A stretch of DNA of 64,000 nucleotides from an uncultured delta proteobacterium (GCA_963785235.1 CAWAUM010000001.1:576001-640000), one strand, 5' to 3'; counted from the stretch's first letter, positions 1-64,000 are shown. Numbers and translations are program-made. Notes: a model not told the origin generated them from the sequence alone.

Positions 1-1334
1 GCATGGCGCTCAACCTGGAAGAGGACAATGTCGGTTGCGTTCTTTTCGGTGAGAGCGCAGGCATCAAGGAAGGTGACCAGGCAAGGCGCACCAAGAGGAT
101 CGTTGAGGTCCCGGTAGGTGAGGCCATGCTCGGTCGGGTGGTCAACGCCATCGGGCTGCCCATTGACGGCAAGGGCCCCATCGATACCAAGGAATTTCGT
201 ACAGTCGATATCAAGGCCCCGGGCATCGTCAAAAGGCAGCCGGTGAAGGAGCCCCTCCAGACCGGCCTGAAGTCTATTGATGCCATGACCCCTGTCGGGC
301 GCGGCCAGCGCGAACTTATCATCGGCGACCGCCAGACCGGCAAGACTGCACTCGCCATCGACACCATCATCAACCAGAAAGGTAACGGCGTTATATGCAT
401 CTACGTAGCCGTGGGCCAGAAACAGTCCACCGTGGCCCAGGTTGTGGCAACGTTAGAGCAGTTCGGCGCCATGGAATACACGGTCGTTGTTGCAGCCACC
501 GCATCCGACCCGGCGCCTCTGCAGTACATCGCGCCTTATTGCGGCTGCACCATCGGTGAATTCTACCGCGACAATGGCGGCCATGCCCTGTGTATCTACG
601 ACGACCTTACCAAGCAGGCCCAGTCCTACAGGCAGCTTTCGCTTCTTCTGCAGAAGACCCCCGGGACGCGAGGCCTTCCCCGGCGACGTGTTCTATCTGC
701 ATTCCCGCCTCCTTGAGCGCGCTGCCAAGCTGAGTGACGACCTGGGCGCCGGTTCGCTCACGGCCCTGCCCATTGTTGAAACCCAGGCCGGTGACGTATC
801 TGCATACATCCCCACAAATGTTATTTCCATTACCGACGGGCAGATCTTCCTGGATTCCGACCTCTTCTACTCGGGCTTCAGGCCCGCCATCAACGTGGGT
901 ATCTCGGTTTCCCGCGTGGGCGGTAATGCCCAGATCAAGGCCATGAAGAAGGTTGCCGGTACGCTCCGCCTTGACCTTGCCCAGTACCGCGAGCTGGCGG
1001 CGTTCTCGCAGTTCGGGTCCGACCTCGACAAGGCCACCCAGGCCCAGCTGAACCGTGGTGCACAGGCTCATGGAGCTCCTGAAACAGCCCCAGTACAAGC
1101 CGCTGCCGGTCGAGAAGCAGGTGGCCATCATCTATGTGGGCACCAATGGCCACCTTGATGAATATCCCACAACTGCCATCAGGAGCTTTCGAGGATCAGT
1201 TCTTTGCCTTCATGGAAAGCAAGCACTCCGACATCTTGAAGACGGTTCGTGAAACCGGTAAGCTCGAGGCCGATACGGAAAAGGCCCTCAAAGATGCCAT
1301 TGCGGACTTCAAGAAGATATTCGTGGCGGAATAA
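1..1334 (+). CDS. atpA: F1 ATP synthase subunit alpha (5'-partial, frameshifted)
   Basis: Overlapping ORFs 3..716, 487..1158, 1055..1252 and 1134..1334 join into AtpA with GDRQTGKT P-loop, [22 protein letters not shown] and [13 protein letters not shown]. Confidence 0.97.
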
Positions 1335-1347
1335 TTAAGGAGAGGGA

Positions 1348-2208
1348 ATGCCTAGTCTAAAAGACTTACGAAAGAGGATCAACTCCGTCAAAAAGACGAA
1401 GCAGATCACCTCGGCCATGCGCATGGTTGCAGCCGCCAAGCTGAGAAGGGCGCAGACCGACATCATTGCCGCGCGCCCTTATGCCATCAAGACCAACGAG
1501 GTGCTCGTCTCCCTGGTGACCAGGACAAACCCTGACATGCACCCGCTTCTGCGCGTCCGTGAGCCCAAGAGATGTGTCATTGTGGTGATCGCATCCGACA
1601 GAGGATTATGCGGGTCCTTCAACCAGAACCTATTCCGTCGGGCCGATTCCTTCATCAAGGAAAATAAAGACAAATACGAAGAGATCTCCATGGTGCTTAT
1701 TGGGAAGAGATCGGCGGACTACTACAGGCGCAAGGACGTCAAGAAGAGGCAGAGCTATCCTATCGGCAAACCGAATTATGCCCTGGCTTCCGAGATCTGT
1801 GATGACCTCATCAAGGGGTACGTCAATGCGGAATATGACGAGCTCATCATCATCTTCAATGAGTTCAAATCAGCCATGACCCAGATCATGCACGAAGACA
1901 AGCTGCTGCCCGTGGAACCCATGGAGGTTGATGACGACATGAGCAATGTCGAATATCTCTATGAACCCTCAGAGGAAGTCCTGCTTGATACTCTGTTGCC
2001 CTTGAGCCTGAAGATATTCATGTACCGTGCGCTTCTGGAGTCTGCAGCTTCAGAGCACGGTGCGCGCATGACGGCCATGGAGAGTGCATCCAACAACGCG
2101 GGCGAGGTTATCGGGAAGCTGGATATCAAGTATAACAGGGCAAGGCAGGCTGCCATCACCACCGAACTCATGGAAGTGGTGGGTGGTGCTGAGGCCCTTA
2201 AGGGATAA
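1348..2208 (+). CDS. atpG: F1 ATP synthase subunit gamma
   Basis: [36 protein letters not shown]; lies between atpA and atpD. Confidence 0.98.
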
Positions 2209-2240
2209 CAACTTTAGGACTAATCGGGAGGAATGAGCTT

Positions 2241-3651
<1,411 letters not shown>

Positions 3652-3663
3652 GGGAGAATATTC

Positions 3664-4087
3664 ATGGCTGAAGAATACATGCAGCTTGACGTGGTAACCC
3701 CCGAGAAGGCGGTGCTCAGCCGCAAGGCCCTCGAGGTGGTTGCACCCGGGCAGCCAGGGTGAATTCGGTGTGCTCATCGGGCATACGCCGTTCCTCACCA
3801 CTCTTAAGCCCGGCCAGATCATCGTCAAGACTGAGGACAGGGATATTTACCTTGCCGTTGGCGGCGGGTTCGCCGAGATCATATCAAACAGGGTGATCAT
3901 CCTGGCTGAGACGGCGGATATGGCCGAAGACATCGTTGTCGAAGAGGTAAAGGCCGAGATAGACCAGGCCCATGAGAAACTGCGTGAGTATGGCAGGGAC
4001 GATCCCGAGTATACCAAGTGGGAAAACCGATTGGTAAGGGCCGAGGTAAAGCTCAGGGTTTTTGAGAACTGGGAAAAGTCAAAGTAA
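3664..4087 (+). CDS. atpC: F1 ATP synthase subunit epsilon (frameshift near 3745)
   Basis: ATG at 3664 gives MAEEYMQLDVVTPEK, continuing into GEFGVLIGHTPFLT...GGGFAEI. Confidence 0.93.
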
Positions 4088-4113
4088 CCGACTGAGCTCA
4101 TAGAATAGATTGC

Positions 4114-4141
4114 AAAGAGGGGCCTTAAGGCCCCTCTTTTA
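4114..4141 (+). terminator. Intrinsic terminator after atp operon
   Basis: Perfect inverted repeat AAAGAGGGGCC-TTAA-GGCCCCTCTTT ending in a T run. Confidence 0.85.
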
Positions 4142-4202
4142 TATTGCAAGGATTATTGACTCTTTAAGCAAATCCTTTTATAAGCAGATTTCATATCCGT
4201 GT

Positions 4203-4276
4203 GCGCCCATAGCCCAGTTGGATAGAGCGTTGGACTACGAATCCAAAGGTCGCAGGTTCGAATCCTGCTGGGCGCA
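4203..4276 (+). tRNA. tRNA-Arg(ACG), CCA not encoded
   Basis: Acceptor GCGCCCA/TGGGCGC, D-arm AGCCCAGTTGGATAGAGC, anticodon arm TTGGA-CT-ACG-AA-TCCAA, T-arm GCAGGTTCGAATCCTGC. Confidence 0.96.
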
Positions 4277-4430
4277 CTTCACTTTACAAGCCAAAAAAAA
4301 CTTAACCCTTTCAGTTTGTCCCCTCCTCTGTACCTCGGCAGAGGGTATAAACATGTACTTGATTCATTCCGATATAGGTCATATAGTTATCATCAGAGGA
4401 TAACTTTGACTAAGGGGAATCTATTCTAGC

Positions 4431-4787
4431 ATGGAGAAACACATCTCTGGTTTAGAAAATCTCTTGATGCTTCATGGAGAGGTCTTCCCTATGGATAATG
4501 GATATTGGACCAAGATAGAAGCATGGATGACATCAACGACAAAGCAGGTACCACATGGCATCCGATATTCACTGACACTACATGATCGCCATAATGTTCG
4601 GGTACTGGGATATGATAATGCTCATAACATAAAACCGAAACGAAAGCGATTTGCTGTGGAAAAGACTACCTGGGATCATAAGCACTTGAAGAGTAGGGTG
4701 GAACATTATGAATTTGAATCGGCAGATCAACTGTTAGAGGACTTCTGGAACGAAGTTGATGACTATCTGAAAGAAAGAACGAGGTAA
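4431..4787 (+). CDS. DUF6516/TumE-like putative toxin
   Basis: PHGIRYSLTLHD...RVLGYDNAH...WDHKH pattern; 118 aa; paired with a downstream HTH gene. Confidence 0.7.
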   Translation: MEKHISGLENLLMLHGEVFPMDNGYWTKIEAWMTSTTKQVPHGIRYSLTLHDRHNVRVLGYDNAHNIKPKRKRFAVEKTTWDHKHLKSRVEHYEFESADQLLEDFWNEVDDYLKERTR

Positions 4788-4795
4788 AAAAGACT

Positions 4796-5164
4796 ATGGC
4801 AACAAACATCCTGAAAGTAGGCATACTGTCGAGAAGTGAATACCGTAAAAGAACCATTGCCATTGCAAAGGGAGAGTATGTACCAAAAAAAGACGAACCA
4901 AAGATATGGTTTGAATCGCTTCAGTCAATGGCTCAAGTGCTCAGCAATGACAACCAGGATCTATTGCGGGTAATTCTTGAGAAGAAGCCAGCCTCATTAA
5001 AAGAACTTGGAACTGTGACAGGGCGGAAAAGCAGTAACCTGTCCCGGACACTGAAATTGATGGCCCGTTATGGGATTGTCGAACTTGAAAAGGAACAGAA
5101 GACCATCAGGCCAATTGTTAAGGCTACCTCCTTCAAAGTAGAGTTCGGATTGAGAAACAGTTAA
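4796..5164 (+). CDS. HVO_A0114-like HTH protein, putative antitoxin
   Basis: WFESLQSMAQVLS..N..LL..I...KPASLKEL...TGRKSSNLSRTLKLMARYGIV winged HTH; 8 bp after the toxin-like gene. Confidence 0.7.
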   Translation: MATNILKVGILSRSEYRKRTIAIAKGEYVPKKDEPKIWFESLQSMAQVLSNDNQDLLRVILEKKPASLKELGTVTGRKSSNLSRTLKLMARYGIVELEKEQKTIRPIVKATSFKVEFGLRNS

Positions 5165-5349
5165 ACAGGGACCTCCATCCACAACTGCGATCACAATGTC
5201 ATTGGGTAATGGCTCAGTGGATTTATGCGCGATCAGGTTATATCGGGACGAATCTCATCATCGATTATTGATGTACCCTCCACCCTGGCAAAGAATGTGG
5301 CGGTAGGGTTCTTGATGAGAATAGGATCATGAGGGTAACCTTCATCCTT

Positions 5350-5443
5350 TGCCATTCTGGCACTTTTAGGGGTGTCGCTTAGAGCTTTTTGTCATTTTGT
5401 ACCTATCCATGCCCTGGCTGAAGGCTTTTCTGCCAAGATGGCA
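5350..5443. promoter_or_regulatory. Candidate enhancer (UAS) palindromes TGCCA-N3-TGGCA
   Basis: TGCCATTCTGGCA at 5350 and TGCCAAGATGGCA at 5431, with a degenerate TGTCATTTTGTAC at 5390, upstream of a sigma54 promoter. Confidence 0.55.
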
Positions 5444-5478
5444 ATTTCAGGAAAGGCTATAAAATAAATAATGTTAGA

Positions 5479-5521
5479 TATCAATGAGTTATAAGTTGCC
5501 AGAACCTGGCACGCCCCTTGC
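5479..5521 (+). promoter_or_regulatory. IHF-like site plus sigma54 -24/-12 promoter
   Basis: TATCAATGAGTTA (matches WATCAANNNNTTR) at 5479; TGGCACGCCCCTTGC at 5507-5521 matches TGGCAC-N5-TTGC. Confidence 0.8.
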
Positions 5522-5568
5522 CTTATATGAAGTAGAAAGAAAAAACAAACCCCAGGGAGGGCAAGACA

Positions 5569-5745
5569 ATGATGACATTATGGATCGTAATCGGCGCACT
5601 GTTCATGACCGGCATAGGGATCAGGTTCACCTACAAGGTATTGGGACTCACCCCGGTAGAAGCAAGCGCGGTATTCGTCCTGGTGGTCGCCCTGGTAACC
5701 ATCAACACCGGCCCGGCACGTGAGATCCTCATGAGCCTGTTCTAA
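5569..5745 (+). CDS. Small 58-aa two-TM membrane protein (not in ORF track)
   Basis: GGGAGG RBS, then MMTLWIVIGALFMTGIGIRFTYKVLGLTPVEASAVFVLVVALVTINTGPAREILMSLF*. Confidence 0.7.
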   Translation: MMTLWIVIGALFMTGIGIRFTYKVLGLTPVEASAVFVLVVALVTINTGPAREILMSLF

Positions 5746-5785
5746 GGCAGGACTCAGAGAGATAAAAAGGATAAGGAGGAAGGCC

Positions 5786-6025
5786 ATGAAGACAAAGAAA
5801 GAAAAGATCGAAAAGGCACTGGCCAACAGGCTCAGCAGGATAAGCGCATACAGCCTGGTGCTCGTTACGATGACCTTCCTCGGACTCTACGGCGGCATGT
5901 ATCTGGACAGGGTTCTCGGCATGGCACCCAACTTCACGATGGTAGGACTGGTGGCCGGCATAGCACTGGGCTTCAAGGGGTTCATCCAGGAGGTCGTGAT
6001 AGAGAGAAAGGTAAAGAGGGCATAG
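5786..6025 (+). CDS. AtpZ/AtpI (ATPase gene 1)-like small membrane protein
   Basis: AGGA RBS; LGLYGGMYLDRVLGMAPNFTMVGLVAGIALGF matches the G..G..LD..LG..P.F...G...G pattern. Confidence 0.7.
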   Translation: MKTKKEKIEKALANRLSRISAYSLVLVTMTFLGLYGGMYLDRVLGMAPNFTMVGLVAGIALGFKGFIQEVVIERKVKRA

Positions 6026-6027
6026 CC

Positions 6028-6132
6028 ATGACAGTCATCTTTGTAACCATCGGTTTCACAGCATTCCTGGCCCTGACTGCAAGGTTCGTGAAACACGCAG
6101 GGCATGCTGCCAGGACAGAGCACAGCCGGTAA
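6028..6132 (+). CDS. 34-aa single-TM peptide (not in ORF track)
   Basis: Starts 2 bp after the previous stop: MTVIFVTIGFTAFLALTARFVKHAGHAARTEHSR*. Confidence 0.45.
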   Translation: MTVIFVTIGFTAFLALTARFVKHAGHAARTEHSR

Positions 6133-6235
6133 TCAGGACACGCCACATCTACCTAGTGCTTCCTCCCCGGGAACAATCCATATCACACACCACGGCCCTA
6201 AAAGGGTCGTTTTTTCTACGGATGGTTCACCCCTC

Positions 6236-8503
6236 CTATTCTTCCGTCTCTGCTTCAGATATAGGGTTAGCACACGACTGCCCATTCAGGACCTCCCGCA
6301 TTATCCGGGAAAGGCTGCTTACATGAAACGGCTTCTGGATAAAGCCGCTGCAACCCCTGTCCAGAATCTTCTGTGCCTCGCCTTCGATGCTGTATCCGCT
6401 CGCCAGGAGGACCTTCACCCCGGGATCTATCTCAACCAACCTGTCAAAGGTCTGTCCTCCTGAAATACCCGGCATTATCATGTCCAGAATTACCAGATCG
6501 ATCTTATCCTTCTTTTCCAAATATATTGCTATTGCCGCCTTACCGCTGTCAGCCGTGTATACCTGATAGCCCAACGCTTCCAGAAGGGCACGGCTCACCT
6601 CCAGGATCGTTTCTTCGTCATCCACAAGAAGGACAGTTTCAGTCCCTTTGAGTATTGCAGTCTCTTCCTTTTTCTCGTCTGTTACGCTCAGTTTCAAGGC
6701 AGGCAGATAAATGGCAAAGGTAGATCCATGCCCCGGTTGACTGATCACATCGATCATACCGTCATGACCCCGTATAATTCCGTAGACCATTGCCAGGCCG
6801 AGCCCCGTACCTCTACCCATCTCCTTTGTCGTAAAGAAGGGATCGAAGATCCGCGCCTTTGTTTTTTCATCCATCCCTGTTCCTGTGTCGGTGATGGAAA
6901 TCTTCACATATTTTCCTGGTCTGGTGACATTTGCCAGGACGTCCTTGTCCTCCAGGATGACATTGCTCGTTTCCAGATGGAGCTCGCCCCCTCCCGGCAT
7001 GGCTTGCGCGGCATTGACAAACAGATTCATGAGTACCTGTTCCATCTGGCCCTGATCGGCCATAACCGTCCAGAGATCGATGTCCATCTGCCGGTAGATG
7101 ATGATCTCCTTGTGGGTGGCACTGAAAAGGGAAAGTGCTTTGTCCATGACACCATTGAGATTGGTGGGTCTGACATGATAGCGTCCGCCGCGGGCAAAAC
7201 CGAGGAGCTGCCTGGTGAGATCCGATGCGCTTTTCACCTGCTCTTCAATGCGCGTGAGCCTTTTGAAATGGGGATGAGAACGATCCAGTCCCATCAGCAT
7301 CAGTGAGGAATAACCCTGAATGCCCATGAGAAGGTTGTTGAAATCATGGGCAATCCCACCGGCGAGGGTGCCGACAGCCTCCATTTTTGAGGAGTGAGAG
7401 AGTTTGAGTTCCATCTCCCTGAGTTCGGTGATGTCCCGGAATACGAAAACCCCACCTATGATGCCGCCGTTGTCATCGCGGATAGGGGCATGCGTTTCTG
7501 AAACATTGATTATCGTGTCTTCTTTCCCCCGAATAGAGAAAATGTCACGAGCAGTGCCGGCGAGGCCCCTTTCCAGGACGTCTGAAACAATCCCCTCCAG
7601 AATCCTGCGGCCTTCAGGGTCCACGGCTACAAACAACTCTGCAGCGGGATGCCCTACCGACGCAGACTGTTCCAGGCCGAAGATCCTTGCTGCTGCGTCG
7701 TTGATAAGGTTTATCCGCCCCCGGTTGTCCAGGGCGAAAAATCCATCGGCCATGGAATGGATGGTCACATCCAGACGGTCTTTTTCCCTTCTGGCCTGGA
7801 GTTCGTGAACCTTGACCTCTTCATAAACCCGCACATAGGTTCGAGCCGTCAGGGACAGGATCGACAAGGCAAACCCAAGATATCCGTACTGCATCAGGAA
7901 CTGGACAGTCTGCATGCCCAGCGTAGCAAGGGCATCATGGACACCAAGAATAGCCCAGAAGGATATACCGATAAAGAAGGGAACGGCATCCCGGCTTCTT
8001 GCGTATTTTATCCAGTAGTAGAGCACGGCGAATGATCCTACAGCGATGTAGATCACCAGCAGACTTCCCAGCGGCCCCTTGTTAGGCTCGATGAAGGGTC
8101 GGCTTAGCCACAGGAAAGGACGGAAAACAAAATCATATCGTACAAAAATGTCTGTAACCCACAGCAGGGACAATAAAATGGCATGCAGGGGAACGGCAAT
8201 GATGTGAAAGCGTCTGGAAGGTATCTTCAGGAATGAAAATGTAAAGCCGTAAACAGAATGCATCAGGCCTATCATACAGGTGAATTGAATCAACTCGCAG
8301 GAACGGTTGATGAGGCCGGGCTCTGAATTGTACTGTATGAATCCGGAAAACGAATAGGCCGCGATGAAAAAGGATAGTCCAGCCCCCCAGGCGTTCCAAG
8401 TCAGCTCGGTCTTCCTGATGAAAAGCCATGCCTGGCAGAGAAAAAAGAAGAATGCCAGAACAGCCACACACAAAGATCCTGCCGATGAAAGCGGGATATA
8501 CAT
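6236..8503 (-). CDS. Hybrid sensor histidine kinase (multi-TM, PAS, HisKA, HATPase, receiver)
   Basis: About 7 N-terminal TM segments, AGGIAHDFNNLL H-box, FDPFFTTK/GTGLGL, C-terminal LVDDE...LDMIMP receiver. Confidence 0.92.
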   Translation of the reverse strand: MYIPLSSAGSLCVAVLAFFFFLCQAWLFIRKTELTWNAWGAGLSFFIAAYSFSGFIQYNSEPGLINRSCELIQFTCMIGLMHSVYGFTFSFLKIPSRRFHIIAVPLHAILLSLLWVTDIFVRYDFVFRPFLWLSRPFIEPNKGPLGSLLVIYIAVGSFAVLYYWIKYARSRDAVPFFIGISFWAILGVHDALATLGMQTVQFLMQYGYLGFALSILSLTARTYVRVYEEVKVHELQARREKDRLDVTIHSMADGFFALDNRGRINLINDAAARIFGLEQSASVGHPAAELFVAVDPEGRRILEGIVSDVLERGLAGTARDIFSIRGKEDTIINVSETHAPIRDDNGGIIGGVFVFRDITELREMELKLSHSSKMEAVGTLAGGIAHDFNNLLMGIQGYSSLMLMGLDRSHPHFKRLTRIEEQVKSASDLTRQLLGFARGGRYHVRPTNLNGVMDKALSLFSATHKEIIIYRQMDIDLWTVMADQGQMEQVLMNLFVNAAQAMPGGGELHLETSNVILEDKDVLANVTRPGKYVKISITDTGTGMDEKTKARIFDPFFTTKEMGRGTGLGLAMVYGIIRGHDGMIDVISQPGHGSTFAIYLPALKLSVTDEKKEETAILKGTETVLLVDDEETILEVSRALLEALGYQVYTADSGKAAIAIYLEKKDKIDLVILDMIMPGISGGQTFDRLVEIDPGVKVLLASGYSIEGEAQKILDRGCSGFIQKPFHVSSLSRIMREVLNGQSCANPISEAETEE

Positions 8504-8614
8504 ATCTTTATCCAGCGATTCAAGAATTCTTTTTTATTAAGTCTATCCTATCAGAAATGCAAGTAACTAGAAATGGTATTTCACATGATTTTCGGATATT
8601 ATAATGTATAAATG

Positions 8615-8731
8615 TCAAAACTGCTTGGCATTACCAGACCTCTGACAGATCACCGAAGAATACACCTCGCCTTGATCCTTGTGAGGGTAGCGCACCGCAA
8701 CAACTTCTAAGACCTTTTCATGTCGCTTCAT
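8615..8731 (-). pseudogene. Relic fragment of an acyl-CoA ligase C-terminal domain
   Basis: Encodes MKRHEKVLEVVAVRYPHKDQGEVYSSVI, closely similar to IKRHDKVLDVAVVRYPHKELGEVPAAVI of the neighbouring ligase. Confidence 0.7.
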
Positions 8732-8791
8732 CAAGACCGGTGTCTTATTTCATCAGGCCGGTTGAATTATATCCCTTGGATGATGTTTAAA

Positions 8792-10636
8792 TCATCCTCT
8801 GCGCTCAATACCCTCCCAGAACCGGTCTTCAATATCTTTTTTACACATCTTTCCGTCTATATGGCGGGGAAGCGTCTCGACAAATTCCACATACTTGGGG
8901 ATCTTGTAGCCTATGAGATTGATTGTTTTCAGGTGCTCGATGATATCGTCCGCCTTGAGGACATGGCCGTCTTTGAGCTGTATCACCGCAGCAGGCACCT
9001 CGCCGAGCTCTTTGTGGGGGTAGCGCACAACAGCAACATCCAAGACCTTGTCATGTCTCTTTATGGCTGTTTCGATCTCGTTGGGGAAGATGTTCACCCC
9101 GCCGGTGATGATCATCTCCTTTTCCCTGCCCGTGAGGTACAGAAAACCGTCTTCATCAAAGTGGCCCCTGAGACCGTCGTCGAACCAGGGTTCGCCGTCC
9201 ACGAGCTTGAATGCACCCTCGAGTTTTTCGGGCGACCCCACGTAGTTGAGGCTCACCGTGGTGAGACTGCGGCTGAGGATACGGCCGTCTTTCCCAGGCG
9301 GGCACCAGGTTCGGGTTTCTTCATCAAAGACCTTGGTTTGCGCGCAGCGGATCTTGCCGACGCTCTCATAGCGCTTGGGCTTTTCCTCATAATCGACCGG
9401 CAGGAGGACGGAAGACACCCCTGTCTCGGAGGACCCGTAGAACTCGGTGAACACGTTTTTGTTGCATCCCTGCTGTTTGAATAATACATTGGTCGCCTTT
9501 TTGAGCTCCGGGGTTGCAGGGGCGGCTGCGCATATAATGGTGTGCATGGAGCTGAGGTTGTAGCGACTTTTTACGGCATCCGGCAGGGCAAGGATCCGTT
9601 CAAGCATGGCTGGCACGACAAAGATCCAGTTAATCCGCTCTCGTTCAATGATCCTGAGGATATCCTCTGGATCAAACTTCTGCAAGGGCACTCCGGTCCC
9701 GCCGAGCAGGATAAAGGGAACCCATCCCGCAATGGAGCCTGCATGGTAGAGAGGACCCGGGATGAGGCAGCGCATGTTCCTTGTGATGGGGTCTGATATT
9801 TCGGTTCCGCCGAACCAGTACATGAAGCTGAACTGGAGTACGAGGAGCCTGAGGTATTCCCCGAGCGGGACCTTGGGAGCTTCAGCCAGATCGCTGAAGG
9901 CATAGCCGATGCTGTCAAAGTAATTGACGTTTTTGGGTGTTCCTGTAGTCCCGCCGGTGTAAGGATTCAATGCTACGGCGAAGTGGGTCCTGGGCATGGT
10001 GCTCGGTGCGTGCGAGAGGAGCTCTTCGTAATTCAGGGCGTCTGCCAATGGGCTCTTGCCCACAACGATGTAATGCTCGATGCTCGGCAGGGAGTCTTTC
10101 ATGGGCAGGATCCTGTCCGCGAATTCGTCATGAAGGATAAGTACCCGGGGTTTTACACGATTGATGGCATCCACCAGTTCACCGCCATCCAGATGCCAGT
10201 TGAGGAAGGGCATGGGGCAGCCGATGAGCGAGCAGGCAAAAAAGGCCTCGAAGAATTCATTTCCATTATAAAGCAGCTCGGCACAGCGATCCTTGGGTTC
10301 GAGCCCCAAGGCCTGCAGTGCGTTGGCAAGCCTCATAACCCTGTCCTTGAGCTGGTTATAGGTGTAGCGGGTGCCTTCCGAGATGAGTGCCTCACGCTCC
10401 CCGAAGACCTCCCACATGGATACCAGGAAGTTCGGGGTGATCTTTTCCAGCCTGAAGTTTGCCAGCGCCTTGATGGTTTTGAAATGCCCGGTCTTGCTGC
10501 CGGTCTTCAGCAGAATACGCAGGGTATTCATACCTCCCCACTGGGTGTAGAATGTCTTCAGGAGACCTTTGGTCTGTTCCATTGATGCCAGGGCAGGTAT
10601 TGCGTTCATCAGATTCTTGAAACTTTTGTCCCCCAT
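8792..10636 (-). CDS. AMP-binding acyl-CoA ligase
   Basis: YTGGTTGTPK AMP-binding motif, FYGSSE, GREKEMIITGGVNIFPNEIE; likely start MGDKSF at 10636. Confidence 0.9.
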   Translation of the reverse strand: MGDKSFKNLMNAIPALASMEQTKGLLKTFYTQWGGMNTLRILLKTGSKTGHFKTIKALANFRLEKITPNFLVSMWEVFGEREALISEGTRYTYNQLKDRVMRLANALQALGLEPKDRCAELLYNGNEFFEAFFACSLIGCPMPFLNWHLDGGELVDAINRVKPRVLILHDEFADRILPMKDSLPSIEHYIVVGKSPLADALNYEELLSHAPSTMPRTHFAVALNPYTGGTTGTPKNVNYFDSIGYAFSDLAEAPKVPLGEYLRLLVLQFSFMYWFGGTEISDPITRNMRCLIPGPLYHAGSIAGWVPFILLGGTGVPLQKFDPEDILRIIERERINWIFVVPAMLERILALPDAVKSRYNLSSMHTIICAAAPATPELKKATNVLFKQQGCNKNVFTEFYGSSETGVSSVLLPVDYEEKPKRYESVGKIRCAQTKVFDEETRTWCPPGKDGRILSRSLTTVSLNYVGSPEKLEGAFKLVDGEPWFDDGLRGHFDEDGFLYLTGREKEMIITGGVNIFPNEIETAIKRHDKVLDVAVVRYPHKELGEVPAAVIQLKDGHVLKADDIIEHLKTINLIGYKIPKYVEFVETLPRHIDGKMCKKDIEDRFWEGIERRG

Positions 10637-10729
10637 GCTGTACCTCCATGTGCAGATTGCACTCACATACTATTCAACTCGCGAGTTTGTGTGGGCCGGT
10701 GCTTATTCCATCACTCCGGTTGAATTAAA

Positions 10730-12515
10730 TTACGAAAGGGCAGGAGAAAGCGGCTTGCCATAGTCCTCTCTCACCTTGTTCCGCAAGACCTTTCCCACAG
10801 GGCTCATGGGAAAGGCATCGGCAAACACTACCGACTTGGGCCGCTTGAACCCGGTCATCTTGTCTTTGCACCATGAGATGATCTCCTGATCCGTTGCTGC
10901 CATCCCGGGTTTCAAAACCACGACCGCACGGACGATGTTGCCCCAGGTGTCGTCGGGTACGCCGATAACGCACACCGAGTCGATCATTTCATGCTGGGAC
11001 ATGATCTCTTCCACCTCGTGGGGGAAGACCTTTTCTGCGCCTGTTGAAATGCATTCTCCCTTGCGGTCCACCACGATGAGTTCGCCATCGGCGTCCATAT
11101 AACCAAGATCACCCGAAAGGAACCATCCGTCTTTGATCACCTCGGATGTCTTTTTTGCCTCGCCATAATAACCCTTCATGATGGTGGCGCTCTGATAGAG
11201 GATTTCGCCGGTGCTTCCCCGGGGCACATCCTCACCCTTCTCGTTCACAATGCGCATTTTGATGCCTGACAGGGGCTGACCTACAGAGTTGTTCTTAATG
11301 CTCTCCGGAGAGGTATCAATCCGAAGTGCCGTATCAGGCGTCATCTCGGTCTGGCCGAACACATCAACAACGATGGAATTCGGGAATTTTTCCAGGATCT
11401 GTTTTTTCCGGCTGCCCGGGTTCGCCCCGGCGCCCGTCATGGCCACGAGCACCGACCTGCGGTCATAACGATCTATATCCGGGTAGTCGAGGACCATTTT
11501 CCACTGGGTCGGCACGAGGAGCACCACCATGGGCCGCTCGCGGGCAATGGTTGCGAGCACCTCGGCAGGGTCGAAATGGATGCCTTCCCTGAGGATGAAA
11601 TGGATGAGTCCGGACATGGGTCCGATGATGAGGAGCTGGTAGTTGGCCATATGGAAGAGCGGCATGTTCATGAATATGGAAAGCCCGCCGGTGATCCTGC
11701 CAAGAAGACGGGCTGATGGGCTTTACCTGTTGTCTTGGCCAGGAGTGCGGGTGCATTCTGAGAGACGAACGAGCGGACCTTCGGGAAGCGCCATAAGTGT
11801 GTTAAGCGGCTGCTTCGAGCCACGGTTTGTGGACGAGGCTTGCGAGTATCCTGCCGAAATTCACCTTTTCATCACAGGCAAGCCTGCCGATCAGGTCGCC
11901 GAAGAGCGATTCGGCGAGGCTCCAGAAGTTGGAGTAGGTGAGCACAACACCCTTGGGCATTCCGGTGGTGCCGCCTGTGTAGCAGATAGTGCATACGTCC
12001 TCTTCTGTTGTGCATGCAGGGGGTTCTATGGCCGGGTGTGAGGCTATGGCAGCTTCATAATTGAGCATGCCTTGTGGTACCGAACGTCCATCGCGTGCCA
12101 GACAGACGGTTTGCCTGACGGCGGGGCAGTCTTTCAGGGCTTTACAGGTCTCATCCAAGAACAGATCCTCCAAGATGAGCACGGTCGAATCCGAGTGAGT
12201 GAGCTGGTATTCGATCTCACGGGCCACAAACCTGAAATTGATGGGTATGGGTACGGCCCCGAGCTTCTGGAGGGCATAGTTGGCCTCAATGAATTCCGGG
12301 CAGTCGTGGAACAGGATAGCAGCGTGGTCCCCCTTCTTTATACCCAGGTCTTTCAGGGCTCCGGCCAGGGAGTTGACCCGCTCATTGAGCCCTTGCCAGG
12401 TTATGTTTGTGTTTCCGCAGGTGATGGCGATTCCCTTTGGGTTGAATCGGGCCATGCCGGCAAGGAGCTCGCCGAAGCTTTTCCTGGCGATGGGTTTCAG
12501 TTTAGGCCATGTCAT
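10730..12515 (-). CDS. AMP-binding acyl-CoA ligase (frameshifts near 11700-11810)
   Basis: YTGGTTGMPKG in 11802..12548; FGQTE, DGWFLSGDLG and GKVLR in 10730..11671. Confidence 0.88.
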
Positions 12516-12637
12516 GATGCCTCCCCTAACCATAGTACAAAGAATCACCGGGCAAGGCGCCCGAGGTATATCGTATGATAGTTATATTATAATACAGAAA
12601 AAGAGGCAGGAATACAATGATGATGAGAAGTTAGGTG

Positions 12638-12668
12638 AAAAAAGGGTGGGCCGGATACCGGCCCACCC
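12638..12668 (-). terminator. Intrinsic terminator
   Basis: GGGTGGGCCGG-ATA-CCGGCCCACCC stem followed by TTTTTT on the minus strand. Confidence 0.8.
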
Positions 12669-12738
12669 AATGTTCTTGGAGGTTTTTCATGATGTTTTTA
12701 AATTAACTATCCACCTTTTGTCATGAAGAGAGTCGGTC

Positions 12739-14384
12739 TCAGGAGTACATAGTCCTGATGAGCTTCTTGTCGATCTTGCCCACGCTTGTCTTGGGTATTT
12801 CTTCGGTTATGATATACCTGTCCGGGATGGCGTATTTCGGTATCTTGCCGTCAGAGGCGCAGATCTTCATGAACTGCTTTGAGAACTTCTTCGGTAACGC
12901 CGTCACCCCTGAACTGGGGTTTCAGGATAACCAGCAGCATGGGCCTCTCTCCCCACTTGGGGTCGGGAATGCCGATGGCCGCCGCCTCCTGGACCGCATC
13001 ATGGGTGCTGATGGCGTTTTCCAGGTCAAGTGAGGATACCCACTCGCCCCCTGTCTTGATGACATCCTTGAGCCGGTCCGTGATCTGGATGTACCCTTCG
13101 TCATCCATATAACCCACATCACCGGTATGGAGCCATCCGCCGCTCCAGAGTTCCTCGGTCTTTTCCGGGTCCCTGTAGTAGCCCTGGGTGAACCAGGGGG
13201 AGCGTACAACGATCTCACCGGTGGCCTGCCGTCGTTCGGCAGGAAGTTGCCCTGCGGGTCGGCGATCCTCACATCCACGAGCGAGACGGGAATGCCTGTC
13301 TTGATGACGACGTCGCTTTTCTTCTCGTTGTCATAGTCTTTCATGGATGGCTTTAGGTTCGAAACGCTGATCACCGGGCAGGTCTCGGACATGCCGTAGC
13401 CGGCCATCACCTGGATACCCAGGTCGAGTGCTGCCTTGGCAAGGCCCTTGGGGAGCCTTGCGCCGCCGATGATGACCTTCCAGTATGAGAGATCGAACTT
13501 TTTGCATATGGGGCTGGCCACCAGCATCTGCAGGATAGTGGGCACACAGTGGGAATAGGTGACCCTTTCTTCCAAGATGAGCTTGATGAGCACTTCGGGC
13601 TCATATTTGCCCAGGATAGACCTGTTTGATGCCCATCATGGTGGCGATGTAGGGGAATCCCCAGGCATGGACATGGAACATGGGTGTGATGGGCATGTAG
13701 ACATCCGAGGTGGAGAACGCAGCGGTGTGTCATGGCAGCTGACTGCTATACACACGCTCATGGTGTGGAGAACGAGTTGCCGGTGGGTGAAGAACACCCC
13801 CTTGGGAAGCCCTGTTGTCCCGGTAGTGTAAAAGGTGGTGGCCTTGGTGTTTTCATCAAGCTCCGGAAAGTCGTAATCCGGGGATGCCTTGGCCAGCATC
13901 TGCTCGTATTCCCCATCGAGGTGGAGGTCCGTCTGCGGCATCTCTCGGTATTGTCATTGAGGAGAACAACCTTTTTTACCGTCTTCAGTTTGTCCCTTAT
14001 GGACGCCAGCAAAGGCAGAAAGTCGGCATTGATAAAGACGACATCGGCCTGGGCATGGTTTATGGTGTACTCGATCTGGTCCGGGGAAAGACGCCAGTTC
14101 ACCGTAAACAGCACTGCGCCCAGCATGGGGATGGCGAAAAAGCTTTCCAGATAGCGATGTGAGTCATAGTCGAAGACGGCAACCGTATCTCCCTGTTTCA
14201 CGCCGAGGCTGTTCAGTGCGCTTCCAAGCCGGTTGATCCTCTCAAAGAGATCGCTGTAGGTATAGCGCACCTTGTCCCGGTACACGATCTCCTGATTCCG
14301 AGCGCTGATTTTCGGGCTTGTCAGCAGATCTTTTATGGTGAGCTGAAACCGATAATGTTGTCCGTTAAGGGATTTTGCAGCCAT
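12739..14384 (-). CDS. Fatty-acid--CoA ligase (FadD/DmdB-like), multiple frameshifts
   Basis: Pieces 13758..14426, 13636..13941 (YTTGTTGLPKG), 12922..13593 (GYGMSET) and 12851..13117 (DRLKDVIKTGGEWVSS) form one gene. Confidence 0.88.
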
Positions 14385-14644
14385 ACTGACCTCCTTAGAG
14401 TCATTGTAGTATCTATTCTGAATCATCGGTCAAAACAGGTTTCATAACAATCAGTTGCAGACTGTTTCTTGTGTGCATGAAGGGAGGAAAGATTGGTAGG
14501 GAGATGACCTACAGCAAAAACATACTTCTTGATAATATAATACCCTTGCGTAATATACATATAAAACTACAGAACCTCCAAGAGGACTGTCGAACAGACC
14601 GGGGATAGCATTGGAAACCTTAAAACCGATCTTGCCTGTGATCA

Positions 14645-15514
14645 ATGATGCTGAAGGGGCTTACGTCCCAGGACACATTGCCGTTTATTATCGATTCTCA
14701 TGTACACATATTCCCTGATCCTGTTTTTCAATTGATCTGGCAGTGGTTTGATCAATTCGCATGGACAATACGGTATAGACTGACATCTGCCGAGGTCCTG
14801 AGATACCTGTTGTCCCGCGGTGTCGGGCACATTGTTGCCCTGCAGTATGCACACAGGCCGGGCATTGCCCGTGAGCTGAACAGGTATATGGTTCAAATCT
14901 GCCAGGATTTTTCCGGGAAGGTAACCGGTATGGCCACGGTTTTTCCAGGCGAAAAAGATAGTGATGCCATCCTGAAAGAGGCGTTTGGGAATGGATTGCA
15001 GGGCGTAAAGCTCCATGCCCATGTACAGTGCTTTGATATGAACAGCGAAGCAATGGATGTTGTGTATGAAACCTGTTCGTCTGAAGACAAGCCTTTGATA
15101 ATGCATGTGGGAAGAGAGCCCAAGAGCCCTGCATACAAATGCGATCCATACCTGTTATGCAATGCGGATAAGCTGGAACAGGTGATCAGGAATTATCCAA
15201 AACTCAAGGTATGTGTCCCGCATCTGGGTGTCGATGAGTTCACAAGGTATAAGCAGCTGATCGAAAAATATGATAATCTCTGGCTTGATACTGCTATGCT
15301 CCTTGCCGATTATTTTCCCATCGAGAATCCGTTTAGATTGGATGAGATGAGACCTGACCGTATCATGTACGGATCAGATTTTCCTAACATACCCTATGCC
15401 TGGGATCGTGAGATCAAATGGTTTCTCAAGAGCGGATTATCAGATGATTTCGCAGAGTCTGTACTGAGTAAAAACGCCGCGAATTTTTTTCAACTGAGTT
15501 CTCATTGTTCCTAG
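14645..15514 (+). CDS. Amidohydrolase family protein
   Basis: IIDSHVH metal motif, GVKLH, PHLG, IMYGSDFP. Confidence 0.88.
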   Translation: MMLKGLTSQDTLPFIIDSHVHIFPDPVFQLIWQWFDQFAWTIRYRLTSAEVLRYLLSRGVGHIVALQYAHRPGIARELNRYMVQICQDFSGKVTGMATVFPGEKDSDAILKEAFGNGLQGVKLHAHVQCFDMNSEAMDVVYETCSSEDKPLIMHVGREPKSPAYKCDPYLLCNADKLEQVIRNYPKLKVCVPHLGVDEFTRYKQLIEKYDNLWLDTAMLLADYFPIENPFRLDEMRPDRIMYGSDFPNIPYAWDREIKWFLKSGLSDDFAESVLSKNAANFFQLSSHCS

Positions 15515-15516
15515 TT

Positions 15517-16202
15517 TCATTCCTGTGACGGGCGTTCCTTCTCAACCCAGTTCAGGGCATGCCTCAGGAGTTCGGTGGCGTTCTTCAGGTTCAGTTTTTC
15601 CTTGATCCTCTCCCGGTAGGTCCCGATGGTCTTGACGCTCAGGTGCAGTCTGTGGCCGATCTCGCTGATGCTCAGACCTTCACCGATAAGCGGGAAGACC
15701 TCGATCTCCCGGTCGGTCAGGGCCTGGAGCGGAGATTCTGAAGGTTCTTTCGGCCCTTCGATGAACCTGGTGAGGATATTCTCGGTGACCTTGCTGCTGG
15801 CATAACAACCCCCCCTGAGCACCTGGCGGATTGCCTGGACAACCGATTCGGAGGCCTCCTGCTTCATGATGTATCCCCTGGCCCCGGCCCTGAAGGCGCG
15901 TTCCGCATAGAGTGATTCATCATGCATGGAGATGACCAGCATGGGGATGCCCTTGTATGATCTTGTGGACTTCCTTGATGAGGTCGATGCCGCTCATGTC
16001 CTTCAAGGTGATATCCACAATGATCATATCGGGATTCAGCGTAGTATGGCCTTCAGGGCGCCTTGGTAATCCTCGGCCTCACCGCAAACCTCAAGGTCAT
16101 CTTCCTGGCTGAGGAGCTGCATCAGGCCATGCCTGAATATGGGGTGGTCGTCCACGATGAGGATCCGGTGCTTTGGCCGCTGCGGGCTCTATCCTGCGGC
16201 AT
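15517..16202 (-). CDS. NarL/LuxR family response regulator (frameshifted)
   Basis: ILIVDDHP near the 5' end; ISMHDE..YAERAFRAGARGYIMK; LTDREIEV...LSVKTIGTYRERIKEKL HTH. Confidence 0.88.
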
Positions 16203-16218
16203 GGTATCCTATCCTTTC

Positions 16219-17682
16219 TTAGGGGGTGAAGGTGCAGGTCACCAGCGTTCCGCCGCTCGGGTCGGACTCGATCTTCAAGGAGGCGCCGATCATCCTCGCC
16301 CGGTAATTCATGATCCTCAAGCCTATACCCGACGGCCTTGGAAACATCCTTGATACCCACGCCGTTGTCCAGGATGGACAGCGAGACCACCCCGCTGTTG
16401 TTCAGCAGATCGATGGAGATCTTTGTGGCCTTGCCGTGCTCAATGGCGTTGTGGATGGACTCCTTGGCGATATAGTAGAGGTGGGTGGACAAGGTGTTGT
16501 CCTTGAGCGGAATATGCCTGGGACAATTAAAGAGGCAGGAGATGCTGAAGATGCTCGACGTGGATGCCGCGAGCTCCTCCAGGGATGATTCCAGCCCGTG
16601 GCTGGTGAGGTGGACCGGGCACAGCCCCCGGGCGAGCCTCCTGGTCTTCACGATGGCCTCCTTTCACGAGGTCTCCGATCTCGCCCGCATAGCGTGCATC
16701 TTCAGGGGAGTGCATGGAGAGCTTGTTCTTGAGCACCTTGGTCATGACATCGATGCCGATGAGGTGCTGTCCGAGGTCGTCATGGAGCTCGTAACCGATC
16801 TTCTGTCGCTCGCGCTCCGAGGTGTCCAGGACCTCCTTTTCCAGCTGTTTCATGGCCGTGATGTCGGTAATCACCGCAAAACCTCCGATGAAACGGCCCT
16901 GCGAGTCGTACATGGCCCGCGGTGAGACGATGGTGTACACAGGGATGCCGTCGCGGCCCCTCCAGGTGACCTCGTAGGATTCCGGGGCGTCTGTTCTGCC
17001 GCATGTTGTGCATCCACAGCTCCAGGTCCCGTTCGCTGATGAATTTCCTGGTAGGCCTGCCCATGATCTCTTCACGCGCCAGCTGGAGGATCTTGCATAT
17101 CTTGTTGTTCACATAGGTGATGATGCCCCGCCTGTTCTGAATGCCAAGGCCTTCATTCATGGTCTCCACGAGCTGCCGGAAGAGCTCCTCGCTGTCCCGC
17201 AGGGCTTTTTCCGCCTTGATGCTCTCGGTGATGTCCACCATGGAGGCGATGCTCTGCGTGGTGCCCGGGATCATGGCGATGGTCATGAAGATGTTCAGTA
17301 TCCCGCCGTCCTTGTTCCTGATCTTGAATTCATAGTTCCTTGGGGCTGCAGCGGAATCCTGCCGCCTCTTCATATGGTATTCCAGCAGGCGGTTTATATC
17401 GTCTTCGGCCACATACTTGGTCCAGGTCTGGCCGATGATCTCATCGCGGGTGTATCCGGTGAAATTCGCGAAGTCCGAGTTCATCATGGAGACAGTGGTG
17501 TCTTTTTCAATGACGATTGTTGCAGTTCCGGAATTTTCGAACAGGGTCCGGTAGAAGTTCTCCGAGTGGGTGAGCTCTGCCTCAATCTGCAGGTACCTGT
17601 GCGCCTGGTCTTTGAGTTGCTCGTTCTCCTTTCGCAAGGAAGCGAGTTCATTGATGAGCTGTTGTTTTGTCTTGTCCTTCAT
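16219..17682 (-). CDS. PAS-domain sensor histidine kinase (HisKA_3), frameshifted
   Basis: Two PAS domains, ERQKIGYELHDDLGQ H-box, ESIHNAIEHG and DNGVG ATPase motifs across several frames. Confidence 0.85.
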
Positions 17683-17821
17683 TGCCAAATTCCTTGGAAG
17701 CAAGAATCCCTGTAATTTCCAGAGCTGCGCTCTGGAAATTATCCTCTTCAACCCTGCATATCATCTGTGATGATATGCAGGGTTGAAGAGGCCGAATCAT
17801 TCCTCTGAAGAGAATGTGCTC

Positions 17822-18601
17822 TCAGGTTGTCAGCCGTACCGGGATGTTGCTTTCCCTCAGAAACTCCTTGATCCCACGGACCGTGTACTCCCTGTAATGA
17901 ACCATGGAGGCGATGAGGGCCGCATCCGCTTTCGCTTCGGTAAACACGTCCCGTATATGCTCGGGTTTGCCTGCACCGCCCGACGCAATGACCGGGATGG
18001 TCACATTTCTGGATATGAGTGAGGTAAGGGTGAGCTCATAGCCGGCAGTGGTGCCGTCGGCATCGATGGAGTTCAGGCAGATCTCCCCTGCACCAAGGTC
18101 CTGGGCCTTCCTGGCCCAATCAAGGGCGTCCATGCCCATGGGGGTCCTGCCGCCGTTGATCACCACCTCATACCCGCAGGGGATCTTGCCGGTTATATCA
18201 ACCTTTTTCGCATCCATGCCCAGAACGATACACTGGTTGCCGAAATGCCGGGCGCCTTCAGAGATGATCTGGGGGTTCAGCACTGCGGCGCTGTTTACGC
18301 TGATCTTCTCGGCCCCGGCATCCAGGACAGAGTACATGTCACCCAGCGTGCGGATGCCCCCGCCTACCGAGAAAGGGATGAAGATGTTCTCGGCAACGCC
18401 GCGGACCACATCGATCATGATGTCCCTGCGGTCCGACGATGCGGTGATATCGTAGAAAACAAGCTCATCCACACCCTGCTCGTAGTAGTCGCGCGCCATC
18501 TCCACCGGGTCGCCGATGTCGATGTTGCCTTTGAACTTGATGCCCTTGGTGGTCTTGCCGTCCCTCACGTCGAGGCAGATAATGATGCGTTTGCTGAGCA
18601 T
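17822..18601 (-). CDS. hisF: Imidazole glycerol phosphate synthase cyclase subunit
   Basis: [43 protein letters not shown]. Confidence 0.97.
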
Positions 18602-18685
18602 AGTAGTGACTCATAAGGCAAACATGAAGAAAATTCCAGTTTTTTATAAACCTGGATTTTGCGTTTAAGATGGGTAAAAACCTGA

Positions 18686-18773
18686 TCCGTTCAAATCAGT
18701 CATCTTGCAGCCTTTAAGAATCCGTGAATATTCACGTTCTCCTAAAGGCTGCAAGATGACTGATTTTAACGGA
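18686..18773. repeat. Long intergenic inverted repeat
   Basis: AAATCAGTCATCTTGCAGCCTTTA pairs perfectly with TAAAGGCTGCAAGATGACTGATTT; inner palindrome CGTGAATATTCACG. Confidence 0.85.
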
Positions 18774-18935
18774 CCTATTTTAAAAACAATTTCATGATCA
18801 CTTATGAGTATTTATGCTTAAGGTCACCATGAAACGCATAGGTGTTATGGGTACATTCAATTGCAAAATCCGGGATAAATGTGCAGCCGAGGGGAAAAAG
18901 CAGACTCCCCCCGGCTGCACCGGGCATGGTTTGTT

Positions 18936-20806
18936 TTATGAGGCGAAGCTCTCTTCTGCGATCTCCATCATGGAGAGGTCTTCGCTCTTGATTGACTTCA
19001 CTGTTCCGTCTATCTCCGGCAGGACATTCTTGATGAAGTACCTGGCGGACTTAAGCTTGCCGTCGTAGAAGGCAGCGTCCTTGTTCTCCTTCACAAATGG
19101 GGCAAGGGCGAATGGGTCGGCGGCGTTCACACCCTTGGCGCTGCACAGGCCCGTGAGTTTTTCTTGTGCTATCTGGGCCTCCCAGAGCAGGAGCCAGGCG
19201 CATACGATCTTGCCCATCATCATGAGGAACGGGTAGGCATTGCCTACAGGGATGAGGAACTTGCCCGCCTTGCCGCAGGAGGCAAAGAACATGGCGGTCT
19301 CAGCCAGGGCGTTGATGCCTGCCTGAACATCTTCAGCAAGGGATTTCAGGGGTTCTATGGTGCGGCACTTGGCCACGGTCGCACCCATTTCGCCCAGAAG
19401 GGTCATGAAGTAGGCACCCTTTTTCATGCCCATCTTCCTGCCCACGAGGTCAAGGGCCTGGATGCCGTTGGTGCCTTCATAAATGGATGCGATCTTTTCA
19501 TCGCGCATGAACTGCTCGATGGGGTATTCGCTGCAGATAGCCGTAGCCGCCGTAGCACTGCATGGCAGTCTCGGTCACCTTAAAGCCGATGTCCGTGCAG
19601 TAGGCCTTGATGATGGGGGTGAGCACCTCCACGATTCCCAGCCACTTCTCCGCCTCTACCGGGTCTTTGATGCTGGCAGCCTTGTCACCGCAGGTTGTGG
19701 CATAGTACATGAGGGCCCTCATGCTCTCCACGTTGGACTTCATCCACAACAGCATGCGCCTCACATCAGGGTGCTGAGATGATGGGTACGCGAGGGGCAT
19801 CGGGGTTCTTGAATTCCAGCAGCGATGATCCCTGGAGCCGCTCCTTGGTATAGTTCAGTGCATGGAGGTAGGCAACGGAAGCGCTCGAGAGGCCCTGCAG
19901 CCCTGTGGCGATCCTGGCCTCGTTCATCATCTGGAACATGACCTTCATGCCCTCGCGCTCTACCGCCCATGAGTTCGCCGTAGCAGTTGTTGTTGTCGCC
20001 GAAATTGATGACGCAGGTGGAGCTGCCGTGGATGCCCATCTTCTCCTCGATCTTGGCGATCTCGAAGTCGTTGCGTCTTCCCAGCGAGCCGTCTTCATTC
20101 ACCAGGAACTTGGGTACGATGAAGATGGAGATGCCCTTGGTTCCCGCAGGGTCGCCCTCGATCCTGGCGAGCACGGGATGGATGATGTTCTCGGTGAGGT
20201 CCTGATCTCCGCCGGTGATGAACATCTTGGTTCCCTGGAGCTTGAAGGTGCCGTCAGGCTGCCTGATGGCCTTTGTGCTGAGGTTTCCCACGTCGGTGCC
20301 TGCGCCCGGTTCGGTCAGGCACATACTGCCGCCCCACTGGCCGGTGACCATCTTGGGGAGGTATTTCTTCTTTCTGCTCCTCGGCTGCCATAGGTCTCGA
20401 TGAGGTGTGCCGCCCCTTCTCCGAGGCCCGGGTAGGAGGAGAATGCAAAATTCTGCATGTACCAGTCATGGGCAGCGATCCGCATGATGAAAGGAAGCCC
20501 CTGGCCGCCGTGCTCGGCGGGGAATGACATGCAGTTCCACCCGGCCTCGCAGAAGAGCTTGAAGGGGCGGTGGAAGCACTTGGGCACGTGGACCTGGCCG
20601 TTCTCCAGCTTGCACCCCTGTTTGTCGGATTCAGCAAGGGTGGGGAAGACCTCTTCCACGGCGAACTTTTGTGCCTCGGTCAGGATCATCTCGAACATGT
20701 CCTTGGAGAAGTCCGCGTATCTTTCGAGTTCGCAGAGTTTGTCAATCTCCAGCATTTCAAACAAAACAAAGTTCTGGTCACGCTCATCCAAAATCAGGTT
20801 GGCCAT
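18936..20806 (-). CDS. Acyl-CoA dehydrogenase (multiple frameshifts)
   Basis: SMCLTEPGAGTD, GTKMFITGG, EEKMGIHGS, QCYGGYGY, SIYEGTNGIQALDL spread over five ORFs. Confidence 0.93.
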
Positions 20807-20844
20807 CAAGTCCTCCTCGTATGATTAAGTATATAGTTTATTTC

Positions 20845-21879
20845 TTACGTAGCATCAGGGTTGATTGGTTTGTTTCCGGCCTTCCTCGGCGGCGACAACC
20901 GCTTGATATGAGCCAGTGCCTTGCGGTTGAGGAGGACCTCCTTTCTTAGGAAATGGATCTGGGAAGCAAGGAAGCCGAAGGAAAGGATCTGGATGCCGCC
21001 TAATATGAACAGGATCATGAGGGTGATGAGCGGGCGGTTGGGGTTGAGGATAAGATTGTAGTAGAGGTACAGTATGTGTCCGCCAAGCCCCAGGCCTATG
21101 AGGAAGAGCACGACCCCCACAAAGCCGAAGAGCAGTGCAGGCCGTTCGAAGATGGTGAATAAAAGGTGCGAGATGGCAGTTGACCTGAATTTGAATTTTG
21201 ACTTCCCCTTCTTCCTGGAAGTGAGAACGGCAGGTATTTCCCTGACATGGTACCCCATGGCAAGTATCTTGGAGAGGATCTCCAGGTGTATTTCCTTGCC
21301 GTCGGATTCCAGGTCGAGGCTGCTGATGACCTCGTTGCGATAGCACCTCACGATGCAGGTCAGCGTATGGATCTTTTCAGGAAGGGCGAGCTGGAGCACC
21401 TTGTTGCCCATCCTTGAGACGAAGAGCCTGTCCCTGGGGACCCCCTCGGTCCCGCCGCCTTCCATATAAGGGCTCACAAGAACTATGTCGATGTCGCTTT
21501 CTTCGTCGAGCACCCGTGCCATCTTCAGTATGTAGGCAGGGTCATAGGAGAGGTCGGCATCAATAGTAGAGATATACCTGCCGCTTGCAGCCTTGAACCC
21601 ATACCTCAGCGCCTTTCCCCTGCCGCCGTTCTTCCAGTATGAAACGACACGAATGTGCGGATCGGCCGAAGCGACCTTGTCCAGGACATCGAGTGTGTGA
21701 TCCGTGCTGCCGTCGTTGACCGGGATGATCTCATAGGGATCGCCGGCCTCTTCGAGGAGTCTTTTTACCCGTGCGATTGTCTCGGTGACGTTCTCTTCTT
21801 CATTGAACATGGGGATGATTACACTGATCTTGACCGGGTAATCCTCGTGCTCAATGCCCTTTTCAGCAACCTTGTGCAT
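20845..21879 (-). CDS. GT2 glycosyltransferase (polyprenol-phosphate glycosyltransferase-like)
   Basis: ISVIIPMFNEE, VNDGSTD, IDADLSY and two C-terminal TM helices. Confidence 0.9.
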   Translation of the reverse strand: MHKVAEKGIEHEDYPVKISVIIPMFNEEENVTETIARVKRLLEEAGDPYEIIPVNDGSTDHTLDVLDKVASADPHIRVVSYWKNGGRGKALRYGFKAASGRYISTIDADLSYDPAYILKMARVLDEESDIDIVLVSPYMEGGGTEGVPRDRLFVSRMGNKVLQLALPEKIHTLTCIVRCYRNEVISSLDLESDGKEIHLEILSKILAMGYHVREIPAVLTSRKKGKSKFKFRSTAISHLLFTIFERPALLFGFVGVVLFLIGLGLGGHILYLYYNLILNPNRPLITLMILFILGGIQILSFGFLASQIHFLRKEVLLNRKALAHIKRLSPPRKAGNKPINPDAT

Positions 21880-22344
21880 GGCTTGATCATAGCGAATATT
21901 CAATAGGTTGTATAGAAGTTCTTTGTGCCTTAAATGGGGTTTCATGAGGAAAATCAAAAAATACTTTAACCATTCCGGCTGATCCATGATCATGGACACG
22001 CTTATCCGTACACACAAGGATCTCCCCCGATGGGAGATCCAAACCAAGGAGGAGGAGGAATGAGGCAGGTGGAACTAAAATGTTCCTTTAAATTTTTTTG
22101 CAGATGTTTCTTATATTGCAATGGAGATGCCAAAGACAGCATTTGGTCAACCCATTGATAATAAAAATGAAAAAAACGTTACTCCCTCGGCCTGCCTTCC
22201 ATGGATGGAAAAGTTATTCCTATTTATTTGTAAGGTAGTTCTCAATAAGAAGAGCAATTGCAAATCTTACTGGATGTTATTCTGGCGCAAGCTTCGAATC
22301 AAGTTTTTAAGGATTGAAGAGGCTTCGCAAAAGGGAGTTTTTTT

Positions 22345-22410
22345 TCGTCCGGAAGCGGGGACCCGGGATCCTGAAAAATACTGGATTCGAAGCTTTCGAG
22401 GGATGACAGA
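22345..22410. repeat. Degenerate REP-like palindromic element
   Basis: CGTCCGGAAGCGGGGACCCGGG...CTGGATTCGAAGCTTTCGAGGGATGAC resembles the GTCATTCCCGCGAAAGCGGGAATCCAG...CTGGATTCCCGCTTTCGCGGGAATGAC intergenic repeat type. Confidence 0.4.
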
Positions 22411-22476
22411 TAATACATATACGACAGCCTCTTTGTGGGGGTGACAGTTTTTTTGATTCTTCCAAAGAGCTCAGTG

Positions 22477-23312
22477 TTATGGATTGAGCAGGTTAAGAAA
22501 GATCGTAAGGAGTTCCTTGTCAAGTCCACAATCTCCTAACGAGGATGCATTCCTGTAGGGGCCATGAAAATCCGATCCTCCGGTTATCAGCAGCCCCAGC
22601 CTTGATGCAAGACGTGCATACCATGTTGTCTGCTCAGGGGTATGATCCGGATAATAAACCTCCACCCCGGCAAGGCCTGCCTTTTTAAGGCTTAGGATAA
22701 ATGTTTCGGCCTCTTTCGGGCTCAGGGACAGTGTATAGGGGTGGGCAAGCACAGGCATTCCGCCATAATGTATGATGAGAGCCATAGCCTTTTCCCAGGT
22801 CATCTTTTCCTTGGGCACATAGGCCTTCTTGCCTTTGCCCAGGTACTCATGGAATGCTTCATCAAAGGAGCGGACATATCCTTTCTTGAGCAGGGCCTTG
22901 GCAATGTGGGGCCTGCCGACCTGCGCCGCACCGGCCTCGGTCATGACGTCATCTTCGGTAAGCATGCAACCCAGCGCATTCAATTTTTCAATGACCTTTG
23001 GTATACGCATGTTTACGGGCCTTCTGCACTTCGCTCAGGGCGATCTCAAGTCCATCAGGATAGGTGGGGAAATATCCCAGGAGGTGAAGCATGCCGGGTT
23101 CGTATTCGGCACTGATCTCAACACCTGAGATCACCCGCACGGCGTGTTTGTGTCATGGAGTCCAAGGCATGGGGCACCCCTGCCATGGTATCATGATCGG
23201 TCAGGGCTATGGCTGCAAGTCCTATGGATGCTGCTTGAGTTACGAGTGCCTCAGGGCTCAGATCACCATCGGAGGCATTTGAGTGGGTGTGGAGATCGGC
23301 ACATACCTGCAA
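22477..23312 (-). CDS. PHP domain phosphoesterase (TrpH/YciV-like), frameshifted
   Basis: DLHTHSNASDG, ALTDHD, GRPHIA, LAHPY, TGGSDFHG. Confidence 0.9.
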
Positions 23313-23323
23313 GACTTAATCTT

Positions 23324-23689
23324 TCATATGGGGACAGTAGTCTCCAGGACTTGTGCAATCTTTTTTTTGAGCTCGGTGAGGTCCGAGGATTTTACCACGT
23401 AAGCATCTGCGGCTATGGATTTGATGTCCACCTTGTAGCTTCCATAGGCGCTGCAGAGGATGACAGGGAGGTTATAGAACTTGTTCCGGATCTCCTGGAG
23501 GACATCCAGGCCGTTACTGGAAACCATCTTGATATCGAGGATGATAACATCGGGTTTTTCTTTCTCAATGCGTTCAAGAATTCCTGAACCGTCGGAGGCC
23601 ACTGCCACCTCATAGCCTTCTTCTTCCAGCTCCTCTGCATAGAGCAGCCTGATGTGCTTCTCGTCATCGACAATCAATACCTTTTGCAT
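23324..23689 (-). CDS. Single-domain response regulator
   Basis: MQKVLIVDDE...ILDIKM...LCSAY...YVVK receiver only. Confidence 0.9.
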   Translation of the reverse strand: MQKVLIVDDEKHIRLLYAEELEEEGYEVAVASDGSGILERIEKEKPDVIILDIKMVSSNGLDVLQEIRNKFYNLPVILCSAYGSYKVDIKSIAADAYVVKSSDLTELKKKIAQVLETTVPI

Positions 23690-23703
23690 CGAGAGCTCCT
23701 TTC

Positions 23704-24921
23704 CTATTGGCCCCACCGGTAGGTGAGATATGGCTTGCTCTGTTCGAACACGATGCACATGTCTTCCAGATATTCCTCTGCCTGCTGATGGGACATCCCC
23801 TCGGTCTTGTTCACAAACGACAGCGTCATGCCGTAGTACAGAGGCACGAGGACATCAATGAGCTTGCCACGGTCAAGGGTCTTCTTGTGGTAGCTGATGG
23901 CGCAGTCGAAGAGGATCCGGGCCCATACAGCCACAGGCATCTCGAAGTGATCCATGTCAAGCGATGCGATCTCCCTGATCTTCTGTATATTCTCGGTGGA
24001 GAAAATGGACCGGTACACATCCCAGTGATTGTTGAACCCCTCCCGGAATTTTATGTAGAGCTTGTCTCTGCTCACCTTGATGGCAGGGGGCGGCTCCACT
24101 TCTCCTGTCCCGAATCCGAAGATGGCTGTGGGCTTGCTCCATTTGGTTGAAGCCCACTTGTCATGAAATGCACTCATGAGATTGAAAATGGTAATGACCA
24201 TCTGGCGGAACATGGTGCCCACATCAAGGGCAGGGTCTCGTGGTTTGCTGATCTTGGGCTTGCCCAGAAAGGCCTGGCAGATGGGGATTCCCTCGTTCAT
24301 GGCAATGGTGGTCATCCAGATATCTATGCCGAACTGGCTCACGTCCTCATCCCACAGATGACTTTTCAACAGCAGTCCGGCCATTTTGTTTGAAAGGCCG
24401 AAGTCTCCTCCGATGGGTTGCCTCACCCTCCTGCCGTACAGGCTCCGGGTGAGCGGATAGGCGATGTTGTTGGTCAACGTGCCATCGTATTTATGGCGCA
24501 CATAGAGCGGGGCCACGAAGGCGAAGTCTTTGAAAACCGGCTCTGCAAGGTTTTTAATCCACATGGGGGTGACGCTCTTAAGACTTGCATCAATGATGAC
24601 CGCAGCCTTGGCATCCATCTCCATGACCTTTCTGAACAGGTTCTTCAGGTTGGTCCCCCGGCCCCTGATCCCCCGGGGTGTGGAGACATACATCTTGGGG
24701 ATGCCGTGCGAGGGCCCATTCATAAATGCCTGGCCGGTCCCGTCAGTGCTGCAGTTATCACAGTTGATGATGACCGAGGCCATGTCTGGGAAGTATTCCT
24801 TCAACCCCAAAGAGGCCTGTTCGAGAGGGTATGCGATATTGGCGGCCTCGTTGTAGGACGGGATGCCAACAATAATATCGGCCTTTGTGATCCCGCCCGG
24901 GTTGTCCTCCTGAAACATCAT
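23704..24921 (-). CDS. GT2 glucosylglycerate/mannosylglycerate synthase-like glycosyltransferase
   Basis: IIVGIPSYNEA, YVRHKYDGTLTN, RQPIGGDFG, FGIDIWMT. Confidence 0.8.
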   Translation of the reverse strand: MMFQEDNPGGITKADIIVGIPSYNEAANIAYPLEQASLGLKEYFPDMASVIINCDNCSTDGTGQAFMNGPSHGIPKMYVSTPRGIRGRGTNLKNLFRKVMEMDAKAAVIIDASLKSVTPMWIKNLAEPVFKDFAFVAPLYVRHKYDGTLTNNIAYPLTRSLYGRRVRQPIGGDFGLSNKMAGLLLKSHLWDEDVSQFGIDIWMTTIAMNEGIPICQAFLGKPKISKPRDPALDVGTMFRQMVITIFNLMSAFHDKWASTKWSKPTAIFGFGTGEVEPPPAIKVSRDKLYIKFREGFNNHWDVYRSIFSTENIQKIREIASLDMDHFEMPVAVWARILFDCAISYHKKTLDRGKLIDVLVPLYYGMTLSFVNKTEGMSHQQAEEYLEDMCIVFEQSKPYLTYRWGQ

Positions 24922-25206
24922 CCCATTTCTCCAGATAATAAGTATGTTGTGAACAGACCTTTATTCTCTGATATTTCGTATGGAGTGGCAATAGAAAAAT
25001 ACCGGATTTGTGAGCTTTGAGAATGTCATTTCACATAATTTCTGCAAAGGCTTCGAAACAGGGGCTCGTAGTTTTCGTTTGTTTCAACCTAAAAATCATC
25101 GGTTTACAGACTTCATAAAACATTGGATAAATCACAGTTATATTCTGGCTTAATGCCCCTGATGTTCAGTTGGCCTGCTCGGTTCCAGTGATGCAGCACC
25201 TAGAGG

Positions 25207-25518
25207 TTAACAGCAGGTTGAATTTTTGGCAGTGTCCGTTTCGCACCCGCACCCGCAAACCGGGGCAGTACCCTTGAGCATGCCATTGAGGATGGCATAG
25301 GCGCATCCAACCCCTTGCTCCACCGTGATGGCGCGCGCCGGGCAGTTCATGCTGCAGGCCCCGCATTCCATGCAGGCATCGAGATCCGTGATGATTGCCT
25401 TCCTCTTCTCCAGGGCGAACACCCCGTGCGGGCACACTTCTTTGCAGGTCCCGCACCCGGTGCAGCTCTCTGCATCAAGGCGTAATGTGGATATGTTCTT
25501 CAGATAGCGCATGTTCAT
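25207..25518 (-). CDS. hgcB: Mercury methylation ferredoxin HgcB
   Basis: MNMRYLKNISTL, CTGCGTCKEVCP, CMECGACSMNCP, GVGCA and terminal CC; start overlaps the hgcA stop. Confidence 0.95.
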   Translation of the reverse strand: MNMRYLKNISTLRLDAESCTGCGTCKEVCPHGVFALEKRKAIITDLDACMECGACSMNCPARAITVEQGVGCAYAILNGMLKGTAPVCGCGCETDTAKNSTCC

Positions 25519-26603
25519 GACAGTGCTCCTATAAGTATGTTCGCTCCAAGCAGAAGGATGCCGCACGCACCTAAAGCCGCCAATGGCCTGGCGAAGAGGC
25601 CGATCTCCCTGTTCACCCCGGTCTGGGAGGTGAATGTGCTGCATCCGGTAAAGTTCAAGGCCAGAAAGGCACAAACCGCAGGCAGCAGGAGGAGGTTGCC
25701 CAGGAATGGGATCATGCCCCAACCCAGATACATGCCCATGGCAAGGGTCCACAACAAACCCAAGCCCCAGCCCTTCAGTGCGAAAGATCGGGGCGGTAAC
25801 CACGGCAACAGCACGGGTACGCCGATGGTGCCAATCAGCAGCGCACCCAGGACCGGGAGCGTGGATGACACCATGTGCGCCAGGGTCAGATTGCCGGTAA
25901 ACCAGTTCCAGGCTGCTACTGCGCCAAACAGGATCAGGAAGTATTTCATCACCATCACGAGTTCTATGGGCACAACGGCGGCCCTGTCCCACAGGGCGAA
26001 CCTCACGGTCCTCATGGCCGGGGTCGCCTGCATGTTGTTTTCCAGGAAGGGCTTGATGTCGTGCGCCCTTACCGGTCCGAAGACCACCTTGAAACCGGTC
26101 ATTGCCTTGATGGAATGCCCGGCTATGCCCGGCGCACCGAGCTGGGGCACGATGATGGTCTTGTGCGAGACAACATCCTTCAGTCGTGCTGCCCCGATGC
26201 GCCTTGCCAGCTCATCCGTGCCGAAGGTGCCCTTGCCGGCGGCGCACCAGACATTGACGCCTTTGGTGTCAAGGACCAGAATCCAGGCATCCAGGTCGCT
26301 GAGCTCGCTGCGCAGAGCATCGAAGGAGGGTTTGTAATTGGCGGTTGCCAGCACGATTGCCTCTTTGCCAGGGTTGCCCACCGCATAGAGGCCGGGCTGA
26401 ACCTGAAGCGCATCCCTTTTGATCCCCCACCTGGCCTTCCAGCGATCCATTGTGTCCTCAAGGCCGAGGTGTGTCCCTATGCGCGGGATCGGACCCGTGG
26501 ATGCCTGATGGATGCCTGTCACCCAGGGGCCGGTAGGCATGACAGGTATAATCTTTTCCTGAATGCTCCCAAATGATGGTTGCCCGGAGCAGCATGTTTT
26601 CAT
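25515..26603 (-). CDS. hgcA: Mercury methylation corrinoid protein HgcA
   Basis: PGLYAVG, TANYK, cap-helix motif GVNVWCAAGKGTFG, C-terminal TM helices, LNFTGCSTFTS. Confidence 0.96.
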   Translation of the reverse strand: MKTCCSGQPSFGSIQEKIIPVMPTGPWVTGIHQASTGPIPRIGTHLGLEDTMDRWKARWGIKRDALQVQPGLYAVGNPGKEAIVLATANYKPSFDALRSELSDLDAWILVLDTKGVNVWCAAGKGTFGTDELARRIGAARLKDVVSHKTIIVPQLGAPGIAGHSIKAMTGFKVVFGPVRAHDIKPFLENNMQATPAMRTVRFALWDRAAVVPIELVMVMKYFLILFGAVAAWNWFTGNLTLAHMVSSTLPVLGALLIGTIGVPVLLPWLPPRSFALKGWGLGLLWTLAMGMYLGWGMIPFLGNLLLLPAVCAFLALNFTGCSTFTSQTGVNREIGLFARPLAALGACGILLLGANILIGALS

Positions 26604-27070
26604 GTCCGTCCTCCACAATTATTTGAGCAGCAGATGCCGTCACGTTTCTGCGCAAGTACCTCGGACAGCCACCTGACTGCTTCCATGATGGATGCCTGAC
26701 CCCCCGGGACCCGTTGGAAGAGTTCGTGATAGAAGCTGTCGCAGGCGCTGTTGATGTCGTCGGCCTTTAGTTGCCCTTTGTCCGTGAGTTTCACCTGAAC
26801 AAAACGCCGGTTGACAGGATTGATGGTGCGTCCCACATACATCTCGCGCACCAGTGAGTCCACGGTCCTGCTCAGGGTGCTCGTGTCGAGCCTGAGCCTC
26901 TTTGCCAGGTCCACAATGCTTGTAGTGCCCATGTCGTCCAGTTCCATGAGCACATGGCATTGGGCCATGGTCACCCCGCAGCAGTCGGTCTGATCCTTGA
27001 GCTGGTACTCCACTTCCCGCTCGATCTGGCGTATGTATCTTCTGAATTCCCTGATCGGTGCGCTATCCAT
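26600..27070 (-). CDS. Cys-rich MarR family regulator
   Basis: DCCGVTMAQCHVL...LRLDTSTLSRTVDSL...NRRFVQVKLTDKG; stop overlaps the hgcA start. Confidence 0.88.
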   Translation of the reverse strand: MDSAPIREFRRYIRQIEREVEYQLKDQTDCCGVTMAQCHVLMELDDMGTTSIVDLAKRLRLDTSTLSRTVDSLVREMYVGRTINPVNRRFVQVKLTDKGQLKADDINSACDSFYHELFQRVPGGQASIMEAVRWLSEVLAQKRDGICCSNNCGGRT

Positions 27071-27087
27071 CCATGCCTCCAGTGATT

Positions 27088-27125
27088 AATGCAATAGATG
27101 TATAATGCATCAATTGCATTGTCAA
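27088..27125 (-). promoter_or_regulatory. Promoter/operator of marR-hgcAB
   Basis: Inverted repeat AATGCAATAGATG-N7-CATCAATTGCATT abutting a TTGACA -35 on the minus strand, just upstream of a GGAGG RBS. Confidence 0.65.
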
Positions 27126-27514
27126 GCTTTGCTTTTGCTGTGTGTTCACCATTAACCCGGAGTATGTGTTTTACCCTCATGGCCGCATAGCGGTCACATC
27201 GAAGAATGAAAACCAGGTGCACGCAATAAAGAGATTTGCTATAAAGGATAAGGGTCGTGATGCCAACTGAAGCTATTAAGCGCGGGTTTAACATGACCAT
27301 AGCCAGTGTGCACAACAAACTGTCGGCTCCTTATGGAGACCACGAATACAAACCTTTTTATTCTTGCAACTGGCGATATAAAAAAAGGTTTTTTTATGTG
27401 ACAATGATTGTCACTTGAGTAAGTGTTTTCTGACAACAACCTATGATTTGTAATTTCAACTAGTTACTCCAACTGTAGTTTACATACAAAATAGAAAAGG
27501 GGAAGGGTCATACC

Positions 27515-28792
27515 ATGAGTAAGATCGATGTACATTTAAAGACAGAATCGCTGGTGCTCCACGGCGGTCAGGAAGCCGACCCCACCACCGGGTCCCGGGC
27601 GGTCCCCATATATCAGACAACCTCGTACCAGTTCAGGGACACTGACCATGCGGCAAATCTCTTCGGCCTGAAGGAATCCGGCAATATCTATACCCGTCTC
27701 ATGAATCCCACCACCGATGTACTGGAAAGGCGCATGGCGCTCATCGACTGTGGCATCGGCGCACTGGCCGTTGCCAGTGGCCAGTCGGCAATCACGCTCG
27801 CCCTGCTGAACATTGCCCGCTCCGGTGACGAGGTCGTGTCCATGGACAATCTCTACGGGGGCACCTACAACCTTTTCCATTACACCTTCAAGCGCATGGG
27901 CATAGAGGTGAAGTTCGTCAAGTCAAACGATCTGGATGCCCTGAAGAAGGCCATAACGCCCAAGACCAAGGCCGTGTACGCCGAATCCATAGGAAACCCG
28001 AAGCTCGACGTGGCTGATCTCGAAGGCATTGCACGCATCGCCCATGACAATGGCATCCCCTTTGTCCTCGATAACACCGTTTCTCCATACCTGCTGAGGC
28101 CCTTTGATCACGGGGTTGATATCGCTGTATACTCTGCAACCAAGTTCATCGGAGGCCATGGTACCTCCATCGGCGGCGTCATCGTCGATTCCGGGAAGTT
28201 CGACTGGGCTGGTGGCAAGTTCCCTTTGATCACGGATCCCGATCCCAGCTACCATGGGCTGAATTTCCATGATGCCCTGGGCCCGCAGGCCTACATCATC
28301 AAGGCCCGTGTCATATTGCTGCGCGACCTTGGTCCGGCCCTGTCTCCCTTCAATTCGTTCCTCTTCCTCCAGGGTCTGGAGACGTTGCACCTGCGCATGC
28401 CCAGGCACTCGGAAAACGCGCTGGCGGTGGCAGGGTACCTGGAAAAACATCCGAAGGTCGCCTGGGTCAACTACCCGGGGCTCACATCCAGCCCGGAGTA
28501 CGAGAAGGTGAAGAGGTATCTCGCCAAGGGGGCAGGCGCTATTATCGGCTTCGGCATTAAAGGTGGAGCCGAGGCAGGGAAGAAATTCATCAATTCACTC
28601 AACCTTGTGTCGCACCTGGCGAACATCGGGGATGCAAAAACCCTAGCCATACATCCGGCAACCACAACGCATCAGCAGCTCTCTGCGGCGGAACAGCTCG
28701 CCACCGGGGTAACGCCTGATTTCATAAGGCTTTCCATCGGCATCGAGCACGTTGATGATATCATTGCAGATATCGATCAGGCCCTGGGGTAA
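27515..28792 (+). CDS. metY: O-acetylhomoserine aminocarboxypropyltransferase
   Basis: [32 protein letters not shown] lysine, [10 protein letters not shown]. Confidence 0.92.
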
Positions 28793-28876
28793 ATAGTGTA
28801 GGAGCGGCTTTAGCCGCAATGGAAAGAGTAGGGGCCCACCCTTTTAAGATGTGCCAAGCATGAAAGGACAACGGAC

Positions 28877-29812
28877 ATGATTTATAACGACATTACCGAA
28901 ACTGTTGGCAGGACGCCCCTGGTAAGGATCAATCACCTCACTCAAGGTCTGGATGCAACCATCCTGGCCAAGATGGAGTCATTCAATCCTCTCTCCAGCG
29001 TGAAGGACCGCATCGGTGTGGCCATGATCGAGGCAGCCGAGAAGCAGGGGCTCATCAACAAGGATACGGTCATCATCGAGCCCACCAGCGGCAATACCGG
29101 CATAGGCCTTGCTTTTGTCGCAGCAGCCAGAGGGTACCGGCTCATCCTCACCATGCCCGAGACCATGAGCATGGAAAGGCGGCAGCTCCTTTCCATCCTC
29201 GGGGCAGAACTTGTCCTCACCGAGGGTGCCAAGGGCATGAAGGGTGCAATTGAAAAGGCGCAGGAGCTTGCAGGCGAGAGGAGGAACAGCTTCATGCCCC
29301 AGCAGTTCAAGAACAAGGCAAACCCGGAGATACACCGGAAGACCACTGCCCAGGAGATCTGGAAGGACTCAGGAGGCAACGTGGATTACTTCATTGCCGG
29401 GATCGGAACCGGGGGGACCATCACCGGGGTGGGAGAGGTTTTGAAGGCCAGAAGACCGTCGGTAAAGATCATCGGCATCGAGCCTGTTGATTCCCCGGTG
29501 CTTACAGCAGGCAGGTCAGGGCCCCACAAGATACAGGGCATTGGCGCCGGGTTTGTGCCTGATATCCTCAACAGGGAAGTCCTTGACGAGATTATCCTGG
29601 TGGCCCACGAGGATGCCGGGAAGACGGCGCGCGCCCTTGCCAGGCAGGAGGGAATCCTGGTGGGCATATCGAGCGGGGCTGCCATGTGGGCCGCCCTTGA
29701 GGTGGCGAAGCGTATTGAGGCCAAAGGCACCACCATTGTCGTCCTGCTGCCGGACAGCGGGGAACGGTACCTTTCAACGTGGCTGTTCCAGACCGGCATA
29801 GATAATAAGTGA
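28877..29812 (+). CDS. cysK: Cysteine synthase A
   Basis: [38 protein letters not shown]. Confidence 0.95.
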
Positions 29813-29910
29813 AGTATTAACAAATTGTTAACATCTATGACCTGGATGAGGTCTTGACTGGCACCTCATGTATCCACACTATTAGTAAGAACAAACAAAA
29901 GGAGCGGATT

Positions 29911-30300
29911 ATGAAGAAGATTATTCTTGTGACCATGCTGATACTTATGGTGGCCGGGATTTCGTATGCTAAAGACTTCGAACTGACCAAAAAGGCCGGG
30001 CCGTACACGGTTGTGGTCAAGATGGACAAGAACCCCCCGGTCATGGGTGATAACGGGATAACCATCACCATCAAGGATGCTGCCGGCAAGGTCGTAAAAG
30101 ACGCCAAGGTGGCCTTTGATTACGAGATGCCCGCCATGCCCGGCATGCCTGCCATGGCATACAAAGGCCAGTCGCAGCTCAAGGGAGACTCATATGTGGG
30201 GACGATAAACTTCTCCATGGGAGGTTCCTGGACCGTGAAGATAAAGATCACCCGGTCCGGCAAGACGGACAGCCTGAAATTCAACGTTGACGTGTCATAG
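29911..30300 (+). CDS. Exported YtkA/FixH-like Met-rich accessory protein of the metal efflux operon
   Basis: Signal peptide, MPAMPGMPAM motif, FSMGGSW. Confidence 0.75.
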   Translation: MKKIILVTMLILMVAGISYAKDFELTKKAGPYTVVVKMDKNPPVMGDNGITITIKDAAGKVVKDAKVAFDYEMPAMPGMPAMAYKGQSQLKGDSYVGTINFSMGGSWTVKIKITRSGKTDSLKFNVDVS

Positions 30301-30308
30301 CAGGTAGT

Positions 30309-31577
30309 TTGCCCATGCCTGCAGCAGCAAGGTTACTGGGAGGTCTTGTCTGTATCGTCCTTATGTATTCGGGCTGCGCCTTTGGACAGGATCCCCCTGT
30401 AATACTCACAGACCTCATCACCAAAGCCCTGCAGAACAGTCCGGAGATAAAGGCCGCCGAGGCTAAGGCAGAGGCCATGGCCCAGAAGGCGCCCATGGAA
30501 GGGAGCCTCATGGATCCCATGTTCTCTGTCGGGTATCAGAACGAAGGCCTCAAGGAATACAACTACGGTGAAACCCCTGATGCCCAGTGGATGTTTTCCC
30601 TGGCACAGACCTTTCCCTGGCCGGGCAAACGCACGCTGCAGGAAGAGTCGGCCACCCTCGATGCCGATGCCGAGAAGGCCTCTGCCGAGATGGTGCGGCG
30701 CGAGGTAATTGTGAAGGTTACCCAGGCTTATTATGACCTTGTGCTGATCACCAAGGAGCTGGACCTGATCCGGGCCCGGAGACCTCTTATCGAACAGATG
30801 GAGGACATCGCGCTGAAACGTTATGCTGCAGGCACGCTCTCCCAGGATGAAGTCCTCATGGCCCAGGCTGAAAAGTACATGCTCGTCGAGGCCCAGGAGA
30901 TGGCCATGAGCAGAAAGGAGACGGCCGAAGCCATAATCAGGCAGGCGATCGGCAGTACGGACACCTCCCCGTTTGGAAGGCCAGTAGAAGCCTTACCTAC
31001 GGTCTTTCCGTACACGTCTGATGAGTTGATCGATCGGGCAAACCGGGAATCGCCCGAGATCCGCATGCGCGAAAAACTCATGCTGGCATCCGGCAAAAGG
31101 GTTGGAAGGTCACAAAAGGATGCCTGGCCCGATGTTACGGTCATGGGGAAATATTCGAGCCGGGGCGGGGGACTCGAAGACATGGCAGAGCTCACCTTCA
31201 GTGTGCCTCTGCCCCTGTACTATAAGAACAGGCAGGAGCCCGGCATATCGGAGGCTTCCTGGATGAACGCCAGTGCCCAGAAAGAGCTTGAGGCATCCAG
31301 GTACAAGGCCGCTTCCGAAATCAGGGACAACCTCGCCATGATTCATGCGGCCGAACGCATCATGCAGCTCTACCGGAATGCCCTTCTCCCCAAGTCAAGA
31401 CAGGTCATCGATGCCGCCCTGGCATCGTTCTCATCGGGACGGCTGGAGGCATCCATGGCACTGAGCAAACTGAAGGTTCCATTCGACTACGAGCTCACTG
31501 CCTGGCAGCAGCAGGTGATCCGGGAAAAGGCCATTGCACGGATCAAGGCTATGACCGGTGACATGGAGGCCAAGTAA
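30309..31577 (+). CDS. TolC-family outer membrane factor (CusC-like)
   Basis: ALQNSPEIKAA, QTFPWPGK, SVPLPLY; lies upstream of the adaptor and RND genes. Confidence 0.88.
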   Translation: MPMPAAARLLGGLVCIVLMYSGCAFGQDPPVILTDLITKALQNSPEIKAAEAKAEAMAQKAPMEGSLMDPMFSVGYQNEGLKEYNYGETPDAQWMFSLAQTFPWPGKRTLQEESATLDADAEKASAEMVRREVIVKVTQAYYDLVLITKELDLIRARRPLIEQMEDIALKRYAAGTLSQDEVLMAQAEKYMLVEAQEMAMSRKETAEAIIRQAIGSTDTSPFGRPVEALPTVFPYTSDELIDRANRESPEIRMREKLMLASGKRVGRSQKDAWPDVTVMGKYSSRGGGLEDMAELTFSVPLPLYYKNRQEPGISEASWMNASAQKELEASRYKAASEIRDNLAMIHAAERIMQLYRNALLPKSRQVIDAALASFSSGRLEASMALSKLKVPFDYELTAWQQQVIREKAIARIKAMTGDMEAK

Positions 31578-32755
31578 TGAAGATAAATAGCTGGTCTGTT
31601 GCGGGCATCATCATCGTTGCAGCGATTGCAGCGGCTGTTGGTTATGCGGTTATGAAAGGTGAAAAACAGGCCCCTTCAGACAAGCAGGGGCATGTGCACG
31701 GGGCACCTCCTGTTGTGGAACAGCCTGCTGCAGCCGCTGACGAGGGGCCTCCCACGGTGGAGATCCCTGAGGATGCCCAGAAACTCATCGGCGTGAAGAC
31801 GGTCCCTGCCGCAGTGGTGGACATGGCCAAAACCATCCGGTTAACCGGTCGCATCGACTATGACGAGAAACTGCTCTTCACGGTGAACACCAAGGTGGAA
31901 GGATGGATCGAGCGTCTCTATGTGGATTATACCGGGAGGTTGGTGAAGAAGGGCGAGCCTCTTATGGAGATCTACAGCCCTGATCTGTTCTCGGCCCAGC
32001 AGGAACTCATCAGCCTGTGGGGCTGGAAGAAGCCTGAAGGGACCACGGGTGTGGACAGCATGCTCGATGTCGATTCGGAAAAACTCAAGCAGGCCTCCAG
32101 GCAGCGGCTGCGGCTCTGGGATATCTCGGATGCCCAGATCGACCGCATCGTCAGGACCGGCAAGCCAGAACGGACCCTGACCATTGCAAGTCCGGTCTCT
32201 GGTTACGTGGTGAAGCGCTATGCCACAAGGGGCATGCGGGTCATGGCAGGCGAGCCCCTGTTCGACATCGTGGACCTCAGCAGGGTGTGGGTCGTCTCCC
32301 AGGTGAGCGAGCCTGACATGGCCCTGGTGAAACCAGGTCAGGAGGCGCGCATCACCGTGACAGGCCTGCCCGGCACGGTCTATTCGTCACGCATCGACTA
32401 TGTCTACCCGGTGATCAATGAACAGACCCGGACGCTCGAGGTGAGGAGCACGCTGCCGAATCCGGGGGAGACCCTCAAGCCCCAGATGTTCGCCACGGTG
32501 GAGATCTCTGTGAACCTCGGTAAAAGGCTTGCCGTGCCCGAGGATGCGGTCATGGACACGGGCGAGCGCCAGATCGTGTACGTGGACAGGGGTGAGGGCA
32601 TGTTCGAGCCACGAGCGGTGACGAGCGGCATCCGTGCGGGAGGCAGGAGGGAGATCGTCTCGGGATTGAAGGCAGGAGAGCGTGTTGCCGCATCCGCCCT
32701 GTTCCTCATCGATTCCGAGGCCCAGCTCAGGGGCGTTGCGCCTGCGGTGAAGTGA
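31577..32755 (+). CDS. cusB: Heavy-metal RND periplasmic adaptor (CusB-like)
   Basis: GWIERLYVDYTG, IYSPDLFSAQQE, LKPQMFA, FLIDSEAQL. Confidence 0.85.
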   Translation: MKINSWSVAGIIIVAAIAAAVGYAVMKGEKQAPSDKQGHVHGAPPVVEQPAAAADEGPPTVEIPEDAQKLIGVKTVPAAVVDMAKTIRLTGRIDYDEKLLFTVNTKVEGWIERLYVDYTGRLVKKGEPLMEIYSPDLFSAQQELISLWGWKKPEGTTGVDSMLDVDSEKLKQASRQRLRLWDISDAQIDRIVRTGKPERTLTIASPVSGYVVKRYATRGMRVMAGEPLFDIVDLSRVWVVSQVSEPDMALVKPGQEARITVTGLPGTVYSSRIDYVYPVINEQTRTLEVRSTLPNPGETLKPQMFATVEISVNLGKRLAVPEDAVMDTGERQIVYVDRGEGMFEPRAVTSGIRAGGRREIVSGLKAGERVAASALFLIDSEAQLRGVAPAVK

Positions 32756-32820
32756 GGCCGGGGTAAATGGGAAACTTCTGCAAAACGTACCGGGCTGAGG
32801 AAAGATCCTTTACAGGCCTG

Positions 32821-32894
32821 ATCAATTCTTTCATTTCCCCCATTACGCCTTCTCTTTGGGCTATTAAGCCGTTGGGGGAAATGAAAGAATTGAT
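32821..32894. repeat. Long inverted repeat between cusB and cusA
   Basis: ATCAATTCTTTCATTTCCCCCA pairs perfectly with TGGGGGAAATGAAAGAATTGAT (22 bp, 30-nt loop). Confidence 0.85.
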
Positions 32895-32948
32895 TAGGTA
32901 AGGTTTTATGTTTGCCATAACATCATCCATAGAGACGGGAAGGCCCGT

Positions 32949-35900
32949 ATGATTGAAAAGATCATCGACTGGAGCGCGAGGAACAAGTTTCTCGTTATCC
33001 TCATCACCGCGCTGACTATCCTCTGGGGCGTCTGGGCTTTGGAGCGGACACCCCTCGATGCCCTGCCGGACCTCTCCGACACCCAGGTGATCATCTATAC
33101 CGAGTGGCCCGGCCGCAGCCCGGACCTGGTGGAGGATCAGATCACCTACCCCATATCCGCCACACTCCTTGCTGCGCCCAAGGTCCAGGCAGTCCGCGGA
33201 TTCTCCTTCCTCGGTTCTTCGTTCATCTATGTGATCTTCGAAGAGGGAACGGACATCTACTGGGCGCGGAGCCGTATCCTCGAGAACATCCAGGCGGTGA
33301 GAAACAAGATCCCCTCCGATGTCAACCCGGTGCTGGGCCCTGATGCCACGAGCCTGGGCTGGGGATTTTCCTATGCCCTCATCGATGAGAACGGGCAGCA
33401 CAACCTGGCGGAATTGCGCACCATGCAGGATTACAACCTCAAGCTCGCCCTGGAGAGCGTCCCGGGGGTTTCCCAGGTGGCATCAGTGGGCGGCTTCGTG
33501 AAGCAGTACCAGGTAAATGTGGACCCGTTACGGCTCAAGTCATACAACATATCGCTGGACAGCGTGATGGGCGCAATCAAGGGGAGCAACCTCGACGTGG
33601 AGGGAAGGCTGCTGGAGCTCTCCGGCGCCGAATACATGATCCGGGGCAGGGGGTACATCAAAGGCATCGCCGACCTGGAGAACGTGCCCGTGGCCGTTGG
33701 AGTGGGCGGCACCCCGGTCCTGCTCAGAGACATCGCATCGGTTCAGCTCGGGCCTGAGATAAGGCGCGGCGTAGCGGACCTGAACGGCAAGGGCGAGGTG
33801 GCAGGCGGGATCGTGATAGTGCGCTTCGGCGAGAACGTGCTCAATGTCATCGACAGGGTCAAGCTCAAGATCGCCAAAGACATCGCCCCATCATTGCCCG
33901 AAGGGGTGAAGATCGTAACCACCTATGACCGCTCCGACCTGATCCACCGGAGCATCGAAACGCTCACAGGCGAGATCATCAAGCTGGCCATTGCCGTGAG
34001 CGTGGTATGCCTGGTCTTCCTCTACCATCTCCCCAGCGCCTTAGTGGTGATACTCACCCTGCCGGTTGCCATCATCATGTCCTTCATCTGCATGTTCTAC
34101 TTGGGGCTCACCTCGAACGTCATGAGCCTAAGCGGCATAGCCATAGCCATCGGCGCCATGGTGGATGCGTCCATCATCATGGTGGAAAATGCCCACAAGC
34201 GTCTCGAGGAGTGGGAGGAGTCGGATAAGAGGGAGTCGCGTGTCGACGTCATCATCCATGCCGCCAAGGAGGTGGGGCCGTCGCTCTTTTTCTCGCTGCT
34301 CGTGATCACGGTCGGGTTCCTGCCTGTGTTTACCCTTCAGGAACAGGCGGGCAGGCTCTTCAAGCCGCTGGCCTTCACCAAGACCTTTGCCATGCTCTTC
34401 TCATCGCTCTTGGCCGTCACGCTCACGCCCATGCTCATGACCTTTTTCATCCGGGGGAAGATCAGGCCCGAGGATCGTAACCCCGTCAGCAGGGTCTTGC
34501 GGTGGGTCTATGAACCTGTTGCCAGGCTGGCCCTGAAGTTCCCCAAGGCCGTCATCGTTATCGCGCTCATCATCATGGCAGCAACCGTATATCCCTTTAT
34601 GAAGCTCGGCAGGGAGTTCATGCCGCCTTTAAATGAGGGAACGCTCTTCTACATGCCGGTCACCGCACCTGGCCTTTCCATCAGTGAGGCAAAGAGGCTC
34701 CTCATCATACAGGACGCACTCATCAAGAAAGTCCCCGAGGTCGAGTCCGTGTTCGGCAAGGCAGGAAGGGCGGAGACCCCCACCGACCCTGCGCCGCCCG
34801 AGATGTTCGAGACCATCATCAACCTCAAGCCCGAGAGTCAGTGGCGGCCGGGTGTCACCATGCAGGACATCAAGAACGAGCTGGGTGATGTCCTGACGAT
34901 CCCAGGCGTGTCCAACTCTTTCACCATGCCCATCAAGGCGCGTATAGACATGCTTGCCACGGGCATCCGCACGCCCGTGGGCATCAAGATACTCGGGAGC
35001 GATCTGAATGAAATCGAGCGAATCGGGAATGGACCTGGAGGCAGCGCTGAAGGATGTGCCCGGGACACGTAGCGTCTATGCCGAGCGGGTGACTACCGGG
35101 TACTTTATCGACTTTGTCGTGAGGAGGGAGGCTGCCGCACGGTACGGCCTGGGCGTGGAGCAGGTGCAGAACGTTGTCCAGTCCGCCATCGGCGGTATGA
35201 ACCTCACTACCACGGTGGAAGGCAGGCAGCGCTATCCGGTGAACCTGCGCTATGGACGTGAGCTGAGGAATGACGTCGGGAAACTCAAGGAGGTGCTCGT
35301 GCCGGTCATGCCCGGCCAGGCCTCGGGCAGCTCCGGCATGGCAGCCCGCAACACAGGGCACGCTCGGAAAGCTCGCCTGGATTCCGCTTTCAGAGCTGGC
35401 GGATGTGAAGATCATCCGCGGACCCACGGTGATCAAGAGTGAAAAGGGGCTTCTGAACGCCTATGTGTACATCGATTTCTCGGGCAGGGATGTGGGCGGC
35501 TACGTGGACGAGGCCAAGCAGAAGGCGGCTTCGGTCAAGGTCCCTGCCGGCTACCGGCTGGAATGGAGCGGAGAGTACGAGTACCTCCTGAAGACCCATG
35601 AGAGCCTGAAGGTGGTCATCCCTCTGACGCTCTTCATCATCTTCGTGCTCATCTACCTGAACACGAACTCGGTGGTCAAGACCGCCATCGTTCTGCTCGC
35701 AGTACCCTTCTCTCTCGTGGGGTCCTTCTGGCTGCTCTACCTGCTGGGCTACAACCTGAGCATCGCCGTGTGGGTCGGCATCATCGCGCTCGCCGGTCTT
35801 GATGCGGAGACAGGGGTTATCATGCTGCTCTACCTGGAACTGGCCCATGAACGGTGGAAGAAGGAAGGCAGGTTGACAAGCATGGGAGAGCTCAAGGAAT

Positions 35901-36130
35901 CCATCATGGACGGTGCGGTCAAGCGCATCCGGCCCAAGATCATGACCGTGAGCGTCATCCTTGCGGGGTTGGTGCCCATCATGTTCAGCACCGGCACCGG
36001 GGCCGATGTGATGAAGCGCATCGCCGCGCCCATGGTGGGCGGCGTCATAACCTCAACCATCCTGGAACTTATAATTTATCCAAGCATTTATTTTCTCTGG
36101 AAGGGCAAAGGAATCAGGGAAACTGAATAG
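32949..36130 (+). CDS. cusA: CusA/CzcA heavy-metal RND transporter (frameshifts near 35025 and 35350)
   Basis: [47 protein letters not shown]. Confidence 0.92.
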
Positions 36131-36270
36131 AGCCCTCACCCATCATGAGGAAAAGGCAAACAGAGGTGCAGTCTGGCATGAGACCTTGCCTTTAAAAAGC
36201 TTTACAAACTATGGTTCAGACGAATGCCGAAATATGAATAACCCACCCGGCTGGAGAGACAAACCTTTGT

Positions 36271-37140
36271 TCAGAAGGTTCTGATGACCGAAACACCCAA
36301 ACTATTGGTGCCTATTACAGGTTTTACAACAAGTCTTCCACCATCGGAAGTAGTTATTCCCCTGTTTACTATGTCAAATTCTCTTGAAGTTGAAAGCGAA
36401 GCAATCCCCGACAGGGCAATGGTTCCAAATATGTCTGTTAGGTAGTGTTCCCCAGCTTCAACCCGTGCCCATCCAATGAGGGCTGTTGCAATTGTTGCAG
36501 GGATTCCCATTCTCCAGCCGTAGTATTCCCAGCCCTTGAACATCAATACTGATATTCCTACCATGTGTCCACTTGGGAAAGAAGAAACCCCTCTGAAAAC
36601 GTCATTGATGCCCCCGCTTCGTTCATCCTCAAGTCCCCTTTCTATATTAGGTCTTTGGTGAAATGGTATTTGAGAGATGGCGCCGACTTCAAGAAGTACA
36701 AGCATGTGTGTTGCCGTAACATCCATGGAAAACTGAGTCAGTTTTTCATTATTTGTTGCACGACCCCAAAAGTAGCCACCAACTTGGATAATTGGGATAT
36801 TAATAATCCAACCATTAATATCGCCGGCCTTTTGACCATATTTACCCAGAACATCGGCTCTTTGAATTACCTCTTGCTGGTGCATTTCGTCCACGGAAAG
36901 CAGATAGGTCATTCCTCCTGTGGCCCCCAGGAGGAGTACAGAATCCCAATTTGTAAATTGGTTCAAAAATCCTTTTCCAGAAAGCTTCAGAACATCTATA
37001 GCATCTTGTCCTACGGCATGTTCTCTTGAAATGAATTGCCTGGAAGAATTTTCACTTTCTGTATTGTTTTGGCTGTACGCAGATATAGGTAAAAAAAGTT
37101 GGATTAGTAAAAACGCTATAAAAAAATAAGTATCCTTCAA
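36271..37140 (-). CDS. PAP2 family phosphatase-like protein
   Basis: QRP...SSFPSGH...ARVEAGEHYLTD; lower GC than neighbours. Confidence 0.8.
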   Translation of the reverse strand: MKDTYFFIAFLLIQLFLPISAYSQNNTESENSSRQFISREHAVGQDAIDVLKLSGKGFLNQFTNWDSVLLLGATGGMTYLLSVDEMHQQEVIQRADVLGKYGQKAGDINGWIINIPIIQVGGYFWGRATNNEKLTQFSMDVTATHMLVLLEVGAISQIPFHQRPNIERGLEDERSGGINDVFRGVSSFPSGHMVGISVLMFKGWEYYGWRMGIPATIATALIGWARVEAGEHYLTDIFGTIALSGIASLSTSREFDIVNRGITTSDGGRLVVKPVIGTNSLGVSVIRTF

Positions 37141-37182
37141 AGTTGAGTGTTCCTGCTCGGCTGTACCCGGATAAGCGACCTC

Positions 37183-38949
37183 TCAGCGCTGCACCCACTC
37201 GACTGCGCCGAATTTGGCTTCGCCAAGCCACGTATAAACGAGGCCGACAGTTCCCGCCCTCTGGTGCGTTTCAGCCCGGTTCTCAAACTGCGCATCACGG
37301 ACTGACCCGATGTATTGTATCCCGAGGGCGTGATGGTTGTAAATGCGAACGGTGAATCCCATGTTCAGGCGCTGGATGGTTTCATTTCCTCCCGGGTCAT
37401 CACTACCCATGCCGGACACGTAGTATAAGCGTCCTGTCAGGTCGAGCATGGCCCTGTTGCCAAAGATGAGGCGGAGCGCGAGCAGACCCTGTGGTGCAAT
37501 GCCGAAGTGGTAGTCGCGCAGGTCCTCGGTTGCGGTGTCAACACCGGCTTCAGGCTCGGGCTGGGTGTCATTGCCGGCCGCAGCGTAACCGACACCCCCG
37601 AGAACCGAACCCTGGAGTGCTACCATTCGCGAAAGCCACCATTGATAGGTAGTGCCGAGAGCGGCCGACGTGCTTGAGACGCGGAAGATGTGCGGCGATA
37701 TATAGTCATAACCGCCATAGAGGCCCCATATCCCGCGATAGGAATTGCCGATCTCGTAGTCCTTTCCCAGCAGCAGGCCTCTGATCATGATATTTTCAAT
37801 AGGGTTATCTGAGTTGCCTATTGTGGTGGCTTCAAAATGGAAATAGTCGAAAGGACGCGTGTACCTATATCCGGGCTTCCCGGGCAGCCCGTAGGCCATC
37901 AGGAAGTCCCCGGTCGCCTCGGTCTTGTCAATGGTATCATCTTGGTCGCTCAGGTGCACATTCTTACTTACCCCCAGGCGCACCCGCCAGAAGGTGGCCG
38001 GATCATGGCTCGGAAACACTGGCTTGAACCGGTTGCCGAAGGCAAGGCGATTGATACCCGTGGCCGGTGAAATCACTGTTGCGCCAAACTCGCGCCAGAA
38101 CCCGGGTTTGCTGCCATCGCCCTCGAGCACCAGGCCGGACATCCGGAAGAGTGCCTCCCCGAAGAAGCTCCCGCCGAAGCCGCTGGCTATCTGGTCATTG
38201 TAGGAGGGACGCGTGTTCTCCCCGCCCGTTTCCCAGAGAAAGCTGCCCGCGTTGTCGTAGACGAGCGCTTCCCAGTAATTGAGGCCTGCAGACCTGGCGA
38301 AGCCATGGTACATGGATCCCTGATACGGGTGTGCGAACTGGTTTATGTTGAAGGCGTCCGAGTCGATCCCCCAACCTCCGTGAACGATGTGGTTCCGGAA
38401 GGTTTTCCAATTCGTGGAGTAGACTTTTTTTCCTCCCGTGTACTCGTCGGAGTAGGCGTACCGGTCATACCTGTTCAGGAGAAAGAGGAATGCCGGGATT
38501 TCGAGTGCCGGGATGAGGTAGCTCTTGCCATCCCCCGTCCCCCAGGGTTCGGCCTGTGTCGTCTCCTCGGGCTTTTCCTCCAACAGCTTTTTACTGCCCA
38601 TAGAGATATTTACAATCCGGTTCGGGGCCATAGGGGAAAGCCCCGTCACATCAGGTGCCGACATAGTGATATATCCGGGTTTTGAGGCTATGAGGGTATA
38701 ATTCCCCAGGGCTGGAATTGCCACTGAATAGTTACCCGACGCATCAGTAGTCCCTGATCCTGCCAGCGTACCGATATTTATATCCTTTACTGTGATGATT
38801 ACCCCGTCAATACCCTGGTTGTCAGAGAGATCCTTTACGGAGCCCGAGATACCGCCTCCCTGGGCAAAGGCCCAGCTGCCAACAGAGATCACTATTCCCA
38901 CAAGGGGCACTATAAGAATCGTCTTAATTGTTTTTGTTGCATGGTTCAT
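37183..38949 (-). CDS. Exported protein with carboxypeptidase-regulatory-like N-terminus and DUF3943 domain
   Basis: Signal peptide, ISGSVKD...TTDASGNY, INQFAHPYQGSMY...GSFLWE...PSYND. Confidence 0.75.
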   Translation of the reverse strand: MNHATKTIKTILIVPLVGIVISVGSWAFAQGGGISGSVKDLSDNQGIDGVIITVKDINIGTLAGSGTTDASGNYSVAIPALGNYTLIASKPGYITMSAPDVTGLSPMAPNRIVNISMGSKKLLEEKPEETTQAEPWGTGDGKSYLIPALEIPAFLFLLNRYDRYAYSDEYTGGKKVYSTNWKTFRNHIVHGGWGIDSDAFNINQFAHPYQGSMYHGFARSAGLNYWEALVYDNAGSFLWETGGENTRPSYNDQIASGFGGSFFGEALFRMSGLVLEGDGSKPGFWREFGATVISPATGINRLAFGNRFKPVFPSHDPATFWRVRLGVSKNVHLSDQDDTIDKTEATGDFLMAYGLPGKPGYRYTRPFDYFHFEATTIGNSDNPIENIMIRGLLLGKDYEIGNSYRGIWGLYGGYDYISPHIFRVSSTSAALGTTYQWWLSRMVALQGSVLGGVGYAAAGNDTQPEPEAGVDTATEDLRDYHFGIAPQGLLALRLIFGNRAMLDLTGRLYYVSGMGSDDPGGNETIQRLNMGFTVRIYNHHALGIQYIGSVRDAQFENRAETHQRAGTVGLVYTWLGEAKFGAVEWVQR

Positions 38950-40824
38950 AGCTGCTCCTTTTCCTCTCCATTGAACGGGATCTCGAGTTCATAGACACCG
39001 GATTCAAGGTGGGTCTTCATGGGGTGTCCTGTCTTGGAGAACACCTTCATCATGGGGGTGTTCCGGGCCAGGACATCTGCCGTGAATCCTTTGATATTCT
39101 TCTCTTTGGCTATGCGGACCAGGTACTGGAGGAGAAACGTGCCGATGCCCCGGTTCTGCCAATCCTGGTGGGTGGTGAAGGCGACCTCGGCAAAGTTGGA
39201 ATGAGGGTCGCGGATGTATTGCCCTACCGCAACGATCTGCTCCCTGCTCTCGGGTTCTTCTTTGCCCGTGATCGCGACAATGGACATCTTGTCATTGTAG
39301 TCAATGGCGGCCATGGGCATGGCAACCTTGTGGGAAAAGGACTTGAGGCTATGGAAGAACCGGGTATAAATGTCCTGCTCAGGCAGGGCATACATCTGAT
39401 CCTGAATTGCCCGTTCATCCGTGGCCTTTACCGGTCGGAAGAAGATCTGGGTTTCTTTCTTGTCGGTCCAGTAGGTCTCATATTCCTTCGGATAGAGCAC
39501 TACAGGCAGGGTCTGATCCTTATAAATATAGCCTTGGTTCTTGGCTGCCTCCAGCAACCCCTCGCGGAAGTCTGGATGGGCTATATTGATCAGTACCATG
39601 GCCCGATCCCGTATGGATCTTCCCGTGCACATAGGCAATTCCATATTCCGTGACCACATAATGGATGTCACCCCGGGTGACGACAACACCACTGCCGGCA
39701 GAGAGATAGGGGACGATCCTGGATATTTTTCCATCATCCGTGGTGGATGGCAGCACCATGATGGATTTGCCCCGTTTGGACATGGCAGAACCCCGGACAA
39801 AATCCACCTGCCCGCCGATGCCGCTATAAAAATCAAAACCTAGAGAATCGGAGCATACCTGTCCGGTAAGATCCACGGTGAGCGCGGAATTGATGGAGAC
39901 CATCCTGTCATTCTGGGCGATTACATAGGGATCGTTGACATACTTGCACGGCCGGAATTCAAAGAGCGGGTTGTTGTGTACGTAGTCATACAGTCGCTTT
40001 GTTCCCATGCAGAAGGATGCGACGATTTTTCCGGGATTCAGCGATTTTTTCTTGCAGGTGATGACACCCGCCTCTATGAGATCGATGAGGCCTTCGGTGA
40101 AGGTTTCGGTGTGAATACCCAGGTCTTTTTTGTTCATGAGGTAGGGAAAGACCGAATTGGGTATCTTTCCCACACCTGTCTGGATAGTGGATTCGTTTTC
40201 GATGAGATCGGCGATAAGTTCACCGATGGCCTTGGCAATATCGCCTGGTGCTTTCTGTACGAACTCCAAAAGTGGGACATCGTTCTCCACAAAGGCATCG
40301 ATCTCGCTCACATGGAGGAAGCTGTCGCCCAGTGTGCGGGGCATGTTCGGGTTCACCTCTGCCACGACATACTGGGCAACCTTGGCTGCCGTCTTGGTTA
40401 TATCTACCGAGATCCCCAGGCTTACATACCCGTTATTGTCGGGAGGGGACACGGTGATGAGGGCAACATCGATGTGCATGCTGCCGCTTTCCATGAGCAG
40501 CGGGATCTCCGAGAGGAAGATGGGAGTATAGTCCGCCCTGCCTTCCTTGATGGCGGCACGTGTGTTTGCGCCGATGAACAGTGCGTTGTGGCGGAAGTGC
40601 TCAGTATATTTCTCATCAGTATATGAGGCTAGGCCGAGATCCAGAAAATGGATGATCTCGGTGTCTGCAAGGTTCTGAGCCACATCGATGAGTGTCTTTA
40701 CCAGGAGTTGGGGCTCGCCGCACGCAGAGCCGATGAATATCCGCGCCCCCCTCCTGATCCGGGAGAGTGCGGTTGTCGCATCGGTGAGCCTTTCTTTATA
40801 GGTGTCGTTCCAGTTGAGTATCAT
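38946..40824 (-). CDS. Acetyl-CoA hydrolase/transferase fused to a GNAT domain (frameshift near 39620)
   Basis: GSACGEP, YSGIGGQVDF, YVVTEYG, IAHPDFR, then AEVAF..HQDWQNRGIGT GNAT. Confidence 0.88.
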
Positions 40825-40833
40825 AGTAAACTC

Positions 40834-41793
40834 CTATTGATGCCCGTCTGCGTTTTTGGGCTGAACCTTTGTGGGACCGGATTGTTCGTGTTCAATTCCC
40901 CCAACTTCCCGTTGCTTCTGCCGATGCTGAACATAGGCATCGCGTATGGCCTCGTAGGGATCAATGGCCGCCCCTTTGAGGGTCTCATAATCACCGATGC
41001 TCAGCGAGGTATAGTTCACCGCCTCATATACACTGACCCCCAGACTGGTGTACCAGGGACGGATATAGGAAACGGGGTGCAAATAATAATCACCGGCGAG
41101 ATCTACCGAATCCCGGGCACTTGAGGGCCCCACGAGGGGCCAGACAATGTAGAAACCATGCCCGACGCCATAAACTCCGAGCGTTTGTCCCAGATCCACG
41201 TCATTTTTCTCTAAATTCAGTTTCTTGTCGGATGCAAGGTCAAAGAGGCCCCCGATACCCCAGATGGTGTTGATAGTGAAGCGGCCAAGCTCCTTTGCGG
41301 AGGATGTTATTTCCGCCTGGAGCAGGCAGCTGACAAAGCGGATCGGAAACCCGAGATTGTAAAAGAAATTTTTAACGCTTACCCGTGCGAACTCAGGCAC
41401 GATCATACCATAGCCTTGGGATACCGGTTTGAGTGCCCAGAAGTAGAACTTGTCGTTGAACTGGTACATGGCCCGGTTGAACGGTTCCATAGGGTCTGAG
41501 ATGGTTACTGTCGGCTCTTCTTCGCCCGTGTAATCACCGAGATTCTCATATGTGGCCCCTGTCTGATCCTGCATGGAAACGGGTTTGTCTTTCGCCTCGA
41601 CACCCACGGTTTGTGGTTGTACGGGTATCTCCGGGGGGGTCACAGGGCTTTGTTCCGACTGGGAGTCGTTCGAGGCCTGCAGGGGGGCGGCGGTTGAAAG
41701 GGAAGGGCCCGTGGAGGGCGCCTGGTCAGGATTGTGGGCACAGCCTGCGGCAAAAAGGGCGAACAGGGCTATCAGATATGCATACTGTTTCAT
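40834..41793 (-). CDS. mlaA: MlaA/VacJ family lipoprotein
   Basis: Lipobox AAGC, DPMEPFNRAM, RFTINTIWGIGG, DLGQTLG, GPSSARD. Confidence 0.9.
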   Translation of the reverse strand: MKQYAYLIALFALFAAGCAHNPDQAPSTGPSLSTAAPLQASNDSQSEQSPVTPPEIPVQPQTVGVEAKDKPVSMQDQTGATYENLGDYTGEEEPTVTISDPMEPFNRAMYQFNDKFYFWALKPVSQGYGMIVPEFARVSVKNFFYNLGFPIRFVSCLLQAEITSSAKELGRFTINTIWGIGGLFDLASDKKLNLEKNDVDLGQTLGVYGVGHGFYIVWPLVGPSSARDSVDLAGDYYLHPVSYIRPWYTSLGVSVYEAVNYTSLSIGDYETLKGAAIDPYEAIRDAYVQHRQKQREVGGIEHEQSGPTKVQPKNADGHQ

Positions 41794-41802
41794 GTTGTGG
41801 TC

Positions 41803-42396
41803 CTAGTGCTCTTTCACCTTTTTTCGCAGGATTTCCAGCAGCTGCTCGGGTGTATTCTTCTCCAGGATATTGTTGAACTGGGTTCGATAGTTCTGGACCA
41901 GGCTGACATTTTCAACAATGACGTCGTATACTTTCCAAGTCCCGCTGCTTAAGATAACCCGATAGAAAATAGGGATTTTATTTGACGAGGTGATAACGTG
42001 CGTCTGTACCTCGACCTGATTTTCCGTGAGCTTGATTTCCTTCTCATAAGTAATTTTCTCGTTGGTGTAGGAAAGGATTTTATCCACATAAGCCTTTTCC
42101 AGCACCTCCTGAAAGAGCTGGACGAATTCTTGGCGCTGGGCGGTATTCAGCTTGTTCCAGTTTCGCGCCAGGGTGCGCTTGGAGAGTTCGACTTCGTCGA
42201 ACATGCTTCCATAGATAGACCGGAGTTTTTCTTTCTTGGTCACTTTGGCCGAATCGGCCTTGAGTGCCGGATCGCGCAGCACATCAAGCACTTTGTTGAC
42301 ATTAGCCTGGACCGTAGAGAGTGGTGCGTCGGCATATGCGGGAAGCAAAGAAAAAAAGATCATGAAGATTGCTAACCCACCAATTTTTAATTTCAT
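41803..42396 (-). CDS. mlaC: MlaC/Ttg2D substrate-binding protein
   Basis: WKVYDVIVENVSLVQNYRTQF. Confidence 0.9.
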   Translation of the reverse strand: MKLKIGGLAIFMIFFSLLPAYADAPLSTVQANVNKVLDVLRDPALKADSAKVTKKEKLRSIYGSMFDEVELSKRTLARNWNKLNTAQRQEFVQLFQEVLEKAYVDKILSYTNEKITYEKEIKLTENQVEVQTHVITSSNKIPIFYRVILSSGTWKVYDVIVENVSLVQNYRTQFNNILEKNTPEQLLEILRKKVKEH

Positions 42397-42423
42397 AAGA
42401 GAATCCTCCTTACGTTTCTTTCA

Positions 42424-42880
42424 CTATGGCTTCTTGACTTCACCGAAGACATATTTGCTGATGAGTTCTGCGATATCCAGGGGCGGTTGCGTTTCGGTAA
42501 TGATACCTCCTGGTTTAAGGAGTGCACTTCCGCCTCCAGGGTCTATGCTGACATCCATATCGCCGATCAGTCCTTCCGTTTTAATGGAAGCGATGGCATT
42601 ATCATATATATTGATACCCTCATGAATCCTCAGCTCCACCACGCCCTTCTGGTTTTTCTGATCGATGGTAAGTCGCTCCACCCGTCCGACCTCAATGCCC
42701 GATATATACACGAGGCTCCCGACTCTCAGCCCTGTAACCGTGGTGAAACGGGCGAATAGGGAGTAGGAATTGTCGCCCATAAAAGGAAATGTGACCGAGC
42801 GTAACTGTCATATACCCTACGCAGAGCAGCCCGATAACGAGAAAAATGCCTACTGCAGTTTCAATCGAGTACTTTTTCAT
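42424..42880 (-). CDS. mlaD: MlaD (MCE) protein (frameshift near 42780)
   Basis: ETAVGIFL, GLRVGS.V.ISGIEVGRV, IKTEGLIGD. Confidence 0.88.
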
Positions 42881-42884
42881 GACG

Positions 42885-44139
42885 TTACTCCTTTGTGGAA
42901 CACAGAAGCCGGCCTATTTCCTTTTGCCCTGATTTTGCAGATTTGAAGACGGCTTCTATGTCGGTATTTGGTTGTCCTTGGGCCAACCCGGCGTGGATCG
43001 CTATCTCGATACATTCCCCTGAAACTCCTCGCCTGCGGCCCCTGATGCGAATGTCACGAATTCCCTGCTCCTGGAAATCCTTGATGAAAACCTTCAGGAT
43101 TTCTTCAGCCTCAGCCAGATCCGAATAGGGCAGGACCGTCACAAACTCATTGGCACCACGGCGCGTGGAAAATCCCCCGATGGCCCCGAAATGTTTATCA
43201 ATGTATACCCCCATGGCATGTAACACCTGCTGCGCCTCCTCGTAGCCCAGGCCTTCTACAATTTCATCGAGCATATACAGGGTAAAAATCGCCACGGTAT
43301 AGGTATTCCCGATAGTTTTTTGTTTCAGCTGAGCATGATACAAGACATTGAACTGCCTCCTGGAGTGCAGGCCCGATCAATTCATCCCGCAATCCTTCCA
43401 GGCTTTGGATGACCTCGTCTTTAAAAGGGTGATCGAATTTATCAAGCTCTTCCGGAGTGCCCTGAAAAACGATTTTTCTATCATAGAGGGCAAGAATACG
43501 GTTTGAGATGAAATACACATCGGGAATCTCGTGACTGACCAGGACCGCAGTAAAACCGAATCTCTTCTGGTACTGGGCGATCATGCTCAGGATTGCATTT
43601 TTTCGGACAGGGTCCTGCCCGGAAGTGGGTTCGTCAAAAAGCACGATCTGTGGATCTATGACCAGGGAGCGTGCCAGGGCCACACGCTTCTGCATACCGC
43701 CGGAGAGTTCGGAGGGAAACTTGTCGGCCGCATCCGACAACTCTGTCTGTTCGATTCTGGCCATCACCAGAGAGTCTATTTCAGCCTTGCCCTTTCTCGT
43801 TGTTTCGCGTAGCGGCAGCGCAATATTTTCATAAACGGTCATGGAGTCGAACAGGGCATTGTCTTGAAACATGTAGCTCATCCGGGCAAAGGAGGCGATC
43901 TTCTCGTGTTTTTTCATTTCAGCAAAGGGTTTGCCCCGGAAAAGGATGGTCCCTTCATCGGGGGTGAGCAGCCCGATGATATGCTTGAGCAGGACACTCT
44001 TGCCGCCGCCGCTCAGGCCGATGATGGTCGTGACCTGCCCCTCGAAGATCTGGAGGTTTACCCCCTCGAGGACTGTTTTGGATCCGAATCTCTTTGTGAC
44101 ATCCTTGAATTCGATCAGCGGCGTATCCATGGGGCTCAC
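42885..44139 (-). CDS. mlaF: MlaF-like ABC ATPase with C-terminal degenerate GGDEF-like domain (frameshift near 43375)
   Basis: GLSGGGKS, LSGGMQKR, FDEPT; then RDELIG... and in the next frame LGYEEAQQVL...STRRGANEFVTVLP...AGLAQG. Confidence 0.75.
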
Positions 44140-44983
44140 ATCAGAAGGGATGTCACGACATAGTCCGACACCAGAATGAGGACACAGGAGATCACGACGG
44201 CCGAGGTGGTGGCAAGCCCGACGGCCTTGGCCCCATGGCTATCCGTGCGCATATGCGCGAAATATCCCTGGTAACAGCAGACAGTGGAGACGATGAGAGC
44301 AAAAACGATTGCCTTGATGAAACCGTCGGTGATATCTTTCATGTCCAGACTGGTTTGAACACGATAAAAATAGGTTCCGGCATTCGCACCCAGAAGCAGT
44401 ACCCCGGAGATATACCCGCCGATTATGCCGATGAGATCAAACAGTGCGGTGAGCAGGGGAAAGCTGATGACTGCAGCGACAATCCTTGGACTGATGAGAT
44501 ACCCAATCGGGTTGATGCGCATGGTGTAAAGCGCGTCAATCTGCTCGGAGATACGCTGGATGCCTATCTCTGCACTGATGGCGGACCCTGCCCTGGCTGC
44601 AATCATGATGGCTGCGAGAACAGGCCCCAATTCCCTGACCAGGGTCAGGGATACAAGGACGCCGAGCGCTCCTTGAGCGCCGACTGAATTCAATGCATAA
44701 TACGTTTGGAGGCCTAGGACCATACCCGTAAACAGGCCGACGAGCATGATGATCAACATGGACCGTGCCCCGATGTAATAAATATGCTGGACAATCTTGG
44801 ATAGCTGCTTGTGCCTTATGATCTTCAGCAATGCCAGAATAAGGAAAATGCCCGCAGCACCTAAATTATCGATCCCATTGATCACCACCCTCCCGATAGC
44901 AGCAAATGGTCGCGACAAGATCGAAAAAAGGCGCCTTTCGGCTTCATTCTCAGGGGGGTCAGACTGTTTGAATCAAGAGCCAT
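44136..44983 (-). CDS. mlaE: MlaE ABC permease
   Basis: FTGMVLGLQ, RELGPVL, AEIG...EQIDAL; ORF track starts at 44918, probable true ATG at 44983 across a homopolymer indel. Confidence 0.9.
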
Positions 44984-45080
44984 GGTTAATATCCCATAAG
45001 ATCATAAAAAATCAGATAGATATGCCGAATACGGGAAAGTACCTTTCTTTGTGTAATGATAGGGAACATACAAATGTATG

Positions 45081-45228
45081 AGCAAATGGCCTGCCAATAG
45101 CAGAAAAAAGCTCATAATATTATAATCAACCTATGAAAACGGTTAGTTAAATGAATAGGACAGCAGCTCAGAAAAATGAACTGCTTCTTTTAGCCTCCAT
45201 ATTTGGTGGACCCTCAATATGTTGAGGG
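45081..45228 (-). promoter_or_regulatory. sigma54 promoter cassette copy 1 (heads the mla operon)
   Basis: Minus strand TTGGCAGGCCATTTGCT; upstream boxes CCTCCATATTTGGTGG and CCTCAATATGTTGAGG. Confidence 0.85.
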
Positions 45229-45253
45229 GTATCTCACGGGGGAATTCCTTCCT

Positions 45254-45568
45254 CTACTTCACGATCAGATTGTTCTTGATGGATTTAACCCCTTGGACGC
45301 TCGTTGCGATTTGGCCGGCTTTATCGACGGCCTTTTGAGAATTAACGAAGCCGCTCAATTGAACAGTGCCCTGGTAAGTTTCAACACTGATCTGGAATGA
45401 TTTGAGAAAATCATCTTCTGCAATCAGAGCTTTTATCTTGGTTGTGATGACTGAATCGTCAACGTATTCACCGGTGCTTTGATGTGTGGGTGTCGATGCA
45501 CAGCCCACAACAACGGTGATCAGCATAAGAAGCACTAAGCAGTTGATAACAATATTTCTATTTTTCAT
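45254..45568 (-). CDS. BON domain lipoprotein (OsmY-like)
   Basis: Lipobox VVGC, STGEYVDDSVITTKIKA, GTVQLSGFV, GVKSIKNNL. Confidence 0.9.
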   Translation of the reverse strand: MKNRNIVINCLVLLMLITVVVGCASTPTHQSTGEYVDDSVITTKIKALIAEDDFLKSFQISVETYQGTVQLSGFVNSQKAVDKAGQIATSVQGVKSIKNNLIVK

Positions 45569-45675
45569 AGCGATTAATCCTCCTTGGTATATTTGATTGT
45601 GATATGGTTCACTACGAGAAACTTTCTCCTGACAGTATCTTTTTCATAAAATCCTTCTTTTATCCTTCTGATGCT

Positions 45676-45900
45676 TTATTTTTTTGCTCCACCTCCAATG
45701 ATGACCAGCGCAATTCCGCCCGCAAGCGCAATGCCACCCAAAATGGGTGAAAACGGGATGGTTTTCTCAGTCTCTTGGGTAGCTTGTATGGGGCCAATAT
45801 CAATGATCTTCTCGCGGCTTGTGTAAGTAATGCCCTGGTAGGCAAGGGCCATTACTCCGAAGACGATTAATACAATTCCAGTAATCATTGCCGGCTTCAT
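45676..45900 (-). CDS. DUF3185-like small membrane protein
   Basis: GIVLIVFG..LAYQGITYTSREKIIDIGPIQAT...IPFSPILGG. Confidence 0.75.
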   Translation of the reverse strand: MKPAMITGIVLIVFGVMALAYQGITYTSREKIIDIGPIQATQETEKTIPFSPILGGIALAGGIALVIIGGGAKK

Positions 45901-45942
45901 AATAATTGATCTCCTTCCTGAACAGGTTTACGCGTCTCATCC

Positions 45943-46092
45943 CTATAATGGTCTTCGCCCCTGAATGACCCGGACCAGTACCACAACGATGGCAATGACC
46001 AGCAGGATATGTATGACCCCACCCATCGTGTAGCCACTGATCAATCCGAGAAGCCATAGAATCAAGAGAATCACACAGATGGTCCAAAGCAT
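45943..46092 (-). CDS. lmo0937-family small membrane protein (not in ORF track)
   Basis: AGGAG RBS; MLWTICVILLILWLLGLISGYTMGGVIHILLVIAIVVVLVRVIQGRRPL*. Confidence 0.88.
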   Translation of the reverse strand: MLWTICVILLILWLLGLISGYTMGGVIHILLVIAIVVVLVRVIQGRRPL

Positions 46093-46152
46093 GTTCGACT
46101 CCTTTCTGAGGACAGAATCTTTGCATTCAGTTTTATAGGAGAAGATTAACTG

Positions 46153-46458
46153 TTAAATCTCCTCCATACCTGCCAGATGGAGCCCGGAGTGGAACATCAT
46201 TTCATAGGGCCCTTCGAGAAGGTTCATCGCCCCCCGCAGCACCTTAAAATGTTCCGACTTCAGGTGGGTCATAAGGTTCTCCTGGGTATCCCATTCTTCA
46301 AGAAGAAAGAGTTGATTTTCATTTTCGATATTCTGGCAGATGTCGCAGTGCCGGCATCCATTCTCCATCCTTGTGGATCCGCACAGTGAAGCAATCGTCT
46401 GTGTCAACTCCAGACGCTTCTCAGAAAGGACATTCATTCGTATGATTACCAGGATCAT
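46153..46458 (-). CDS. ABM/putative quinol monooxygenase family protein
   Basis: TRMENGC...LLEEWDT...HLKSEHF. Confidence 0.8.
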   Translation of the reverse strand: MILVIIRMNVLSEKRLELTQTIASLCGSTRMENGCRHCDICQNIENENQLFLLEEWDTQENLMTHLKSEHFKVLRGAMNLLEGPYEMMFHSGLHLAGMEEI

Positions 46459-46473
46459 ATGATTGACTGTAAA

Positions 46474-46623
46474 AGCAAATGGTCTGCCAATTGCCGGAAG
46501 AAGATCATAATGTTGGAATCAATCCTTTAATAACATATTGTTAGATGAGTAAAAGAGAGCAGCAGAAAATATGAAATGCTTCGTTTAGCCTCAATATATG
46601 GTGGAACCTCAACATATTGAGGG
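46474..46623 (-). promoter_or_regulatory. sigma54 promoter cassette copy 2
   Basis: TTGGCAGACCATTTGCT; boxes CCTCAATATATGGTGG and CCTCAACATATTGAGG; TAACATATTGTTA IHF-like site. Confidence 0.85.
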
Positions 46624-46700
46624 AGACTCTTCATTGTCTCAATGCTTCCCTTCAAACACCTGACTAGGTTCCGTGATAGACGCGTCCACCTGGAAGTCCA

Positions 46701-47486
46701 TTAATTTTGGCGGCTTCCTTTTTGTATGAATACCGACTGGCTGTGAACGGGGAATGCATAGGGTTCAACGGTGTTGGGTTCAGAGAAACTGCTTGTTTGA
46801 TCCTCCAAGACCTGCTTCAATTTCTCCATGGATCTCATCTGGATTTGTCTGACACGTTCTCTGCTTACCCCAAGCTGAGTGCCAATCTCCTTGAGCGTCA
46901 TGGGTGGATCCGTTAAATAACGCTGTCTTAAGACAGATGCCTCTCTTTGGGAGAGGGAATTGAAGCAGTGATTGAGCAGAGATGAAATATTGTATGATGT
47001 CTGCTTGCCATAGAACAATTTTTCCGGGTCGTTACCATCGGTAAGGAAGTCAACCCACCGGTCCTTGTCGGGGTCATCATTTCCGAGATGTTCATCCAAT
47101 GATAACAAGTTTTTGGCATGACTCAGACTCCCTGTGTTTACCTTTGCACTCTTGCTCATGAAGGACATGATGAAGGCCTTGATCCACCAGGCCGCATAGT
47201 AAATGAATGGTATTCCGCGTTCAGGATCGAAGCGGTTCAGCGCTCGTATCATCCCAAGATTCCCTTCCTGAATAATATCAAGATAATTGTGGCCGCAATA
47301 AAAATACTTCCTGCTCACCTTCACCACAAACCTGAGGTTTGCTTGTATTATTTGCTGCCCGGCAGATTCATTGCCTTCCTGATATTGTCGTGCAAGTTCA
47401 TATTCTCTTTCATTGGAAAGAGTAGGGTAGTGCTGAATTTCCCGGTAATAATGTTGAAACTCATCATAATTATTAATAGTGCCCAT
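46701..47486 (-). CDS. Short sigma70-family (sigma32-like) sigma factor
   Basis: ANLRFVVKV, DIIQEGNLG, RFDPERG, YAAWWIKA, TLKEIG..LGVSRERVRQI. Confidence 0.88.
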   Translation of the reverse strand: MGTINNYDEFQHYYREIQHYPTLSNEREYELARQYQEGNESAGQQIIQANLRFVVKVSRKYFYCGHNYLDIIQEGNLGMIRALNRFDPERGIPFIYYAAWWIKAFIMSFMSKSAKVNTGSLSHAKNLLSLDEHLGNDDPDKDRWVDFLTDGNDPEKLFYGKQTSYNISSLLNHCFNSLSQREASVLRQRYLTDPPMTLKEIGTQLGVSRERVRQIQMRSMEKLKQVLEDQTSSFSEPNTVEPYAFPVHSQSVFIQKGSRQN

Positions 47487-47608
47487 AAATAGTCCTTCCC
47501 TCCTAAAATCACCTTGCCGTCTGGTGTGTTATCTGATGATGAACTCAAGTTAATAAATTGGCTCGCACTGCATAAGTAAATGAGCTATCTCCATTTATTC
47601 ACAGTAAT

Positions 47609-47758
47609 AGCAAAGGGCCTGCCAATAGCCGGAGGAAGATCATAAGCATGATTACATCCATTGATAACAGTTGGTTGGATGAATAATAGAGAACAGCAGG
47701 ATAACCTGAAATGATTCGTTTACCCTCAATATTTGGTGGACCCTCAACATATTGAGGG
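47609..47758 (-). promoter_or_regulatory. sigma54 promoter cassette copy 3
   Basis: TTGGCAGGCCCTTTGCT; boxes CCTCAATATTTGGTGG and CCTCAACATATTGAGG. Confidence 0.85.
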
Positions 47759-47879
47759 ATACTTTGGATATGGGACAAGTGGATATACAAAAAATGAAGT
47801 CCATGAAGAAGTTCAGAATTCTATCGCCAAGATCATGAAGAACTATTGTTTGGACGAGAATAGAGCTTATCTTCACAGG

Positions 47880-48668
47880 TCACTGACTCACATTTGTCAG
47901 TTCATCAGTGGTAGTGCTGGTTACTGTTTCAGTAGACGAGCCTATGGTGATTACGTCCATAGTGCTCGAGACTTTCTTGACAAATCCTACATTTTTGCCA
48001 TACCAGGAAAACCATGTGGAAGTTATAATCTCGGTTCCACCAACGAATGCGATGGTCATGGTAGAGGATTCCTGAGCCTTTACGGTTTCAAAAGTTCCTG
48101 CAGGCACGGTAACAGTCTCCATACCAAGGGCCTTGAGGGTATATTCCGTGGTCCTTGTACCGACCTTTATGCCACTGGCAGAATTAAAGAGATCCTCGGT
48201 GCTGGACTTGGAGTATACCACGCCCACAGTCCAGTCAGACGGTATGACGCCCGTAGAGGAACTGCTGTCAATATTCGTAAATACTATGGAATCATCACTG
48301 ATAACGATGCTTGAAGAACTGAGATAGGTGAACACTTTGTCTACGTCGTTTAACTCGATAGTTTCCACAATATATGGTCCTGAAATAGCTCCAGAATAGC
48401 CGTATTTACTGGGAATGGTCGCTTCGTGGGCATAGCTGTAGCCTAGGGTATATTCGCTTTGAATATTTTTTTCATCCGTAGTGTCCACCATGGTTTCTTT
48501 GAAGGTATAAACCTTAGTGATATCCCTGTTGGTATAATCATCCGAATGAATGATATTTGTTTCTGCTTCACTGGACCCACCACCACCTCCTCCGCCGCAG
48601 GCAAAAAGTATTATCCATACGAGGGCTGATAGTAGGAATCTACATTTTATAAGAGAAATTCTCATCAT
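47880..48668 (-). CDS. Hypothetical lipoprotein
   Basis: LFAC-GGGGGGG lipobox/linker; ETVTVPAGTFE and WYGKNVGFVK motifs of beta-rich exported proteins. Confidence 0.75.
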   Translation of the reverse strand: MMRISLIKCRFLLSALVWIILFACGGGGGGGSSEAETNIIHSDDYTNRDITKVYTFKETMVDTTDEKNIQSEYTLGYSYAHEATIPSKYGYSGAISGPYIVETIELNDVDKVFTYLSSSSIVISDDSIVFTNIDSSSSTGVIPSDWTVGVVYSKSSTEDLFNSASGIKVGTRTTEYTLKALGMETVTVPAGTFETVKAQESSTMTIAFVGGTEIITSTWFSWYGKNVGFVKKVSSTMDVITIGSSTETVTSTTTDELTNVSQ

Positions 48669-48720
48669 TTTTACCTCTCTCCCTTAGCCTAAACGAACCC
48701 CGGTTTCCCTTGAAGGGATA

Positions 48721-49029
48721 TCAGAATGGTGCGCTCCTGGATGTCAGCAGGTTGTTTAATCCCTTCGCATCAGTGTTTGTGAACGTGACTGCCATGCCTG
48801 TGTGGTTTTTCCAGGCAACATAACCTTCCACCCATATGACCTTGCCGAAATCTTCGGCATCGAGACTGGCCATCAGGTATCCTTTCACTTCAGGGGCATA
48901 TCCGGTCTGCACATACATGCCTCCTTTACTTATATCAATTACCCTTCCCATCTTATCGGGGTGGGCATCGTCACGGTAATCTACCCTCATGTTTACTCTT
49001 ACCCGTTTATTGTTTCTATTTTCCGACAT
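48721..49029 (-). CDS. PilZ domain protein
   Basis: RNNKR and DISKGG c-di-GMP-binding motifs. Confidence 0.85.
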   Translation of the reverse strand: MSENRNNKRVRVNMRVDYRDDAHPDKMGRVIDISKGGMYVQTGYAPEVKGYLMASLDAEDFGKVIWVEGYVAWKNHTGMAVTFTNTDAKGLNNLLTSRSAPF

Positions 49030-49080
49030 CCTTGACCTCCCTTACTCATTGCTTGATAGTCATCATGGTAGTGCTTCAGG

Positions 49081-49231
49081 AGCAAATGGCCTGCCAACAG
49101 ACTAGGGGGGGACAGAAAAATGGATTCAATTCATAATAACAGGTAGTTAGTTGAATATGAGGAGAGCAGCAGAAAAGTGAGAATTGACTCGCTTGGCCTC
49201 AATATTTGGTAGAACCTCAATATATTGAGGG
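49081..49231 (-). promoter_or_regulatory. sigma54 promoter cassette copy 4
   Basis: TTGGCAGGCCATTTGCT; boxes CCTCAATATTTGGTAG and perfect palindrome CCTCAATATATTGAGG. Confidence 0.85.
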
Positions 49232-49255
49232 ATGATTTGAAGGTATGTGTACTGT

Positions 49256-49402
49256 CTAATCTTTTTTTTCCTCCTGTCGGACTATGCCTAACTTATGCAT
49301 CCTCATTATTAAGGTACGCAAGTGGGGATCCAGACTCGTTGGGTCACTGTCCTTTCCTTCCATGTACCAGTTGGGTTCAGAAAGGATCTTATTAATTTTC
49401 AA
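49256..49402 (-). pseudogene. Decayed copy of the 3' end (HTH) of the sigma54 activator gene
   Basis: Reads KILSEPNWYMEGKDSDPTSLDPHLRTLIMRMHKLGIVRQEEKKD* versus activator KILSETKWCIEGKNKAAAILGLHPSTLRARMHKLGIVRQEIQETD*. Confidence 0.85.
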
Positions 49403-49443
49403 TAATCAATAATATGGATACTAGGCTACTATGCTGCCTGGTC

Positions 49444-49884
49444 TTATATTTTTCTCTCCAACCTTTTTTTAATATTCATAAGACCCAGATCAGCTTCTTG
49501 TCTGTTGCGTTCCATGATCACTTTCTCCACCGGCTTTCCCAATACCCGACTTGGGGTTGAATATTCTATATCCAATGCCAAGATAGTCGCATCACCATTA
49601 TTTTTGAGGTTATAAATCCATTTACTGTGTAGGCCATGTACGCCTTTGCTTTCCACGACTATCCTTTCCTCGGGGATATGTTCAATTTTTATGGATTCGC
49701 CATTAAATTTTATTTCACCTATCTTCCAAGACCATTCGTAATGAGTTCCGACCCCAGACCCGCTTACATCCTTAACCTCAATCATGTTCGTCAACCAATC
49801 AGGTTCATTCCAGGGATTATCAATATAAGCAAAAACCTTATTAACTGGCGCTTTGATCTCAATACTCTTGTGAATCCTGTGCAT
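49444..49884 (-). CDS. SRPBCC/polyketide cyclase family protein
   Basis: SIEIKAPVNKVFAYI...PDW...GVGT...L.NIKKRLE. Confidence 0.85.
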   Translation of the reverse strand: MHRIHKSIEIKAPVNKVFAYIDNPWNEPDWLTNMIEVKDVSGSGVGTHYEWSWKIGEIKFNGESIKIEHIPEERIVVESKGVHGLHSKWIYNLKNNGDATILALDIEYSTPSRVLGKPVEKVIMERNRQEADLGLMNIKKRLERKI

Positions 49885-49932
49885 ATGATATCCCTCCTTC
49901 TTTCGTTTCTAGGGTGCCAACCTGTGTTCATT

Positions 49933-49972
49933 AAAAAAGAAGCAGGGCTATTACTTGACTAACCCTGCTTCT
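49933..49972 (-). terminator. Intrinsic terminator
   Basis: AGAAGCAGGG/CCCTGCTTCT stem followed by a T run on the minus strand. Confidence 0.7.
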
Positions 49973-49985
49973 CCATACTCATCCT

Positions 49986-50414
49986 TTAGACAGTCTTGAT
50001 TTTTATCTTCTTTCCGAGTCCTGCAAGCCCGATTAGACCCGTTCCCAAAAGAAGCATGGTTGCAGGCTCAGGTACAGGCGCAGGATTATCGTTTTCATTC
50101 CCGTTCTGTTCAAGCCCGTAACTGCCTGTAGGACCAAGGTCAGCGATATTGAGATTACTCGGGAGTGAACCATTGAAAACAGAACTTCTCAGAACATTCG
50201 TCAGAACCCCTACCTCGGACCTAAGCGAGGTGCTGCTCACATCAAGGGCAGGCCAAGCCTGAGAGAGGTAGTTATTGACGAGGTTCTGATGCCGGGTGAT
50301 GGTCAGGCCCGTGTAGTAAAAGGCCCCATCACCAAGATTGATGATGCAGGCTCCAGCCTGAAAAGCGAAACCTAAAACCATCACGATTGACAGGATTAGT
50401 TTTGATAGTTTCAT
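49986..50414 (-). CDS. Small PEP-CTERM protein
   Basis: Signal peptide and VPEPATMLLLGTGLIGLAGLGKK sorting signal. Confidence 0.9.
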   Translation of the reverse strand: MKLSKLILSIVMVLGFAFQAGACIINLGDGAFYYTGLTITRHQNLVNNYLSQAWPALDVSSTSLRSEVGVLTNVLRSSVFNGSLPSNLNIADLGPTGSYGLEQNGNENDNPAPVPEPATMLLLGTGLIGLAGLGKKIKIKTV

Positions 50415-50454
50415 TTTTTTTGAACTCCTTTGTTTCCAGTACTTTTAAACTTTT

Positions 50455-50492
50455 AAAAAATGAGGGAGGGTTTATACAAGCCCCCTCCCTCA
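50455..50492 (-). terminator. Intrinsic terminator-like hairpin upstream of the PEP-CTERM gene
   Basis: TGAGGGAGGG...CCCTCCCTCA stem followed by TTTTTT on the minus strand. Confidence 0.65.
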
Positions 50493-50536
50493 AAAGGTAT
50501 GGGGGTTTTCGTTTTGGTTACTGTTTTTACGCATTT

Positions 50537-50899
50537 TTAGGGGGGATATTCTTGATGCAGTGTTGTGACTTTACTGTCAGCCTGTGTCTTGACCTTATAG
50601 ACAACCTTAATTCTTGAAGAGCTCGATATGACTGCATTGCTTTGGGCATCGTACTCCTGCTTTGTTATCCCTCTGACCCTGTCTATGACTCGATAATGAT
50701 TTGTCTGACTGCAAAATGGGCAGGTAACATCAATTGCAATAAGGTCATGACTCAAGTCGATCCCTTCCTTTTGCAGGTAGGACATCCCTGTTGAGTAATT
50801 GTCCTGGGACAGGAAAGACTCAACCGGAATGCTTTTATTGCATCCGGGGTAGAGACATTTGAAGATGTTGTAGTCGATAGTCCTTCCTAAACCATACAT
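50537..50899 (-). CDS. Hypothetical protein, possible zinc-binding
   Basis: AAGGAG RBS before MYGLGRT; CLYPGC and CPFC cysteine pairs. Confidence 0.6.
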   Translation of the reverse strand: MYGLGRTIDYNIFKCLYPGCNKSIPVESFLSQDNYSTGMSYLQKEGIDLSHDLIAIDVTCPFCSQTNHYRVIDRVRGITKQEYDAQSNAVISSSSRIKVVYKVKTQADSKVTTLHQEYPP

Positions 50900-50983
50900 A
50901 ATAATCTCCTTTGGGAGAGTCCTTATTAATTGTATCTTCATTCTCAACGTGTGCTTAATAAGAACTCTCAAACACTGAAAAAC

Positions 50984-51592
50984 TTAATTATCATATTCCT
51001 TATTCTGTTTATTTTTCTGACCTTTTTCAGGTTTTCCATGCTGAGCTTTATCTTGTTGTTGTGGCTGTGAGTGCTGTGATCGGACATTCCCGGATTGTGG
51101 TCGAGCATGCTGTTGTGGTCGATTATGGGGCTTCAAACCTTGGACACCCCAGGTATTTTGCTTCTCCCAATGTCTGTTCTTTTCCCAGTTGCTCCAGTTC
51201 CGTTGGACTTGCTCGTGGGGTATTCGCTGGTGGTTCCACCGATGTCCTGCCCAACGATGGTCCCTGTAGTTATTCCTCCAACCTGACGGTACTCTTCTAT
51301 AAAAGGAGGGTACCCTTTGATAGTGGGTCCAACCTGAGTCATAGTGGTGTGAGCGATACCAGTGTCCTTGCCACGGACGCCACCACCAGCCATTGTAGAA
51401 AAAGATGTCCACATCTACGTCAGGGGCAGCATAGACATCCGTCTCAGGTATGACTACCACCTCTAGAGGTCCTGAAGATATGATGAGTGGAGGCAGAGAA
51501 ATGCTAATGCCTACATCTACCGTTGCCATCGCTGAAATAGGAAATAAAAGTACCAACGCTAAAAGAATTGCTCCGAAAATTATCTTTTTCAT
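50984..51592 (-). CDS. Exported Trp/His/Gln-rich hypothetical protein
   Basis: Signal peptide, VDVGISISLPP, FFYNGWWWRPWQGHWYRS, low-complexity tail. Confidence 0.75.
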   Translation of the reverse strand: MKKIIFGAILLALVLLFPISAMATVDVGISISLPPLIISSGPLEVVVIPETDVYAAPDVDVDIFFYNGWWWRPWQGHWYRSHHYDSGWTHYQRVPSFYRRVPSGWRNNYRDHRWAGHRWNHQRIPHEQVQRNWSNWEKNRHWEKQNTWGVQGLKPHNRPQQHARPQSGNVRSQHSQPQQQDKAQHGKPEKGQKNKQNKEYDN

Positions 51593-51662
51593 TTTGTAGC
51601 CCGCTTTATCCATGCCCAATTTAACTCCATGTAACCTTGGCGTTGTAGTAATACTCTCCCTG

Positions 51663-52028
51663 TCAGAATACGTTCGTGCTGTTGCATATGCATCTTACTT
51701 CAACCCCGTTTTCAATCCTGGCAAGATTCTTCACGACGGTGTAATCCAATCCGGCTATTTCTCGTGCATTTCTTGCAGTCTTAGGAGGATTAGACTTGAA
51801 TACCGGATTATGCCACGGAGATGGTTCCTTCCCGGGATATGGTAGGTGAGTGGGTGGAACCCGTAGACCCAGCCTGCATAAGGATGCCTCACTCACTGTA
51901 GACCCATACGATGGATGATCTGCTGCAGTAATAGTGAAGAGCGCAAAGAAATCTCCCGATAAAGTTTCCTGCCACCCAATGAAATTCGCATCTGAATTCG
52001 AACCAGGTGTATTCATGTGTTCAGGCAT
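51663..52028 (-). CDS. Hypothetical protein
   Basis: GGAGG RBS before MPEHMN; first gene after cassette copy 5. Confidence 0.55.
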   Translation of the reverse strand: MPEHMNTPGSNSDANFIGWQETLSGDFFALFTITAADHPSYGSTVSEASLCRLGLRVPPTHLPYPGKEPSPWHNPVFKSNPPKTARNAREIAGLDYTVVKNLARIENGVEVRCICNSTNVF

Positions 52029-52077
52029 GTTAGCCTCCGTTTGCATCAAGTAATCCTAGTGGTGTAGGTGAGTAAAA

Positions 52078-52227
52078 AGCAAATAGCCTGCCAATAGCCG
52101 AAGGAAGATCAATAATATAGATTAAACAATTAATTACAAATTGTTAGGCGAAGAAGAGAGAGCCGCAGGAAAGTATGAAATGATCCATTTGACCTCAATA
52201 TTTGGTGGTTCCTCAGCATATTGAGGG
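52078..52227 (-). promoter_or_regulatory. sigma54 promoter cassette copy 5
   Basis: TTGGCAGGCTATTTGCT; boxes CCTCAATATTTGGTGG and CCTCAGCATATTGAGG. Confidence 0.85.
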
Positions 52228-52268
52228 ATAGGGCAATGGCCCCCCTGGAATCAATACCAAGTGATTTT

Positions 52269-53267
52269 TCATTTTCTTAGTTTCCATTTTCTTGTTAGTA
52301 GTTGGGCTGTTGCTATTTGGGAAGATGTCATTTTTTGAACAACCATATCCCTTATCTTGGCAGCTTCCTCATCTCCTTGTGCAGCAGCAAGGTTGGTCCA
52401 TATGTGCGCCCGAACAAAATCTCTTGGTACACCTTGGCCATATGCATACATAACCCCAAGGTGGTACTGGGCACTGGAATTGCCCTGATCGGCCGCTTTT
52501 CTGCACCACCTCATTGCCTCGGCATAGTCCTGTGGAACGCCTTGGCCATTTGCATACATAGCCCCAAGGTTGTACTGGGCACCGGCATGCCCCTGCTCGG
52601 CCGCCTTTCTGTACCACCTCGCAGCCTCGGTATCGTCTTGTATTACGCCTTGGCCATCTGCATACATAACCCCAAGGTTGTACTGAGCTCCGGCATTCCC
52701 CTGATCAGCCGCTTTCCTGAACCACCTCACCGCTTCTGAATAGTCCTGTACTACACCTTGTCCATTAAGATACATCCACCCAAGGGTGTACTGGGCATCG
52801 GCATCGCCCTGGTCAGCCGCCTTTCTATGCCACCTCATCGCCTCCATATAGTCCTGTGGTACACCTTGGCCATGTGCATACATACCCCCAAGGTTGTACT
52901 GGGCCTCGGCACGTCCCTGATCAGCCGCTTTCCAGTACCACCTGACCGCCTGGGCATAGTCCTGTGGAACACCTAGGCCATGTGCATACATGACCCCAAG
53001 ATTGTTTTGGGCACCGGCATGCCCCTGAACGGCCGCCTCCCTGTACCACCTCAATGCCTCGTCATCGTCTTTCGGAACACTTTGGCCATTAAAATACAAC
53101 CCTCCAAGGCTGTACTGGGCTCCGGCATCGCCTTTTTCTGCCCGTTTCATCAATTCATGTAATGGGGCTTTGTAGTCCCCACTATCGAAAGATTCATGGT
53201 CATCCCCTCTGGATATGTTAGGGAATATCAGGAGAAGCAAAGTTGTAAGAATAATTGCCATTTTCAT
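52269..53267 (-). CDS. Exported Sel1-like repeat protein
   Basis: Seven AQYNLGxMY..GQGVPQDY.EA.RWYRKAA repeats; signal peptide from MKMAIIL. Confidence 0.93.
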   Translation of the reverse strand: MKMAIILTTLLLLIFPNISRGDDHESFDSGDYKAPLHELMKRAEKGDAGAQYSLGGLYFNGQSVPKDDDEALRWYREAAVQGHAGAQNNLGVMYAHGLGVPQDYAQAVRWYWKAADQGRAEAQYNLGGMYAHGQGVPQDYMEAMRWHRKAADQGDADAQYTLGWMYLNGQGVVQDYSEAVRWFRKAADQGNAGAQYNLGVMYADGQGVIQDDTEAARWYRKAAEQGHAGAQYNLGAMYANGQGVPQDYAEAMRWCRKAADQGNSSAQYHLGVMYAYGQGVPRDFVRAHIWTNLAAAQGDEEAAKIRDMVVQKMTSSQIATAQLLTRKWKLRK

Positions 53268-53280
53268 GGAATTTTCCTCA

Positions 53281-54144
53281 TTAAGAAGGCAGCATCTGGT
53301 CAATGGAAGAAATGAGGGCCTTCTTCAGTTTGACCTTTGATTTATTCTCGATCTGCCGTACCCGTTCCTTGGATATGGCATACTGCCTTCCAAGGTCTTC
53401 CAATGTCGCAGGGGTTTCGGTCATGATACGATGCTGCGTGATATAACGTTCTCTTGGTGTGAGATTGTCCATGGCCTGGTCGATCTCCTTTTTCATAAAG
53501 GAGGTCTGCTGCGATTCAATGATACGGTCTTCGGGGCTCAACGTCGTATCAGCAAGAGAATCCAGGAAGGTGGTATTACTCCCGTATGTTATAGGGTTGT
53601 CCAGGGACTGGTCCCTGTTTGTCAGCCTCAATATGATCTCCTCGATCTGTTGGGGGTCGGCATTGAGGCGTAAGGAGAGGGCCTGGGACTGCTCGCTGAT
53701 ATCTTCACCTACGACTTCCTCTTCAGCCGTAATACGGTTGAGTCCATAAAACAGTTGTTTCTGCAGTCTGGTCGTACCGAGCTTGACCTGGGAGAAGAAC
53801 CGTAAGATATAATCATGGATCATTGCCTTGATCCACCATATTGCATAGGTCATGAGCCGATACCCTTTGTGCGGATTGAACTTCTTCACTGCGATCACCA
53901 GCCCTATAATCCCTTCCTGAATTGTATCTTCCAGGGGCAGGCCATACCCGGCATAATCCATGGCGATCCACACTACGTTTTTGAGATTGGCAGTTATGAG
54001 GCGCTCCGCAGCATCAAGATCGCCTTGATCCTTCAGAAGGACAGCGAATTTATATTCTACCTCTTTGGTGAGATGGGGAACGTGTTTGAACCGATCTATA
54101 AGTTCACCAACAGCATGATCGCGTATGACAGGATAAGGCATCAT
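53281..54144 (-). CDS. RpoH (sigma32)-like sigma factor
   Basis: DTIQEGIIGL, KKFNPHKGYRL.TYAIWWIKA, RpoH-box-like KLGTTRLQKQLFYGL, ISKERVRQIE. Confidence 0.88.
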   Translation of the reverse strand: MMPYPVIRDHAVGELIDRFKHVPHLTKEVEYKFAVLLKDQGDLDAAERLITANLKNVVWIAMDYAGYGLPLEDTIQEGIIGLVIAVKKFNPHKGYRLMTYAIWWIKAMIHDYILRFFSQVKLGTTRLQKQLFYGLNRITAEEEVVGEDISEQSQALSLRLNADPQQIEEIILRLTNRDQSLDNPITYGSNTTFLDSLADTTLSPEDRIIESQQTSFMKKEIDQAMDNLTPRERYITQHRIMTETPATLEDLGRQYAISKERVRQIENKSKVKLKKALISSIDQMLPS

Positions 54145-54353
54145 GAACGCATCCTTGTGAAGCCGGCGGATTCTGCAGGTCTGCTGGGATTAATGGAAAC
54201 GGTTGACTGAAGGGCTCGAGCAATTTTTTCTGCAACGATACGGGGCGACATATCTTTATCAGGATTGAAGACATCACTTCTTTGCTGTCCCCACCCCGGA
54301 TCCAGGAGTTCGGTCCTGATAACATCAAGAATATCTAACAGGTCTACGCTCAT
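54141..54353 (-). CDS. Small hypothetical protein coupled to the sigma gene
   Basis: 70 aa ORF whose stop overlaps the sigma start (ATGA); first ORF after cassette copy 6. Confidence 0.5.
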   Translation of the reverse strand: MSVDLLDILDVIRTELLDPGWGQQRSDVFNPDKDMSPRIVAEKIARALQSTVSINPSRPAESAGFTRMRS

Positions 54354-54439
54354 TTTTTTTGTATAACCTTATCCCTTTTTATTGGTGCTCACGGTGTCAA
54401 AAATAACTACTCGATAGTCATCATGACAGCTACTGTAAT

Positions 54440-54588
54440 AGCAAAGGGCCTGCCACTAGCCGAAGGAAGATCCGAAATCGGAATCGATCATTGATAACAT
54501 GTGGTTAGATAAAGCGGATAGGGAGCCAGTAAGGTGTGAAATGATTCATTCAGCCTCAATATTTGGTGGTACCTCAACATGTGGAGGG
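54440..54588 (-). promoter_or_regulatory. sigma54 promoter cassette copy 6
   Basis: GTGGCAGGCCCTTTGCT; boxes CCTCAATATTTGGTGG and CCTCAACATGTGGAGG. Confidence 0.83.
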
Positions 54589-54820
54589 ATTCTTTGAAGG
54601 GAGATGGGTATTCTCATCCGGGTTTTTTGTCTCCGACCGGACTACATCAAGCCGGCAAGAATGCCGAACCACATGAGAGTGGAGTACCACGGTATGGATT
54701 CAAATAAAAACATAGTAAGGAACCCCCTGTTTCCCGGTTTAACAAAGGGCCCAAGAGCGCTACGCATGGCGCTTCGCTCCTGGGCCACTTCGTCCGTCAG
54801 ATATGATTCTCTTTCCCAGC

Positions 54821-55744
54821 CTACTGCATGGGTGTTTGCGCGTCGCGTTGGATGATGATTTCGACGCGACGATTGTTGGCGCGACCCTCGGGGCTGGCGT
54901 TATCAGCAATTGGGGTTCCCTCGCCAAGCCCATGGGCCTTGATACGATCGGCCTGGTAGCCTCGCTCCACGAGATAGTTTCGAACTGCGTCTGCCCGGCG
55001 CTGCGACAGGTCGAGGTTGTAGCTGTCAGAGCCCTGTGAGTCGGTGTGTCCCTCGATGATGAGGTTGCGCTCACGGGTTGTGAGCAGTACATCGCTCACT
55101 TGGTCGAGTCGCGACCGCGCCGAGGGCAACAAGGTCGACTTGCCGGATGCGAAAAGCACACTCCCGGATAGGGTGATGATTATTCCGCGCGGGTCCTCCT
55201 TGACCGCGGCCAGCTTAGCCAGGGCTTCAGCCATTCGTTGCTCGGCATCGTTCTGCGCCGCCAGCGCTTCAGCCGCTCGTTGCTCGGCATCGGTCCGCGC
55301 CTTTTGCTCGTCGGAAAGCTGCTCTGCCGTCTTTTCGCCGCTGAGCTCAGAGGCCGCAAGCGCCGTCTGTGTATCGCTCAGGTCCTGCTTCGTCTTTGTA
55401 ACAATCTTGCCCTGCGTCGTTTGATAATCTTTACTCGATTGAGTCTGGCTCTTTTTCTCCATAGCGATGGAGGCCGTTGCTTCAGCTAACTCTGCCTTGC
55501 GCTGGGCGACATAGGCGAGGTCTCGCGTATGATACGAGTCGGGATTCTTCTGGAAGGATTGTTCCGCCTTGTCGAGCGCTTGTTTCGCCACATGCAACTC
55601 CGCAGGAGCGGCCTGGGCCGCAACGCCAGTGCTTGCGCGCTGGTATGCTCCGCGGGCGTTGACGAGCTCCTTCGGGGCGGTGGACGCACAGCCGGCGAAG
55701 AGCGTGACGACCGTGATGAGGATCAGATATTGTATCGTTTTCAT
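54821..55744 (-). CDS. DUF4398-OmpA family lipoprotein
   Basis: Lipobox FAGC, coiled coil, VLFASGKS, IEGHTDSQG, LSQRRA, NRRVEI. Confidence 0.9.
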   Translation of the reverse strand: MKTIQYLILITVVTLFAGCASTAPKELVNARGAYQRASTGVAAQAAPAELHVAKQALDKAEQSFQKNPDSYHTRDLAYVAQRKAELAEATASIAMEKKSQTQSSKDYQTTQGKIVTKTKQDLSDTQTALAASELSGEKTAEQLSDEQKARTDAEQRAAEALAAQNDAEQRMAEALAKLAAVKEDPRGIIITLSGSVLFASGKSTLLPSARSRLDQVSDVLLTTRERNLIIEGHTDSQGSDSYNLDLSQRRADAVRNYLVERGYQADRIKAHGLGEGTPIADNASPEGRANNRRVEIIIQRDAQTPMQ

Positions 55745-55764
55745 ATAATGCTCCTTTCTTTGGG

Positions 55765-56130
55765 TCATGGGTTGTCTTGCCGGAGTTTGCGCACACGCTC
55801 CAATGCTGCCCGGGCCTCCGATTTTTCGGCATCCTCGTGGGAGAGTGCGACAGCCAGCTCGGCATCGGCTTCGGACCGCAACAGCATAGACGCGGCCTCA
55901 TCCTTCTCGCCTTTCGCAGACAGCTTCTGGGCGAGTTCCAGTTCTTCTTTTGCCATTTGCAGATGAAGCGAGGCTTGCGGTACCTTGGCCGCCCCGACCT
56001 CCTCTGCGGCACGGATCCCCGACGTAGAAGCCTCGGAGCGCAGCGGGGCGTTTGCGCATCCCGCAGTGATGAGAGTGGCCATGACGGCCATGGAGAACAT
56101 CATAATTACGATCTTGGATAGGTGTCTCAT
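55765..56130 (-). CDS. DUF4398-like lipoprotein
   Basis: TAGC lipobox, IRAAEEVGA...A..HLQ.A.EEL...RSEADAELA. Confidence 0.8.
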   Translation of the reverse strand: MRHLSKIVIMMFSMAVMATLITAGCANAPLRSEASTSGIRAAEEVGAAKVPQASLHLQMAKEELELAQKLSAKGEKDEAASMLLRSEADAELAVALSHEDAEKSEARAALERVRKLRQDNP

Positions 56131-56263
56131 TGAATCCTCCTTTAGCTACTGATTTTCACTCATCCGAATTCAGTTGTTACGGATTGAGTCGATAGTGACG
56201 TATTCAAAAAGATGTTCCTTTGTTAGACGAATTCATTTTGAGTTCTCGTGCACGATAAGCACT

Positions 56264-56416
56264 TCATATCCGCCCCAGCAGCAGCAGAATGATCAAAATC
56301 AGAACAATCAATCCGAGTCCTCCGCTGGGATAGTATCCCCAGCTCTTACTGTGAGGCCAGGTTGGCAGTGCTCCGACCAAGATGAGAATCAAAATGACGA
56401 TCAGTATCGTACCCAT
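56264..56416 (-). CDS. DUF3309 family small membrane protein (not in ORF track)
   Basis: AGGAG RBS; MGTILIVILILILVGALPTWPHSKSWGYYPSGGLGLIVLILIILLLLGRI*. Confidence 0.9.
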   Translation of the reverse strand: MGTILIVILILILVGALPTWPHSKSWGYYPSGGLGLIVLILIILLLLGRI

Positions 56417-56495
56417 GTTTTTCTCCTTTTATAGCGTGAGCTATTGACCTTACCTCTGCCCTTCAACCTTCAAGTTGATTTTTAACAAGTTTAAG

Positions 56496-56644
56496 AGCAA
56501 ATGGCCTGCCAATAGCCAAAGAAGATCAGATAAATGCAATCAGTCATTAATAACTGATGGTTAGATGAAAAGGAGAGGGTGGTATAACGTGTACAAATGA
56601 TCCGTTGGGCCTCCGTATTTGGTGGAGCCTCAACATATTGAGGG
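56496..56644 (-). promoter_or_regulatory. sigma54 promoter cassette copy 7 (directly after the activator stop)
   Basis: TTGGCAGGCCATTTGCT; boxes CCTCCGTATTTGGTGG and CCTCAACATATTGAGG. Confidence 0.85.
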
Positions 56645-56668
56645 ATACTTGGTTGAAAGGTAGACAGC

Positions 56669-58649
<1,981 letters not shown>

Positions 58650-58659
58650 GTTTTCGCAC

Positions 58660-59004
58660 TCATGAATTCCTGGGTTTCAGATCGATGCCTACAAGAAACT
58701 TTTCCGTATCCGACATGTCGCCGATGAGCCTCCGCAGGGGCAGGGGGAGTTTCTTGATGAGCGTTGGGGCGGCAACAATCTGCTCTCCCTTGGCAAGATT
58801 GGGCTGCTGGTAGATGTCTATCACCTCGAGTTCGTAGCTCCCGGCCAGGTGTTTATCACAGAGTTTCTGGACATTGGCGATCGCCTGGGTCGACTTTGGG
58901 GTCATACCGGTAACATACAGCCGGAGAATGTACTTTGACGGGTCTCTCTTGGTTGCCGCTTTTTCGAATTCCGCAGTGCTCGTTTTCACTCTTTTCATAT
59001 CCAT
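58660..59004 (-). CDS. kaiB: KaiB family protein
   Basis: [42 protein letters not shown]. Confidence 0.93.
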
Positions 59005-59039
59005 CTCTGGTTCACCTTAAATTGATTCTTTATCATCCG

Positions 59040-59366
59040 TCAGACAGGACGAATGTCGAGTCCCACCAGCACACGTTCTGTGTTGGCCAGATCACCGATA
59101 ATCTTTTTAATCGGTTCAGGAAGCTTCCTCACCAGTGTCGGTATGGCAATAATCTGGTCCCCTTTAGCAAGCTGGGGGTTCTTTAAAAGGTCTATCACCT
59201 CAATGCGGTATTTCCCGGCGAGGTGCTCTTCGCAGATCTTCTTTAAATTAGCAAAGGCCGTTATGGATTTCTGGGTCTGACCGGCTACATATAACCGGAG
59301 GTTCCAGATTTCATCCGTAGCAGCGGTCTTTGATTTCTTCCCTTTTTCTGGTGAGACAGTTTTCAC
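59040..59366 (-). CDS. kaiB: KaiB family protein
   Basis: [43 protein letters not shown]. Confidence 0.94.
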
Positions 59367-59367
59367 C

Positions 59368-61116
59368 TTACTCTCCTTTCCCTCTTTTTTTTGAACGCGA
59401 CGCCTGGGGAGCTGAAGGTTTCCCCTTGCGAAGATGCGCCATTTCCAAGCGGTCTTTTGCCAGGACAGCCTGTCTTATCCTTTCTTCTTCGGCCATCAGA
59501 TGCACCTCTTGGGTTTCCACATCGAATTCGGCACGCAGCGCTGCTATCTTTGTATCAAGGGCTTTTCTCTTGCGCTCCTGCTCGCGGAGCCTGCGATCCG
59601 CCTCACGCCGGCTTGCCAGCTCAGAGGCCCTTTCTCCGGCTTCCTGGGCCGCCCGGGCACTGCCCGTTAATACCTCGCCGGAACCGGTATAGATGTCGAT
59701 GAGGTCAATTCCCTGGTTCGTGAGCAGGAACTCTTGAATCTGGTTGGAGTGGGCCATGCCGCGGGACTTCAGAATGTACAGGCCCCGGTTGCGTTCCCCG
59801 TTGAGCTCGATATCCCGCAGGAGAAGCCACGTATCGATCAGAGAAGATACCTCTTCGCTTGTGTGTTCAAGGCTGCCTCCAAAATGGGTGAGGTCCGTAA
59901 GGAAAGTGGAGATCTTTTTCATCTTCAAATGGTCGATCAGGCGCGTTAATATGGATTTGACCTCTGATGTTGTTCCCGCGGCGCTCAGGTTGCTGATGGG
60001 GTCTATAATGAAAACCTGGGGATTGAAATCATCGATCACCTTGTGGAAGGTGAGAAGATGCATCTCAAGGCCGTAAAGGGTAGGCCTTGTCGAATGAAAC
60101 TTGAGAAGCCCCTTCTTTACCCACCGGGAGAGATCCAGGCCGATGGAGCCCATGTTCCGGATGATCTGGCTGGGGGATTCCTCGAAGGCGCAATACAGGC
60201 ATCGCTCACCCCGCCTGCAGGCGGCTTCGGCAAAGGTGGCAGACAAACTTGATTTGCCTGTGCCCGCCGTACCTGAGACGAGGATGGTGGTGCCCCGGTA
60301 GAAACCCTTCCCATCGAGCATTGCATCCAGCTTGGGGACGCCTGTGGCGATGCGCTCTCTGGAAACGGGGTAGTCGAGTCCCAGCGAGGTGATGGGCAGG
60401 ATGGAGAAGCCGCTCTCGTCTATCAGGAAAGGATACTCGTCGGCGCCGTGAGATGAGCCGCGGTACTTGACAATACGCAGACGGCGGGTGGAAATTTGCT
60501 CCTCGATGCGGAAGTCCAGAAGGATAACGCAATCAGCCACGTATTCTTCGAGCCCGTAGCGCGTCAGCATCTTGTCGCCGCTTTCCCCCGTAACGATGGC
60601 CGTCACACCGCGGTCTTTCAGCCAGTGGAAAAGCCGGCGAAGCTCTGCCCGAATGATTGCGGCATTAGAAAGCCCGGAGAAAAGTGCTTCTATGGTATCC
60701 AGGACAACCCGCTTGGCCTTGATGGAATCAATGGCACTGCCCAGGCGGATGAACAATCCTTCCAGGTCGTACTCGCCCGTCTCCTCAATCTCGGATCGTT
60801 CGATGTAGACGTGGTCCATAGTAATGAGTCCCTGCGATATCATGTCATTGACATCAAAACCCAGCGAGATGAAATTCTTCGCAAGATCCTCGGGCGTCTC
60901 CTCGAAGGTCATGAAGACGCCTGGCTCTCCATAATCCATGGCGCCCCGCATGAGAAACTCCATGGCGAAAAGTGTTTTGCCGCAACCCGCACTGCCGCAG
61001 ATCAGGGTTGGCCTGCCTTTGGGAAGCCCTCCCTTGGTGATCTCATCGAGACCCTTGATGCCTGTCGGGCATTTTTCAAGAACCTCAACTGCATGTTTTA
61101 CCTTAACCATCTTCAT
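59368..61116 (-). CDS. kaiC: Double-domain KaiC with C-terminal coiled-coil tail
   Basis: Two P-loops ([16 protein letters not shown]), FEE pairs, KYRG/KSRG fingers, EVSSLIDTW phosphosite region, long charged tail. Confidence 0.96.
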
Positions 61117-61455
61117 CTCCTGGCATTATTACTAAGAATGTTATTATAGCAAAAAGCCATTTTCTGGCAATAAAAATAATTCAGTAATATCAGAGTGATA
61201 TTTCCCTGCATCAAAGATAAATCTTCCCTCGGTCTCTTCAAGGATCCACCTGGAAGGTTTCATATGATCACTATCGTATCCGTGCAATGAACCACCTCCA
61301 CAAGCCGGCATGCATAAGACTGCTCAGGGTCGTTATAAAAGCAAACATGACGAGAAATAGTGCAAGCCATTTCAGGTTCAGGAGAGAAATGCTTTGAAGG
61401 TCAAATTTCACCGTCTACTCCTTTGGGGTAAATATATATGCATAAGGTGACAGAG

Positions 61456-61773
61456 CTATTTTACAATAAGGTCGTTTTTTACCGATTTCACGCCCTCAAT
61501 GCCTCCGGCAATCTCTCCTGCCTTTCTCACACTGCTTTCGGAATCAACAGAACCGCTTAGATGGACCACCCCTTGATACGTCTTGACATCGATCTGGAGA
61601 GATTTCAATGTTGGCTCATATAAGATTTCGGTTTTTATCTTGGTTGTTATAATCGAGTCATTGAAATACTGGCCCGTGCTTTCGTGTTCTTTTGTGGCGG
61701 CGCAACCTCCTGAAAAAGCGGTCATCATCCCGATGCAGACCAGAAATATCACTAAACCATCTCGATATCCCAT
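61456..61773 (-). CDS. BON domain lipoprotein
   Basis: SGGC lipobox, STGQYFNDSIITTKIK, GVVHLSGSV, GVKSVKNDL. Confidence 0.88.
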   Translation of the reverse strand: MGYRDGLVIFLVCIGMMTAFSGGCAATKEHESTGQYFNDSIITTKIKTEILYEPTLKSLQIDVKTYQGVVHLSGSVDSESSVRKAGEIAGGIEGVKSVKNDLIVK

Positions 61774-62012
61774 GAAGACATCTCCTTTGCCGTCTAGAAC
61801 TACACCAGGAATTTCATGGAGTCCTTGTTTTTGGCACCATATATATAATAATCATCAGATTTTCCCAGACAAGGGTGCATGATTACAATGAAAACATGGA
61901 GTCGGTACTTGTCAAATACCAACGCTGTTACTACTAAGCGTATCTGATGGATAGATGGTTAAGCTCAATTTATAGACATAGCCGGCAGAGTTTGCGGAAA
62001 GGAGATCGGATC

Positions 62013-62720
62013 ATGAGATCAAAAACCATATGGTTCCCAGACAGGGCCATTCTCACCATATTGTCCGGTTTCTTCGTGTTACTGATAACCGCTTCTCCGC
62101 CTTCCTTTGCAGCTACATCGGCCAGCACGGAAGCATCCGAGGGAGATAAAGACATTCGTTCTTTCCGTGTTTCCATAGGCGAATATTATCATGTCCCGCA
62201 AAGAGAGGTTGCTGCCATTCAAGAAAGGGGAATTAGTGAAGAAGAGTTGCCTGTGGTATTCTTCATTGCCCAAAGGGCGCATGTGAAGCCCAAGGCTGTT
62301 GTGGCACTGCGCTTGAGAGGCATGAAATGGATGGACATAACCCTTCAATACGGTTTGAGCCCTGATATATACTATGTCCCGCTCAGGAAGTCACCTCCCT
62401 ATGGGCATGCCTATCGCTATTACATCAAACATCCGAAAGGCAACTGGAAAAGAGGGGCCCTCAGAGATGCGGATATCGTGAATCAGGTAAACCTGAAGTT
62501 CATATCAGAGCATCACAGATATGCCCCTGAAAAGGTTATGAAGTACCGGGCTCAGGGAAAAAGCTTTGTTGTCATTGACCGAGACACCAGACAGGGGAAA
62601 CAGGGAAAGACCCGGTACCAGGCCCAGCAGGCAAACAAGCCCGGCGATTATAAGAGCAATGATAAAAACCGCAAAGATAACACCCTTCAAGAAAAAGGCC
62701 CAGGCAAGGGGAATGGGTAA
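62013..62720 (+). CDS. Exported hypothetical protein
   Basis: AAGGAG RBS, signal-like N-terminus, PPYGHAY motif, basic low-complexity tail. Confidence 0.7.
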   Translation: MRSKTIWFPDRAILTILSGFFVLLITASPPSFAATSASTEASEGDKDIRSFRVSIGEYYHVPQREVAAIQERGISEEELPVVFFIAQRAHVKPKAVVALRLRGMKWMDITLQYGLSPDIYYVPLRKSPPYGHAYRYYIKHPKGNWKRGALRDADIVNQVNLKFISEHHRYAPEKVMKYRAQGKSFVVIDRDTRQGKQGKTRYQAQQANKPGDYKSNDKNRKDNTLQEKGPGKGNG

Positions 62721-62862
62721 AAAGGGTGAAGATAATTAAAAATCGAGAAGAGCCTCCCTTGCACGGAACAGGTTTTTTTCGGTTCTTAAAAGTATAATCC
62801 GGGGTAAAGACAATGCCCGGTTTGTCTCCATGACCAGGGGAGACACGGAACCATGAAGCCGT

Positions 62863-63980
62863 TCACTTTTCTTTAACGCCCCAGAAGATCGCCTCGATGC
62901 CGCATGTCAGGATGATGGTCTTTTTCCAGTTGTCCCCCAGGGACCATTGCAACTCGGGTTCAACATAGTAATAAATCCAGCGTGCCCTGAGCTGGTTTTT
63001 ATGGAGGAATTTGGCGCTGACCACGTGCCTGGACCAGGGGGCCCCCAGAATACCCAGGCGGATCGCTGCACCGCGAGCCAGGTCCTTGCCGCCCATGAGG
63101 CGGACGACGTCCGGCTCCTGGAGCAGCTCCTTTGCATAACCGAAGATCAGGCCGAAGTCCCATAACCAGCCGTGTTCACCGTTTTTATCCTTTTTATCGG
63201 AATCCATCTTATCCCTGGTCCACCTCAGGGAACTCGTGAATCTGGTATCCCACGAGTTCACCCACCTGTCCGCAATAAAGCTCGTAATCTCTCCCTCTTT
63301 ATCTTTACTGTCCCAGTAGATCTTCTGATGGGGATAATACATCCAGGAGCCTCGCTCAAACACGGTGTCCGCGGAAATACTGGCGTTCAAAGTGGGAGGG
63401 TTTTTTATCTTCACGCCCAGGGAGGTGCTGAAATATTCGTGAAAGCTCTTGGCCACACCAACCCGCAAAGACGTATCACGTTGTGGAAGGGGATTGCCGG
63501 GGAGTTCCCCGGGTCGGTGGTGGTAATGTAGATCTTGTAAAGATTCGCATCGGGCAGCCTGAAATCTGCATCGAGTTCGAAGGGCACCTCTGTGGTGAGC
63601 GAATTATCGGGTTCCAGGGTGAGAACTATGGGAAGGCCCATCAGCCACCGGGAAGGAGGGACTTCGGATGGTTCCTTCCCCTCAGGAACAAACCATCCGT
63701 TCACCCTTTCGACCTTTCGATGGAAAAAGACATAGAAATTGTCATGATATCTGTCCAGTCTTTGCCCGAAAGTTTCTTGAACGGGTTCCTCGCCGGCAGG
63801 GGCGGCAGGAACCTTGGATAAATCATCCCCTTCGGGAACACCAGGTTTTCCAAGGGTATCCACCTCAACGGGCGCAACAGGGGCGGGAGGACTTACTGGA
63901 GTGGTTATCTCCTTCTCTGGTGGGCGATCCTCGTCCTTGACCGGGCTCGTTTTTTGAGGATTATCCATCTCTTTGCTCAT
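62863..63980 (-). CDS. Hypothetical probable outer-membrane protein (frameshift near 63480)
   Basis: ORFs 63411..63980 and 62863..63468 join; Pro-rich N-terminus, amphipathic beta-strand-like segments, YYYVEPELQW. Confidence 0.55.
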
Positions 63981-64000
63981 ATCTGTATCACACAGGCCAG

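Follow-up and report, generated by a model that had tools for sequence, protein, structure and literature searches.

A recurrent sigma-54 promoter cassette with a candidate activator family and a predicted stress and envelope regulon beside a kaiC-kaiB-kaiB operon in an uncultured delta proteobacterium

A gene array of an uncultured delta proteobacterium appears to be governed by repeated sigma-54 promoter modules of fixed geometry, and we hold with good confidence, from comparison of sequences, that these modules would be served by a dedicated family of PAS-AAA+ activators, would control a stress and envelope regulon, and would have multiplied by duplication of one unit. The window, meaning the whole 64,000-nucleotide stretch of DNA analysed, carries seven cassettes of about 160 bp, which nhmmer places on the minus strand at the same positions and in the same single orientation as a first-pass annotation of this DNA. 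Cassette 7 (56491..56650) lies directly 3' of the stop codon (56669) of a sigma-54 activator gene, with box1 at 56628-56643, box2 at 56610-56625, the -24/-12 element TGGCAGGCCATTTGC at 56497-56511 and a predicted transcription start at ~56485. The same elements, in the same order, are found in cassette 6 (54435..54594) at 54572-54587, 54554-54569, 54441-54455 and ~54429; in cassette 5 (52075..52231) at 52211-52226, 52193-52208, 52079-52093 and ~52067; in cassette 4 (49077..49236) at 49215-49230, 49197-49212, 49082-49096 and ~49070; in cassette 3 (47604..47764) at 47742-47757, 47724-47739, 47610-47624 and ~47598; in cassette 2 (46469..46629) at 46607-46622, 46589-46604, 46475-46489 and ~46463, the last about 5 nt 5' of the start codon of an ABM-domain gene; and in cassette 1 (45076..45232) at 45212-45227, 45194-45209, 45082-45096 and ~45070.

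A profile scan, proposed earlier as a check, found exactly 11 full-length copies in the 3.9-Mb genome (E <= 6e-24). The matches after the top 11 begin at E 0.19 and represent the palindromic box in reverse reading. The notion of a physically clustered regulon holds for the seven copies in the window, but the other four of the 11 lie elsewhere, at C1:369326-369484(-), C2:135374-135528(+), C2:139055-139210(+) and C5:128207-128362(+). All 11 are co-oriented with the next gene, and the random genome-wide orientation of a MITE- or ncRNA-like element is not seen; 100 of 118 non-identical cassettes have a co-oriented ORF start at -25 to +450 nt.

In all seven window copies, a palindromic 16-bp box1 (CCTCAATATnTTGAGG) is centred near -150 from the predicted start and a conserved, asymmetric 16-bp box2 (CCACCAAATATTGAGG) near -132, 18 bp apart centre to centre, and the 34-bp double box occurs seven times in the window against an expectation of 0.00. 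The -24/-12 element is TTGGCAGGCCATTTGC; its core, TGGCAG-N5-TTGC, has seven sites in the window, one per cassette and exact in 7/7, whereas 0.26 are expected in the shuffled window and none of 100 shuffles reaches seven, and TTGGCAggc.atTTGC is kept across 118 cassette copies. The tandem boxes and the core had both been proposed for every copy and are borne out, as are the partly conserved linker, whose words are present in the cassette consensus, and the distance from -12 to the distal box, earlier given as 146-149 bp and here recounted as 145-148 bp between the C of the -12 GC and that box's outer end, a difference of counting convention alone. An A/T-rich central element lies near -70, and the motif named for it (TAACNNNTDGTTA) is exact in four of the seven copies and off by 1-2 bases in the other three. 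The E. coli IHF consensus is WATCAANNNNTTR, which the element matches loosely, with at least 7 of 9 positions agreeing in 75/118 copies and at least 8 in just 17/118. The first-pass description of a sigma-54 module with upstream activating sequences and an IHF site thus stands for the upstream boxes and the -24/-12 element, but is weak for IHF. The genome encodes eight HU/IHF-family genes as well as rpoN, for which PF04552 matches at G000:C11:186555-187031 with 208.8 bits, inside an open frame of 463 aa.

Pairwise identity averages 82-88% in the boxes, 77% in the -24/-12 element, 61% in the central element and 54-58% in the linkers, the linker values being inflated because the profile that guided the alignment came from this very cassette family. 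Spacing is similarly constrained: the box2-to-TGGC distance is 94-100 nt in 28/30 copies (the other two were missed by the script's patterns), cassette matches are 132-137 nt long though the gap was allowed to range from 90 to 110. Divergent cassette pairs at loci L054, L083, L091, L093 and L114 have shared or abutting boxes. These features support the cassettes as putative sigma-54 promoter modules with an upstream enhancer, directed at the downstream genes. Promoters of the NtrC, DctD and NifA type combine tandem activator sites, an IHF bend and a -24/-12 element. The cassette resembles them in its GG-N10-GC core, in a pair of neighbouring dyad sites over 100 bp upstream, in the A/T-rich element that separates these from the core, and in having beside a putative target the gene of an AAA+ activator that carries GAFTGA and a Fis-type helix-turn-helix (HTH). 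It differs in that promoters within and across at least 60 assemblies share the entire ~160-bp unit with its spacing, whereas in the usual enhancer-dependent promoters conservation is limited to the binding sites; in that its boxes, 18 bp apart, are closer than is familiar from NtrC-type enhancers; and in having three paralogous activators with one common HTH.

The activator gene (56669..58649, minus strand) encodes a coiled coil, a PAS and a PAS-like domain, an AAA+ domain with GAFTGA, a lid and a Fis-type HTH, recognised as PF00158, AAA_lid_14 and HTH_8, with the Walker A motif GETGTGKE and GAFTGA visible in alignment. In comparison with its paralogues and orthologues the gene has one additional base near 57269, which makes it read as two ORFs (57246-58649 and 56669-57286). 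A single activator for all seven blocks, as first suggested, is not what the genome holds: there are three paralogous activators, each followed by a cassette, of which the window gene's paralogues are intact. They are 82% identical over the C-terminal 205 aa with a near-identical HTH, and their N-terminal sensors differ; the sensor module of the activator is also present, at 80-86% identity, on HisKA_3 kinases. The HTH is near-invariant among cassette-linked activators and different in the other activators of the genome, one further activator at C5:554227 having a similar recognition helix.

Preceding the activator on the same strand are kaiC (59368..61116, 582 aa, two KaiC domains and a C-terminal coiled-coil extension) and two kaiB-like genes (59040..59366, 108 aa, and 58660..59004, 114 aa). 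A sigma-70-like promoter (TTGCCA-16-TATAAT with TG, 11 of 12) lies upstream of kaiC at 61143..61170 on the minus strand, and the genome profile search found no cassette upstream of the window's kaiC. The protein, the single double-domain KaiC found in the genome, scores 739.4 bits with NF006799 (cut-off 408) and aligns with 8dba_A through its C-terminal extension (residues 13-550, E 8e-196), PDB 8dba, the hourglass KaiC of Rhodobacter sphaeroides, being the closest solved KaiC. KaiA (PF07688) was not found in this genome, which is 93% complete, and these features place the window KaiC with the double-domain, C-terminally extended type predicted to be KaiA-independent. In purple-bacterial kaiBC operons a PAS histidine kinase gene comes next, and kaiBC of Legionella is linked to stress resistance. 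The present operon is like the KaiA-independent KaiBC systems of non-cyanobacteria in that kaiB adjoins kaiC and KaiA was not found, and unlike them in that a sigma-54 activator and not a kinase follows kaiB, that there are two kaiB genes, and that a candidate direct regulon of 11 promoters is readable from the DNA. The activator follows kaiC-kaiB-kaiB in eight loci, and G110 has a cassette ahead of kaiC-kaiB-kaiB-activator, which makes the activator operon itself a possible target.

The genes downstream of the cassettes all lie on the minus strand. Cassette 7 is followed by a DUF3309 small membrane protein gene (56264..56416, 50 aa), a DUF4398 lipoprotein (55765-56130) and a DUF4398-OmpA protein (54821-55768); cassette 6 by a 70-aa ORF (54141-54353) that runs into the beginning of an RpoH/sigma-32-subfamily sigma factor gene (53281-54144), this gene, and a Sel1-repeat protein (52269-53303); and cassette 5 by five small ORFs (49444..52049) of 128 aa, 211 aa and 144 aa, a PEP-CTERM protein and an SRPBCC/polyketide-cyclase-like protein, the 128-aa ORF resembling the N-terminus of DUF932 proteins of relatives. 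After cassette 4 come a PilZ protein (48721-49029) and a DUF3108-like lipoprotein (47880-48668), and after cassette 3 a second sigma-70-family factor (46701..47486, 261 aa), RpoH/RpoS-like and below curated cut-offs. Cassette 2 precedes the ABM-domain protein (46153-46458), an ORF (45800-46126) and a BON lipoprotein (45254-45568), and cassette 1 precedes mlaE, mlaF, mlaD, mlaC and mlaA (40834..44918), of which mlaF is fused to a GGDEF-like domain in relatives and is broken in the window by a single additional base at 43378. By annotation, the predicted cassette targets are general-stress and envelope genes, comprising CsbD, BON, OmpA, DUF3309, Mla, ABM and two sigma-70-family factors; of 93 first downstream ORFs, 34 have no Pfam family, and the case for stress functions is therefore drawn from those with annotation. 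General stress regulons include those of sigma-B of Bacillus, RpoS, and EcfG of Alphaproteobacteria. The present gene set is like them in holding CsbD, YflT-like, BON/OsmY-like and OmpA-like proteins, small membrane proteins and a secondary sigma factor, and would be unlike them in using sigma-54 and an activator in place of an alternative sigma-70-family factor with partner switching.

Cassette and activator travel together. Counting as family members those at least 72% identical to the activator over its C-terminal 205 aa, matches among 41 relatives searched are confined to G000, G003 (two), G004, G005, G011 and G024, and each such activator ends ~20-25 nt upstream of a same-strand cassette. 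Across 122 genomes of the class, nine are cassette-positive and seven of these have the activator; all seven activator-bearing genomes have cassettes, and 0/113 cassette-negative genomes have a family member (seven of the 113 carry a 60-61% paralogue), though these counts come from related, non-independent genomes. The two cassette-positive genomes without a match, G001 and G054, are fragmented assemblies. This co-occurrence and the stop codon ~20 nt before the cassette support the association, proposed earlier, of the cassettes with a putative cognate activator, whose gene heads the array. Further afield, a spaced-pattern search matched at least 135 stretches, 79 of 80 retrieved loci (61 assemblies by count) match the full-length profile, and the fixed-geometry cassette occurs in at least 60 Thermodesulfobacteriota assemblies; judged from this distribution, the module is an old architecture and not a local novelty.

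Traces of its spread are preserved at the cassette borders. A decayed fossil of the activator's C-terminal HTH (49271..49399, minus strand, 43 aa, 58% identical, helix 2 destroyed) lies upstream of cassette 4, and ~40 nt of the activator 3' end lie directly upstream of cassette 6 (to ~54640). These are two of 16 distinct activator C-terminus fragments (10-80 aa) found upstream of cassettes without an activator, the other 14 being at copies in relatives, and they agree with the first-pass view of a regulon assembled from a repeated promoter module. These left-flank fragments vary in length and do not take the form of short direct repeats. On the other side, the beginning of the ABM gene, whether intact or in decay, persists after cassettes that today precede other genes. 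Fossils of the activator 3' end and the ABM 5' end together suggest that a single ancestral unit was copied as the regulon grew. Paralogous cassettes within the genome are 60-79% identical, and six copies with a clear counterpart in G011 are 90-97% identical to it; the copies thus appear to be old and kept by selection, spacing included.

Three other accounts of the cassette deserve consideration. It might be a mobile or selfish repeat (MITE-, REP- or Correia-like) with promoter-like words, spread by transposition and not for regulation, as would suit a sequence of ~160 bp that recurs 11 times between genes, its patchy presence in 9/122 genomes of the class, the greater likeness of G003 copies (mean 80%) than of G000 copies (69%), and contigs of other metagenomes that join different units at cassette borders (short-sided joints, 90% likeness). 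This is very unlikely, since terminal inverted repeats are absent, the inverted repeats present being the boxes and chance pairs that differ between copies, and the ends of the consensus are not complementary; copies are few and every one faces a downstream gene; and they co-occur strictly with one activator family. The left border, moreover, varies and is made up of activator-gene fragments, a mark of segmental duplication and not transposition, and copies within a genome are old yet keep their spacing constant within a few bases. Rather more improbable still is a structured RNA, whether an sRNA, an element in the upstream gene's 3' UTR or a terminator whose hairpin is the palindrome. Box1, a perfect or near-perfect palindrome, could form a hairpin and the cassettes lie close behind the stop codons of upstream genes, but there are 0 Rfam matches at E <= 1 in 42000-62000, the RNAalifold covariation term is +0.38 with compensatory change in 1/17 pairs, inner palindrome pairs in 118 copies are broken 36, 26 and 42 times against 7, 1 and 7 compensated, box2 is asymmetric in a conserved manner, and no T-run follows the palindrome.

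Finally, the cassettes could be real sigma-54 promoters whose boxes serve some other protein, either a repressor or another activator, the adjacent activator being a target or bystander. The G110 arrangement would permit this, further activators are plentiful in the genome (35 candidate regions, 16 of them at E <= 1e-40), and that at C5:554227 has a similar recognition helix. We nevertheless regard it as unlikely: activator and cassette are adjacent at 22 distinct loci outside the window in many assemblies, genomes lacking the activator family have no cassettes save in the two fragmented assemblies, and activator N-termini vary while the HTH is fixed, as expected if the HTH reads invariant boxes.

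BON, CsbD, OmpA and KaiC have 0 occurrences in the accessible part of the D. vulgaris sigma-54 regulome paper (PMC4641369), so the present regulon appears absent from that catalogue as far as this part of the text extends. Promoter reuse, including 'putative mobile promoters', is described in the accessible part of PMC3575422 as promoter DNA of high similarity before non-homologous genes of one genome, rewiring regulation. Set against that account, the cassettes are alike in being homologous promoter DNA before non-homologous genes, the 11 copies preceding unrelated first genes in one genome. They are unlike it in that the copied unit would be a full enhancer and sigma-54 promoter, that the source locus can be named from hitch-hiking activator and ABM gene fragments, and that the copies seem old and under selection and not recent near-identical repeats.

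Under the preferred reading of dedicated sigma-54 modules, each cassette would be a complete enhancer-dependent promoter with two activator sites, an A/T-rich bending site near -70 and a -24/-12 element. The Fis-type HTH of the PAS-AAA+ family would bind both boxes, and the activator, oligomerised there, would loop to the RpoN-holoenzyme and open the promoter. Three paralogous activators with different sensor domains may converge on the same boxes, one of them as the last gene of the kaiC-kaiB-kaiB operon; if the frameshift in the window copy is real, that copy is dead and activation would fall to the paralogues alone. The ancestral unit, 'activator 3' end - cassette - first ABM codons', would have been duplicated before new genes, and the resulting 11 promoters would drive DUF3309, DUF4398/OmpA, CsbD, YflT-like, BON/OsmY-like, ABM, PilZ and Mla proteins, a hybrid kinase and two sigma-70-family factors, so that the regulon may include a second transcriptional tier.

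The repeat on the minus strand of the window is real and non-random. The seven co-oriented copies reported in the first-pass annotation were recovered by repeat search, by seven-way alignment and by profile search, the last of which placed them, all on the minus strand, at 45076-45232 (c45081), 46469-46629 (c46474), 47604-47764 (c47609), 49077-49236 (c49081), 52075-52231 (c52078), 54435-54594 (c54440) and 56491-56650 (c56496). Each cassette holds one TGGCAG-N5-TTGC promoter motif, and these seven are the only ones in the 64-kb window, against 0.26 occurrences expected from shuffled sequences; the 34-bp double box also occurs seven times, against an expectation of 0.00. The near-constant spacing described for the copies was recovered, with 145-148 bp between the -12 C and the outer edge of the distal box in the window, whereas the central motif TAACNNNTDGTTA, attributed to every copy, is present but exact in only four of the seven. 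Across the whole 3.91-Mb assembly of the source genome, the profile search found exactly 11 full-length cassettes and no further match with E < 0.19; the proposed physical clustering of the regulon is thus partial, with seven copies in the window but four elsewhere in the genome.

The anatomy of the cassette was defined from 118 non-identical copies drawn from the source genome, its relatives and public assemblies, and is numbered so that the C of the GC stands at -12. The centres of the two boxes are 18 bp apart, near -150 for box1 (consensus CCTCaatAT.ttGAGG) and near -132 for box2 (consensus CCaCcAaATattGAGG), and the core promoter reads TTGGCAggc.atTTGC. The asymmetry of box2 is itself conserved, with A at position 3 in 97 and C at position 5 in 101 of the 118 copies. 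The copies agree best in the boxes, at a mean pairwise identity of 82-88%, followed by the -24/-12 element (77%), the central element (61%) and the linkers (54-58%), the last figure being flattered by the profile-fitted alignment. The end of box2 lies 94-100 nt from TGGC in 28 of 30 copies from seven genomes, the remaining two being unmatched by the patterns and so giving no value. A site for IHF had been proposed between the boxes and the promoter; a conserved A/T-rich element is indeed present there, near -70, but is at most a candidate IHF site.

A repeated unit of this kind might be a MITE or a structured RNA, and neither description suits the cassette. Terminal inverted repeats are lacking, there are only 11 copies in the genome and all 11 are oriented into the next gene, which speaks against a MITE. 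A structured RNA is contradicted by the absence of covariation in the cassette alignment and of any Rfam match (none at E ≤ 1 in a scan of window positions 42000-62000). In the inner three pairs of the box1 palindrome, pairing is broken 36, 26 and 42 times among the 118 copies versus compensated 7, 1 and 7 times, and because substitutions break the pairing far more often than they compensate it, the palindrome is better explained as a protein site than as a hairpin. The most plausible interpretation of the repeat is a sigma-54 enhancer-promoter module, conserved and of fixed geometry, which serves a stress regulon and was probably copied out of the locus that encodes its activator.

The sigma-54 activator gene (56669-58649, minus strand) lies directly upstream of the first cassette and encodes a coiled coil, a PAS domain, a PAS-like domain, an AAA+ domain with the GAFTGA motif, a lid and a Fis-type HTH; rpoN is also encoded in the genome. 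Two intact paralogues of 553 aa (C1:369505-371166 and C2:133691-135352), each with a cassette immediately after it, show 82% identity over the C-terminal 205 aa and differ from the window activator at the N-terminus. The suggestion that one activator controls all of the blocks does not hold, since three paralogues are present in the genome, each adjoining a cassette. Among cassette-linked activators at large the HTH is near-invariant and the N-termini vary, comprising several PAS types and one receiver domain (Pfam assignments cover 60 of the 109 upstream ORFs, leaving out those previously annotated, most of those under about 100 aa and those counted as downstream genes).

As assembled, the window activator reads as two ORFs because, near 57269, it carries one base more than its paralogues do. 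Single extra bases also break the acetyl-CoA hydrolase gene at 39617 (434 aa versus 623 aa) and an mlaF-GGDEF-like fusion at 43378, in each case relative to a 92%-identical relative, and because these other single-base breaks occur in the same assembly, an error of assembly is more likely than a pseudogene in the case of the activator. The three extra bases (39617, 43378 and 57269) together suggest assembly indel errors over three pseudogenes. In contigs from four DNA runs, the base at 57269 is present in the X1 contig (depth about 4) and missing from one X2 contig and one X6 contig; the contigs possibly stem from relatives or from paralogues, and X1 is perhaps the source sample itself.

Cassettes were detected in seven genomes among 41 relatives. 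In six of the seven, the C-terminal part of the activator is matched at ≥ 72% identity, each match ending about 20-25 nt upstream of a cassette; in the seventh genome (G001), which is assembled into 310 contigs, the cassette sits on a contig of 11.7 kb. Within the class, 9 of 122 genomes have cassettes and 7 have the activator, all seven being cassette-positive, and the activator is absent from all 113 cassette-negative genomes (seven of which carry a 60-61% paralogue), counts that overstate independence in that the genomes are kin. Adjacency of activator and cassette is seen in 22 distinct loci outside the window, and in one genome of a different genus (G110) seven cassettes are gathered within 15 kb around kaiC-kaiB-kaiB-activator. 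A spaced pattern in which box2 and the -24/-12 element are separated by 90-110 nt, applied to one genome per species, matched at least 135 stretches, of which the 80 loci examined span 61 assemblies labelled by their submitters as Syntrophaceae, Smithellaceae, Smithella, Syntrophus, Desulfatiglandales, Desulfobacteraceae, Desulfomonilia, Syntrophorhabdus and similar, with a few obviously mislabelled bins. The pattern match is 132-137 nt long in all but one of the 80 loci, and the full-length profile matches 79 of them, the exception (L127) probably being a chance match. Divergent cassette pairs that share or abut their boxes occur at five loci (L114, L093, L091, L054 and L083), as expected where one enhancer serves two promoters. 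In the L114 pair, one cassette faces a lysine-2,3-aminomutase-like gene and the other a gene for a GNAT acetyltransferase, a combination that constitutes the route to the osmolyte N-epsilon-acetyl-beta-lysine.

In the window, the cassettes precede genes for DUF3309 (50 aa), a DUF4398 lipoprotein and a DUF4398-OmpA protein (c56496); a 70-aa ORF, a factor of the RpoH/sigma-32 subfamily (NF005143, 250 bits against a cut-off of 241) and a Sel1 protein (c54440); five small ORFs including PEP-CTERM and SRPBCC proteins (c52078); PilZ and a DUF3108-like lipoprotein (c49081); a second sigma-70-family factor (c47609); ABM, one unassigned ORF and BON (c46474); and mlaEFDCA (c45081). The four copies elsewhere in the genome are followed by CsbD, a YflT-like protein, a 132-aa ORF and a DUF748 protein (C2_135k); an ABM paralogue and a triple-BON protein (C2_139k); a PKD lipoprotein and a GDSL lipase (C5_128k); and, after the C1 paralogue (C1_369k; locus L001, G000:C1 3815-7304), a hybrid PAS-HisKA-HATPase-receiver kinase, a CheB-CheR fusion and a coiled-coil kinase-like ORF. 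A Pfam survey of 93 first downstream ORFs, from relatives and from these four copies, returned ABM 12 times, BON, LTXXQ and DUF932 four times each, CsbD and DUF4398 three times each and sigma-70 and YGGT twice each, together with single cases that include a PLD-type enzyme, PAP2, Band 7, GGDEF and the divergent lysine-2,3-aminomutase/GNAT pair; 34 of the 93 had no Pfam family. Judged by their family names, the annotated targets would form a general-stress, osmotic and envelope regulon.

Several features near these targets deserve separate mention. The 70-aa ORF (54141-54353, minus strand), which belongs to no family, lies between c54440 and the sigma-32-like gene, and its stop overlaps the sigma ATG; it has a counterpart in the closest relative, G011 (L043:3963-4220), and could be a coupled regulator of the sigma-32-like factor. 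The 108-bp tandem periodicity at 52320-53159 (six copies) is the Sel1 repeat of a 344-aa protein, an ordinary coding repeat. A second BON lipoprotein gene (61456-61773, minus strand), paralogous to that at 45254-45568, is found just upstream of kaiC without a cassette.

The history of the regulon can be read from the borders of the cassettes. Fragments of the activator 3' end lie directly upstream of cassettes that do not adjoin an activator: about 130 nt at 49271-49399 encode 43 aa that are 58% identical to the activator and have lost helix 2, and about 40 nt precede c54440. With those of relatives, there are 16 distinct fragments of 10-80 aa, most of them truncated or with stops. The loss of helix 2 in the 49271-49399 fragment, together with the truncations and stops in most of the 16, leads to rejection, for the window, of a reading of the fragments as stand-alone HTH 'decoys'; those of L052 (80 aa) and L098 (58 aa), in which the whole HTH is kept, may yet fit it. 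On the other side, 24 of 25 ABM-bearing cassettes have the start codon of ABM 12-16 nt downstream of the -12 C (21 nt in L101), so close that an ABM mRNA made from the sigma-54 promoter is predicted to be leaderless or to have a leader of 1-5 nt; the region lies at 46458-46476 in the window, and other examples are L002, L034, L039 and L052. Remnants of ABM, its first 14 or so codons, still follow cassettes whose present targets are other genes (the CsbD unit, for one); in L037 they contain a stop. These fossils of the activator end and the ABM start point to an ancestral unit of activator end, cassette and ABM start, an arrangement still present in many assemblies, and this unit was therefore probably copied, with variable borders, to positions before other genes. 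The earlier proposal that the regulon was assembled from a repeated promoter module is borne out by the fossils on both sides.

The copies in the source genome are old: paralogous cassettes within it are 60-79% identical, while six of them have a clear G011 counterpart, with which they share 90-97% identity, in agreement with the flank identity of about 92%. Cassettes of another relative (G003) are more alike (mean 80%), so that some later copying or conversion must have taken place there. In G011, the cassette before mlaE (L042, 7174-7485) is split by about 100 nt of inserted or duplicated sequence, and that before ABM (9510-9576) retains model positions 96-162 only, its boxes being gone. Contigs from other metagenomes link the ABM start or the activator end to different cassettes of window positions 45000-57000 (e.g., 46458 joined to 52075 and 46450 to 56496). 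These joints at cassette borders fit a different arrangement of the genes in relatives, but they have short sides and were mapped at 90% likeness. In general terms, the reuse of promoters is already on record (PMC3575422).

The activator is the last gene of kaiC-kaiB-kaiB-activator, with a strong sigma-70-like promoter upstream of kaiC in the window. KaiC scores above its curated cut-off, aligns through the C-terminal extension with its best solved relative (8dba) and is the only double-domain KaiC in the source genome, in which KaiA was not found. The kaiB genes precede the activator in eight loci (the window, L034, L190, L105, L118, L075, L071 and L123), and these are exactly the loci whose activators align with that of the window from residue 1; at about nine other loci with adequate flank, kaiB is absent and the activator N-terminus is different. 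The N-terminal 175 aa have 1233 homologues at E ≤ 1e-10, and the best 120 of these are mostly 659-aa activators with generic names only. Also among the best 120 are six HisKA_3 kinases (P0064, P0065, P0066, P0077, P0104 and P0118) with an N-terminal 175 aa that is 80-86% identical, so that one sensor module is exchanged between two types of output. The order of the genes and the shared domain suggest that the Kai proteins may gate the activator. In L190 (G110:C81), a cassette at 13536-13693 lies upstream of kaiC, where the window has the sigma-70-like promoter instead, and the kaiC-kaiB-kaiB-activator operon there would consequently be autoregulated.

A joint reading of these observations is offered tentatively, and as a whole is less likely than not. 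It holds that a KaiA-less KaiC-KaiB-KaiB system in anaerobic, syntroph-type bacteria would gate, according to its state, a dedicated PAS sigma-54 activator via the conserved N-terminal module of the latter. The gated activator would fire the fixed-geometry cassettes as a general stress response, with two secondary sigma factors among its members. Signals from at least two additional sensor-activators would be integrated at these cassettes as well, and the regulon would arise by repeated copying of the 'activator end-promoter-ABM start' unit.

Systems of this kind are known; what is new is the fixed module, its history of copying as recorded by fossils at either border, the convergence of several sensors on one enhancer, and the Kai context. 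No description of this activator, of the boxes or of a Kai-sigma-54 link was found in the titles, the beginnings of abstracts and the passages of PMC4641369 consulted, and those passages contain no occurrence of BON, CsbD, OmpA or KaiC. The 34-bp double box and its spacing provide a compact search key with which the regulon can be annotated in metagenomes. To our knowledge, almost no regulation has been described in uncultured Thermodesulfobacteriota. For these organisms, the locus offers a nearly complete, sequence-readable wiring diagram of a stress regulon, from activator and enhancer to promoter and targets, and an unusually clear case of regulon growth through the copying of whole enhancer-promoter units, in which fossils identify the source locus. 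With regard to what KaiBC homologues control outside cyanobacteria, the gene after kaiB encodes an activator of transcription; its probable binding sites and targets can be enumerated, and the output of the Kai proteins would thereby become directly testable in a heterologous host.
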